A DNA stretch of 64,000 bases from Pavona decussata (GCA_977016875.1 CDRNST010000115.1:248001-312000); one strand, 5' to 3'; positions 1-64,000 are shown, counted from the first letter of the stretch. Numbers and translations are program-made. The notes: generated from the letters alone by a model not told the origin.

Positions 1-11
1 AATTCGTAGCC

Positions 12-839
12 ATGTATCTGTTCATCAAAGTGAAGGGGTCACGTCCTATGACTTATCAATATTTGATGGTGGACATGATTGATGCAGCTAAGAAAAAGGG
101 TGGATTCATTGATCAGAAAACGTTCAAGACTGCCGGAAAGTATGGATTTGATTCTTTGACTCTTTCCGACGCAAACATGCAAGTGCTCAATGGCTATATC
201 TCGTACGTTAGACCTTTGCTTAAACCCAAGTGTGATTTCGTTCTCGTCAACAGAAATGGAGGCCAGCATGGTAAATTGGGCGAGATCATGAGCAAACTGG
301 TGTTTGATGCAATTGGAAAGTACATCCATCCCACGCGTTATCGCCAAATTGTTGAAACGCAGAGCCTCAACCAGCTCACTAGCGAAGAGCAGAGGATTTT
401 GTCGGAAGACCAAAAACACAGCTCTGCCGTTGCTAAAGTTCACTATCAAAAACAACGATCCCGAGAAGTTGCTTTGAAGGGTCACGAGTGCCTACAGAAA
501 CTACAAGGCGCCAAGGGGTCAGAAGTGGACGAGGACGTCAACGCAAGACTCGGCGATTCAACTTCCACCGCCGGGCCTTCTGTTGAACCAGTGGAAAATG
601 TCAACACCTCCCCCAAAAAGGACGCCCTGCCTAAAAGAATCTTGCGCTCTCAGAGGAACATTCGTCATGTTTTGAAATTCACAGCAGAAGAGGACTATTT
701 TCTAAAGGAAGGAATAACTAAGCACGGATTTGGACAGTGTACAGCGATATTGAGAGATCTAGATTTCAGGTTTCAGGAGGGTAGAACTGCCGATTCTCTT
801 AAGAAAAGGGCTGCCACGAAAATGCCGTTGAGCGAATAA
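12..839 (+). CDS. Tyrosine recombinase catalytic domain fused to a C-terminal Myb/SANT (TRF/telobox-like) domain; N-terminus probably lies upstream of the window
   Basis: Catalytic residues in order: R (GSRPM), K (FKT), HxxR (HPTR), H (QKHS), Y (KVHY). The C-terminal FTAEEDYFLKEGITKHGFGQCTAIL...RTADSLKKRA resembles the TRF Myb motif W..EE...L..GV.KYG.G.W..I...RT...LKDRW. The frame is open back to the window start. Confidence 0.8.
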   Translation: MYLFIKVKGSRPMTYQYLMVDMIDAAKKKGGFIDQKTFKTAGKYGFDSLTLSDANMQVLNGYISYVRPLLKPKCDFVLVNRNGGQHGKLGEIMSKLVFDAIGKYIHPTRYRQIVETQSLNQLTSEEQRILSEDQKHSSAVAKVHYQKQRSREVALKGHECLQKLQGAKGSEVDEDVNARLGDSTSTAGPSVEPVENVNTSPKKDALPKRILRSQRNIRHVLKFTAEEDYFLKEGITKHGFGQCTAILRDLDFRFQEGRTADSLKKRAATKMPLSE

Positions 840-1105
840 AACAACAACAAAAACACTGCAAATGTAGTCAACGACGCAACCTTCATTTTAATTCTCTCTA
901 TGTCTCTCTTTTGTTTTTTTTTCAATGGCCATTTTCTATCACCATTCACAAACACACTGATGTATATAATGTAATAATAATTTTTTCAAGTCGACCTAGC
1001 TTAACCGTACATGTTCCAGTTCCAACCGTGTGTGTAATTACCCAAAAACAAACTCTAGCATTCATTTTACATTTTCGCTGTGTTTCGGTGTTTCTCTATA
1101 TCTAA

Positions 1106-3499
1106 CTACTGGCTAAAATAGCTCAGAATTGTTTTGCGTGGCTTCTTGTTCCTGACTAGAGTTAGTTCTCCAGACGTGGGTCTTTTTCGCGAAGTACTGG
1201 TCCGCATGAGGTCCTCTGAAATGGCAAGATCGTGCATGGTAGACGAAGTTGGTGTAGTTGCATCGCAGGGGCTTAGCTGCGTACTCGGGGCGGGCGTGAT
1301 GAACATTTCCTCGTCACTGCTGTCTCCGCACTGAGGTGGAACATCCTGCGATACAGCTGTGTTGCTTCTGTAGCCCGAGGAAGATGCTTCGTTGCCATCT
1401 CTTCCGGTCCGGATCGACTGGCACACATCCTCTGCAATGGGCAGGCACTGGAAGAGGCTGGTGACAAGATGCCTGTGTTCTTTCTTCAGTAGGCCCAGGG
1501 CAACAGACGATCGCTTCCTCTGGTCCAAGGCCAACTGGCAACCGGCCGTTCCGTGATTCTGGTGGAATTGTCTCAGCTTGTCTTGCAGGACCTCGCGGTA
1601 GGCCTCCGTGGACGCCCTCCTCTCCCGACTCAGGGCTGATCCCTGTAGTGTCCTGGCGAGCTCGTGAAGTTCGTGCTCCGTCTGTTGTAACCAGGGTGTT
1701 TGAAATGCAGCAAGTGCTCTCTCTCGCCTTGTCTTCAAGTCTTCCCGAAGGGTCTGTTGCCTGAAGGCAGCCAAGTCCTCGCTGATTTGCGTGGGCATGG
1801 GTTCCAATGCATCCCTCGGAAGCAGCGCCACATGTTCGCTTGCGACGCCCATCGACAGGAGATTTCGCTGTCTGTGTCGGTACACCGTCTCCTCTGCCTG
1901 CCTCTGTCTTTCCCGCTGGTCGAGTCGTGCTTGCAACATGACGGAAACTTGGCGGTGGCGGAGTGACCTCTGAGAGCTCTGCTCCATAATTCTCCTTAAT
2001 GCACCGATGGTCTGGTCGTCTTGACTTGAGTCCAAGTCCTCCTGAGTGTTTTCTATTGCACCGCTCTGTGCACCCGCCTCGACAGTTGGGCAATCGCGCT
2101 CATCTAGGACATTGTCCAAGCACAACGTGCGAAGCTCTTCCTTTTCCGTCGCTCCCAGTACATCATCGTCCGCGCTATCTTCGTCACTTAGCTCATCCTC
2201 GGTGGCTGATGCCACGCACCTACTGGCTTGTGCTGCTGCCCACACAATGCACTCCATTGGGTGTCTTCTTAGCCATTTGGCGGCTCCTTTCTTTGGATGC
2301 GGGAGACTCTTGAAGTTGTAATTTCGAAGCCTGCGGTCCATTGCGGGTTGGTCTTCAGGCTTGAACTGCAATTTCGTTTGTGCCGTCAACAGCATGGGGC
2401 AGCGGTTGATAAAGGACTTTGCGGTCTGGTACTTAACGTCGCATGCGGTGTAGCCCCCTTGGGTCAAGATCTTCCAGTCGTCGATGTCCATGCTTGACGG
2501 CGAGGCCTCGTCAATGAAGACCACTTCGGTGGATTTTGTGATCATGGCCTTGTTGAATACCCTTTGCTTTGTGATAGTCGCTATGTTGGTGTGGTGCACA
2601 AGCCCGAGGATAGGATGGAAAAGGCTGGTTTTGCCGCTATTTGCATCACCAGTCAGGCACTGTACTCTATCCTTGTGGCCTTTCTTGTTAAAGTTTAGAA
2701 GCTTCAAGAAATCCTCACAAAATTCACTAATTTCCACTTCTGAGAGGCTGTTCTCTAGAATTTCTTTGAAGTATTTGGGGTCAGGCTCTTCACCCTGATC
2801 GTACTTCGTGAAAGCTCTCGGGGTGATGATGCCGATCTTTTCATCCGGAATCGGGTTCTGCACAAAACACCTCTCCTTGATGGACCAGCAGTATCCGCCA
2901 TTTACTTCGATCAGATTGTAATCGATGGAGATAGGACGCACCACCTCGCAGTCTGGGTCCGAAAGTATGTCAATTATTTTTCTCATGTCCTTAAGCAGTC
3001 AGAACTCGTTTGCTGCCAGGCTATTTATGAATGCGCGGACTTCGCACTTGTAAGCGTAAGTGTACATGGCCGAGGGAAGTTTCTTGTAAACTTTTCCACA
3101 AAAGAGGGCGTATTCCATTTTCTTCATCGCGATTCCTATGTCATTTACGAGCACAGTCAATTTATCCGCCAGTCTTGCTTCTTCGTCTGCACTTTGCCTG
3201 CTGTCCTCTTGAAAACCAAACATATCAATTTCCAACTTTGCATCTTGAAGCTTTGTGATGGACAACCGCAACGTGAAGCTGAAAGTCGAATTTGTGAGCC
3301 AGACTCTGGTCACCTTCTCTGTTCCACAATCTTGCGAGTCCATCAAGTTCCCTTCACCCAGCACACTTTCCATCTCATTTCGGAAGCAATGTTCATACGA
3401 AGAGTTCACTAGTTCCTGGATCATGGGATTTTTGTGATCTTTTAAGACCTTGAATAGTTCTTTCATGACAGCCGACTCCTTGCCCTCATAACAGGGTAC
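1106..3499 (-). CDS. SF3 (D5/primase-associated type) helicase, main exon, with one in-frame stop at 2999-3001
   Basis: Walker A GDANSGKT, Walker B VVFIDE, motif C-like MLLTAQ, and arginine-finger-like AMDRR. ORFs 2999-3466 and 1106-2986 are in the same frame (..AAC GAG TTC TGA CTG CTT AAG GAC ATG..). A candidate acceptor ttcgcAG sits at 3501-3500. Confidence 0.8.
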
Positions 3500-3808
3500 C
3501 TGCGAATAGAATTATTGCAAATCCATCAATTTGGTTTTATGGAACTGTTAGAAGATTAAGTGTGTTGACTAATTTTTCTGTTTGGAAATGTCTCGAAATA
3601 TTGAATAGTGACTTTGAATGGTCCAACTCGATCATAACTCATTTCTAAACGATGGATTTTCGTGATTTTTTTTTTTTTGTTATGTCCAAATGGTAATCAG
3701 CAATACGCCATTAAAACGGAGAGAAAACATGGCCTCAGTTCGAAATATACTACCCATCTCATCATACAGTGCTTTCAAGAAACGCTGTTAAAATAAACAT
3801 TCACATAC

Positions 3809-4119
3809 CTGTTGTGCCATAGTCTCCACGCCGCATTCCAAGAGTGCACGGTGAATGACAATAGGGTTTGCCGGGGCACCATTTGGAGTAGTTAAGGCTA
3901 TCCAGTAGTTGATGGATGGGCATAATTTGCCATTGATGATTGTTTGATGTTCAGAAATCCAATCTTGACTTGCAGCGCTTGCTGCTTGACTGGATGTCAA
4001 TACTTCGTCATTGTTTTCATCGCTTGCATATTCCTCTGCAGTGGCTCCCTTTTTTCCTCGGCTTTTTCTGGGACCTTGGGCACCGATAGCGCCAAAGAAA
4101 AATGCGACGTTTTTCACTC
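3809..4119 (-). CDS. Probable upstream exon of the helicase gene
   Basis: Open frame bounded by a polypyrimidine acceptor (tttcttaacAG, 4121-4120) and a donor CAG|GTATGT at 3808. Confidence 0.45.
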
Positions 4120-4659
4120 CTGTTAAGAAAAAAACCGACCATTTTTAAGCAACAAGACCTTTTAAAATTCAAAGACAAGATGGTCATCAGATATGCAGAT
4201 TCTTACCACAAATTGCCTTATCGCAAACATCTCTTGTCTTACACACGTTGTTCCAGGCTTTCTGTAGGCCTCCTTCGTCTATTTTACAAACACATTGAGC
4301 TTTCACTATCCTACACTTCCCAACGATGATGGGGCTAATGAAGCATAAAGCTGAGCTCTTTATGGCCTGGCTGTTGAGTTGTCTACAAGGATATTTTGTC
4401 TTGTTCATGTTCAGTGTAGTGATTTCTTCCCAGAGTAGGCCCCTATTTTATACGAAAATTTATTTGTGATAATCACGAGGAATATATTTAAAAGTCAAAG
4501 GAAACTGATAGAAGTGTTTGATTTGAGGTACAAATGAAAAATGCCACGTCCCTGTCGTGTTTAGTGTAATTATTTTCAGGTCTTGTTATATTGTCGCAAC
4601 AAAGAAGCCTAATTACTGGCGAAAAACCTTTGAAGTATTCAAGGTCAAGGTCGAGCTTG

Positions 4660-5831
4660 TTTTCGTAGCTCTGATGTAGATCACATAACGCAAAACAAAA
4701 CGATTGAAGAAACAGGTGTTGTTGTAGTTCGTTAGTCTCCATGATACACTGCTTCCATTATTTTCACATGATAATACGTAGCAATTAGCAGTCGAACTCT
4801 ATTGAAGCAGCCCAAGTTTAATTCCCCGTTTATTTCACATTGGTTACGGTCTTAACTATGCATCGCACATCAAGAAATAAATGTCTTGATTACTAGGTGC
4901 AGAAGTTGTTAATTGCACTTTTTCATGACAAAAGGGGTAACAATCATCTGGTACCGTCAGGGTCGTTGGTAGCCATGTTGTCACATTTCGAAAAAAAGTT
5001 GACAATGACAATTTGTCCATGAATCTAAAATCACTGGGTGAAGGTTTTTTGTCCGCAAATACTGTGAAATCCGCCCTATCTACAGTTTTCTTCGAAGAAC
5101 AAGAGCTTCCACTCTCTGACAATGTGCTAGTTTACCAGCAGAACATTTTTCACGGAACTGTTAGATAAATGTTATTTATAGTCCCTTTTCTAATTGTAAC
5201 TGTCTTCCAATGAACATTATAAGACATCTTCAGTGTAAAAGCGAAGTATTAAGTCATATTGCATTTTCATAGCTCTGATGTAGATCACAGAAGGCAAAAC
5301 AAACGATTGAAGCAACAGGTGTCGATGTAGTTCGTTAGACTCCACGACACACTGCTTCCATTACTTTCCCATGATAATAAGTATCAATCAGCAGCCGAAC
5401 TCTATTAAAGCAGCCCAAGTTCAGTTCCTTGTTTATTTCACATTGGTTACGCACTTTACTAAGCATCGCACATCAAGAAATAAATGTCTTGATTACTAGG
5501 TGCAGAAGTTGTTAATTGCACTAATTCATGACAAAAGGGGTAACAATCATCTGGTACCGTCAGGGTCGTTGTTGATCATGTCACATTTCGAAAAAAAAGT
5601 TGACAATGACAATTTGTCCATGAATCTAAAATCACTGGGTGAAGGTTGTTTTGTCCGCAAATACCGTGAAACCCGCCCTACCTACAGTTTTCTTCGAAGA
5701 GCAAGAACTTCCACTCTTTGACAATGTGCTAGTTTACAGCAGAATTTTTTTCATGGAACTGTTAGATAATTGTTGTTTATAGTCCTTTTGCTAACTGTAA
5801 CTGTCTGCCAAATGAACATTATAAGACATCT
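4660..5831. repeat. Direct duplication of about 600 bp (4660-5229 and 5264-5831)
   Basis: Long near-identical blocks. Both start tttc(g/a)tagctctgatgtagatcac and end aatgaacattataagacatc. Confidence 0.9.
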
Positions 5832-5869
5832 AAAAGAGAGGTATTAGGCCATATTGCATCAGTCATGTT

Positions 5870-6775
5870 ACGCAAAATCCGTGAAATCCACCCTAACACC
5901 ACAGTTTTTTTGCTGGTCTTTGAACTTCCAGTTTGAAGTGGCAGTTGACAGGCTGATATCTTTTTCTTAAATACGGCGGAGTTTACGGATTTCACGGATG
6001 TTTAGAATAAGCATGATTTAAAACTTCCTTCTTTAACTGCAAGGATCTTACATATCTTATAATATATTAATATATTCTCTTCTTAGATACTTACAGTTTA
6101 AAAGAGGAGTATTAAATGACATTCGAATGTATGATTTCCGTAAAATCCGTGAAATCCACCCTAAATACAGTTTTCTTGCTGGTCTTTGAACTTCCAGTTT
6201 TGAGTGGCAGTTGACAGGCTGATATCTTTTTCTAAAATACAGCGGATTTGACGGATTTCACGGATATTTGGAATATACATAATTTAATACTTCCTTTTTT
6301 ATCTGTAAGTATCTAATATATATTACATATATATGATATATTAATATATTCTCTTTAAAGATCCTTACAGTTTAAAAAAGGAGTATTAATTGTTATTTGT
6401 ATGTACAATTTCCGTAAAATCCGTGAAATCCACCCTAACTAGAGTTTTCTTGCTGCCTTTGAACTTCCAGTTTGAAGTGGCAGTTGACAGGCTGATATCT
6501 TTTTAAAAATACGGCGGATTTTATGGATTTCACGGATATTTAGAATATATGCATTATTTAATACTTCCTTTTTCAACTGCAAGTGTCTTATATGTATTGT
6601 AATATATTAACATATTCTCCTCTTAGATATTTGCAGTTTAAAAGAGGAGTATTAATTAAATAACATTTGTATGCACATTTGTACGTACAGTTTTCTTGCT
6701 GGCCTTTGAAGTTGCAGTTGACCTGCTCATTTGTTTTCTTAAATACGGCGGATTTTACGTATTTGGCGGTTTTCT
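5870..6775. repeat. Tandem array of about 270 bp (3 full units plus a partial) with internal inverted repeats
   Basis: Units start cg(c/t)aaaatccgtgaaatccaccctaa near 5871, 6138 and 6413. Each contains the inverse ggatttcacggat and an AT-rich hairpin. Confidence 0.9.
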
Positions 6776-7296
6776 GAGAGTCCCTTTCAAAAAGTGAACT
6801 TTAAACTAAGAGAGGACTGTTTCGGGCCTCTTTGTTCGTTCTCAGAGTTCCAAGGAAATCTATGAAATTGGTGCTTTTAAAATCAGCAAGCAAACTCAAC
6901 GAAAATCAAAAGCACTCCAGACGTAATGTTTGCCATCATTTCTGTCCAACTACACTGCTAGAAACAGATGAGAAACATTACGCCAAGATATTTTCCTCAA
7001 AAAATCACAGGGAACAGAANNNNNNNNNNNNNNNNNNNNNNNNNNNNNNNNNNNNNNNNNNNNNNNNNNNNNNNNNNNNNNNNNNNNNNNNNNNNNNNNN
7101 NNNNNNNNNNNNNNNNNNNNNNNNNNNNNNNNNNNNNNNNNNNNNNNNNNNNNNNNNNNNNNNNNNNNNNNNNNNNNNNNNNNNNNNNNNNNNNNNNNNN
7201 NNNNNNNNNNNNNNNNNNNNNNNNNNNNNNNNNNNNNNNNNNNNNNNNNNNNNNNNNNNNNNNNNNNNNNNNNNNNNNNNNNNNNNNNNNNNNNNN

Positions 7297-8345
7297 TGAA
7301 TCTTTCAGTTGCTTTTTAGCTTCTTCATATTTATTTAAAGTATTGGTGTCAAGGCAATTATCGTTACATATTTTCCGGTCTAGTTTGTTGATTTCATTTT
7401 GCAATTCTATTTCTCTTTGTTTTGTTTCTCTCCTTTTCTTCTTGGAGTAGGTAATAGTGGAGGCGCGAATTTCCATTTTAATCATTTCCCAAAGTAATCG
7501 TTTATTTCAAGATCTTAATACTTTTCTAAAATTTCTGGATATGTCCTGCTCACAAGTTGAAGGTAATTTTCCTCCTCCAGCAGCTGGTTGTTAAATTTCC
7601 AGGAGCCTGGGCCCCGTTTGAAATCTCCTTCAATTTCTAGAGATAAAAAAAGCCCTGTGTTCAGGGGCAATAGACGCGCGGATTTCCGCGTTTTTCACAT
7701 TAGCAGTCATTGGGTTGGAGATAAAAGAGATAATCAATTCTCAATTTCACCTTTAAGCTTTTGGACTCATAAGTGAAAGCTCTAGTGTTCGGATGAAGTT
7801 TACGATAAATATCATTTAGGCCAAATTCTTTCATAAGGCTAATGATCGAGTTTCTATATCCTGTTTCTCTCCAAGGAAGGCCACCTGCTTTATCTTTTGG
7901 CGTTAAAGTACAATTCCAATCTCCTGTGATTATTAATTTTGTAATATCTGTTTTAGCTATAGGATCAGGTACTGAATTTTTAATAAGAGTCAGTTTTTCA
8001 TTGTGCTGGTTTGGTACATAGACATTGACCACAAAAAGTTCTTAATCACCCACTTTAAGTTTAGCTATAATGTATCTACCATTTGGATCACTGTAAATAA
8101 TATGAAGGCTGAAAGGAGCGTTAGATTTCAAAAGGATACATACTCCCCTTGAGTTTTCTGACCCATGAGCAAATAAAGTTTGTCCTCCCCATTCCGCAGA
8201 CCAGATATTTTCATCCTTTTCGTTTGAGAAGGGTTCCTGAAGACAATGTAGTGTCGCCTTTTGGTTCTTTAAATATGAAAAAAATTCCTCTTCGTTTTTT
8301 TACTCGTGGATATGCTTTAGCATTCATGAGTGTTAGGGGCATTCC
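7297..8345 (-). pseudogene. Tx1/L1-type LINE ORF2 endonuclease region, frameshifted; runs into the gap
   Basis: Motifs VNVYVPN, IITGDWN, DIYRKLHP..AFTY, RIDY, GPGSWKFN, WEMIKMEIR. Confidence 0.8.
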
Positions 8346-8948
8346 GTATGCAAATGAATCACTCACTCCAGTGTAACCAGAAGTGGAATAATAGCCAATC
8401 CCACATCGGAAAGAAGCGACAGCCAGAAATACGTCTGCGATCGCAGGTTAGATTTTTGTGGGTCGCCATTGCATGGCTATTTTTTAGTGCTTTGAATGCA
8501 TTCTCGCTGCATTCTCCAACATAAGAGGCAAGTGGCTGAAGAAGTGACAAAATAGTGTTCTTCGAAGGTGAAGCAAAAGATTCTCAACAAATGCACATTG
8601 ATACAATTAATAGCGATTGTGCACCGCCTCCACTCATCGAGGCGTAAATCGGACTAACTCTTGATGTCGAAGTCGAATCGACGGTAGGTGGGAAGAGAGA
8701 AGTTTGTGACCTTTTGTAATATTCTGAGTCCATTAAACCAGCCAAAGTTAGAGAACACGACTGCTTTTAATTCTAACCGTGGACAACGTGTTTTATCCGA
8801 ACTGTTCTGCTGGAAAACTACTGGAGGAGCGGTTACAAAGCTCACAACATTCCACACTCCCCCACTAAGTCATGAAAACTATCACAATAAATCAACAACA
8901 AAATTAGCTTGCAGTTCTTTAGTGTCTCAGTCCTAATAACCTAACAAA

Positions 8949-10349
8949 TCACTTAGTAACAAAATCAGCCAAGTATCGAGGGGCGTGTCTGTTCCTGGTA
9001 GGGTAGCGTTTTTCTGGGACACCTTGGGGAGCAGACTGCACAGGCTCAATCACTGCTGCTGGGGTGTCTTGACTGCTGGTCGGAGTTTCTTCCACCTGTA
9101 ATTCTGGCTTTTCAGCTTCCACCGATGCTGGAATCAGGGCAGCTGGGACTTCCTCTTGATTAGGAATAGACGCTTGGAGAACACTGGACCGCTGTATCAG
9201 ATGGTCTTGGTGTCTTCTCAACAGTCGTCTTTACCCCAATGCCAACAAGTCTCGTTACGTAGCAACCCATGTAGTGGAGCCAACACACTTGAGAAGTTGG
9301 GCAGAAATTTCTGGTAGTAGTTTATCATGCCCAGGTACGATCTGAGCTCTGACACATTCGTAGGTGCTGGTGCATTGGTAATAGCATTGACCTTGTCTTG
9401 CAACGGTTTAATGCCTTCCTTGCTGACCTTGTGCCCCGAGTAGGTTACTTGAGGTTCCATGAACACACACTTGTTTTTCCGCAGTCTTAAGCCCGCGCTT
9501 GCTAGTCGTTTCAAGACTTCTTCCAGGTTGTTTAAGTAATCTTCGTCACAGGCTCCGCACACTAGTATGTCATCCACCCGGACGATTACATAACGAATGC
9601 TCCGCAGTAAATTCTCCATGTTCCGCTGAAATATTCCTGGTGCTGATGATATTCCGTAGGGCAGAGGGTTGTACTGGAACAATCCTTTGCGTGTGTTGAT
9701 AATGGTTTACTGTTTGGACTCTTTATCCAGTAGTAATTGCTGATAGGCCTGACTCATGTCCAGTTTAGTGAATTTTTCACCTCCTCCTAGAGTTGCAAAG
9801 AGATCTTCAACCTTCGGGATAGGGTAACTGTCCAGCTTAGACACTTGATTGACAGTTGTTTTGTAGTCTCCGCCGATACGAATGGAGCCGTCTGGTTTTA
9901 GGATAGGTACAATGCGGGCCGCCCATTCAGAGAACTGAACAGGTTCGATTGTTCCCTCATCTTGCAGCCTTTTGAGTTCAGCCTCAATCTTCCCTGTCAT
10001 GGTGGATGGCACTGGTCTCGCATTCAAGAACTTCGGTTTTGCCTCTGTTTCCACATGGATCTTCGCCCTCGGGCCTGTGAATGTTCCAAGTCTTTCTCGA
10101 AACACTTCCGAGTACTGGTCGATCAACCTTCCAAACGAAGACTCGTGGTTGTTTTCGTCAACTTGGATTGTGAACAGCTCCTTCCAGTTGAGTCTCAGAA
10201 CTCTCAACCAGTCCCTTCCCAGCAAGTTAGGCCCTGATCCTTCCACTACTAGTGTTTGCAGTTCTACTTCTTGCTTCTCATAATTTACAACACCGTTCAC
10301 AGTTCCTAAGACCTTGACTAATTCACCTGTATACGTTCGGAGCTTTACT
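8949..10349 (-). pseudogene. pol: Gypsy pol (protease/RT; RNase H and integrase core deleted)
   Basis: KLDMSQAY, LPYGISSAPGIFQ and VDDILV. The sequence jumps from WHWGK to the integrase C-terminus RRHQDHL...RYPTRNR. Confidence 0.85.
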
Positions 10350-11366
10350 TTAACGGTTCCCATTATGCGGTCGATTCTTCCCAGAATTTCCATCAATGAT
10401 TCTCTTATAGGTTTCTTCATTGATGACCGTAGCTGCAGCGCCGGTGTCCACTTCCATACTTGTCTGAACTCCGTTTAGTTGTAGGTCGACTCGATACGGT
10501 TCTCTTTCCTTTGCTGCTAGGTGAAACATCGTGTATTCTTCGCATTCTTCCTCTGCCTCTTCTGATGTCTCCAGGCGATGTGTGTTTCCAAACTTGTTGC
10601 TGTTTTGAAAACTCATTTTACGTTTACTGCGACACTTGTTCGCTTTGTGACCCTTCTTACGGCATCTATAGCACTCTTCTTCTTTATACCTGCACTTATC
10701 GGCATCATGAAACTGGCCTCCACAACGATAGCATTCTTTTGATTGCCTCGGGTTCCTTGGCAGCTGTTTTTGTTTCAGTGGCTCCTTGGTCACGCGGTGA
10801 ACTTGTGGTTTTTTCGGTTTTTCGTTCAAATTCCCTGCATTCCCGTGCTTCAGATCACGTGTATTCCTGTCGGCGGTTTCCATCGCGTTGGCTAATTCCA
10901 TCGCCTTCTTGAATTCCAGTTGACTTTCCGCCAGTAATCTCTGCTGTATGCATTCATCATTCACGCCACAAACCAGTTGATCACGAAGCATTTTCTCCAG
11001 TTGGTCATTGAATTCACAGTGCTCCGATAAATTCCTCAGTTCGGCGACATATTGTTGTATTGTTTCTCCCGGTTTTTGAAAACGGCTGTTAATTTTGAAC
11101 CGATAGACGATTGAAGAGGGTCTTGGATCTAGGTGATTCTTCACCAGGATGACTAACTCTGTAAACGACTTGTCGGTCGGCTTCCTTGGATTTACCAAAT
11201 TCCTGATTAACTTGCAAGTTTTTGCTCCACATGCGCTTAGCAGTACCGCTCGCTTCTTGTTGTTGTCCATAATTTCATTCGCCGCGAAGTAATGCTCGAG
11301 TCGTTCGGTGTACTCGATCCAGCTCTCGCTCTCGTTGTATTCCTCAATTTTCCCGATCAATGCCAT
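10350..11366 (-). CDS. gag: Gypsy gag plus protease start
   Basis: MALIGKIEEY start, two CCHC knuckles (CYRCGGQFHDADKC, CYRCRKKGHKANKC), protease motif VDTGAA. Confidence 0.85.
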   Translation of the reverse strand: MALIGKIEEYNESESWIEYTERLEHYFAANEIMDNNKKRAVLLSACGAKTCKLIRNLVNPRKPTDKSFTELVILVKNHLDPRPSSIVYRFKINSRFQKPGETIQQYVAELRNLSEHCEFNDQLEKMLRDQLVCGVNDECIQQRLLAESQLEFKKAMELANAMETADRNTRDLKHGNAGNLNEKPKKPQVHRVTKEPLKQKQLPRNPRQSKECYRCGGQFHDADKCRYKEEECYRCRKKGHKANKCRSKRKMSFQNSNKFGNTHRLETSEEAEEECEEYTMFHLAAKEREPYRVDLQLNGVQTSMEVDTGAAATVINEETYKRIIDGNSGKNRPHNGNR

Positions 11367-13739
11367 GTTTTGATCCGTTCCTCGTCGCCCATGTAATATT
11401 CTGAGTCCATTAAACCAGCCAAAGTTAGAGAACACGACTGCTTTTAATTCTAACCGTGGACGACGTGTTTCATCCGAACTGTTCTGCTGGAAAACTACTG
11501 TAGGAGCGGTTGCAAAGCTCAGAACATTGCACACCTTTCATGTGTTGTTGAATTATCCGTTGAATTTCCGTTAACTACAGGCACATACGAATAATTCCGC
11601 TACGCTCAAGACGAAATAATTGAAAATTTTCTTTGCCGCACGCGAGTCGCGTCGGGGTACGGAAATATAATTGTTGACCATTGTAATCAGTGACTTAATT
11701 ATTTTCTGCTTCATTTTCCCGTAGAAAAGCCAGAGATTTGAGGATCACAGTTGCCTTTCAACACCGTTTAGCAATACTTTCACTATTAATATCTGTTAGA
11801 CAAATTTGCATATCCGTGATTACGGTAAAATTGTGCGTCTCTGATATTTTCATTTCCTTTGGCAGATTTTCATTTAAGTCAGGGAATCTTAACTTTCTTT
11901 GGCTTTCAGTGCACTTGCCGTTTTCCAGAGCCGTTAGCTTTCCATTCGGTACCTGTCCGTTGTTTGATGGATTACTTTACCTTACGCAGCGAAATCATTT
12001 ATTGCATCCAAATCGCTTTTGGTAAGCTTTGCGAACTACGACTGAGGGACATGAGCATGTGAATGTTAGTGTGCATATGTTCATCTGGTGAAGTCACAAT
12101 TTAACTTTTTAATTCGAGTCTTTTCTTGTCATTAATTTATTTATTTATTTTCATTGTGTTTTACAAAAACATGACAAGCTTTTAATAAACTGATATAATT
12201 CAGGAAGTGTTTTGTTGCTGCTTTAAAATGACCAAGATATAAAAAATAAATGCTACAGTTGTCGGAAAGCCATTTACATGTAAGAATAATAATATGAGTC
12301 TCCTTCACAAATAGGGCCTTGTGCCTTGTGTGATCGAGGCCTGAAACGCAAACTCTTTAAACTCAAACCTATGCATTCTACCAAAAATATCCTGAAATTC
12401 TGGTACAAAATCAACATGGAACGGCAATTTTCAAAAAAGTCAGTTCGTTACGAAATCTTTTGGCATTTCATTTCGATCAGACACTCGGCTCTAGCTACTC
12501 CAGCAGCGATCAACATTATTTACAAATGAAATGTGTTTCCGTCTTACTTAACCCCACATGCTTAAGAATTCTTTCCCCAAGGTGTTTGCTTTGATAACGA
12601 AGAAAACATTGCTCCTTCCATTGATTAGTCGTCGGGTAAGTCGAAAACAAAGAAGTGAAAATAAAGTTGATGGAAAGTTCTGTTTCTTAAAACTGTAAAA
12701 ATGCACTTACAACTCCATCGACATTGTGTAAGAACAGAATCATCCTTTGACGACGATTACCAGCCCTTTGAGGTTGAACGAAGGAATATCAAGGGATAAT
12801 GAGCACCAGGCACAGGGTGATGTGTTGCGCTCGGATTTCTAGATCACGCCATCTAGGGCTCGCATTTTTGAAAAACTAGTTAAAGTCTCGGCCTCGGAAT
12901 TTAAACGAGAGTCTCGGCGGGCCTTGAATTTTTCCACTATACCCCCTCTGGAAATATGTCACTTAGGTCAACCCCCCTTCCCCACTGAAAACTAGTTTAG
13001 GCAGACTGACCACCTCCCCCCCTGGAAAATCAAATCCCTTCTATGGGACGGGTGGGGGGATATCGATATTTTTTGGAACTAAACATTCCGTTTACCGTAA
13101 TCCAGCCCTTAAAAAATCCAGAATTAAAATTGCTTACCTTTATATCTGGTCATATAGGGCAAAGAAATCATTCCACCAGTATTAAAAGTCTTTCATTTGG
13201 TGAGGGACTGGGAACATCCACCCCAAGGAAAAAATGGGAAGATAGGAGGCAGCCACAAACAGCTGCATAACATTTGAATCCTCAAAACCAAAAAAAAAAT
13301 GATGACGCCTCCCCCAAGGACATAGCCAAAATTTGCCTTCCTTGTTTGATTCCTCCTTTACCCAAATACCTCAAATTTTTGTGAGGCTAACTCAAGTCTA
13401 AGTGGAAATCTGCTGCCCAGGCTGTCAAACCCTGACCCTGTTTATGACAAAAATATTAGCACCGTATCTTGTTTATGACATGAATTAATTTTTCGAAAAA
13501 GAAAAAAAATATGTAATGCGTTTTAACAATTTGTAGGTAATCAGAGAAAAATAGACGCATTCCTTCCCCCCACCCACCCTCCATGAGGGGAAAACGCGTG
13601 AAGAGCCCTAAGAGTCATCATCACTATTACATTTCAAAGACCATTCTAAACTATTACAAATTAAAGCCACCTTTTAGTTAAGCCCATGGCATCAATGGCC
13701 ACTTCCATCGCCATATCCACGAGTTAACGATAGTGTCAC

Positions 13740-15105
13740 TTCGATTTTATTACGTAACCCCTTAACCTTGAGACTAATTATTTTCAAAAGACTAGACATA
13801 TCAACCGAGGAGAGAAAAAACAGGCAACACAAGCAGCAATAATAAGCTAGAATTGACAGCAAGAAGAGTAAATGAAAAGTAAAGTTAATTAGAAACAGGC
13901 TACTATTCAAAGAATATATAGTGTAGCACAATACAGAGCTAGTAACACTATCGAAAACAATCACAATGGTATAAAATAATTCTTTCTCCTGGGATTAACC
14001 AGTTCAAACGAAAATCGAATGCAAATTTCTAACCCGAGATTGTACTCAAAAGAGAGAAAAAAACATGACTAGTTGGGATACAAAAAAGACTAATATAGTT
14101 TCAAACAATGTCATGCAGGCAGGGAAGAATTGACGAAAGAATTGATATAAATATTATTCGTACTTCTTATTATTGCGGTGCTTGTGGGATCTGTTTTGAC
14201 GTAAATCTTTCCGTCAAGAGTCCAAACTCACCATTCTTCATGAAGACGCTTCTTATCTCGCACTTTCTTTAATAAACTTGCCCTTTGAGCCGTTAGATTT
14301 TCGTTTATGTACACTCTTTCTGCACCTCACAAAGACTCCCAAACGTTTACTCCGCGCAGCTTACAGCGATTGTGATACATTCTTTCTTTACTATAGTAAT
14401 TGGAAAATCTGACGATTATTGGCCTTGGCTGGATGTTACCTTTTTTCATCCGGTGGGAAATATCGATGTCTTCTGGTACCAGGTCCACGTTCAAGCATTT
14501 CGCAAGGTCTAAGATGATCTGTTCTGTATCTTCTTCACTTTCTTCGGGAATGCCATATATCTCTAAGTTAAATTTCCTTGTGTATTGTTCAAGATTGTCA
14601 TGCATTACTGAAAGTTCATTTACTTTCTCCTCTAAGGAGAGCTTTTGCACCTTGCTAGCCTCTAGCTTATTCTCCAAGTCTACGTCCTTCTGCTGTAGAC
14701 TAGCGCAGTTGTTTGACACTGTTTTCATCTTGTTCTTTAGCTCCTCATTCTCTTTCACCACAGAGTCGACCCTTGCTTGTGTGAACTCTAGACTAACTCA
14801 TAGTTCTTCATAATTTCTTTTTAAAGTTTTCTGTTCTTCCAGCATTAAGTTGGTATTAGTTTCAATTCTTTTTACCGCCTCCCAGATCGTTGCCAGTGTT
14901 AAGTTTTGGCCAGATTAAACGCCACATGCAATGTCTCCCATAGTCGCTGAATTTTCTTCATTAAATCGCTTTGCGTTTGGAGATTTTATAGATTCTTCGC
15001 TGCTGGCACTACTTAGATCACTTCTTTTACGTACAGTCCAATTGTAGAAGGGGTGTTACATCTTGAAGGGAGACTTATCAAGTCCAGGGTCCTCGAAGAT
15101 AAGAG
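13740..15105 (-). pseudogene. Tx1/L1-type LINE 5' part: ORF1 (about 14150-15100) and the first codons of ORF2
   Basis: Coiled coil followed by LEQYTRKFNLEIYGIPE, DISHR, PRPIIVRF and YINENLT. ORF2 start MSSLLKIISLKVKGLRNK. Confidence 0.75.
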
Positions 15106-15119
15106 CATAAAAAGATCAT

Positions 15120-16960
15120 CTTCAGCAATACAGGAATCATGATCACTGAAGATATACTGGAAGTACCTTGTTAAGGCCGTTGGGCATGCGCGGTCGTCGG
15201 TGAGGACGTCAGACCCATGTTTGCCTGGAAGGTGACGAGCACATAGTTCAAAATCATGGAACAGGAAAGAAACCACAATTATCTCAAAACAGTGTTGCAT
15301 GTAAGCATTGTTAGTGGAGCCTGAGTTGATCACAGTAGTAGCAGTCTCAGTCGTCTCAGTCGCACAAGATAAGAAGTTGCTGATGTCTTGACATACGAGC
15401 CCAGAACTTCACAGCAACAATGATATAGTGAAGATAGAAGCGCAGATATGAGTCGCAGTGGAACAGATGAAATGCGGGAAGGCAAACGTGTGGCATTGAC
15501 CAAGGCATGTTGCCCCACCACAAACCGTACAAGAATCGGTTGTGAAATGCAAAGTATCGAAGAGCCACTCCATGGGCTTGATTACAGAAACACTGTTAAG
15601 TAGGGGAAGAAATATTTTCCACCACAACAGATCCTGACACATTTCCAAGGTGACTGGTTGTTGTTTTGCATGTGGAGGAAAACTCCGCAAAATGTTTAAA
15701 AGACACAAGAGAAATATCCAGCTGGCATGAATGCAAGCAGACACACAAGAAAGTTTTCTGAGTTAGGACTGCAGATCTTTAATTGTGAACTGCTTGCATG
15801 ACAGCCACAGATGTAATTCGTCAGATAATTCACGAAGCCATAGATATGGAACTCGTAAAGTTAAATCCTTGGTGTTGATGAGAATACCCAAGCAAACCAT
15901 AGCACGAGATTTTAGCACCAGGAGCCCTAGGGTTAGTAGAGTGGATAGTGAAAGTTTCCATGTGCGAAAAGGTGTCCTTTAACTCAATATAACTTTGATA
16001 ACTCCATGGTCAGATGGAGGGTGGAACAGTGTGGCGCTGAGAGGCGTTGTCAAAATGTTGACGGAATGGGATTTCTTCTCTTTGCACAATGAAGCATAGG
16101 ATGATCCAGAGTGCGAACGAAAAAATATTTTAGAGTGGGATTTGTATCTTTGCCCTAATGTCGCAAGCACAAGGACCCTTGTAGTTCCACTGCCAACAAG
16201 CCCGGTTTTCTTGACTCCTGTTTGGTTTTGCGCACTTTGTGGGAGTGGACAAGGACCTTGTGCGAGAGGTGGATGCAGGACGTAAATCCGAGGTTTGAAA
16301 AACGTGTTTGCTAGAACGCAAATTTCTGCGGCATCAAACTATTCCAGGCGATACAACTCTACTTGTTTAGCAATGTCAGCATGGAAAGACCGAACAATGC
16401 TCCAAGTATAACTTATTCCTTTGATCATAAGAAACTCTAAGTGGCAGAGTATGAATTTGGTCGCTTCGAGATCATATGTTTTGATCATTGCAAGATACCT
16501 GGCGACGAATTCTGCCAGATCGAGCTTTTCATCCTCTACGTTTGTAGACATACCTGGGCAAAACTCGTGAGGCCAGTCAACATGGCATTTTTTGCGTGTT
16601 ATTGGAGGGGATGCTGATGTCCCTTTGGCATCACCTGAGGATGGCGGTGGAGTACACTGTGCTTGTTTGAAGCGAACAAGTTCCAACTCCAGTTCTAATT
16701 TGTCATGCTCAGTCTAGATGGGGGAAATCTTCTGGGCCAACTGGTTTGGCTCGGCAGGGATCTGGTTGACTGCTTACATCTGTTTCTGGGAAAGTAAAGC
16801 ATGGACAGAATGTAAAGGTGTGTCCTTCTTCTGGCTTTTTTCTGTTTTTGGTTGTTGATCGGTAGCAGACGGAAAATGGACGGGTGGCAGACCAAAGTCA
16901 CATGCGGAAAATTCACATGCTTGCCCTATGAAACGAGCTTGTGACCAACCAATCAATGTA
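15120..16960 (-). pseudogene. Ngaro/DIRS-type retrotransposon fragment (gag-like, RT/RNase H)
   Basis: The gag-like DWPHEFCPG...LDLAEFVARYLAMI is homologous to the neighbouring Ngaro. RT/RH remnants QDLLWWKIFLP, FTTDSC, ARHLPG. Confidence 0.7.
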
Positions 16961-17449
16961 CCTTGCATTCCGATAAGCTTAGTGACGTTATATGATAATC
17001 ACCTAATTAGTAAAAATCAATCACTTAAGATATCGACAGATACTGCAATGTTTGGGCAAAACGTTTATTGACAAAGAAACGTACTAGGGCAGACCAATAG
17101 ACTAAAAGGCATAAAAGGAAAGGGTGATGTGGGTGGGAAAAAAAACCAGCAAGCAAATTGGCTGACAAGATTGAGCAATCTGACATGCAATACTCGAACA
17201 CAAGCAAAGAAGCATAGCTGACACGCAGGAAATGTTATCTATCGGTAATTATCACTCATCACTTATGGTGATCATTATTCAATCACTTAAGATATCAACA
17301 CATACTGCAATGTTTGGGCAAAACGTTTATTGACAAGGAAGCGTACTAGGGCAGACCAATAAACTAAAAGGCCAAAAACCCAAACATGGGAGTATGTGTT
17401 GATATTGCGAGAGGAAAAAAATTAAATGATTCGTTTTTGTTGGTCAGAC

Positions 17450-18312
17450 ATTTCATGGTAAATTAAGTAGCAATCACTGCACCAGTCGCCCTAAACCTTA
17501 ATCAACTCAGGTGGTATGGGTGAATGTGGCACCGCCTCTACGGAAACTATGAGGTAAATAATAAGTCGAATCTAGGCCTACGGCCTCAGCACTTAGGCAA
17601 GAAATGAACTAAAATCTGCGTAAGTGATGGGTCGCAGGTGTCCGGTTGACTGAGCAGAAATAAGAGGCCTGCCTAGCAGTACATGGTTAATACGCAAGGG
17701 AGTAAGCAGAGCAGTGACAGGACACAACAAACTACGTGGCACGCACGGCAAAGGTAAAGAAAAAGTACACTCTTGAAACTGGATAGTCCTGCTTGCACAA
17801 ACTGTGACATAAGCAAACAACCCATCAAAATGAAGGTCTGAACGCAACACAACCTTGGGAGTAATGAGCGCCTCACTGTCAACTACTAAATTTGATTTAC
17901 GCAAAAAAGAATAGAAAGCCACTAAAAAAAAGCCCACATGGCTGCTTGGAGAGGATTTTCTCTGTCAAATAGATGCTCGACATCAAGTAGCAAATGTGGG
18001 GTTATAGGTACTTTACGCTTAACTGCTATACCTAAATGACTCAGCACCGTGCAACAAAAGTTTGTAACAGTAATCACTATCCCAGTTCAACCCATGCCCG
18101 AGAAGCTTGTGCATATGTTTGATACTGCTAAGATGATTCAAAATTGTACCGTAAACATGACCAAGTGACACAAGATAAGCGACATATCTGATAATTAAAG
18201 TAACAGTAACTGGGAAGGGAACTAACGAAACGGCGTCACAAAAAGAAAGATAGCTCTTAATGTGTGAGTTCAAGTTCTTTTGGCTTGAGAAAGCATAAGC
18301 CAAGTGGATCAA
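17450..18312 (-). pseudogene. Ngaro tyrosine recombinase
   Basis: AFYSFLRKSNL, CPVTAL, HSFRRGGATF and GDWCSDCY, with frameshifts. Confidence 0.85.
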
Positions 18313-21017
18313 ATGTTGTCCGGTAGAATCCAGTGTAGAAATGTCCAGAGAAGAATGCTGGCCTACAACAGAAACATGACACAGGAAAATTAGGAGATCT
18401 TACAAAATAACGCATTGCTACTAATGTCTAACATGTGGAAATTAACGCCGCGTTGACACTCAAGTTCGTGAAATCGCCCGGGATATGAATGGTCCGTATC
18501 CCAGCGACTCAGACAGTCAGCAAAAACGTTGTGGATCCCAGGAGCATGAATTACATGAATCTCCAAGTTGTAACGAGCTTTGGTTAACCAAAGTTGTCGT
18601 AAACATCGCTGCATGAAAGAAACCTGTGTACGACCGGAATTCACAATCTGTACCGCCGCGTCCTTGTCACACGAGATTTGAAACTGTACACCAGGCAACT
18701 TAGGGGCCCAAATCTTAACAGCAATGACGAGTACAAACAATTTAAGAGCAGTAATGTACAAAGCCAAACTCTCGATATGACGCAGAAAGGCAAACAAAAT
18801 GCATTCATTGAAACAAGTGGCACCACCTTGATGTAATGAATCGCATGTGAACAAGCATCTTGAAAGTCAGATGGATGCAATTGGATCAAAACCGTACCAT
18901 TAAACGAGGGTTAAAGAGGCCAACCACCAATTAATGTCAGCAAGCATCTCACTGGAGATAGAAAAACGTGACTGGTTGGGCAACAAGCGACGAAGACAGT
19001 TCAATAAGCGAGACATTAAAATCCTGCCCAGCCTGACGTACAAAGTAACAAAAGAAAGTTTGCGTAGGAGCACTTCTAGCTGACGTTTCGAAAAATTTGC
19101 AAAGGTCGACCACTGTAACAATTCGTCATGAAGCTTGAGTAGTCTCTGCGGGACTTCAAATACTATTCGTACAGTGTCAACGAGGATCCCGAGACAAACC
19201 ATTTGAGTCGAAGGTGAACAATCATTCTTTGGTGACGACTGTAAACCCAGTTCAGCAAATAAATCCTGGAGTTGCTCAAAAGCAGCGGGTGCGACTGAAG
19301 GATACTCGGCACCATAAAAATCGTCCAAATAGACGTCGGCTGAAAACCCCTCCTGTGTGAAACTATAAATAACTGCTGGCGTAGTTCTTTAACAGATAAC
19401 AGATAACTGCAAACCAAAAGGGCACCTAGTGTAGAAATACAGTGCTTTGTCCCAGAAGAAGCCGAGAAACTTGTAATGTTTGGGGTCGATTGGGAATTTC
19501 CGGTAAGCCCTCTTTAAGTCCTTTTTGAAGACCTAACAACCTGGCCCTTTTTCAACAATAAAGTCCCTCAGACGGTCTTTGCCCAGCAAGCGCAACTGAA
19601 AAGCTGTGTCCAGATAATGTGTTTTTGAGATGCTGAGCATGGACAACTCAAATCCATCACGACACGATGCCTAGTAACACTCGGTTTAGGAACTGTTTGC
19701 AAGGACGATATAACCAGATCTTCGTGTAAGGGATTGTACTGAAAGGGACCAGCAATTGCTTTGTAAGATAATTCGGTCTGATTTACATCATAGGAATAGG
19801 CGAGAGCTGACTGGTGATTCTGACTAGTAGAAGATGGCAAAAAGCCCCCACCATAGTTGATAGGCCAGCCAAATTCTAAAAAGTCCATGACATTGTGATC
19901 AGCATAATTGGTAAGATAAGCCCGCCAAACCAAATGCATTCGGCTGTGGAAAGCGAGAAGCCAGCAAATGGGCAATGACCGTGCATACACAATGTGGCGC
20001 GAGATGGTCCTGACTAAATAATAAATCATTATCCATAATTGTGTCCATGTCTGGTCCGAGGTCTGACTGAGGCAGTAGAGGAAAGCAACAGTCCTGTACG
20101 TTTAGTCGCTGCTGAAGTGGATTTGGCATTTTCCATTTCGGACAGTGCAGCATGGGATGATCGGCCGATTTGCAAACCAGACAGACATGAAGGGAGGCAT
20201 AGGTGGAAGCTTCGACTTCGCAAGAGCAAGAAGTGCAATGGTTCCCAAGTCTGACAACCCTTAGGTTGCTCTGTGCCAGCATTTGAGTCTGGCTTTTGAG
20301 GAGGCAGGGGACAGGTGGAATTGACGTGGACCGAGTGCAGATCTGAATGATTGAAAGAAGTGGCCACCATTTCGCGAATTGCAGGGATATCATTCCATTC
20401 TAGCCGACCTTGCTCGACTTGCCGAGCTAGGTAATAATAAAAAGCGCGCACACTGGTCCAAGAATAACTCATCGCTTTACGCATTAATAACTCAAGGATG
20501 TGGAGCATATGCTTTGTGGTCTCCGAGTCAAAGAGCTTGATCATGGCCAAATAGCCGGCCACAAAAGCAGCTAGATCTAAAGTATTAATGTCACTTGTGA
20601 GCGACATACCTGGCACAAAATCTTGTGGCCAATCTATGGTTCTCTTCTTTGGTAAACTACCACAGGAAGCTCCGCTTTGTTTGCTTTGTCTGCTTTGCCC
20701 GCCTTCTGCTTGAATGGCTGTAGCTGTAGCACTTCCAATTCAAGCTGTAAATTTTCCTTTTGATGCTGGACCAATTCGAGTTGTCGCTCGAGGCGATCTC
20801 CTTGAACAGATGGTGTACGCTCAAGAACAGTTCGAGGACTGGAATATGTCTGAATATATATATGAATATATCTGTTTGACGAGATCGTCTGTAACCCCGC
20901 CCACAGTCTCCATAGCCTCCTCCCTCAAAGGAAGAGTTGTAAATATGCACTGAGACGCAAAAGTGATTTCACTCTCCCCCTATGTAAGACCGAGCGTTTG
21001 AAGAACAGTTTTATTTT

Positions 21018-21208
21018 CAGCCATGTCTATAAGATGTAGATATTTCCTCATTTCCTCTTTGTTATTATATTTTTAGCCATGTCTATAAGATGTAGATAAT
21101 TTTCTTATTTTCTTATTTTCTCTTTGTTATTATTAGAATTTGTAAATATCCCGTAATTTAGCTTATGGCTGCAATGGTGTTTATAATAAAGTATCTATCT
21201 ATCTATCT
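21018..21208 (+). mobile_element. Short retroelement 3' end with a (TATC)n tail, inserted in the Ngaro 5' region
   Basis: aataaa followed by gtatctatctatctatc; internally duplicated gccatgtctataagatgtagat. Confidence 0.5.
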
Positions 21209-22049
21209 TGCAAGTCTAGATAAGCCAACTGAGCAAACAGATTAGACTCAGGAAAGGTGAAGTCAGGTCCTTGCAGTGGAGCTTTCGGCCTGGTGAATTT
21301 TGACTTTGACTTTGGTTTGGCTAACATAATAATACAAGCGTGGAACAGATGTTAGAGCTTGACTATGGCGAGTCGAAGGAGTGGTTGTTTGCTCTGCATG
21401 AGATGATGAGAAAAAAGAAAACGAGCAAGCACGCTGGCTGACAAGATTGAGCAATCTGACATGTGATACTCAAACACGAGCAGAGAAGCATAGCTGACAC
21501 GCAGGGAATGTTATCTATCGGTAATTATCAATCATCACTTATGGTGGTCATTATTCAATTATGAGAAGGATAGCAAGCAAGAAGAAAGGATAACACAGAT
21601 TAACAAGCAACAATAATCGCAGTCGTGGGTTTCATTTAACAAAAAAATAAAACCTTTTATTCCCAAGTTTACTGTCTTTAAAAGGAGTCGACTCTTCATC
21701 TTTGTCAATGACCTGCATTGAGTAATGAATCTTTATTTACACCACTTACACATCTTTGAATGCTGAAGCAGGATGTCCTACTTTCCTTCCTGTGTGAGTT
21801 TTTTCTGAAGTTTCCATGCTTGTTATCAATGTGTTGGTTGACTTAGCTCGCTTTCTACTTACGTTTGCTTCACCCTCTCAATGAGATGTGTTGCTTAACT
21901 CTCTGCTTGCCTGTGATACACTTCCAGAATGACTATCATCACAGTTTTGAATATCCACAAATGAGTCATCTTTAATATCCACAGACAACTCTTCCTCCTC
22001 TGAGATCCTTGCCAAAAAACAAGTTTACTATTAGAAAGCAATAGTAATC

Positions 22050-22160
22050 GTCATAAGAAGTCTTCCATCTTCTCAATAAATCTCTCCGTGTATTCTCTTC
22101 TTGATGGCAGTGAGACGTTCTTGGTTGAGTAACCCAAATTAATTTTCTCCATAGTAATAG
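22050..22160 (-). pseudogene. Penelope-like element N-terminal fragment
   Basis: INLGYSTKNVSLPSRREYTERFIEKMEDF resembles the PLE N-terminal motif YSxKNIPxP..Y...IEK.E. Confidence 0.45.
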
Positions 22161-22939
22161 ATGATGAATTCGTCAGAGTGCTCAACAGATAGAAGCTGGA
22201 TATAACTGACCCTCATAATATCCTATTGTTCTCTCTCTGTATTAAATCAACAATTTCAGCCTGAGGAGGCCTGTTATTCAGGTTTGTGCAAATGTCTGAG
22301 GAATACGGAGGCAGCCATTTTTGTAAGCTTGGAAATTATCAGGGGTAATTTTAACGAATTAAAAGAGTCAATATTGCACTGGACTACCTGCAACACAATA
22401 TTTTTAACATTGCATCTTGTTTGCAACACTATTTTTAATATTGTGTCCGGCTTGCTATAAGCACCTTAATTGCATCATATATTTTTTATCGGAACCTAGA
22501 GAGGTTTCTAAAGTAAATTAATAGATGGGAACTATTATTCGGTCAAGATGCAAGCACTATGGTTAGCCACCGAATTTGAACATTTGTAAATTTTGATTCC
22601 TACACAACTTACAATGACAATGTGACTTACTGTATGAGATCACAATTTTAGTGCTATTAGTACTAATTAAAACTGACTGATTATATTCTCGTTCTGCTTT
22701 TCTTTAAAGACTTTATCGCTTAACCCCATTTCTTTAACGATGTTTAACGTCATTTTTTAAGAGATCACTTTCCCCTTACTCTTTGCCATCCATTTCAACC
22801 CTCTTAGGAATCGTCCCCTGCAAGATTTCACTTGCTTTTCTTTTAAGTGTTGATGACGTACATTTATACTCCCTAACCCCATCATATGATCAGTGACCAG
22901 TGGTTTCTCGAATAACTTGTTCTGGCACACCACCGTCAC

Positions 22940-23050
22940 ACAACCATTCCCTAACGTTTCTTTTCCCATTGTTTTATTATAATACCATACGACCCCTTTT
23001 GGTTTAGGCAAAGGCCGCAAATAAAATGCGTTGTCACTGATTTGCTAAGC
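22940..23050 (-). pseudogene. Crypton (DUF3504-like) fragment
   Basis: AFYLRPLPKPKGVVWYYNKTMGKETLG motif. Confidence 0.45.
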
Positions 23051-23490
23051 CATAGCTGGTACAAGTAGGTTTGTGGAGTCGGACTAGTTCAAACACATTT
23101 ACTTGCTACTCCGAGTTTCATGCTTCTCACATAGCAATCATCAGGCAACTGCCAAAAATAATGGATACAATCTGAGATATACAGATTTGAAAATTTGAAA
23201 ATGGAGAACGATGCATACTAATTTCACGTGACAATATGTGATTTGTTTGATCAAGTGATGACGTTATTCAAGAGGAATTTCTTAGAGTGTCTAGAGCTCA
23301 ATGCCAGTTCGTATCTGCTGTTAAGGGATGACATTTGTGGTTTACATATTATGAAGACATTTTTTACCTCTTAAAGCACTACTCACATTGTACAACACCA
23401 TGAGCTACCCATATTTTACATATTTCAACATTATTTAGGCAAAGACGTATCCCACTAGACTAAAGCCTATCCTCAGGGCACAGGAAAAAA

Positions 23491-24220
23491 TTTTTTTTTT
23501 TGTATTAATCTTTATTGACAAAACACAACAAGAAGCTAGGTACAAAGCAAGTACGAAAAGAAAAGTATGTAGTAGAAAAAACAGGCTAGACTGGAAGTAT
23601 TATTTACAAAAGTACAATTATTAGGTTAACAATATATTTATTGTGGTATTACAAAATTATGTATAATAACTACAATAGCTTGCCCCATACAGAAAGAAAA
23701 TTATGCAATTGATTATTTGCCAAGTAACTTTCTTTTACAATATCTAATTTGTGTTTAAGGCGGATCAGAAAGCTCTCAAAAGTTAACTTGCCGTTGCATG
23801 TGCTTGTTGAGAAGATATGATGTTTTGCGATAAGTAAAGTGACATTAAGTGTCTTTTTATTCTCGACGTTGTCGTGCCAAACATATCGGACAACGCATTC
23901 TGTTAAGGAAATGAATTGTTTCGTTTTTTGATACCACCAGGTCGTGAATTTTTCCCAGAAGTCTTTTGACTTAGTGCAATAGAAAAGCAAGTGAGTAATA
24001 GTTTGTTTTTCAATACTGCATAGCGGGCAAATGTCACTTTCTGTAATTCCAGCACGCAACAGACTAAGTTTGGTAGGTAGAATGTGGTGAATGATGCTAT
24101 GTTGAAATGCTATTAGTTTGGTGTCTTTTGTTATTTGAAAAGGTAATGCATAAACTTTGTGAATATTTCCTTTAGTAAAACCGTACCTTAAAATTCTGTT
24201 TTCGCCTGTTGGGGGCTAGA
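23491..24220 (-). mobile_element. 5'-truncated Tx1/L1-type LINE 3' end
   Basis: zf-RVT motif CPLCSIEKQTITHLLFYC; poly(T) at 23491-23501 is the poly(A) tail. Confidence 0.8.
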
Positions 24221-25275
24221 TGCACATTTAACCACAGTGAAGTACATGGCAAGGGCAGCAAGACTAATGCGTTTATTAGGATCAGGCTGAGCCATCTATT
24301 TACAACACTTGCGATGAAAACTAAAAAAAATACAATTGTCTAAGTCTAAGGAAACAGAAAACTACTAATTCAACGCCGTAAAAAACGAAAGGAAAGAATA
24401 CATCGAATTTTACAAGCGTAACTTACGTCTGATCTTGACTCCGGGGTTGAGAACAAGTTACTCCACGTTCTCTTAGAGACTCCGTTAGAAATAGCTCCGT
24501 GAACTCCTTACAGTTTGAAAACTCCTCGCAACTGAGAAACGTGCTTACAGAAAAAGGATCTTAATACATGTCTTTGACGTAAAGGAAATAATAATGAAAA
24601 AAGCTTTGTGCAGCTGGCCAAAAAACGGATATTCGGTAATCATGCAATCAATAAAACAAAGCTACAAACATAAAAGAACAAATAGTCCCTGAGTGTTTCT
24701 AAAATGCATTGTTCTTGTCAGGAACGTCACATACATAAAACTTAACTACACATGTAACACGGAAAAAAATTATAAAAGAGGCTGTATGAGTGGCCCTTAA
24801 AACGCCCTAAATTGCATTTCGGACTGGAAAATCACTTGGAAATTAATTGATGTTATTTTAGCGGTAGTAATCGTACTGCTACAGATATAATTATGGTGAC
24901 TGATTATATGTTACACTCAACCAACCGCTTTCGAGAAAAAAGTAGAACGTTTTAATAGTAAAATGGTTCAATTTGGGCTGTTAATTCTGACAGGCTATTT
25001 CCCGGGCATTAGTAAGAAGTGTGTGATTACAAGGGCAAATCGAGCGGTTTGTTGATGGGCCATAATTTTCCTGATGCAAAGTTTGTCAGGTTGCGACTTA
25101 CTGAAAGCTGCTGGGATTTTATTTCTTCTGGCCACTAGGAACGTTTCCATTTGTGCTCTTCCTATTTCCACAATGCCATAGGGTAGGTCTTGGTACATCC
25201 TATGTGCCGTACCTTTCAGGCGGTGGCCAAGGGAGAGAATATTCTTGCAATTTTTGTATCTCAGGAATCTTGCAA

Positions 25276-27430
25276 TATTTTTTTTTTGATCGAATTTTTA
25301 ATGCATTAATACAAACATACTATTACATTCACTAACTTACACCAGCTTGCATGAGCTATGCTAACAACATGTAGAAAACTTATATTAGGCTAAGTAAGGG
25401 TTTCCAAACCGAATAGAATTTTTCTATTTGACCTTTAGACTGAAAAATTGATCTCAAAACAAGGATCTTGTTCTTGACAAGATCCAAGAAATGAAGTAAA
25501 TTCGGGGCTTTAAACTGGCTGTTTAAACCCCTAACATTCAGCGTCACAAAATTTAAATTACGCATAAGTATAATATTTTAAATAGAGTTAGCAAAATTCT
25601 GCGAGGAAAACCTTAATACTAAACATAGCAAGCGCAATGTACAAGGTACAAGGTAAAACACACAACACATATTACTAAATTACCTCCTAACAGGAGTGTT
25701 TAAGCCGCAGCCAAGTGGAGTCCAGTTAACTCCGCGAGATGGGTAGACAAACGTTTGTGCAAACGTCTCCTCTACATTTGCTTATCTTCAATTTCACTTC
25801 TCATTCTTTTAAAGTCATCATCTTTCACTATTTTCAGCGTGCCATCTTTGTTTACATACTTCAAGGTTGCAGGATAGCTGATAAAAACTTCGGAATCTTG
25901 CCCGAGCTTTTCCTGAAGGTGCTTCTTGAAAGGGAGGAGAGCTTTCCTTTTATCCTGTGTCTTCTTCGCAAAATCAGCCCAGATTCCGATCTGATATCCT
26001 TTGAAAGGGTTACCTTTTAACCTGGCCGCAGCATTAGCCAAAATCTTCATCTTGTCAGTGTAGCGTAAAAGGGCTACGTGTATTGGTCTATGCTGTTTCG
26101 TGCTCTTCGCACTAGATTTGGTTGGGGTTCGGTGTGCTAGTTTGATGTGTCCTCCAGGCCCATATGTGCAGCAATAAAGTATTGAATAAAGGCTACACAA
26201 TCGTCTCCTTCAGCTTGTTCGGGGATGTGGAAGAAAACCAGGTTGTTTCTGCGTGATCTGCTACGAATCTCTTCTAATTCATCTTCTCATTACGAAATCA
26301 TGCCCATTGAAACACGTCGCTCGTAAATGCAAATGAGCTTCATTTTGGATGTCAATCACAGCAGTCTTTTGTGTATGGTATTGTTAAAGTGACAATTTGC
26401 GGGAAGCATCTATTCATTGAAACATATTAGAAAAATAATGCAACACAAAAGAACGAAAGGCGAAGTTTATCAGCAGAAGTTGCGTGACTAAACTAAAATA
26501 AATAAAGTTGCCCTGCGCTATCAAGGAAGTGATGATATTTAGGTTATATGATGACAAACGACAGTTCCCAATAAGAATGGGTATTATGTATGCTATCATT
26601 GCGATAAAAAAGGAGGAAAACAGATAATCACGGTCTCCAGTGAATTGAAAGTAATTTGCATAATCGAGCGGCGCGGTGGAATCAAGCAAATGTAATTTTC
26701 AATTAACGAAGTGTGTTTTTACGGCAATATACTGCGATTCCAAGCAAAAATTTTGAATGAAATGATCCTAACTCAACCACATTCGATGTTAGAAGTTTAA
26801 TACGTTCCTTTAAAAGGGCGCTGCTACCGTTTCCTTACGCAAACTCCTTCTTCTTGTGCAACAAATAACCGAACACTCTTGAGGATTCATGCTGCGAGAC
26901 AAAAGATACCGCCAGCAGCGGCACGCTTTGTAATGCTCGCAAAGCGTCATGGTACCCCACTTTTATCGGGCGACGTGTTTCAATGGGTGCGATTTCATAA
27001 TGTAGTGCTTCTAGCCTTGCAGCGTCCGCCTTCTCCTCCAAGTTTGACTTTAATTCGGTCATGTCGCTGTTGACAGAGTTTAGCCCTTTTTCTAGTTCAG
27101 AGATGTTGTCTTTCATGATACTAGTCTTGGTCTCGATTTTAATTTACCCTCATTTATCTTGTCGAGCACGTCCAGCTTTTCTAATTTCTTCTGTATGTCT
27201 TTTAAGATGGCGTTGCAGTTGAGGGCGTTGAAGCGGCTGCCCTTTTCTTTGGAACTTGAGACATGCGAACGCTTTTCGCTAGTTTTTGGCGGCATCCCTG
27301 CAGTGTTATACTTAGGTCACGCTAGTTCGTTTGCTTTTTTGTTTGCTCGGACGAGCAGAGTCGTAAATTGTTAACTTATATAGCAGCGCATACAAACGCG
27401 TCTACTCCATTGGCATTATGCTAATCAAAA
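25276..27430 (-). mobile_element. Inner LINE derivative: ORF1 plus a fused ORF2 start/end, with poly(A) and a 10-bp TSD
   Basis: TSD AATCTTGCAA at 25266-25275 and 27431-27440. ORF1 motifs SRRNNLVFFHIPE, AHR and RPIHV. Mini-ORF 25380-25565. Confidence 0.8.
26293..26997. mobile_element. MITE with about 35-bp imperfect TIRs and a TA TSD, inside the inner LINE ORF1
   Basis: cgaaatcatgcccattgaaacacgtcgc versus gcgacgtgtttcaatgggtgcgatttca; TA on both flanks. Confidence 0.75.
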
Positions 27431-28875
27431 AATCTTGCAACAATTACTCTAGGTTTATCACCATCCCTCTTGCCCACTCGGTGAACTCTGAATCTCGACG
27501 CTTCTGCCATCCTTGTATCCTAGTTCCGATTCGAGAGAGGAGCTTGGCTTGCTTGGTGTCTTCTGGGTCTCTGCTATGGTTTGTTTCTTCCATGATGTTT
27601 TCGAATTTAATGTTCTCTCATCTTGAATAAGCTTCGAGCTAAAGATTTGTCGTTTCTAATTCCTTTGCTCTAGAGACTAGCTCGGTTTCTTTCTTTTCTA
27701 AGTTAGCAAGCTTCCGATCCATTTGTTCTTTATGTTTGATGAAGCTGTCGATAGCTTTTCTGCATTGAGCGTCTGAGAAGTTTACACTTTCTTTTAGCCC
27801 ACCGATGTCTCGGTTTGCCGCGGCTTGCGAACGTTGTAGGTCTCAAATCTTTGAATCCATTTTTAAAAGAGTCTCTTGGATGATGTTTACTGATTTTTCA
27901 ATAGCATCAAGTTTTCTAGCTTGGTCAGAATCTCTTGTAGCTTTTCTTTAGGCTCTCGGTCATCTTCAAAGACTTAAGCTTTGACTTCGACTTCGTCCTC
28001 ATGGTCGTGTACTTCACCAGAGCATAATTTTTCCCTTCGAAGCTTTTTGGTGTCTGGTTTTAAAGTCGGTGGCGACGATTCTTCTGATGTAGAGGAACAA
28101 ATTCTTCTTCTGTTTGTAATTTGTTTTACAATTGCTGCCATTGAAGACCAGAGAAAAATAAAACTTTCCGCGGACGGTCGTGCAACACGTCTTCACTCTG
28201 CCATTACTTCCCAGTCTCCCCAACAGGAAAAACTTATTAGCATTATAACTGTAATGTTATTGAGACATAAATCAGACCGCATTATAAGCACAACACATTT
28301 AATGAAACGAAACGAAGGTTACATGACTGCCTGATGACACCAAGCACATTGTGAACTTCGAGCCCGCAAGGACTACTGGGATAGTCTTACATAATAGCTA
28401 ACATCACATCTCCCTTCGGAGTCCAAAACAACTTATCCTAAATTGAAAAAATCAATGTTGAGTCCTTGTGAAATCAGAATAAATCAGTTCATTACAACTT
28501 CACGCCGATTTAAGTGTGTCAGTGACTCCGCTGGATTTGTTGTCTGAAGGCTCTCTTTGTTCCTTTGGGCATTCACTTCGGCAGCCGCAAAGAATGATGC
28601 AAATTAGTTCGTTTTTACTCAGTTGAAAAAAGGTGAGAACTTTACAGGAAGACCCTGAAGCGAATTCAAATGACAGGAACAATAGCCTAATTAAGCAGCC
28701 TTGAGCCGTGAAGTTGCGAGAGTATTCCTTTGTTCTTGATATTTTTAGGAACTCTGCGGAATCACTGCAGACATGGTTTTGAGTTCTTCGCAAAATATTT
28801 TACGCTGTTATTTATATCAATGAACGAAGAGTCTTTTGAGAGCTTTAAAAAGAGATCTCAAACGTGGTTTTTTAA

Positions 28876-28879
28876 GGAG

Positions 28880-28918
<39 letters not shown>

Positions 28919-29267
28919 GCGAGATACTCGGATTTCCTATGGGTGTTGCCTTCTAATACAGGAATATTTTTGCGCGGTTTAAAACTATATGGAGAAGCAG
29001 AACTCACCAAATGCTTTTGGTATCTCAAAAGAAAACTGGGGGTGACCATGGATTTTTCAGAGATAATTAAGCTTCAATTTAGGAAAAAATCCCATACATT
29101 GCTTTATATTTTGGCATTTTTTAGAGATATTACTGCTCAATAATCTCTGAAAAATGCGTGGTTACCCCCAATTTTCTTTTTGGATTCCAATAGGCCTTGC
29201 TAAGATCTGCTTTTCCTGCATAGTCATAAACCGCACAAAAATATTTTGGTATTAGTAGGCACCGTCC
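28876..29267. mobile_element. Non-autonomous DNA transposon with a TTAA TSD (Kolobok-like)
   Basis: TTAA|GGAGGGTGCCTACTA ... TAGTAGGCACCGTCC|TTAA; RR..YY termini. Confidence 0.8.
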
Positions 29268-30184
29268 TTAATCACTGTAAGCCGAGTTTCGATATTTTTT
29301 GTCAAGCGGAGCTTAGAACAGCGAGTTATTATGCTTAAGTAAATTTGTGCATGGCATGTACTGCGTGTACTGCATGGAAATGAATACCATCTGTTTAATG
29401 AAACTTTTTTTCACAAAGCGTGAAAATGAGGAGCTGTGAAAAGAGTTGTAATTGTAATTCACTGTATTTGCATACCGGCATTTGATGTTGGGCACTTTGT
29501 TTGTTATGAGTGAAGACGCGGTAGATAATAATTAAGCTTAAGTTTATGTTTCTAAAATACTTGCTCTTAGCAAAGAGATTTCAAAATATCAAACCAAAAA
29601 AGGGAATTAAAAAAAGAAAACAGGGAAATTCAGTGTGGAAGTCGCATTCTGATTATACTTAATGATGCATTGACAAACAATAACATTAGCTCTTTGGCCT
29701 ATGTACCACACGCTCTTTTTGACCTTGTTTACATTTTATACACAGTGATTCTTTAAGTTATTTTAAGCTGAAAAGCGAGAATCTTTAATAGAACGCTTTA
29801 AACAAATCGGCAAATCCATGTATCCGTTTAGCAATTGTTCGTTAGTTTGCAGGACGGGAAGTTGTTTTTTAAAAATTTTGATCCTGAAGCGGCGCGTTGT
29901 GAGTTGATGTGGTCATGGTGATTCATTTCTCTAGCTTCCCCAGGGAATGATAAAATATCTCACCTACTTCAAAGAGTTTGCGATCTTCGGAAACATGCCT
30001 TATTGTCGGAAATTGTTCGACAAAAGAGAGAACAATAGCTTGAATATATGAATACTTAACGACCCCAACATTTGGGGTACACACTTAAATCGGCTTGAAG
30101 TTGTAATGTATATTCCCTGTGATTAAAAATAACGGCAACGAGTAAGCAAAGTCTCCAAGTTCTTAGATGAATGATTAACTTCAC

Positions 30185-33100
30185 AGTCACTAGATTCTGA
30201 AACGTTCAGGTAGTCTTATTTCCCGACCGCTTCGGGTGGTTCTCCTGGAAACAACAGGTTCAGAGGTCTGCGCAAGAGTGTTTGTCTCCACGGGACTGTT
30301 GGTCTTTCCAACAACAGGAGAGGTGGGTTAGTGGCTGATGCGTCTGCTTTGAAATCTACTTTGGGTGTTCCTGGGAGAAGGTTCAGTTGGCGTCTGTTTC
30401 TCCTCAGCTGGCCATTAGGAATCTCCACTATGTAGGATCGTGAGGTACCAGCTCTGTCAACCACAGTCCCCTCAGCTTTTTCGTCTGGTAACCAAACCAC
30501 TCACCAGGAGGGAAGTCTGGGTGGGTTTTAACTGAGTGATGCCTATCGAAGTCCTTCTTTTGTATGGTTTTCAGGGAAGCATCCTTTTGTCGAAACTGCT
30601 CCAAGTATGGCCAACTTGGGCACAAAAGGGTTGGCAGGGTAGGGACTCTTGTGCGGATTTTCTCCCCATCAATAGTTCTGCAGGGATTATTCCACTCTCA
30701 AGGGGAGGAAAATGGTAAGCCATCAGAGCCTTGTAGGGATCTGCTGCTTTCTTGAGCAAGGTATTCATCGTTTGCACCTGGCCATTTGCTTGTGGGTATC
30801 TGGGGCTGGTTGTGATGTGAGTAAATCCATACTCTTCTGCAAACTTGGTGAATGAACTTGCGGAGAACTGCGGGCCGTTGTCAGACAAGAGCTGATCCGG
30901 GATGCCATGCCTTGCAAAGATGGAATTGAGGCAGATGACTACATCTGGCGATGTCATACGAGACAGCCTAGCTACTTCAACGTAGGGAGAGAAGTAGTCG
31001 GTAACAAGGAGGTAGGGTTGGCCTTTGAGCTCAAATAGGTCAGCGGCAACTTTTTGCCATGGGCGATCTGGGAGATCTGAAGGAATCTCTGGTTAAGCTG
31101 CATTGACCCGTTTTTCAATGCAGGTTGGGCACTTGTTTACCACTTCCTCCAATTGCTTGCTTAAACCTGGCCACCAGACTGAGGCTTTAGCATGCTCTCT
31201 GCATTTTGCAATGTCTTGGTGGGCTTCATGTATTCTATCTAGGACTTGTAGTCGCATGGATACTGGGATCACAAGCCAATTGCCCTTCATCAATAACCCC
31301 TGATGTATGGTTAGCTCACTTCTCTCGTTCCAGTAAGGATTAAGTGGGCCAGGAAGACGAGATCTGTCAGGCCATCCTTCAGGGCAGTACTTCATCAGTT
31401 GTCTCGTGACTTCATCTTGTTGCTGGCACCTCAGTTCTTCCAGTCGGTTCACAGTGGCAGGGAGGTACCTTACAACTGAGTCAACATAGGCTTTAATGTC
31501 ACTCTCCAACTTCTTCTCAATTTGGCTAAGGGGTCTGATAAGGGGTGCTTGCGACAGTGTGTCTCTGGTGTACAAGCGTTTTCCCGGTACATGTGAGATG
31601 GTGTAGGTGAACTGCATCATCCGCGTTCTAAACCTCTGTACCCTGACTGGGAGATCCTCCAGATTCTTGGTGCTCAGCAATGGTGCCAGGGGTTTGTGGT
31701 CAGTTTCGATGTGGAATTGCAAACCAATTAGGTAATCTGCAAAGCGTTCACTTGCCCATGTTATGCCTAAGGCCTTCTTCTCGATTTGGGGATAACGCTG
31801 CCTGTTTTTGCCGTAGGACATCTCCAAGTACGTAGGACGATGCATCAGTTGACAGTGTTGTTTGGCGTCTTGTATTGTAGTGAGCAAGGGTAGGCATTGT
31901 ACCAAGATTCCTTTTCAAGGCAGAGAAGGCCTGCTGATGTGATGCGCTCCGTGACCAGTGGTTAAGTCTTGCAGTGGCTCGGAAAGTTCCACTATCTGGG
32001 GCTATAATTTACTCAGCTGATTGACCATGCCAAGGAACCTTCTAAGTTGAGACTGGTCCTTAGGGGCTTCCATCTCTAATATGGCTTCTACTTTCTTTTG
32101 GGCAAGTCGCACTCCCTCAGAATTAATGATGCTGCCTAGGAACTCTTTTGATGGTTTTGTGAACTCGCACTTTTCTTCATTCAAGGTTAGGTTCGCATCC
32201 CGTAGCTTGCGAAGAGTGGTTTTCAGGTGCTTATCATGCTCCTTAACGGATTTACCGTGGACCGGGATATCACCCATTTGACAAAGAGCACCTTCAGTGC
32301 CTTCCAGGACCTGTGAGATCCACTTTTGAAAGTGTTCAGGGACTGAGCTGGTTCCAAAGGGTAGGCGGTTGAAGCAGAACCTGCCAAATGGAATTATAAA
32401 GGTAGTGAGCTTTGCTGACTCTGGTGAAAGGCCAATTTGTCAGAATCCAGAATTCGCATCAAGTTTGCTGAACACAGTCACTCCAGCTAATTATGGAATG
32501 GTGTTGTCGACGCTGGGTAAGGGGTGAAATTCCCTCAAAATGCTTTCATTAATTTTGGTCAGGTCCATGCAGATACGTACTTTTCCATTAGGCTTTGGCA
32601 CCACAACTATTCCAGTGCACTACTCAGTTGGCTTATCAACTTTTGAAATGATCTCCCTTTGTTCCATCCGGGAAAGTCATTCTCTCACTTTTGAAAAGAG
32701 TGGCACTGGGACTCTCCTCGGTGTACAGAGTGCGTGCGGTTTCGCATCTGGCTTCAACTTTATGACATAGTCAGGTCCATCAAGTTTTCCAAGTCCTTTG
32801 AAGAGTTTCGGGAACTCTGCCTTGAAATCTTTTGCTTCCACTTCGTTGACCTTTTCGACGACCTTTAACGCTTCAATGGCTGGTTGGCCAAGGAGGGCTT
32901 GGCAGGCTCCAGTCACAACAAATATCTCCTGCCGTGAGGTCTTGTCTCCTCGCTGGACTGTTCCAATAAAGCATCCACAAACAGGAAGAATAGTTTTGGC
33001 AAGCCCAAACAAGGTCTTGCTTGATTCTGTGGGCAAGGGGGTTTGTTGGAGCATTTTGTAGATTCTCTTGGGAATAACAGTCACGTCCGCTCCAGTGTCA

Positions 33101-33600
33101 ATTTTAAAGCGATCAGAAGAGTTGTTAAGGGTGATTCCACAGACCAAAAGGACTCGCTGGGCTCAGTCCCAATTTTGCCGAGAAATGCATAATCTTCTTC
33201 AACTTCGCCTTCAGTTTTTGAGGACTTGCAAACAGCTCCCCTGTGGCCTCTCTATGAGCATTTGTGGCACGCCGCGTCTTTTGCTGGGCAGTTTGTTTGT
33301 GGTGACCCGGCGATTTTCCACAGCAATCAAAGCGGTTCGAAGGTGGGTGTGTGGATGGATTTTTAAACAGCTTCTTCAAAGAAAATGACGAGTTTTCTTT
33401 AAATTTCGGCGTTTTCGTCAACTTCAAAGCATCGACTTCTTTCTTAGTTTCTGTGGAATCTTTGAAATCGCTCTGCAACAGGGTCTGTTGTTTCTTCACA
33501 GCTTTGCTTTGTCGCGCCTAACTTAATCGCCTTTGGCAAGGTAATTTCAGGGTGGAATTGGAGTTTCTCCGACAATTTTAAGTCTTGAAGACCAACCACA
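30185..33600 (-). pseudogene. Degraded Gypsy gag-pol (protease, RT, RNase H, integrase)
   Basis: FKIDTGADV, KLDANSGF, RRFLGMVN, YPQIEK, ETDHKPL, VWWPG, SDNGPQF, YPQANG. No LTRs recognised. Confidence 0.9.
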
Positions 33601-33619
33601 TTTTTTGACGTCATTTTAT

Positions 33620-34444
33620 GGTCTATAAGAGTATAGAACATAGGAAACTGCCGTCGATTTGTTAAACATATCTCAGCTTTTTCTGTGCTCATTTTGAACA
33701 CAAAGCTTCCATTTTCATTATTGAAGTAGTGGTTGTTTATCTTCCAAATTAAATACCTGTCCTTCTCGTCTGCTTTTTTCTTAATTTCCACAACTGCATC
33801 GAAGTTGTGCCCATATGCATGTATACTGTTAACCACTTTCGCCGTGGTGTTCTTTACCTTTTTTAATCAAGCATGGCTTCGGCTACATTCTCTACATCCG
33901 ACCACATTCTGCCTTCCCTGATCATGGTTGTAAGTTTGGCTGTGGGAAGCCCGGAGGGTTTTACCATTGAATTTGTTTTTAAAAACTCTTCAAGGTCCCT
34001 TTGCATGTGTAAACTGGGTTTGCGAATGGCTGTGCACATGTGTTTCCAAGTGTGGTAAACAGTAGCATAATTTGAATCTTGTGGATACTCACTGATCTTT
34101 CTCGCACAGCACGGTATGAATTACCCTTTACACTTGCATGATTTGCAGCGTGTTCTCTCCAGACCTAACAAACTGTCACTGTTCGGCTTTCCAAATTGTT
34201 TCTCATAGGGACAGTCTTTGTTGGGACACAGGTAAGAGCCGCCACAAGATTGAACATTTTGCTTTCCACTGAAACCTTTTTCGACCCATGGTTTCCACGG
34301 ACGACCATCTCTAACTTTCCGTTCATCTTTATCAAATTGAACCTGAAACACTCTTGTACTGTCTTTGTCATATCGTAACTCATTCCCAACTTCAATGCTG
34401 ACATCGTTCATAGACATGGACCCAGCTTGATTCTCTTCCCACAA
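33620..34444 (-). pseudogene. Probable Mutator-like transposase N-terminal fragment (GCM/WRKY-like Cys/His region)
   Basis: DGRPW, CGGSYLCPNKDCPY, CKSC, HT.GKHMC and KDRYLIWKINN...FVFKMS. Confidence 0.45.
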
Positions 34445-34929
34445 TTATGACCTAGTCAAAGGTTGAAGAGAAATAAGGAAAAATTACACTCTCTTAGTTT
34501 TGTATCTCACTGGTGCCTGCAATAATGGGAGGATCTATTGAAATAGTCAGAAAAAGAAACTTTGTTTCAAAGGCAAATGGGATTTGAAATTTTAAGTAAA
34601 GATTGGCAGCCACGTATTATTTTAAGGAAACGTCAGTGAACAGCTTTTGAACGTTTTTGCATGTAGATTTGTTCTATGCTAGTTTCTGTTTACCTTCTTT
34701 CCTTGTGTATTCCCTCAGATCATCTTTGACTGATCTGCCTTTGAAAAATGCATTGATATGATTCAACCCCACCCATCCCTATCTTACAGGGAAAAGGGGG
34801 ACTGCAGGAGCCCATCACACAGGGTAATTGACTCCTGGGGACTGTGAACAGTCTATAAGCTGCTCAAATCCATTTTTTGGCAAGCGAGAGGAGGAACTGG
34901 GACCAATGCAACCTTCCAGCGTGTCATAA

Positions 34930-35147
34930 AGGCTGGTTTCCATATGATCGCAGATCGCAATAAGGTCTGCAATCGTCTGCGATCATATGGAAACCACTTC
35001 TGCGATCGTCTGCGATCCTGCGATCGCGATTGCAGACGATCGCAGAAGATAGAACCATGTTCTATCTAAAGGCTGGTTCCCATATGATCGCAGACGATCG
35101 CAGACCTTATTGCAATCTGCGATCCTCAATCATATGGAAACCAGCCT
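34930..35147. mobile_element. Palindromic PIF/Harbinger-like MITE
   Basis: TAA|AGGCTGGTTTCCATATGAT ... ATCATATGGAAACCAGCCT|TAA, with many internal GATCGCAG motifs. Confidence 0.8.
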
Positions 35148-36779
35148 TAAATGCGACAGAAATCTTTTAGCGATTTTATTTTTAAGTGTAGAAAGATCTT
35201 CGAATGAAATATTGTTTAATTTAGAGATCATAAATTTGATAGTATTTGAAAAACAACACACCTAACGAAGTAACACGCAGATGAATGAACACCCGAAGCC
35301 ACAGCAGACCCAGACTTATTTACGGACTAACTCAGGAAAACAAACGAAAGGCAATATTTTTCGCAGGGGTGCGTTCTTTCATTGCTATTTATCAACTATT
35401 TATACGGGAAATGCGCTATTTGGGGTCATCTGTGTGAAGAAAAAAAGCCCTTTCTTTTCCTTTTTTAGTTTCATACTAGGATCTATTGTATTAAAAAATT
35501 GAAAAAACTAGCTTAAGGATGTAGTTATCTCCATCAGTAAGTACTGATACTATTATCGTAAAATGTAATATCCACCCTCTACCCACCCCCCCCCCCCCAA
35601 ACGCTCCTAATAAGCCAGCCCGCGCGCGCAAACAAATTCGCAAATGAATAAAAAATCTGGATTTTAGCAAGGAAAAAAAAACGTAACTAAAGGTATCACT
35701 ATCTTAATTGTTGTTGTTGCATTGGGTATACCTGTTCAGTAATCAAGCATTTTCGCATTTTTACCCTCCTCCACCCCCCTAAAGTGGGCATGGGTGGTAT
35801 TACGTGACGAACAAACGAATCCCTGCAATGCAAGATGGACTGAACATCCTGAAAGCGCGGACATTTTTTGTCATTCTAGCAGTGATCTGATGTTATATTT
35901 TCGTGCACTGTAAACCAGGCAATACTTCACAAATGACTTAGCCATCGAAGAAGATGCAGTCTTGATGAGATGCGCCGAAAGTTGATCAAAGATTTGAATT
36001 CGACCAGTTTGCGTGGTGTACATCGGACGTTTAATACAAATAGCCGGGTCAAACTTATGCGACGAACAACCAGAGAATCGTGCTAAAATGGCTTTTGGAC
36101 CTGTCTCTTACCATATTATAAGGTTAGAACATTTCGAAATGTTTTTCTATGTGCTTATTTTAACCTAATATGGGTCAAGACATGAACACGGACTAAAAAT
36201 TATATCTGACCCGCGACTTCAAAGTTTACCGCGGGAGGTCAAATATTTAAATTTTGTACGGACATTGAAAAGCTCTCGTGTCGCTCTTAATCATTTGCCC
36301 AAAGAAATTTTTACAGGAATGTATAGACCATCCTTCTAACATTCAACCACCAGAAGCTTAATCGATTTGAAGGTTTCGCACATGGTGAAAATTAATTTTA
36401 TTCACGAAGTACTTTTACCGCAGTGAATTGTATGCCTTCGAAATTAAATTATTTCGCATACACAGAACGACGCAATTTTTCCCAAAATCATTCGAACAGA
36501 TATTTAAAGATAGCAAGAAAAGATTTTGGTGTTTTAAAAGCGGTAGAATAATTTGTTCTTGCACGCGAGGCTCTCAAACCCGTGTAACAATTTAGCGCCT
36601 CAAATGACGATTTTAACAGATTTTCGTTATTTGCATTTTTCTTTGAAATAAAAGGATATTTCACCGAAAAAACTATACAGTGATTTTAGTAATATCCTAG
36701 CCTATCTGACATTAAAATATGAAAGAAATCGAATTTTCCACCCTTGCCACGATATGTTTGATTTTTACGGACAGGCGCT

Positions 36780-37405
36780 CTTAAAAACATACCTGCCAAT
36801 GAGCTCGACCTTCTTTTGTCAAAATTTGTTATCTTCCTTCGTAAACAAGATGGCACCGAGTACGAACCGTTCTGAAGCCATGTTAGATCCAGATGCTCCT
36901 TTTTATCTCGCCATAAATCACCAACGAAAACCAAGTGAGAAAGTATGGTATCTGGATAGGCCCCTCTGAAAGAATGAAATTGGCAAATTCCTCAAAGACG
37001 CCTTTGCCTCAGCCAAACTCGATGAAACAAACAAGAAGGTTTCTAATCACTCCGTTAGGAAGACCAGTGTTGGACGACTCCTCGAAGCAGACGTTCAGCC
37101 AAATTTCGATGCACAGCTGAGCGGTCATAAAAATTTGAAAAGCCTCGACAGCTACCATTCAGCATCTCTCAAGCGACAGCAACATGTCTACTGTCCTGAA
37201 TCGTGGACCAGATACATCTGCTCAGTTCGAAGAAAACCAAGTCAGTGCCTCCACTACAACTCAGCAAAATGTCTTCACAGTCCAACAAATCCAACCTCGG
37301 GCAATTTTTGCCAGAGCACATATTGACAAGTTTGAAGGCTGCGCATTCAACATTAACGTTTTCTGTGGCGATCAGTCAAAGATCACAAGGCTGAATGAGA
37401 ACTGA
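36780..37405 (+). pseudogene. CryptonA-like tyrosine recombinase (DUF3504/ZMYM-QRICH1-like), internally deleted
   Basis: ELDLLLSKFVIFLRKQDGTEYEP is joined to PFYLAIN..VWY..PL*KNEIG..NHSVRKT..QLSGHKNLKSLDSY. Confidence 0.8.
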
Positions 37406-37680
37406 TCGCTGAGCGATCGCGGCACAGACAGGCATTAAAATTTGTTGCACTTTTGGTCGCATTTAAGAGAAAATTTTCATTAAGCCTGCAGGAAAACAAC
37501 GGTTATTTTGTCTTCATTCATTGACGAAGTTTGTACAAAGCTGTACTTTGAACAGTTATTTTTGTCCCGTTTGGACTGGAGACTAGTGAGAGAAGTAAGC
37601 CAGCTAAATGCTTGAGCCCGCGCAGGGGACAAAATATACTTTTTTCCTTTTGATTTCCCGTTTGGCCATAAAATGAATAT

Positions 37681-37800
37681 CTTATTAACCGAGCTAGGTT
37701 GGTCTGTATGGGAGAATCTTGACCTCTGTCGCTGGTACAGACCTCACTGCGTTCAGTCTGTCAGGATTCTCCCATACAGACCTCCCGCTTGGTTAATAAG
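37681..37800. repeat. Long hairpin, probably the terminus of the Crypton
   Basis: cttattaaccgagc..ggtctgtatgggagaatc versus gattctcccatacagacc..gcttggttaataag. Confidence 0.7.
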
Positions 37801-37989
37801 AACTATAGAAAGGATTTGATGATCAATTCAAGAACCATTGTCTAAATGGTTTCAGCATTGTAACTGGCTGTATTAGCATTCACATACCTTTTTTTCTGGA
37901 GAGCTGAGTGCCGTCAGATCGATCACCTGAAGCTCTACTTTTCCTTTCTTCCTTTTGTCCTGTGAAAAGTTCAGATATGTCAAGCTAAG

Positions 37990-38825
37990 TGTCGTTCATC
38001 ATCATTGGCATCTGTGGATCTCGGGAGATCATGGATCTGCACCAGGGTTAGAGCATCGTCTGCTGTGGCTGTGCAGACCGATGCGAGACTGGCAGACTCT
38101 GCCACAGGTTGTGCAGGTGAAGGAGCTGTTGGATGAAGATATGTGGCTGGCGATTCTTTTGACGAACGTGTTTCTCCTCTGCAGTCTGTCGCTGCTTGTC
38201 TTCAGACCTGGCCAAGCCAGTGTGGAGCTCATGCCTTCATATGACTCTGCCAGCCGCCAAGTCCTCCCAAGTGATGACATCGATGTCCAGTGACTTGAGG
38301 TCCCTCTTGCAAATGGGACTCACTACCATATAGGAGGGTGCTGAGGACGCATGCTCTGTACACAGCTGCTTTGGTATGAGTGGTCAACTTTTCGTTTTCC
38401 CAAACTCGCTTGGATAGTCTGGCGAAAGTTGATGCTGCTTTGCCAATGCGTCGGCTGATCTCAGTGTCCATGGAGAGGTCGTCCCTCACTGTGGAGCCCA
38501 GTTAAGTGAACTCATGGACGACATCCAACATGCTGCCATTGACTGAAATGGATGGCGGTTGTTCAACATCCTGGGCCATCACGTTGGTCTTTTTGATACT
38601 GATGGTCATCCCGAAGTCCTGGCTGATGCGAGAGAAGCTGTCCATGAGTGTGTGGAGTTGCTGTTCTGTGTGAGAGACAAGAGCTGCATCATCTGCTAAA
38701 AGCATGTCCCTGATCAACGTCCTCTGAATTTTGGTCTTGGCCTTGAGCAGAGCAAGGTCGAAAAGCTTTCGGTCTGAACGGGTATGGAGGTAGACGCCTT
38801 CTTTAGGGGTGCCAAAGGCTTGTGT
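37990..38825 (-). pseudogene. RTE (BovB-like) LINE 3' fragment
   Basis: RDMLLADDAAL, RIGKAASTFARL, VLSTLLYGSE and C-terminal CTTCGRVC..GLHSH. Confidence 0.85.
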
Positions 38826-41758
38826 GCCATTACAAGAGCAAATATTGCCTTTATATTATGAAGGTCATACACCAATACTTGCAAAGGAGCAAAACTCGTT
38901 ACAATGCGTAGTTGCTGACCTTTTTAGACTTAATTGTTTCCTTTGTCTTTGTTTGCGGAGGAAGAACTGAGTTCACCTAAGAAGAGTAACTTTTTTTAGA
39001 GTTTCGTGTAGTACTATTTGTTTCTTTTGCTATTCTCATCGTTGTAAAAGTCTGCAAAGGTTTTACAGTTAGTTGCTTTAATGCGGGCATGCAGGAAACT
39101 AAGATTTACTTTGGACGCCTAGCTCTGTTTCAAGTACTCACTGTGAAAGACGATATATATGGCCTGCTCACCTTGGTGTAATGAAAAGTTCCACGCGGTA
39201 ATATAAGAACACCAGGAAAGAACTCCTTTTCTTCCCATGATTCAAACTTTTCACTGACCTATCATTTAGAAAGAGATAAAAGGAAAACTCCTCAATTTCA
39301 CCATCTCATATTTTGTTAGTTTGTACCAAAGTTTATTTGAAGGAAGGAAAAACGTCCTTCAGTGTCTGGGGTCAATTTAATAAGACAAGTGCCATTATCA
39401 ATTATTGTAGCCATGCAGTATAGTCTTAAAACAATAGCTACTCCATGGGTTACACGTCGGTTACAGTCCCAAAGGCATCATGTAATAGTTGGTTTAGTTC
39501 CCCTTCCCTAAAGAACACTGAGATAAAATGCGTGGCAGTTTTTGGACACTTAAGATTGGGTTTTGGATTGAGATGCGTTCTCTTTTAGAGCTCCGCTAGC
39601 CTGTGGGCACTAACCCCGGTAGGGGCATTTTCTCCGGGGACACTTTCATACTTGGCCAAGACGCGTATGCGGCGCCGATTCAGGCTATGGTTTTCAGAAT
39701 TTTGGGTCTTAAATAAAGTAAACAATTTCACAATTTAGTGTGTTAAACAGGGTGTCTTTTAGGACATGAACCCTGTAAAAGATTATTAAGGTTGGCGATG
39801 GGCGGATTTTGGCAAGTGTGGCACCAAGAATTTTTGTCTAGAAAAATCTATTATGATATTTCAATGTAATTTAAAACTACTTAATTCTGTATGCAGAATT
39901 AGATGGATCAGGGTCATGAATTTTGATGTCCTCTTAAACAGGGTCTGGTTTTGAATGCTTGGATGGCACATCTCCACTCAAACTTCCCTTAAATGCACTA
40001 GATACACGTGGAATGCGGCTTTGCCACCTCCTCGTGTGGTCTCTCATGACTCGCTTTGCTCTACGCTTATTAGTGCTCGTTGGAAAATATGTAGACTAAA
40101 ATGTTATCATTGTCGTGAAATCAGCTAAAACTCTTAATTATTCTCAAAGAAATCAATCCATGAAACAACGTTAACATGATTTGTGTGCTGTTTATGGCTC
40201 AATCCCCCTGGGCATTTTTTGGGCTTTTGGCATTTTGTTTTGGAAAAGCTGCAAATGCTCCATGGTTGGGCCGGACGTAAATAAATAGTAATATTTTTAG
40301 TGCAATACTGAAAAAGGACCAACGTTATCAACTTCCAGAAGAATTGACAAATACCCCACCCCTGGGAAGAGGTTTTTTGACAAATCTCCACCACCAGGAC
40401 TAACAAGATGAAAAATGCCAGACAAACGCTTAGAATTGAATAAGCCATGAGTGAACTTGTAGTTTATCTATAATAATGTACGAAATTGCACGACCAACTG
40501 TTAAAACGTAAAAGAGGCAGGCATGAGTGTAGCTCATTTGTGCATCAGTACGAAACTTAAACGAGTTATAAACAACGTGTTGATGGCTTACCTTAATTGA
40601 GGTTTCTATCGCCCTCTTTATCGCCTCTCCCTCATCCTCTTTTTGGAATTTTCGCAGCTAACTTTCGTCTGCTTTGTTTTGAGCTGCATGTGACGAATAC
40701 CCTCGCACAGTATTGGCATAACTGATAATGTTCGGATCCATTTCCAACTCGAATTGACCTGCTAGCGTATCAACTAGCGAAGAGAGCACTTTGCAATAAA
40801 ATATCCGGGACCAGGAGTCTATTCAACAATCAGCGCAATTGGAAACCACAAGATCAGAACACGATAGAATGCTACAAAGTCAGTAGCAAATGCATCATTG
40901 ACCGTGGGAAAAGAACAGTATAATAGCGGTCATTTTTAATTCTATTTAACTATTAGAAAAGGTACACATGCCCATTGTGCCATTGTCTTAAATTGTATTC
41001 TTACCCCATTGTTTGAATTTCTTCTTGCATCCTTTGCACTAGACACTTAAACTGTTGATTTGCAGTCCACTTTCAAATGGCCAGTCTGTCCACAAGCAAA
41101 GCTGTTTTCAAGCCAAGCAGGGTCATGTGGGATTTTAATTTAGCATTGCTTTGCCCAGTGTCCTTGTTCTCCGCGTTTGAAGCATTTGTCAGTAGATTTT
41201 ACCTCTTTCACTCTCTGTTTAACTAGTTCTTTGTCAAAGCTGCCAAGCATTTGCCTTGTTGCAGTTTTTTGGTCCTCACTCCTTGGGTTCATTTCGTCAA
41301 CTGCAAGGAATGTTACACACCTCCTTTTGCAAAACCTTTTAGAAAACATATAAAACATTTCACTTGATGGAATGGCCACATTAAAACCTTGCGATACTAA
41401 ATTAAGTTCAACCAAAAGTGTCTGCCAGAATCCTTTTAATTCGCTATCCTGTTGTTCAGCAGTAAGGGCATCATTAAGGCTGTTTGTGTGCCATTTCTCA
41501 CGCACAAAATGCTGATGTCGCAGTAGGAATTGAATTTTTTAAGGTATTGAAGGAGATGCTTTCTGTTTTGTTTCTCACAGAGAATGCTGACCACTTTAAG
41601 GCTCTGACCAACGATTGTACTTGGGGATTTAACAGTCATGTGTTCCAAGACTTGTTCGGCTTGTCTGTATAACTGTTGCTCATCATTTTGTGTGTGAAAA
41701 TTTTCAACTTCACTCATTCACAGACATAACTTTTGCCATGGTTGCTATCACGTGTTAA

Positions 41759-42609
41759 GCGGTGTATGACATTTGCAGACTGCAGACTGTAAATTGTTTT
41801 CACCAGTTGTAATTTGTGTACAGGGCACCTAGACTCACAATAGCCTCCTAAGCTAAATTACGTATATGATTAGTATGAGGACCGGAGTTTATTGATAAAA
41901 CATCAAAACTGTCTAAAAATGACGTTTTTTTACATGTCTTTCTGAGGTATGTATATTAAATGGCAGTTTACGTGAATTTTCAACGTTTTATGGTTCTGGG
42001 AGCGGTGTTCATATTGTTAATTACGGATTGAGCGGATAGCTTCTATTACACATGGTTTCTCATTCACAGTATTTAGATTCCTTCCACATCACAAATACAG
42101 CCAACGATTTATTTCTGGTATTCCTGGGTTTAGTTCATTTCTGGTATATTCTAACATTCCACAGACAAATTGCTCAAACAAATCGGATGTGTATGTTTCA
42201 ATATTCGCTTCCCGCGCACCGTACAAACAACGGGTTAGACAATGTTCTTGTGCAATATCCCACCGCATTCCGAACTTTCTTTGCTGAAGAATTACTTAAT
42301 AGACAAGCATTAGTCAGCTACTTGTTATTATCATACAACGATAACGTATTAAGAAGAAAAAGAAAGAATCGTACCTTGAATCCGTTGAAGCCATTTCTTT
42401 TGAACCTTTACAGCCAAAGACAACTTGGGAATGAGGCTGTTGTAACCTGACGCGGGAAAAATCAACCTCGTACCCAGGGCCTCAGGCCAAGGCTGATTTC
42501 CAATTTTTTTGACGTTGCTTTATTGATGATGACGTCACCTTTATTCTTATGTTTCAATGTGTACTATTTTACAATTAACAGTCTGCAGTCTGCAAATGTC
42601 ATACACCGC
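41759..42609. mobile_element. MITE with about 32-bp TIRs
   Basis: gcggtgtatgacatttgcagactgcagactgt versus acagtctgcagtctgcaaatgtcatacaccgc. No clear TSD. Confidence 0.75.
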
Positions 42610-45269
42610 ATCTTAAGACATCTTGATTATTAAATAATTTTTTGCAATAATTTTTCTTTTTCCTTTTAAACGGCACAGAGACATAGTTTGGCGTAACTAG
42701 GGCAGCATATGACCCTATAAAGGCATGTTTGTTGTGTTCTTCCTTTTCAGCTTTAATAACTAGACCTGTCGATAAACTTGAATTCCCTTCCATGTATTGT
42801 TGCACAGTTGGTTCGCCACCAGCAATCCTACTTCATTGCAAGCTGAAATAGTCCTGGTTTGTTGTTCGTGGGACTATAACAGTATCAGGGTGATATTAAA
42901 CCTATGAATCCGCAGATAGAACGTGTTAGGTCAAAATATGTGTGCTTTGAAATAAATTTCTTCCAGTGTTCTGTTAGGCCCCCTCTGTGATCTTTTGCTT
43001 GCTCGTTTATTTCTGTGAACGATCTCTTAAAAAAACCAAGTACTTTAATCAGTTTTTTTATGGTGTCTGTCTTTACTGAGATGCTGTTCATTATCTTGAA
43101 GTATTCTGAAACTTTCCCTCTATACTGTCTGGTCATTAGGGTCTTTTGAAAGCCACACTTGCTGTTATAAAAGATGTCATCGGCAACTTCCTTGCAGCAT
43201 GTTTCTGCAGCACGTTTTACCGACATCTTGGTACGGGAAGTAAGAAATAAATGCTTTGATGATAGTTTTGTGAGTTACCCCTCTGCTACATCAGTCAGGT
43301 GGTCTATAGATGTCTCAAAGTCTTTGAACCTGAGATTGCGTTTAAGGGATGTCAAAAAGTTGCGTACCTTCTTTATCATGTGAGGTGGGTCAGACAACCA
43401 GAAGATTGGGTTGCTATTGTTGTAGGGATTCTCAGTGATCCAATTTATCGAGCCAAGTTGATTGAAAAATGCTGAGCTGTGCGTCGCTCCATCACATACT
43501 CCATATAAAACTTGAACTTTCTTTTCGTTGTCTTTGCCAAATTGGATCTCACTGAGAATACTTGTTGTGTTCCATACACAATTGCCAATTGTTTTTGCAT
43601 TTATGTTGTTTATAGGAAAACTTGCAACTGGCCAGGTAAAATCTCCTTCAATAGAGGACCAAAAAGAAAAAAATTGTTTAGGCCATTGGTCTGCATGAAG
43701 CCATGCCCAGCTCCCCATCAGTGTCATAGGAAGTGGAGTTGTCATCAGTTGAGGAATCTCCATTAATGCTGTATTCAAACATGTGATCAGAGTTTGTTTG
43801 TGTGGGCTCTTTTTCCTCTAGGTTGATCACTTCAGCAATAAAAACAACGTTGTAGGAATTATGAGATTGCCTGTAGCTATTCACTGTAGTGAGAGATGGT
43901 ATTGGTAGTATCTCTCGCACCAAGTTATAACCTCCTTGCCCACATTTTCCAGCCAACTCTGCACACCACCTCACCACCACAGGATGAAAGTGCATTCCTT
44001 TAGGGTGCATTTTCTTCCCAGACTCACCAGACTTTTTGCGCTCAACTTCTGCTTTTATCAAAGAGGTGACAGTGTCACATAACAATGCATATAAGACTGA
44101 ATTTTCTTGAAGTAGATTTTTGGATAGAGCAAGTTCCATCAATGTGCCTAGTTTATCTGATGAGAGAGATTAGAAACACATTTTCAGGCAATATCATTCA
44201 GTTCTGCTTCTTTCTAATATTTTCATACAACTTCAAAAGCCTGTTGCGTGATTGTTTTAATTTAACAATGTATTCTCCCATTCTTTGGCGTCTTCTAAGA
44301 AGTTCTTCGTTTCCCAAGGAAGTTAGTGGAGTAAATGAATGTGGAGATGTTCTTTCATCTTCCAAGTTATGATTCACAAGTGCACGAGGTAGTTTGCGAA
44401 TACAGTTTCGCAGAAGCAGCTTGCAGGGTTCACATCTGAGCTGACGCACATGTACATCTCGGTCTGATTTAGGCAAAACAATTTGACATCCATTACCATT
44501 GTGTATTGTACTAAGTACTGTTTCTCGGATGACAGCAGTGACTCCTTTTTAGGGTGTCTAAGAGTATATTTATTATCTATGTGAAACGTGGTCCTTTGTA
44601 TTTGTTATTCAAGTTGTAATGCTGGCAAGTAGATACCCAGTGTTCTTCAAAAATACCATTACGTACAGATAGGCTCTGCAGTTCCTCGAAAGCAACCAGT
44701 ATTTCTCTGGTTAAAGATTGCACAGACATTCTGTGTTGTGGTTTCAGGAGAAAATTTGTTTTCACAGTCTTTCCAATGACCTCATATTCCATAAGTACTG
44801 AGTCTTTCAAGAAATTAACAATTAATCTTTTGTTGTTTGTCGCTACGCCATTCAGGAGGAGGTTTTTCGAAAGCACCAAAGATGATTTTCTTGTGACCCT
44901 CACAGACATGTCATCTTCACTTTTGGTCACCTCCAGAATTTTATTGAGTACTTCTTTTATCTCAAACTGACGGGCCTTTAATTCCTTTGTAGCAGAGATT
45001 GCTTTGCAGAGGATGTTCTCTTTGTTTGGACTTTTCACAAAATAGTTTACTTTCCATCTGTTTGATGTTCTTTGCGTTGACATCAACATCCTCCAGAATT
45101 GCCTTTAATCTCTTCTGAGTTTGTTCCAATTTCTTTTGATTTTTTCCCATTTCAAGAAATGGTTCATTGCATTTGTACACACAAAAGCTTGTATATTTGA
45201 TGCTGCAGTTGGATTACACTTGTGATAAAACTCTTCGTGATCTTCAATAGTCGCAGTCTGCACCACATA

Positions 45270-45699
45270 CAGTAATAACCCACGTATAAGAACTTGAAAT
45301 TTCCAATTTAGCCTAAATAGGTTCTTATATAAATGGCACTTAAAGCAAATTTAGGCTACCAAGGTTCTAAAAATAGGTTCTAATATTTTCATATGAATTT
45401 CATCTGAATATACTATATATATTATAAATATCATCTCATAATAGGCACAATAATAAACACAATAGACATACAACATGGTACTTAAGTTTGAAAAAAAAAA
45501 AGTTATGTCAAGCTACTTTTAAATAGATGATGATCTTAAATCAGCAGTTTCTACTTATACACTTTCACAGCAACCCCACTGATAAGAACCTAACTTAAAA
45601 TTTTAGCCTAAATAGGTTCTTATGTGGAGGGGGCTTAAAATGAAAATTTTAGCCTAACAGGTTTTTAAAACCCAGGTTCTTATACGCGGGCTATTACTG
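45270..45699. mobile_element. Tc1/mariner (pogo-like) MITE
   Basis: TA|CAGTAATAACCCACGTATAAGAAC ... GTTCTTATACGCGGGCTATTACTG|TA. Confidence 0.85.
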
Positions 45700-46355
45700 T
45701 ACTCGGAGAAAAAAGTGCATGACACTGCACACATTAAAAGCTCCCCGTTGCATTTAACAACATGTTTCTGACAGACATAGGATTTAGTTGGTTTCACTCT
45801 TCTGTGACATAGTTTACATGTATAATCTGTAATGTGTACAGGCAGGCTTTGAGTTTGTGACTGTTGATGGTGACGACGATCTCTATTGTAAGGAACATTA
45901 CAGACTTTTAATTTTGCCACCTCGAGGTTGCTTATAGTAGCAAATATATATTTTTTATCTTATTCGCCACCTTATAATTTTTTTTTTTTAATAAATATAT
46001 ACTTTATTTACAACACAAACACTGCTTACAAAATGTTGCTTTACACAACTTACAGTGCTTACACTACTTACAACACCGTACGCATTACATTTTTTTTATA
46101 CATAGAAAGAAGAAAAAAAAGTTACAATTACAATTATTTGGCGACTAATAACTTAAACTAAAGTGATTACAAACATAATTTACAATACTAACACTATAAA
46201 CGCAATGGCAACAGAAAAGTATAAAAGGAGTATATATAGATTAAGTATAAGTGTTTTTCTTTTTATTTAGAAGGATAAGTAAAGAGAACTGAACGGCCTA
46301 GACTGCGTGAAAAATTGTCAACGGAAATTCAAACTAGGTGTATTACAAAAACAGA

Positions 46356-46356
<1 letters not shown>

Positions 46357-46428
<72 letters not shown>
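46357..46428. repeat. (TAA)n microsatellite
   Basis: About 24 perfect units. Confidence 0.95.
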
Positions 46429-46431
<3 letters not shown>

Positions 46432-46876
46432 CGTTACGCGATGCACATTATCGCCCATTTTTTATAAAATTCACTTAAAGTTCTATTTTTGGTACAAATA
46501 TATTTTTCTGTTTCGAATTTAATATTAATCCTTAACTTAAACCCAGCAATAATTGGACGAGTTTGTGATCTTCTGCAATCCCATATATATAGTTTGGCTA
46601 TTAGTAGAAAGTAGTTCAGTAAAGGGCATTGTACGGCTATTATACCTAATAGCACATCCTGTAGACTAAGACTGATCAATTCATTTGACAACGAGTAATA
46701 ATAAAATTCAAAATCCTTCCAGAAAAGTTTTGCATATACACAGTCAAAAAGAAGGTGGATAAGGGTTTCCGGTTTAGACTTACAAAAGGAGCATTTATCA
46801 TCGGTAATATATCCTATTTTATATAACTTAGTGTTAGTATATAATATGGAGTTAAGGACCTTGTACTGAAAGGCCT

Positions 46877-48946
46877 TCAGTTAACATAGAATTCAGAGCA
46901 TATGATGTGTGGTAAAAGAAATGCTTTTTCTAGCTGATCTTCCGTCAGATTAAAATCCCGTTTTAAAGCTGAGGTATTTTTAGAAAGCTGTGCCTTTTTA
47001 CTTATGAGCAATGAATAATAATCTTTTGATTTCTTCTTTAAAATATCAAAATCGTTATTCTTAATTATCACGGAGGGTGGCATTGTGAAAAAGGTGTGAT
47101 CAGTTGTTCTAGAATTAACTTTCAAGTGGGACGGTACAGCATGTCTAAGACCTGCCCATACTAAGAAATTGGTTTTTTCAATCTTTCTTATAATGATACT
47201 ATGCGACTCTGCAATACTTAAATCCAATCGAAGATCGGAAACCAGAAGAAAACCATTGTCGAAAAATGTTTTGTAAAGAATTGGCTTATTATTTATCCTA
47301 ATGTCTTTATTATTCCAAATAATATTATACCGCATTTTATCTGTAGAAAAGTCGTCACGAAAATCGACCCACCATTGAAGCAGCTCGGAGTAAAAAGGTG
47401 ATTTGATTAGAACGTCTTTTACATCATAGTTACAATGAAATAGAAAGAGGCCCCCGAAACTTTTAAGTTGATAACGCAAGTAATTCTTCCATGTGCTGTC
47501 GTTTTCGCTGAAGATTCTCTTTAGCCAGGCAAGTCTTAAAGATTTGACCATCGTCTCTAGGTCAATCATTTTCAAACCACTTTTTTGGTAGTCATTTATT
47601 GTTGACAAACGTGTGACCTTGTCAACACCTCTCCATAGGAATTTAAATATCAATCTGTTCAATTCTTGAACCGCCCACTCTGGAATTGTTAATAATGATG
47701 CCACGTAAACAAATTTTGGAACAATCAACGATTTGATAACAGTAACCTTTCCATAAAGGGAAAGACCTCGCGCAGACCATATGTTTACCAATTTTTTCAC
47801 GCTGTCTAGTCTTTCTATAAAATTTTTCTCGTGTAGTAATTTTTGATCATAGGTGTAATAGACTCCGAGAGCTTTAATTGGTTCATTTGGCCATTTAATA
47901 CCAAAGGGTTTTGATTTATTTTCCTTTAATGATCCGATCCACATTGCTTCAGTTTTTGTGGGATTAACGGCTAAACCTGAAATCCTCTTAAAATCGTCTA
48001 ACAACCTGAAAAGGGTTTGCGCTGAGTCGATGTCTGACAGAACCACAGTTGTGTCATCTGCGTATTGTAGTAATTTTGTTTCCTTCTTGTCAATAGTAAT
48101 ACCTTTTATCATTGGATTTTGTCTTATTGCGATAGCCAAGGTTTCAACAGCTACTACAAAGAGATAAGGAGAAAGAGGATCTCCTTGCCAAACTCCTCGT
48201 TTGACTGTAAAGTAATCAGAGATTGTGCCATTGTTGATAACACAGCTTTGTATATTATTGTAAAAAGAAGAAACCCATCTAATAAAACTCTGGCCGAAAT
48301 TAAAAGATTCTAGACAACTTTGTAAAAAGCTGCGTTCTAAACTATCGAAAGCCTTCTGAAAATCGATAAAGATCAACAAACCAGGAATGTTTTCTTCAAC
48401 AGTGAAGTCCATTATGTCAAAAATCGATGGTACTGTTTCGCCGATATAGCGGTCTTTTATAAATCCAGTTTGATTGTAATGGATGATGCTTGGCAGAACA
48501 TTTTGTATTCTAGCAGCTATAGCTTTAGCCATAATTTTCGCATCCACATTTACCAAAGATATCGGCCTCCAGTTTTCCAAAAAGGATCGATCTTTTCCTT
48601 TCTTTTCGATGAGCGTAATTACTGTTTGCTTTTGAGAGCACGACATTTCACCTTTTTCGAAGCATTCATTAGAACAGCGAATGAAAGGCTCACAAAGTAA
48701 AGGCCAAAATTTTTCATAGAATTCGATGAGAATTCCATCGTTCCCTGGAGTTTTATTGTTTTGGAAACTGTCCAAGATAAGTGCGCATTCTTCGGGAGTA
48801 ATTTCACCTTCACAAGACATTTTTTGTTCTTCTGACAGTTTAGGAATGTTTAAATCTTTTAAAAAGGATTTAATTTCGTGCAAATTTTCGTTATTCATGT
48901 TCCTACTCGAGTACAATTCTTGATAAAAACGTTGTTGTTCGGACAA
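46877..48946 (-). CDS. LINE ORF2 reverse transcriptase portion
   Basis: KTPGNDG, NWRPISL, IDFQKAFD, QGDPLSP and YADD. Confidence 0.9.
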   Translation of the reverse strand: MSEQQRFYQELYSSRNMNNENLHEIKSFLKDLNIPKLSEEQKMSCEGEITPEECALILDSFQNNKTPGNDGILIEFYEKFWPLLCEPFIRCSNECFEKGEMSCSQKQTVITLIEKKGKDRSFLENWRPISLVNVDAKIMAKAIAARIQNVLPSIIHYNQTGFIKDRYIGETVPSIFDIMDFTVEENIPGLLIFIDFQKAFDSLERSFLQSCLESFNFGQSFIRWVSSFYNNIQSCVINNGTISDYFTVKRGVWQGDPLSPYLFVVAVETLAIAIRQNPMIKGITIDKKETKLLQYADDTTVVLSDIDSAQTLFRLLDDFKRISGLAVNPTKTEAMWIGSLKENKSKPFGIKWPNEPIKALGVYYTYDQKLLHEKNFIERLDSVKKLVNIWSARGLSLYGKVTVIKSLIVPKFVYVASLLTIPEWAVQELNRLIFKFLWRGVDKVTRLSTINDYQKSGLKMIDLETMVKSLRLAWLKRIFSENDSTWKNYLRYQLKSFGGLFLFHCNYDVKDVLIKSPFYSELLQWWVDFRDDFSTDKMRYNIIWNNKDIRINNKPILYKTFFDNGFLLVSDLRLDLSIAESHSIIIRKIEKTNFLVWAGLRHAVPSHLKVNSRTTDHTFFTMPPSVIIKNNDFDILKKKSKDYYSLLISKKAQLSKNTSALKRDFNLTEDQLEKAFLLPHIICSEFYVN

Positions 48947-49131
48947 GATCTTTGAAGGATCCGTGGTAGACGAGCCGTTGATATTTAATTCTATCCGTCA
49001 CCGCACTGAGGGCTCACGTGAGATAGCATTGCGCCTGCGCGAACTCACGGTGTTGCCGCCTTTGGAGCGAACAGACGTTTGTTTTTTCAACACGCTGAGA
49101 ATTTTAGTTTTAAGCGATAATTCGCTAAAAA

Positions 49132-50302
49132 ATGCCTGAGACCTCGGATAAATCTGAGCTTAAGGGCGAGAAAGACAACTTAAAAAGGAAAAGTAGTGGC
49201 TCTAGAAGCGAACACATTGAAGCAAATGTTAGAATCATCGAAAGAGGTGATGGCGCCGATGGCGCCAAAACTGACTCATATGGTTTACAAGAGCTTGCCG
49301 CTACGCTGAGACAGGGTTTCACCCAGATGTCTCAAGATTTATCCAAGACTATTGCTGAGTCGTTCAAACAGTTTCAGTCAGACTTTGAAATACAATATGT
49401 TGACACGGAGGAAGAACAGGAGGCAAAATCTGCTGAGAATGACCACGAGGTCAGCGAAGACCCCCCCACGAAGAAGAAGCGAGATGACAAAACTACGAGC
49501 TTAGAGGAAGCTGTGACAAAGCTGGCTGACTCAGCCGGGGCTCAAAAAATGCCTTCTAATGAAGGAAAATTTGAGGTACTTAACAGCTTGAAACAAGAGC
49601 TGAAGAAAGAGGAAACAGGCCCAAGTGTAAACACAGAGCTGGGGAATGTAGTGAATGCCATGCTCAAAGAAGGGCTGCCTGAAGAGAAACTTCAGGAAAA
49701 GTTGAACAAGTATCACAGACCAGAGAACTGTGATTTTTTGACAAAAGTACGAGTCAATCAACCAGTATGGGACCACCTTACTCCAACAGTCCGGCCCCAA
49801 GATGTTAGACTGCAAAAGGTGCAGACATCCATCTTCAAAGGAATGTGCGCGTTGACAAATATGATCGACAAACTCCTCGAGCACTTGTGGTCACTCCCAG
49901 CGGGAAACGACCTTCTTCAAAAGTCAACAGATGCACTTACATTGTTCGCTAATGCAAACAGTGAACTCAATCAAAGACGAAAGGGAATTTATTAAACCGG
50001 ATTTACATGAGGAATACAAACATCTTTGCTCCTCGTCGGTTCTGATCACTGACCAATTGTTTGGCAATGATCTCCCGAAACAAGTGAAAGAATTGACCGA
50101 GGTCAATCGAGTGGGAAAGAAAGTCTCCACACACAGTGGTCGATCAACGAACAAGCCTGATTATCACAGGCACAACTCTTACACACATAGCTGCGGACGC
50201 TCAGGAAACCAACATTACAGGAAGCCTTTTTTAGGCTCGTGGAAAAACGACCACAAACATCCTCCGAACTTCAAGAGGAAGAAGGAGGGGAAGTCAAAAT
50301 GA
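49132..50302 (+). CDS. DIRS gag-like ORF1 with one frameshift near 49981
   Basis: YHRPENC, VNQPVW, DVRLQKVQ, ELNQRR/EFIKP and DQLFG. Confidence 0.8.
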
Positions 50303-52395
50303 ATCAGACTGCTAACAACGTTGAGGTAAGAAATGTGTCAGAGCAATCTATTAAAATTACAGGTGGAAGACTGAAACAATTTACCTCTCAGTGGCAATGC
50401 ATAACCTCAGATCCTTTCATACTTAATAGTGTGAAAAATTATAAAATTGAGTTTGAAAATGGAGAGCCAATGCAGTTTATGCCACCAAAAGAAATAAATT
50501 TTACAAAACCAGAGCAGGAGGTCATTGACAATGAAATTGATAAACTGCTGACCAAAGGTGTGATTTCAGAAACCACACATTGCCCTGGTGAATATATTTC
50601 TACTATATTCATACGCCCTAAGAAAGATGGAGGGTTTAGATTAATTCTAAATTTGAAGAATTTGAATGAACATGTGGAGTATCAACATTTTAAGATGGAT
50701 ACCTTACAATCGGCAATAAGGCTTATGACTCCAAACTGTTATATGGCCTCAGTAGACCTGCCTGACGCATACTACTCAGTGCCAATTCACAAAGATGATC
50801 AAAAATATCTGAGGTTTTGCTGGAAAGGTAGATTGTTTCAGTTTACATGTTTACCAAATGGTCTGGCTTGTGCACCCCGACTCTTCACAAAAATCCTTAA
50901 GCCAGTGTATGCTACGCTGCGCCAGAAGGGTCATCTAAATGTAGGCTATATTGATGACTCTTATTTACAAGGGGAGAGTGTGGAGGACTGCCAAGCCAAT
51001 ATTAATGATACCTGTGACTTATTTTCAACATTGGGTTTTATCCTACATCCTGATAAGTCGGTCTTACAGCCAGTTCAAGTCCTTACATTTCTGGGATTTG
51101 TCTTGGATTCAGTTAATATGACTGTCTCCTTAACACAGGAAAAAATCCAGCGCATAAGGGAAAGATGCAAGAAAATGATGGAGCTTGTTGAGCTCCCAAT
51201 CCAGGAACTAGCTAGCTTTATAGGGCTTTTAGTGTCAAGTTTTCCTGGGATCTTATATGGACCACTGTATTATAGACAACTTGAGAGGGATAAAACTACA
51301 GCCTTAAGACAAAACTATGGCAATTATAATGCTCAAATGAGATTATCCCAAGAAAGCTTTTCAGAGATAAAGTGGTGGTATGATAACATACAGACCAATA
51401 ACTACCCTATATTATTGCCTAATTCAAAGGTTGATGTAATAATTTACACCGATGCATCAACTAATGGATGGGGAGCTGTCAAAGAGACAGAGAAAATAGG
51501 AGGTAGATGGTCAGAGGAAGAAGCAAAATATCACATTAATTGTCTGGAGCTGTTAGCTGCAAATTTTGGACTTAAGGCATTTTGCAAAAATGAGCAAGGC
51601 ATTCATGTTAAGATTTACTCTGATAACTCTACAACTGTGAACTATATTAAAGCTATGGGAGGTGTACATTCTAGGGAATGTCACACTATTGCTAAAGATA
51701 TTTGGCAGTGGTGCATAGAAAAACAAATATGGTTAACAGCTGCTCATATCCCAGGGACAAAAAATGTTGAGGCAGATCGGGAATCACGCGTTTTCTCAGA
51801 CAACAAGGAATGGATGATAAGATCTGATATTTTCCAACAGATCACAGATATCTGGGGGGAGCCCTCCATAGATCTCTTTGCATCCAGACTAAATCATCAG
51901 GTTCCATGCTATGTATCCTGGAAACCTGACCCAGGGGCAGCCTTTATTGATGCATTTTCTGTAACGTGGGATAAACACTTGTTCTATGCTTTCCCTCCTT
52001 TCAGTTTAATTGCAAGATGCCTACAGAAAATACAAACCGATTGTGCAGAGGTATTGATGATAGTTCCAATGTGGCCAACCCAGAGTTGGTATCCCAAACT
52101 TCTTCGCATGTTAGTGGCTGTTTCAAGAGTGTTACCACAACAACGAACTGCCTTACAAATGCCAGGGATCCCACAAGAAGTCCACCCCCTATTCAGGAAA
52201 ATGGTTCTGATTGCATGCAGATTGTCCGGCAGTCCTATGAGACACAAGGAATTTCTCAAAAGGCAACCTCCATCATCTTACAGTCCTGGAGGAAAGGAAC
52301 TACAAAGCAGTATTCATCTTACATCAAAAGATGGACTACATATTGTCATAAAAAACAGATTGATCCAGTTTCTGCCACTGTCCCACAGGCACTAG
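50299..52395 (+). CDS. DIRS RT - RNase H - DNA adenine methyltransferase-like protein
   Basis: RT motifs DLPDAY, LPNGL and YIDD; RNase H motifs TDAS, INCLEL, SDN and EADRESR; methyltransferase motifs IDLFAS and YAFPPF. Confidence 0.9.
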   Translation: MNQTANNVEVRNVSEQSIKITGGRLKQFTSQWQCITSDPFILNSVKNYKIEFENGEPMQFMPPKEINFTKPEQEVIDNEIDKLLTKGVISETTHCPGEYISTIFIRPKKDGGFRLILNLKNLNEHVEYQHFKMDTLQSAIRLMTPNCYMASVDLPDAYYSVPIHKDDQKYLRFCWKGRLFQFTCLPNGLACAPRLFTKILKPVYATLRQKGHLNVGYIDDSYLQGESVEDCQANINDTCDLFSTLGFILHPDKSVLQPVQVLTFLGFVLDSVNMTVSLTQEKIQRIRERCKKMMELVELPIQELASFIGLLVSSFPGILYGPLYYRQLERDKTTALRQNYGNYNAQMRLSQESFSEIKWWYDNIQTNNYPILLPNSKVDVIIYTDASTNGWGAVKETEKIGGRWSEEEAKYHINCLELLAANFGLKAFCKNEQGIHVKIYSDNSTTVNYIKAMGGVHSRECHTIAKDIWQWCIEKQIWLTAAHIPGTKNVEADRESRVFSDNKEWMIRSDIFQQITDIWGEPSIDLFASRLNHQVPCYVSWKPDPGAAFIDAFSVTWDKHLFYAFPPFSLIARCLQKIQTDCAEVLMIVPMWPTQSWYPKLLRMLVAVSRVLPQQRTALQMPGIPQEVHPLFRKMVLIACRLSGSPMRHKEFLKRQPPSSYSPGGKELQSSIHLTSKDGLHIVIKNRLIQFLPLSHRH

Positions 52396-53183
52396 ATTTT
52401 TTAGTGGAGCTATTTGAGTCAGGCATCGGTTACAGTGGTATTAACACTGCAAGGTCTGCTCTATCCAGTGTCTTAAAGCTTGTGGATGGGATGATTTTTG
52501 GAGCACAAGAGAGTGTCAAGAGGTTCTTAAAAGGAGTTTACGAAGCAAGACCCTCCAACCCAAGATATACTGAGACATGGGATGTGAGCAAGGTTCTGAA
52601 CTATCTTAAGACAATCTCTATTACAGACTGCTCACTAAAGGATCTGACTTTAAAATTAGTCACTTTTATGTCATTAGTATCAGCTCAACGGGTGCAGACA
52701 ATTCACTACTTGTCTTTGGAGGACATGGTTGTTTCAGAAACTTCTGTGACTTTTATTATCTCCGGGCCTATTAAACAGTCTAAGCCAGGGTTGAAACCCA
52801 CTGTTGTTAAGTTTGTAGCTTACCCGGACAACCCTAACATTTGTGTTGTCACTACCTTGAAGGCATATCTTAATCGTACCTCTTCTTTACGTGGACGTGC
52901 ACAACAATTGTTTATTAGTCATTACAAGCCATTTAAACCAGTTTCCCGGGACACCATCAGTAGATGGGTCAAAGCTGTAATGCAAAAGTCAGGAATTGAT
53001 GTAAACCTTTTCAAGCCCCACAGTACTAGGGCTGCCGCAACATCTGAGGCTTTGTTGAAATCTGTACCATTAGAGCACATCTTATCAGTTGCAGGATGGA
53101 GCTCATCTGACACTTTTGCAAAGTTTTATAGCAAGCCTGTTATCAACACAGATAGCTTTTCTAACGTTTTGTTACAAGAGTAA
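52017..53183 (+). CDS. DIRS tyrosine recombinase
   Basis: SAQRVQ, HSTRAAATS and AGWSSSDTFAKFY; overlaps the RT ORF as is typical. Confidence 0.9.
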   Translation: MPTENTNRLCRGIDDSSNVANPELVSQTSSHVSGCFKSVTTTTNCLTNARDPTRSPPPIQENGSDCMQIVRQSYETQGISQKATSIILQSWRKGTTKQYSSYIKRWTTYCHKKQIDPVSATVPQALDFLVELFESGIGYSGINTARSALSSVLKLVDGMIFGAQESVKRFLKGVYEARPSNPRYTETWDVSKVLNYLKTISITDCSLKDLTLKLVTFMSLVSAQRVQTIHYLSLEDMVVSETSVTFIISGPIKQSKPGLKPTVVKFVAYPDNPNICVVTTLKAYLNRTSSLRGRAQQLFISHYKPFKPVSRDTISRWVKAVMQKSGIDVNLFKPHSTRAAATSEALLKSVPLEHILSVAGWSSSDTFAKFYSKPVINTDSFSNVLLQE

Positions 53184-56100
53184 AGTTAATAAACTGTTTT
53201 TGACCAATATGACTTGCTTGGTTGGTCATCACTCTGTTCATGTGTGCAGTGGGCTTTAAAGTCTCACGTGAGCCCTCAGTGCGGTGACAGAATAGAATTG
53301 GAAAATTAAACGAGACTTACCTGTAAGTTGAGGTTGGATTGAAATTCTATCCATCACCAAGCACTGAGGGATTACGTGCCCTCCCTTTTAAGACCCTCCC
53401 ATTTTGCTGGTCAGGGTTTTCTTTCCCCTACACACATGGCAAGTGCTTTAAAAACTGAGTTCGCGCAGGCGCAATGCTATCTCACGTAATCCCTCAGTGC
53501 TTGGTGACGGATAGAATTTCAATCAAACTTCAACTTACAGGTAAGTCTCGTTTAATTTTCCAATTTTCTCATATGTTTTTTGACATGATTTCTTTTTTCT
53601 AGGTTTAGAAAGTATTTGGTGCTTTTCTCGCCATGCTCGTGCCAGGGGTCTCGCGCTCGAATAATTATTCCTTTAACCTTTTCTTCATAGTGGATAGTGT
53701 GCGCTCTTATGTTGTATTTTATCCAGTCCCAAATACTTCGACAGTTCGAAAGGTCCTTACGACCTTCAGCTAACCAGATAGGTATCCTCTCCGTGATGCC
53801 ATTAACGTAGTCTTCATCATCTAAAAGGGAGCAGTTCATTTTCCAGATACCTGGACCTTTGATGTCATCAGATTTGTTTACAAGTTCAAGAGTAATTGCT
53901 GCGTGGTCTGTTCTAATTGCCGGGATTATATCTGCTGCCTTAACTAGATCATGTAAAGAATTTGAGATCAGCCCATAGTCTAAACGACAAAAGATCGTAG
54001 GCAAATTTTGACTCCATGTAAAGCTCTTTTTCTGAGGATTCTTAACTCTCCATATATCGACGAGATCAAACTCTTCTTGTAGGTTGCTAATGGTTGATAC
54101 AACAGATTTTCTTCGTGAATTGGAGGTCCCGTGGGCCATAATAATGTCACTCCCCCATTCATTTCTCCAACACGTCTCTGAGTCCATTTTTGAGTGGGTT
54201 TCTTGTAAGAAGATGAAATCTGCTTTTTGCTTTCGACACCAAGTAAATATCGTTCTCCTTTTCTTAAAATTTCCAATGCCCCTTACATTTAAGGAAACTA
54301 ATTTGCACGTGCTAGCGCACATTTCGGTACTAGTAAAATACCAGTAAAACTGTGATTGCAGAAGAAAACAAGAGATATGATTAAAGAGCGCTCCGCTTGG
54401 TTTTTGCAATATTTAAATAAGAATAGACCGTTCCTCAAACTAGAGGAAAATAACGCGAAAAATTTCATCAGTACATGTATATTAAAATAATAGATTCTAT
54501 TGCCTTTTACGTACACTACACAAAAATGGAACAAGAGGGAAAAACACGATAATACACCTACCTCGTGTTCCAGATTAATATCCATCTACTAACAACCTAG
54601 TTCCTACATAAAAGAAAGCTCCTCCGCCAAAAAAAAACCATATAATCAAAATAATAAGGTGTCCATGGAGCAAAAATCTAACAAAAGGATGATGATCTTA
54701 TCTGATGTTGTTTTGATACAAAAGAGCGAATAATTAAAAATCCTACATAATATTGAGAAGAAAAGAAACTTATAACTTCGCCAGAAAATATTGTTATCGC
54801 CGTTCGGCAAACTAATGAATAAAGCTCAGACTCAAAGGATTCTTTTAAAGTCAGAATTTAATATATTTACCATCGATGTAGAGTTTGTCTGGTTCAGACT
54901 TGCTAAAGTTGGCCCGTCTACCTTCTTTTCTTGCCTGTTTTAATTTCTCAATCTGCGCTTTCCTCAGTTGATGTAGTTCCTTTGGAATGTCCTCAAACAT
55001 TTTGAAGTTTGTGCCCTTTAGCTTTCGCCCTTGTTTGAAGACTCGCTCCTTGTCTGATCGTGCGGCCGTCGTTACCAGTATCATCTTTTGGCTTGCCTAG
55101 CCTGTGGACCCTCTGGAATTCAATATGTTTGGCGTTCTGAACTCCAAGCGTATTTTCTAGAAAGTTCACAAGAACGCCTTTGGTATCTTCGTTTGTAGTT
55201 TTCCCTTCTTCAGCGTTTTGGGAGACTTCTGGAATTCCTTCGAATTTTAGGTTTTCGCGTCGGCTATAGGCCTCTAAATAAAGGATTTTCTTTCGGCATT
55301 CACCTAGTTCCTTCTTACACTCGTCGAGAGTTGATTGAAGTCGGTCCAGTTCGCTGTCGACAAATTGGGAGTTGGTTTCCACATGTGTAAATTTTCCTTT
55401 GAGCTTTTCCTGTTTATCTTTGACTGATATGACATCTACTTCCACGGAAGTAATCTTGCTTTGCAGCTTTTTAACAGTTAAGCTTATATCTTCCATCTTT
55501 AAATCCATGCTATCCAGTCTTGCGACTATAAGGTCTAGTTTTCCCTCGACGCCTTCCACTGGAGTTTTGGCGGCCACTGTTTTCTCAGCGTCACTTGAAA
55601 ATGTCACGTCCGGAATTGTGGCGTCTTTAGCTCGTTTTTCTTCAGGTGACGCTTCAGTTGAGCTACAGGATGAGTTTCTGCTGTATTTTCTCTTAGGAGT
55701 AACAAAAACAGAGGAAACCTCCATAAACACCGTAGTAAGAAAAGTGGCCGACGGAGCTTCCGAAAATGTGTCCTCACTCCATGATGCTCTCCCCAGACTC
55801 TCGCCACCTTATTATGATACAATATTAATTTACAGAAATTTGTTTAAGTATGACAGGAAAGCCCAAAGAAACCATGAGGCTTATGCAACGTGGGTTTCCA
55901 TGCTAAATTACTAAGAATAAACTTAATATTAAATTAACTGAACGGCAAAGGCAGAGTAACAATAATACGAAAGTAAAAGGTATCAAAAAAAATCTAGCGC
56001 TGCCAATTTAAGATTACGTGTTTACACTAGCATAATTTTAAATTGTATACAATCCTTTTTTAATCTTTCTTTTATATAGTTATGCAATTCAGCCTTTGGC

Positions 56101-56307
56101 TGCGATGTANNNNNNNNNNNNNNNNNNNNNNNNNNNNNNNNNNNNNNNNNNNNNNNNNNNNNNNNNNNNNNNNNNNNNNNNNNNNNNNNNNNNNNNNNNN
56201 NNNNNNNNNNNNNNNNNNNNNNNNNNNNNNNNNNNNNNNNNNNNNNNNNNNTAAAGGAAGAAGAGGAAGAGGGTAGAGGGAAAGGAACAAGTTAAGAAGG
56301 GGTTTCT

Positions 56308-56550
56308 TTAGATTTTTCTTAAAAGTAGATACACTAACTGGAAAGGCGAATTAAAAAACAAGGGGCCTTGGTATTGAAACGAAAAAAGTCTTATGTTAGT
56401 TCTGCTCTTAGGAACATGAAAGGAATTTGCATTCCTGGTATCATAACCATGAACTTGGTTCCTTCGTAGAAAGGTGTCATTAAATACATCTGGTAACAAC
56501 CCAGTTTTATGTTGAAACATTATTTTCCCTATTTCTGCTAGTTGGTTTGA
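56308..56550 (-). pseudogene. CR1/L2-group LINE 3' fragment
   Basis: MFQ...LLPDVF...HGYDTR...RTNIRLFS..YQGP..FN. Confidence 0.65.
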
Positions 56551-57172
56551 CCTCATAAAATCCTTGCAGGGTTCTCAATGTCTTTGTAGCAGCCCCACAG
56601 TTATTTGTGCATCCTTCTAAACCACATTTGGCACTTTCTATAATGGAAGATAAAAGAAAAAAATTTGCTTTAAGAGGAGAACAATGATGGTTGCAGAAAA
56701 TAAATTATATGCCAGTCAGTGAAACAAAACTATCATATTGAAAGTGAGCTTAGTTTAGCAATCCTCTTGACCAGTGAACACTTACATTGTACTCTTGATC
56801 ACTGTTTAGCAATTAAAAGTAAGTCAACGATAATTCCGACAATTTACAAAACAGTTCAAGTAAATAGTCTAGGTCGTTCCATCAACATTCTTGTTAAAGT
56901 TTCTTGCACGTGGTTGTAAACCATTTCCTTTTCTCTTGGACGTTTCAAACATTTTTTAACTCGTCAAAGGAATGTTACTGAATGTCATGCTCATACCTAA
57001 GCTACTCCTTTCGATAGCAATGGTTGCTGGGAAGGCTAAACTTAGCAATGCACGGAGTGCTGTATTGGCTGAAAATATACTTTAAAAGAAAAGATGTTTC
57101 ACTAATGTATTACAATGGTAACTGAAGTAAAAGCTAGCTGTAAAAATGCGTGTGGCATTTACACACGGCCAT

Positions 57173-59644
57173 CTATTGAATTTCATCGTCATTCTCGCTG
57201 ACGTTAACATCAATGTCAACTTTGTGAGGATTCTCGCGTTCATTGTCCCCCATACATCGGCATGCTTCAGTACATGGGAGCCCATTGGCCTTGCACAGAG
57301 ACTGCTCACATTTGCAGGCAGTTAATTCGAGAAGACCAATGTGCGCTGGGTCTTTACACATGTGTGGGCTCCAAATGGCCATCTGTAAATAACCATCCAT
57401 TACCAACAGGGGATGGCATGGCGACAATCGCTTGAAGGGAATGCCTCCATACTGCTGTTTGGTAGTTTGCTCTCTGTATGTGTTGTCTGAGGCTGTCTGT
57501 TGTGGGAGGAGGACTTTCATTCTTTTGCTTCCTCTGGCAGAACATCCAATATCGAATTTCATCTGCTGTTGTTGCTGCTTGCGTAGCCTTGGAACTGAAT
57601 GGAACAAAGAAACTTCTCACATGCGCTCACTGTAAGCTCTGTCAGTGGCACTACATCCCCAACCTGTCGGATTCCTTGGTTTGTTGATTTTGTCTTCTGA
57701 AGCTCTTTCCAAGCTTTCCTTTTGCCAATTCCCCTGATTCCACTTGTTGAATCGCACCCTGTAAGAGCATAAAATCCAGGTAACAATTCGTTTGTTTCTG
57801 TTCCCAAAGTTGGGGCTAGCTGGTAAACAGGAATATGCTGAACTTTGTCCTTAACACCTGTTATGAACCACAATTGCTCAACTTCCAGGGCTGTGTAGAA
57901 AAAGGTACACAGGACGAGGACGTCGGGATCTGGCGACTGGGCAATAACTGTTTTATGGTGTAGAGATGCATGCTTAGCATGAAGCAACATTCTAGCGTCA
58001 GCTTCTTCATGATTAGCCTTGAGAGGTTCTACGTTAATAGACAATCCAGCTCTAACAAGAACAGCTTCCTGTTCATCTCAAAATCCACCAGCAAGAACAA
58101 GCTGGTGACCGTGTTGCCGTCTTCCTCGTGCAAACTCGCCCAACCTGTAGCTCAGAAAATGTGCAAGATTGGCTTTGTTCCTTTGGATGGCTATCTTTGC
58201 GGGATGGGAGTGTTTGGTCCACTTATCATTACCTCTAATGAGGGGTTGGAAGGACTCCGCCTTTGCCTCTCTCCAGACGTTGGGACTCTGTCATAGTGGT
58301 CAAAGACAACGTCTACCCTGTTGCAGCCAGGTTTTCTGTACGGTGAAGTGACCATGTCATAGTCCTTATCAGCTAACTCGCTAAAAGTGGATGCACCTCC
58401 GGATTTGAGCGTCTTTACCAATGCCATTCCATCTATGATATGAGCGGTTTTGGGTGGGTTACTGTTGGTAGATATTCTTGGCTCAACTCTCACAGTACTT
58501 TCTAACTCTACAGCCAGGACACTTTTTGAGGCTTTTTGTAGCGTACCATCTGCATGAGCAAGACTAAAAGGAAGAGTGGAAAGCTCAAAGGATAAGACCC
58601 CGCACAAGTTGACATCATGGAGTTAGCAACAATAAGGAGGCGACCAAACAGATCACGATTGGCAGTAACTGTTTGCATCTTCTCGTCAGTTGCTTTAATT
58701 TCTTTCTTTTTAGACAGTGACCTAAATGTCTAAATGTTTAGACGGGGAAGGGATTCCCAGAAACGAACAGTATTTGTGTTTAGTCGTTTCTCCACAAAAC
58801 ATTTCATGTGCTGTTCTTCTTTTTAAGCATTTACCAGTTTAAAAGCATCATCATTAGGCATCACCACCCCAGTAGCTAGGTCCAACAAAGGGACAACATC
58901 ACCATCATCAGCATGATCAAGGTCAAATAGGTTGGTCATGACTGCGGTTAACATAGTCATCATCTTTTGAACATCTTCGTCTCTCGCATGACGTCGACTT
59001 CCAGTTTCTTTGTGCCCAGACACCTTCTCAGATTCTCCCATGGAGCACATAGACTTTATTTGTGTAGTGATGGCTGCTCTCTTGTGTACTGTAAGGAACC
59101 ACCGTTTAAGGGCACCTGGATTTAAAGATATTCCTACAATCCCTTCTTTCGACTTGCTGTCCAGATTTACACTCTGTTCGAGGGCCATATCTGTCCAAAC
59201 TTGTCTAAATGGCTGAGTGGATCTGCTGATAGGATGACCTCTGTCCATGAACTCTTGGTGGATTTCTGGTGCCGTCACTGAAAGTTGGTGCATGTCCCCC
59301 AGGTAAACTGGCAACCATCTTGACTAATTGGTTCTGTCCATTTCAAAGAAATGGGGAGCCATTTGGGCAGTTGCTGAGAGGTGAAGTGACCACGATCCTC
59401 CTCTCTCAGCTCTAATATAGCGGAGTAAGAGCTGCACCATCTGAATGCAAGAGTACCAGTAATGAAACAAGTGTGATCTAGCTCTGCCCTCTTCTTGATA
59501 GTTGTTAAGAAGCTCACAAAGGCTAGCCATCTCACAAGAAAGAACTTTAAAATTATGTTGTACATCTTCCTCCTTTCTTGCAAGGGATACTCGACACTTC
59601 TGAATAAGTTGAAAGGTCTTCTCTTCTTCTTCTAGGGTGACCAA
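57173..59644 (-). pseudogene. Academ-type (XPG-like nuclease-bearing) transposase remnant
   Basis: DMALEQSVN..SKS..GIVG, IIDGMA, RVDVVFD, HEEADARMLLHA, SPDPDV, ALTGCDSTS..GIGKRKAW, and a C-terminal CXC-like region. Confidence 0.75.
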
Positions 59645-60739
59645 TTTCTTTTCCGCTAGCCATGTGCTGAACCCCTGCCATTGCAGCCATATGTTGTCCT
59701 GAATCTTTTGCGTTTTGTGTTGTAAGCAACATCCACTGAAAACTGAGGGGAAACATCTCCCTTGAAAGTGCCCTCTAACACCTTCACACCCACGGAACTA
59801 ACCACTAGCGGTGGGAAGGAAGCAGCAATAAATGACTTGGTCTGCTCTTCCCTTGCTTTCTTCTTATTTCCTGGACCAGATTTTTGGAATATCTTCATCC
59901 GAGAACTGTCATTGCGCAATTCCTGATTGACCAAGGATGGGTTAGGGAACTTTTCAGTCAGAAATTAATGGAATGTTTTGGATGCTGGAGAATTTAGGCT
60001 TTTCAGGTTAACTTGGCCAATGTTTTTACATCGGTTATTTGAGAAGAAAATATCGCCATTAAATAATTGCTTTCCTAAGAGAATCTCCTTTTTGGGATCT
60101 CTGCATCTGGGACCAATGGTGGCGTCTGTATCTTCTTCACAATCAGGGGCTAATTCTTCTCTGACTTTCTTTTTTCCTGGTGGTTTGATTTGAAGCACAT
60201 CATCATCATCACTGCCATCATCTTCGACAATATGATTGTCGCTAGTTACTTCCTCTGAGATTAATGAACAAAGTGAATCTGGGATACTGTGAGTGGTATC
60301 ATTTTCATAATTGTTCAAGTGATCTTCAGCTCCATTTGTTGATGTCCCATCAGCTTCTGAAGAAGAGCACTGTGAAATTGTGGACTCTTCAGGATGTGTC
60401 AGTGTTGGCTTTCCATCCTTAACCTTAAATGAAGGAATGTTCTCTTTTTGTTCCCAATGGGAACAACATGGTTAAATGGTTCACATCTAATTATGTTGCG
60501 AACAACTAAGTTAGTGGCCTATTATTAGTGGCCTATTGTCACAAGCATAACTTGTCTTCAATATTGACCATACATAGCATCTTGGGAGACATAAATGTCC
60601 TCCTCAACCTCAGGAAAGGTCTTGGTAAACAAAGCTTTCAGAACCTCAAGATTGATATGATATCTACAAGTAAAGAAAACGGATAGAGTAAGCCAGGTGC
60701 AATAGCTGAGCACCAGCCAGAGACAAGTACATAACATGG

Positions 60740-61830
60740 TTTTGTCAGTAGATGATCACAGCCTTTGAGACCATCATCGTTATTCACCCTTTTCACCTGT
60801 TGAAGACTAGTAGTAAGTGGGCAGAATGTTGTGACACTATAAGGCGCACTATTAATAATACCATTGTTGCACCTGCAACAATGGATACCAACCAGCTTTT
60901 ACCTTGTATCACTACTGATGAAATGGTCTTAATGTTCCTGTGACTGATCGGGTGAACATCGCAGCTACCAAGTTTGAATCAGCCTTAAGACACCTGAAGG
61001 AGTAGACATAGTGAGGAGAGCGGTTAACACCATCTTTCTCTTTCTACAAGCAGAAGTTCGGAAGCCTAACACCACAAAAGAACTGCAATTGGCATCCTGA
61101 AGAGCCTAAAAGAGGCGAACTTCACAATTGTCCTCCTGGTGAGGAAACGTCGTGTTAAACTCATCACCTGACAAGCAAATCAAATGGAGGTAATGATAGC
61201 CCCCCACCCTTCACATTAAACTACACATGGATGATAACTTCACAATTCTGGACAAAAGCAGCACTGACAGGTTCTTTCAGCATCACAGTAGTGAACACAC
61301 ATCCATCTATTTCACCTACATGGAGGCCAAGAATGACAACCAGCTGTTCTTTCATGACACGTCAGTTTCAAAAGAAGCAGAAGGTCACCTCACCAGTAGC
61401 ATCCATAGGCAGCTCATACACACTAGTCAGTACTCAATTAGTAAAACAAGATATTGTAAACTGTCTGTATGACTGGGTGAAGCATCTCACGGCCACACCG
61501 GTAGTTACATGTATCTTTGTCATCTGATTCTGATGATTATCACTTCTCTTTGTGCAGAAGATCACCAGGAGAAAAAGAAAAGCCCTTTGAGCGTCTGTGG
61601 AAGTGTCTAAAGACGCCTTTTATACCACCATGTCCAGGATGTTTCTCAGCCTCTTTGTTGCTGACTAGAACAAAAAGTTATTTGCTCAGTCTTAAGATCC
61701 AACACAACACTTAGGTCACACACGGTGCACCCAAAAGTCAAAGAAAATGTTGATGCAGTGTATCAAAATGGCATGGACTATAGGATTTTCTGAGTGTGGA
61801 AAAGCCTACATCTTGGTAGCAAGAAATCTA
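60740..61830 (+). pseudogene. Penelope-like element RT remnant
   Basis: YMDDNF..FFQH..SIYFT.E..NQLFF.D..SIHR..HTSQY matches the PLE RT C-terminal pattern. Confidence 0.6.
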
Positions 61831-62269
61831 TGTAAAAGAGAAGAGGGTGGTGGTGACCATAATGTAAACTATCATGGGGGGGGGGGGGGGTGGTAGGGGC
61901 CTCTGCTGTTTTGATATTGCTTTTTTTGCTCTTATACATGATTAGTATGTCCAGACGAGTCATCTGTGAAACAACTAGTTGTCAGTCATTTTTGACTGTT
62001 TTCCAAAAATGGAGAAAGAACAATCGTTGTGTGGCATATTTAAATAGAAAGGGCATAATTTAAGTGAAAGGGATCTAACTTCTTCACAGATGTATTTCAA
62101 CTTGTCTAGGTGAATCTGAGACAACTGTGTCTTAACGATACAGAAATCCCACCTGTGCCCTTTCTTCCTCTCCTGGTGTGCCCCACCACTGGCATGCAAA
62201 TTGAGCAAAAACTACCAAAGATGGCATCTAAATCAGAAAGAAAAACTGGTAATTATAGTTAAGTGCATC

Positions 62270-63540
62270 ATGTCAACATCATACATTGGACAGATGCAAC
62301 ACATCCTCTTATAGGGGAAACCAATTAACCACCCATTTAAAAGGATTTAAGGGGGCCACAGCAGACAGTAAGTACAATCAATTGTCCATCATATAGTGAA
62401 CCAGATGCAACATAGTCTGTCATAGGGGAGACCAGTTAAGTACCCATTTAAAAGGGGTCCACAAGCGACAGTAATCACAATCTATTGCCCATCATAAGTG
62501 AACCAGATGCAACACAGTCTGTGATGGGGTAGACCAGTTAAGCACCCATTTAAAAGTGGCCAGACAGACCGACAAGAAGAGAGTTAACAAATAGATTCCA
62601 TTTTGCCGTGCGTCTGTACTCTGATAACTCACAGATGACGTCAAAACGTGGTGAGAACAAAGAAGTACACTACGAGCAGCAGGTGAGTAGCGTGACCGAT
62701 GTTCTCACCACGTTTTGACGTCCTCTGTGCGTTATCAGAGTACAGACCCACGGCAAAATGGAATCTATTTGTTTTATACAATAACCAAGACATTTCACCA
62801 CATTTCGTAAGCGAGCATCGCGTTGCCTGAGGTGAGTCAAGCACTTTCCAGCAAACTCAGTTTTAGACTACTATGGTAAACACACATGCAATTGTGATCT
62901 TCTAAATTAGAGTATAATCCGGAAGAATTTCACTAACTTTATTTTCAAAACTAACCTTTATTCCAGAAGGAAATCCTGACCCCAAAATATTACAGCAAGT
63001 AAGTTGCTTCACTGCGATTTGTAATCGATTACTCGCCATTACCGGATTTCTACTGGCGACATATTTCGACAAATATTTGCTTCCTTTTCGCGTCACAACA
63101 ACGTTCTAGCTTTTTGTCCTGGTTGAGATCACTCTCAACGGTCTTTGTCCAATTTTGCAGGTTTCCTTTCCTGTGAAAATTTGCCTGTGTTTGTCTGCTA
63201 CTCGTAAAAACAGTTTGCAAAACTTTGTTGACCAGTCACTCTGGCTGGACTCTAGACTCTGATCACGTGCGCCAGTCACACCACTCGATGACGTCAATCG
63301 TGCGTCTATACTCTAATCACACACTTCTCTAGACCAATCAAAACGCGAGTTTTACACAGTTCATTGTATAAAAACAAACAACAGACAGTAATCACAATTT
63401 ATTGCCTATCACAAGTGGACCAGATGCAACACAGTCTGTCATGGAGGAGACCAGTTAAGCACCCATTTAAAAGGGGGCTGCACCAGAGAGTAATTACAAT
63501 CTATTGCCCATCATAAGTGGTCCAGATGCAACACAGTCCA
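62270..63540. repeat. Tandem repeat of about 105-110 bp, interrupted by an insertion at 62586-63378
   Basis: Recurring cagatgcaacacagtc..accagttaagcacccatttaaaag at about 62291, 62402, 62504, 63421 and 63523. Confidence 0.8.
62586..63378. mobile_element. Non-coding element with a 188-bp terminal hairpin (Crypton-like non-autonomous)
   Basis: Hairpin at 62586-62773, AACAAA at both ends, and ttatacaat (62774-62782) inverse to attgtataa (63363-63371). Confidence 0.6.
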
Positions 63541-64000
63541 GGGGCATAGCTAGCCTTTAAGCCATTAAGCACTCACGGGCTTAATAAGAATTAGTAATTA
63601 GTTTTCTTTAACAGCTGGAATGCCGCATTTTCTTTTGCTTACTATTCAATAGCGAATACCCGCTATATAAACGTTTTATTTTCAACAATAAAATAATGGC
63701 TTTTAATATTATATATTAAAAAATGTTGAAAGGTTAGCAAAATAAAGAATTGCTACTATAGAACTTTGAAATAGTTTTGCGCACGAAAATTTAGTTGACT
63801 GTTGATTTCCGCCTTACAGCAGCTTTGACAGCTGTGCGCTTGTAATTGTTAGAAAGAAAGTAGAACGGAGTAAGCTGATCATTCAAAATGCTTAGACATG
63901 CTTGTAAGGTGCCCTTGGTGAGAAACATGCTCGGAATCCTACAGCAGATAGCTTTTGCGTTTCATTACTCTGAAAAGAGACTGTTGGCGTTTAAGGAGTG

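Follow-up and report, generated by a model that had tools for sequence, protein, structure and literature searches.

The stretch of Pavona decussata DNA analysed here (64,000 nucleotides in all, hereafter the window) holds at its left edge one slightly damaged copy of a mobile DNA element of ~8 kb. This copy probably represents an autonomous, capsid-less, two-gene element of cnidarians, which would be integrated via a circle by its own tyrosine recombinase (YR) and replicated from repeats by its own superfamily 3 (SF3)-type helicase. The two halves of this reading are graded differently: integration by the YR through a circular form appears well supported by the comparison of related copies, and replication of the circle by the helicase acting on the repeats is something that we only infer. 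An earlier note on this DNA had described a YR gene convergent with an SF3 helicase gene, 266 bp apart and followed by two related arrays, and all these features are found where it had placed them (table 1). It had also held that the left part of the element lies outside the window; indeed, ~290 codons at the 5′ side of the YR gene and the upstream arm are missing, and the open frame of the gene runs off the left edge. Two details had to be revised. The element, which the note had closed at 6775, runs at least to 7019, the edge of a run of N, and the helicase, which had been read as an ORF of 626 codons, is encoded by a longer gene of three exons that contains, in addition, one in-frame stop.

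Table 1. Features of the element copy at the left edge of the window (positions counted from the first nucleotide of the window).
Feature	Position	Strand	Details and basis
YR-Myb gene, 3′ part	1-839	+	278 codons plus stop at 837-839
Myb/SANT-like (TRF-type) DNA-binding domain, C-terminus of the recombinase	675-809	+	Pfam PF00249, TRF1/TRF2 Myb structures
Spacer between the two convergent stop codons, 266 bp	840-1105		
Helicase gene, three exons (1106-3499, 3809-4119, 4207-4408)	1106-4408	-	Homologues, Oculina gene model
Helicase introns, GT..AG	3500-3808 and 4120-4206	-	
Putative SF3-type P-loop NTPase core (Walker A, Walker B)	2330-2656	-	DUF5906, Parvo_NS1, PPV_E1_C; TIGR01613; PF19263/PF00519 on relatives
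Stretch from helicase start codon to first array; presumed promoter region	4409-4659		Inferred from position
Array A, two ~602-bp units, 89% identity	4660-5867		
Array B, 3.4 units of 266 bp	5868-6770		
Terminal stretch up to the N run; end motif not visible	6771-7019		

The visible part of the YR gene contains neither a stop nor a frameshift, and in the helicase gene, the stop codon of which lies at 1106-1108 (-), exactly 266 bp from that of the YR, no frameshift was detected; on account of its single in-frame stop the copy is mildly decayed. Neither end of the element is visible in the window, the end motif being absent from positions 6771-7019 and 7297-9000. Directly before the N run, ~11 bases are similar to what relatives have at positions 15-25, counted inward from their end, with a score that was reached by 1-5 of 200 shuffles (two relatives), and the end probably lies ~14 nt inside the N run (7020-7296), as this faint resemblance suggests. 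No Rfam family was found in the window.

Taken by itself, the window shows a single incomplete copy beside an assembly gap and nothing else, as would be expected also from the fortuitous adjacency of two repeats, from an assembly artefact or from a host gene pair. The probability of such an origin is practically nil, since it is refuted by the conservation of linkage, orientation and spacing in many lineages: the same convergent pair is present in 26 of the 32 related loci with 600 bp or more of sequence past the helicase gene, the remaining six being copies in which the helicase match stops early, and the gap between the two protein matches in relatives has a median of 331 bp. It is refuted also by the shared ends (see below), and the variation of the flanks between copies, as well as the number of homologues, speaks against it. 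The earlier proposal of a single integrating animal element comprising both genes and the repeats, for which a test of conserved linkage and of multiple copies had been suggested, is thus supported by the linkage and by the definition of termini. Homologues number in the hundreds to thousands, with many fragments among them (at least 1025 for the YR; n = 215 for the helicase, with a main exon of typically ~780 aa), and the family spans Anthozoa and Scyphozoa, being abundant in corals and other cnidarians.

Complete copies measure 7.6-8.2 kb and consist of two genes and repeats only, in the order inverted end, arm with tandem palindromic repeats, three-exon helicase gene, convergent zinc-finger/YR/Myb gene, second arm and inverted end. 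No further conserved ORF was found within the element bounds, and with regard to a third gene in the arms, similarity at the nucleotide level was accompanied by no convincing ORF. The complete helicase exons are uninterrupted in 16 of 30 cases; dN/dS is 0.07-0.16 for both genes, which, judged from these ratios, are under purifying selection. Copies 98-99% identical are found at different sites, and the element appears to have been recently active and to have reached a high copy number.

The termini are 15-16 bp long and are inverted repeats of each other. Upstream of the helicase gene, about 20 loci contain the exact 9-mer TCGTTTCCC, against 1-2 expected by chance, and a sharp boundary marks the right end, ...GGGAAA(C/T)GT, which is followed by different flanks in L024, L026, L048, L034 and L058, as seen by comparing copies that are 98-99% identical. 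In three loci (L006, L034 and L058) head-to-tail junctions are present, in which the right end is followed by 6 nt and then by the left end. Joined in this way, the ends make up a pair of 8-bp inverted arms with a GA-rich spacer of 8 bp between them, namely the layout of a lox/FRT-type site, at which binding and cleavage are predicted. The spacer differs between otherwise 99% identical copies, as expected if strands were exchanged inside it.

The host DNA around the copies resembles (GAA)n or (GGA)n. Each of the 16 distinct left flanks has GA or GAA as its last bases, and in half of them (8/16) purines make up at least 80% of 24 nt, a share reached by 1.3% of random 24-mers; on the other side, the 11 credible right junctions all open with a 6-mer whose last bases are GA or GAA, and short direct repeats ending in GA are found at both junctions. 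Since head-to-tail junctions would also result from tandem integration, the circular form is only suggested by them, and no circular overlap was found in contigs among 80 related loci. The left boundaries of L024, L040 and L048 are discordant, which suggests that metagenome contigs can be chimeras joined at repeats.

The identity of the recombinase is settled by a structure model, since sequence libraries are blind to its catalytic domain: searches of Pfam and NCBIfam, and phmmer and profile searches of the PDB, returned no match to it and recognized the Myb domain alone. Among 40 members of the YR family, Phage_int_SAM_1 was matched in one (E = 0.005), and DUF3504 and GCR1_C in none at E ≤ 0.05. 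The AF2 model of a relative of the window protein (P0241; 40-sequence alignment) has a mean pLDDT of 87 and displays the two-domain YR fold, with a helical core-binding and a catalytic domain. In Foldseek it matched only XerA, lambda Int, Cre, XerH and XerD in the PDB, all matches at E ≤ 0.001 being XerA chains, followed by lambda Int, Cre, XerH and XerD with probabilities of 0.94-1.00, and the matches in a viral library are, where annotated, integrases, YR-domain proteins or VLF-1. From this confident model, which matches YRs only, the protein is predicted to be a tyrosine recombinase. A candidate catalytic pattern, R..K..(H)xxR..H..Y, is conserved in the alignment of 40 diverse members (R 40/40, K 40/40, second R 37/40 with an adjacent R in 40/40, H 39/40 and Y 35/39), the first His of HxxR being kept in just 19 of the 40; in the visible part of the window copy all candidate residues are present.

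The last ~50 residues of the protein form a Myb/SANT-like domain, which scores 18 bits with PF00249 in the window copy and 24-31 bits in relatives (cutoff 24.4), is matched in 29 of 40 family members, and gives profile matches to the Myb domains of TRF1/TRF2 down to E = 2.5e-4. At the N-terminus a zinc-finger-like motif is found. A YR with a C2H2-type finger and a SAM-like domain has been described in endogenous crustacean nimaviruses, which integrate into a simple-sequence repeat and for which junction reads of concatemer or episome-like type are reported (PMC10871703). These viruses differ in their size of 300 kb, in their full virion gene sets and in their target, (TAACC)n or 28S rDNA, and the two YRs are likened here by description only.

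In animals, YR-mobilized DNA elements are known as single-gene Cryptons or as retroelements (DIRS, Ngaro). Crypton DNA transposons, reportedly the subject of Goodwin et al. in 2003, resemble the present element in being eukaryotic DNA elements with a YR as sole recombination enzyme and no reverse transcriptase (RT). The ‘Crypton-H’ of RepeatMasker was considered as a possible helicase-bearing Crypton and discarded, no paper supporting it; we take the name to come most likely from Crypton-Hc1. Cnidarians are among the hosts of Cryptons, which presumably pass through a circular intermediate and in which short direct repeats at the junctions represent the crossover region (Kojima & Jurka 2011, PMC3212892); short direct repeats at the ends are shared by our element, though inverted ends are present too. 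Cryptons are without a helicase, the word occurring 0 times in that paper, and those of animals have neither a C-terminal domain nor terminal repeats (PMC3212892), whereas the element adds an SF3-type helicase gene, a Myb C-terminus, a zinc-finger-like N-terminus, 15-16-bp inverted ends and tandem arrays. Thus, neither the single gene nor the absence of inverted repeats that characterize Cryptons was found, and a profile search with 40 members revealed neither the DUF3504 of CryptonA nor the GCR1_C of CryptonF.

The window contains also a DIRS element, at ~49.1-53.2 kb, with RT, RNase H and methyltransferase domains. Its YR is matched by the Pfam model Phage_integrase with 36 bits, whereas the YR of the two-gene element is unseen by that model, and hhalign of the two proteins against each other gave no significant result. 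The combination of RT and RNase H beside the YR, typical of DIRS, Ngaro and PAT elements, is not found in our element, nor is that of HUH Rep and Pif1-type SF1 helicase typical of Helitrons and Helentrons: no HUH, Pif1 or RT match was obtained inside it, and its NTPase appears to be of the SF3 type.

The assignment of the helicase to the SF3 type is putative, resting on weak profile matches with E between 1e-6 and 1e-3. The window protein exhibits Walker A and B motifs and weak, concordant matches to DUF5906, Parvo_NS1 and PPV_E1_C, below the Pfam cutoffs; an intact relative (P0001) scores 29.5 bits with DUF5906 (cutoff 27.6) and 20.0 with Parvo_NS1 (cutoff 20). TIGR01613, the C-terminal domain of P4-family primases, is the sole NCBIfam match with E < 0.01, itself weak, many relatives carry a precomputed PF19263/PF00519 annotation, and in the alignment the motif C position is occupied by Q, not by the usual N. 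The AF2 model (10-sequence alignment) has a pLDDT of 48 overall and below 50 over the ATPase region. No match was found among PDB sequences, nor by BLAST in phage genomes, and a PHROGs search returned two weak ‘DNA primase’ matches only; with the three exons searched separately, and not as one joined protein, no Pfam domain was found in the N-terminal exons and no primase domain was detected in the helicase. The N-terminal exons could be located upstream in 61 of 80 related loci, and the introns are common to the window copy and the Oculina gene model. The presence of spliceosomal introns points to a nuclear life style.

SF3 helicases in animals are known from viruses, and corals carry many polintoviruses. 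The families matched by the helicase core are virus hallmark families, and the element could accordingly be seen as a virus-derived satellite, which would spread horizontally in the capsids of a co-resident virus, or as a decayed small integrating DNA virus. This explanation, which we regard as quite improbable, would find support in the distribution of the family over Anthozoa and Scyphozoa, in a divergent YR branch confined to contigs of 7.7 kb or less, and in the fact that the same module of YR and SF3 helicase serves integration and replication in many Polinton-like viruses (PLVs) and virophage-like elements of protists (PMC4642659, PMC10120064). PLVs, however, measure 14-40 kb, have protists as hosts and possess, as their defining genes, those for a packaging ATPase and for the major and minor capsid proteins (PMC4642659, PMC10120064), whereas the element, with its 7.6-8.2 kb, is too small for the capsid set, resides in animals and has a spliced helicase gene, its spliceosomal introns speaking against a satellite. 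Furthermore, the earlier observation that capsid and polB are lacking can be extended to complete copies: no capsid, packaging ATPase, protease or polB was detected inside the defined ends or in the flanks, nor were the double and single jelly-roll capsid proteins and packaging ATPase by which Polintons, PLVs and virophages are recognized, or the polB with rve integrase of Polintons. The flanking ORFs encode instead a Pao peptidase, DUF1759, a DIRS-type RT and YR and a host-like fibronectin type III (fn3) protein; the element sits in ordinary repeat-rich host DNA, with unrelated BEL/Pao and DIRS repeats in its flanks, which also disfavours a viral satellite, and nothing in the loci compared tied it to a helper.

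As to the repeats, arrays A and B share motifs of 30-34 nt, and the iteron-like motif of array B recurs once, in diverged form, in each unit of array A. Array A has no nucleotide counterpart in 80 related loci and is, therefore, lineage-specific. The units of array B are AT-rich, 78-84% identical and made of two imperfect palindromes, one in which doubled 13-nt iteron-like motifs face each other as an inverted pair and one in which 35-nt arms flank an AT-rich centre; the iteron-like motif has 12 matches in the array and one in the other 63 kb, and the DNA fold of the array has z = -8.8. Counterparts with 70-78% identity are found at the matching position in other copies, where homologous arrays of ~273-295 bp occur. 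Several lineages have arrays at one and the same position, near-identical copies differ in copy number, and the iteron-like motif is ~11-fold enriched in the arm of some lineages and absent from others; judged from such comparisons, the tie of arrays to genes is weaker than that of the gene pair or of the ends, which greatly exceeds chance. A recognition of telomere-like CCCTAA boxes by the TRF-like Myb domain was considered and rejected, there being one box per 266-bp unit in the window, which is not kept in the homologous units of L008.

On these grounds the following cycle can be proposed. The recombinase would act on the 15-16-bp inverted ends, which in a circle or head-to-tail dimer would be joined into two 8-bp arms around an 8-bp spacer, as in loxP or FRT; recombination of the joined site with a GA-rich microsatellite, (GAA)n or (GGA)n, would insert the element and leave at each junction a spacer ending in GA, and the reverse reaction would yield an excised circle. 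The helicase, via its N-terminal part, may then bind the iteron-like palindromes beside the AT-rich tracts and open the arrays to give host polymerases a replication origin, whereby the circle could multiply before reintegration. More speculatively, the TRF-like Myb domain might help the recombinase to find the DNA of the element or its target.

The replicative part of this cycle could be dispensed with if the YR only excised and reintegrated the element, the helicase remodelling the recombination site or carrying out branch migration and the arrays being platforms for the Myb-recombinase or promoters. All direct evidence concerns integration, the Myb domain is found on the recombinase and not on the helicase, and the arrays, besides varying strongly by lineage, occur also upstream of the YR gene (63/126/189-bp arrays in L031, L035, L042 and L050), all of which would agree with excision and reintegration only. 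We nevertheless deem this unlikely: hundreds of copies are not easily explained without replication, purifying selection acts on the helicase as strongly as on the YR, and the unit with its double palindrome and AT-rich part fits the architecture of an origin. SF3 helicases are known to initiate replication in small DNA viruses, plasmids and satellites, and they are not known as cofactors of transposition.

The proposed replicating circle has partial parallels in known systems. The yeast 2-micron plasmid is a nuclear selfish circle, with an FLP/FRT site made of inverted arms and an 8-bp spacer and with the STB tandem repeats; the likeness resides in a YR acting on inverted arms around an 8-bp spacer and in a tandem-repeat locus. 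The plasmid is not integrated, relies on a host-type ARS, has no helicase of its own and is amplified by FLP via long inverted repeats. Prokaryotic integrative replicons, such as P4-like satellites and archaeal integrative plasmids, combine a YR integrase, an SF3 initiator helicase, an iteron-type origin and a short specific target, with no capsid (PMC6563490). From these the element differs in the domain of life, in the lack of a detected primase, in its target, a microsatellite and not a tRNA gene, and in the marginal degree of similarity. In its fullest form, our reading would have the element as a self-contained integrative episome of cnidarian nuclei, with its own initiator helicase, iteron origin and lox-like recombination and no capsid, which shuttles between a replicating circle and GA-rich microsatellites; this we advance tentatively, at somewhat less than even likelihood.

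No published description of such an animal element was found, and the pairing of YR and SF3 helicase in a capsid-less animal element would be a new gene combination, as judged from the literature and not from Repbase or Dfam consensuses. To our knowledge, naturally occurring site-specific recombinases from animals are rare, and the element would offer a compact one, predicted with structural confidence to be a YR, with a readable 8+8+8-bp site. Its mechanism may be read from the sequence, through the inverted ends, the lox-like junction and the microsatellite target. In the genomes of corals, anemones and jellyfish the family is probably mis-annotated as genes for ‘uncharacterized proteins’, which affects gene counts and repeat masking. 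The element would add a new group to the eukaryotic transposable elements, at the boundary of transposon, plasmid and virus, and the episome, if real, would represent a previously unrecognized class of animal mobile elements, a eukaryotic counterpart of the integrative plasmids of bacteria and archaea and of P4-like satellites.

The association of the tyrosine recombinase (YR) gene with the convergent SF3-type helicase gene, proposed in the earlier note from the window's one incomplete copy, is conserved at other loci. One scan of metagenome contigs with an alignment of the helicase returned 80 related loci from coral holobiont samples, with N-terminal helicase exons upstream in 61 of them. 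Sequence extends 600 bp or more past the helicase gene in 32 loci, and 26 of these have the YR gene downstream of it on the opposite strand, in the same convergent arrangement as in the window and at a median gap of 331 bp; the other six are copies whose helicase match ends early. Alignment of copies that share 98-99% identity and yet have differing flanks, a check proposed in the earlier note, defines both termini. On the right (YR side), L024, L026, L034 and L048, and L058 at two places, share one boundary, past which their sequences are unrelated. The left (helicase-side) end begins with the 9-mer TCGTTTCCC, of which about 20 loci have an exact match upstream of the helicase gene (chance expectation 1-2), and the two ends are inverted repeats of each other over 15-16 bp. 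Complete copies (L026, L031, L042 and the second copy of L058) are 7.6-8.2 kb long, and beyond the two genes and the two arms separating them from the ends nothing conserved was found inside them. The left boundary is discordant among L024, L040 and L048, reflecting either a rearranged arm or chimeric metagenome assembly at repeats; in L024 the left flank repeats, in inverted form (94%), part of the left arm of the element itself.

How the element is inserted is suggested by the sequences at and around its ends. In L006, L034 and L058 the right end is followed by exactly 6 nt and then by the left end; such head-to-tail junctions consist of an 8-bp spacer, of the form T-(A/G)GA(A/G)GA-T, flanked by inverted arms of 8 bp each (GGGAAACG / CGTTTCCC), the same geometry as in loxP or FRT. 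Among single insertions, GA or GAA ends all 16 distinct left flanks, and at right junctions the first 6-mer ends in GA or GAA in 11 of 11 credible cases. Tracts of the (GAA)n or (GGA)n type, with a purine content of 80% or more over 24 nt, make up half of the flanks; 1.3% of random 24-mers reach that content. The spacer varies even where the copies compared are 99% identical elsewhere, which would be the expected residue of strand exchange within the spacer against differing targets. Taken together, ends, junctions, flanks and spacer fit a mechanism in which a circular form would be integrated by the YR into a GA-rich microsatellite. A single GA tract in L003 holds two copies separated by 28 nt. 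From the adjacent copies within single GA-rich tracts it seems that used sites attract further copies, which would build up in tandem, or else that dimers integrate.

Sequence libraries detect only a C-terminal Myb/SANT domain in the YR protein (PF00249, up to 31 bits in relatives), whose closest structures are the Myb domains of TRF1/TRF2. The remainder contains a conserved R..K..(H)xxR..H..Y pattern, in which, among diverse members, R and K are present in 40/40, H in 39/40, Y in 35/39 and the first His in 19/40, and DUF3504, GCR1_C and Phage_integrase, sought in 40 family members, gave no match. The AlphaFold2 model of the YR relative P0241 (alignment of 40 diverse members; mean pLDDT 87) retrieves from the PDB, by Foldseek, XerA (E as low as 2e-5), followed by lambda integrase, Cre, XerH and XerD (probabilities of 0.94-1.00); annotated matches in the viral library are integrases, YR-domain proteins or VLF-1. 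Complete proteins (559-588 aa; L031, L012) comprise, in order, an N-terminal C2H2-like motif, a core-binding domain, the catalytic domain and the Myb domain.

For the window helicase, Walker A and B fall in the stretch matched by DUF5906, Parvo_NS1 and PPV_E1_C; its intact relative P0001 matches DUF5906 above the cutoff and Parvo_NS1 at the cutoff, and TIGR01613 (P4-family primase C-terminal domain) matches weakly. These profiles support the assignment of the helicase to SF3 moderately rather than strongly. No known domain was found in the N-terminal 400 residues. The only confident part of the P0001 model is a long helical region (~485-680, pLDDT 80-90) downstream of the NTPase core, conserved across lineages.

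The arm upstream of the helicase gene carries the two related repeat arrays recognized in the earlier note, which have 30-34-nt motifs in common. The 602-bp array, having no nucleotide counterpart in the 80 related loci, is confined to the window's lineage; the 266-bp array has 70-78% identical homologues at the matching position in other lineages, also tandem (273-295-bp units in L008, L010, L023 and L038), and copy number differs among near-identical copies (e.g. L007 versus L008 and L010). In each 266-bp unit a doubled 13-nt motif occurs as an inverted pair (12 matches in the array, 1 in the other 63 kb) and 35-nt inverted arms flank an AT-rich palindrome; as single-stranded DNA the unit forms two long hairpins (z=-8.8). 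In some lineages the array-side arm shows about 11-fold enrichment of the core motif, while in others the motif is absent. Iterons, palindromes and AT-rich tract would together make up an origin-like layout, as far as architecture goes. Some lineages have a second set of tandem repeats, with 63/126/189-bp periods, located upstream of the YR gene in the opposite arm.

The window copy is visible over 1-7019, the 5' half of its YR gene and the second arm lying outside, and no second copy was found within the 64 kb. The 266-bp gap between the convergent stops is as first reported; the helicase gene, taken at that time for a 626-codon ORF, is longer and has three exons, as judged from relatives and from the Oculina patagonica gene model P0009, whose ~170 extra N-terminal residues match two further upstream exons of the window. 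Exons were compared separately, not as one joined protein. Where relatives have a single ~780-aa frame, the window copy has two pieces in the same frame, and therefore one in-frame stop; there is no frameshift, because one tblastn segment covers the whole exon. The visible YR part has no stops or frameshifts. Its Myb domain scores clearly below that of relatives, and this part may be decaying too, in addition to the helicase gene. No end motif can be seen in 1-7019; the ~11 bases directly preceding the N run are weakly similar to positions 15-25, counted inward from the end, of relatives, and the end probably lies ~14 nt inside that run.

Coordinates of features in the window and in related loci
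Feature	Position	Strand	Remarks
YR-Myb gene, 3' part	left edge to stop at 837-839	+	open frame, 278 codons
Myb domain	675-809	+	18 bits; 24-31 bits in relatives
Helicase gene	stop 1106-1108; exons 1106-3499, 3809-4119, 4207-4408	-	convergent with YR gene; GT..AG introns
Two ~602-bp repeats	4660-5867		upstream of helicase gene; units 89% identical
3.4 repeats of 266 bp	5868-6770		upstream of helicase gene; tandem
N run	7020-7296		followed by LINE fragments
Non-LTR and LTR retroelement fragments	7297-11534, 46877-48946, 53552-54409	-	
Endonuclease-like stretch	7.3-8.3 kb	-	similar to 53.6-54.3 kb
Retroelement RT	9221-9682, 46880-48946	-	
Gag-protease-like ORF	10353-11534	-	
DIRS-like retroelement	49132-53183	+	
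DIRS-like ORF	50239-52392	+	RT, RNase H, Dam-like methyltransferase
DIRS-like YR ORF	52017-53180	+	overlaps previous ORF; Phage_integrase 36 bits (Pfam)
63/126/189-bp arrays	L031:7265-7756, L035:5945-6433, L042:11026-11405, L050:5759-5917		
Head-to-tail or closely adjacent copies	L058:1-9421, L003:360-400, L006:360-383, L034:7379-7458		each in one GA-rich tract
Inverted left-arm copy	L024:70-350		compared with L026:929-1199

The LINE fragment adjoining the element lacks the expected 3' part and is therefore interrupted either by the element or by the assembly gap. The DIRS-like YR of the window has no sequence-level relation to that of the element, their alignment not being significant. With respect to known systems, the element differs from Cryptons by its second gene, its inverted ends and the absence of the Crypton-type YR signature, from DIRS elements by having no RT, and from Helitrons by having neither HUH nor Pif1 domain. 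In a Crypton survey the word helicase is absent, and animal Cryptons are stated to lack C-terminal domains and terminal repeats (PMC3212892). Polinton-like viruses differ in turn, as the length of complete copies leaves no room for capsid genes; in agreement with the earlier note, no capsid was found in the element or its flanks, whose ORFs encode a Pao peptidase, DUF1759, a DIRS element and a fibronectin domain. A conceptual parallel is offered by endogenous nimaviruses, with a zinc-finger YR integrating into simple repeats (PMC10871703). No description of a YR and SF3-helicase element of animals was found in the published literature, Repbase/Dfam not being covered.

Comparisons with unsaturated synonymous sites show purifying selection on both genes (dN/dS 0.10-0.13 for the helicase, 0.07-0.16 for the YR), and among 30 complete helicase exons 16 are free of interruptions. 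The YR is far better conserved between lineages than the helicase (L002 versus L026/L024, pN 0.11 and 0.35, respectively), which suggests either that lineages have swapped modules or that the two differ greatly in their rate of evolution. A divergent YR branch (P0284, P0408-P0523) has 362 matches, every one on a contig no longer than 7.7 kb; these could be small replicons that exist free, or else integrated copies from samples with poor assembly. Overall, homologues number 215 for the helicase and at least 1025 for the YR fragment, and a YR profile search of a library clustered at 50% identity gave 1710 matches at E up to 1e-3 and 299 at E up to 1e-30. Where a source is named, it is a stony coral (Oculina, Acropora, Montipora, Desmophyllum), the anemone Actinostola or the jellyfish Rhopilema. 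By these sources the window is most likely DNA of a stony coral, and no sign of human sequence was seen. Judged from its sequences, the element would behave like a site-specific integrative replicon, and, given these sources and counts, its family is cnidarian-wide and multi-copy.
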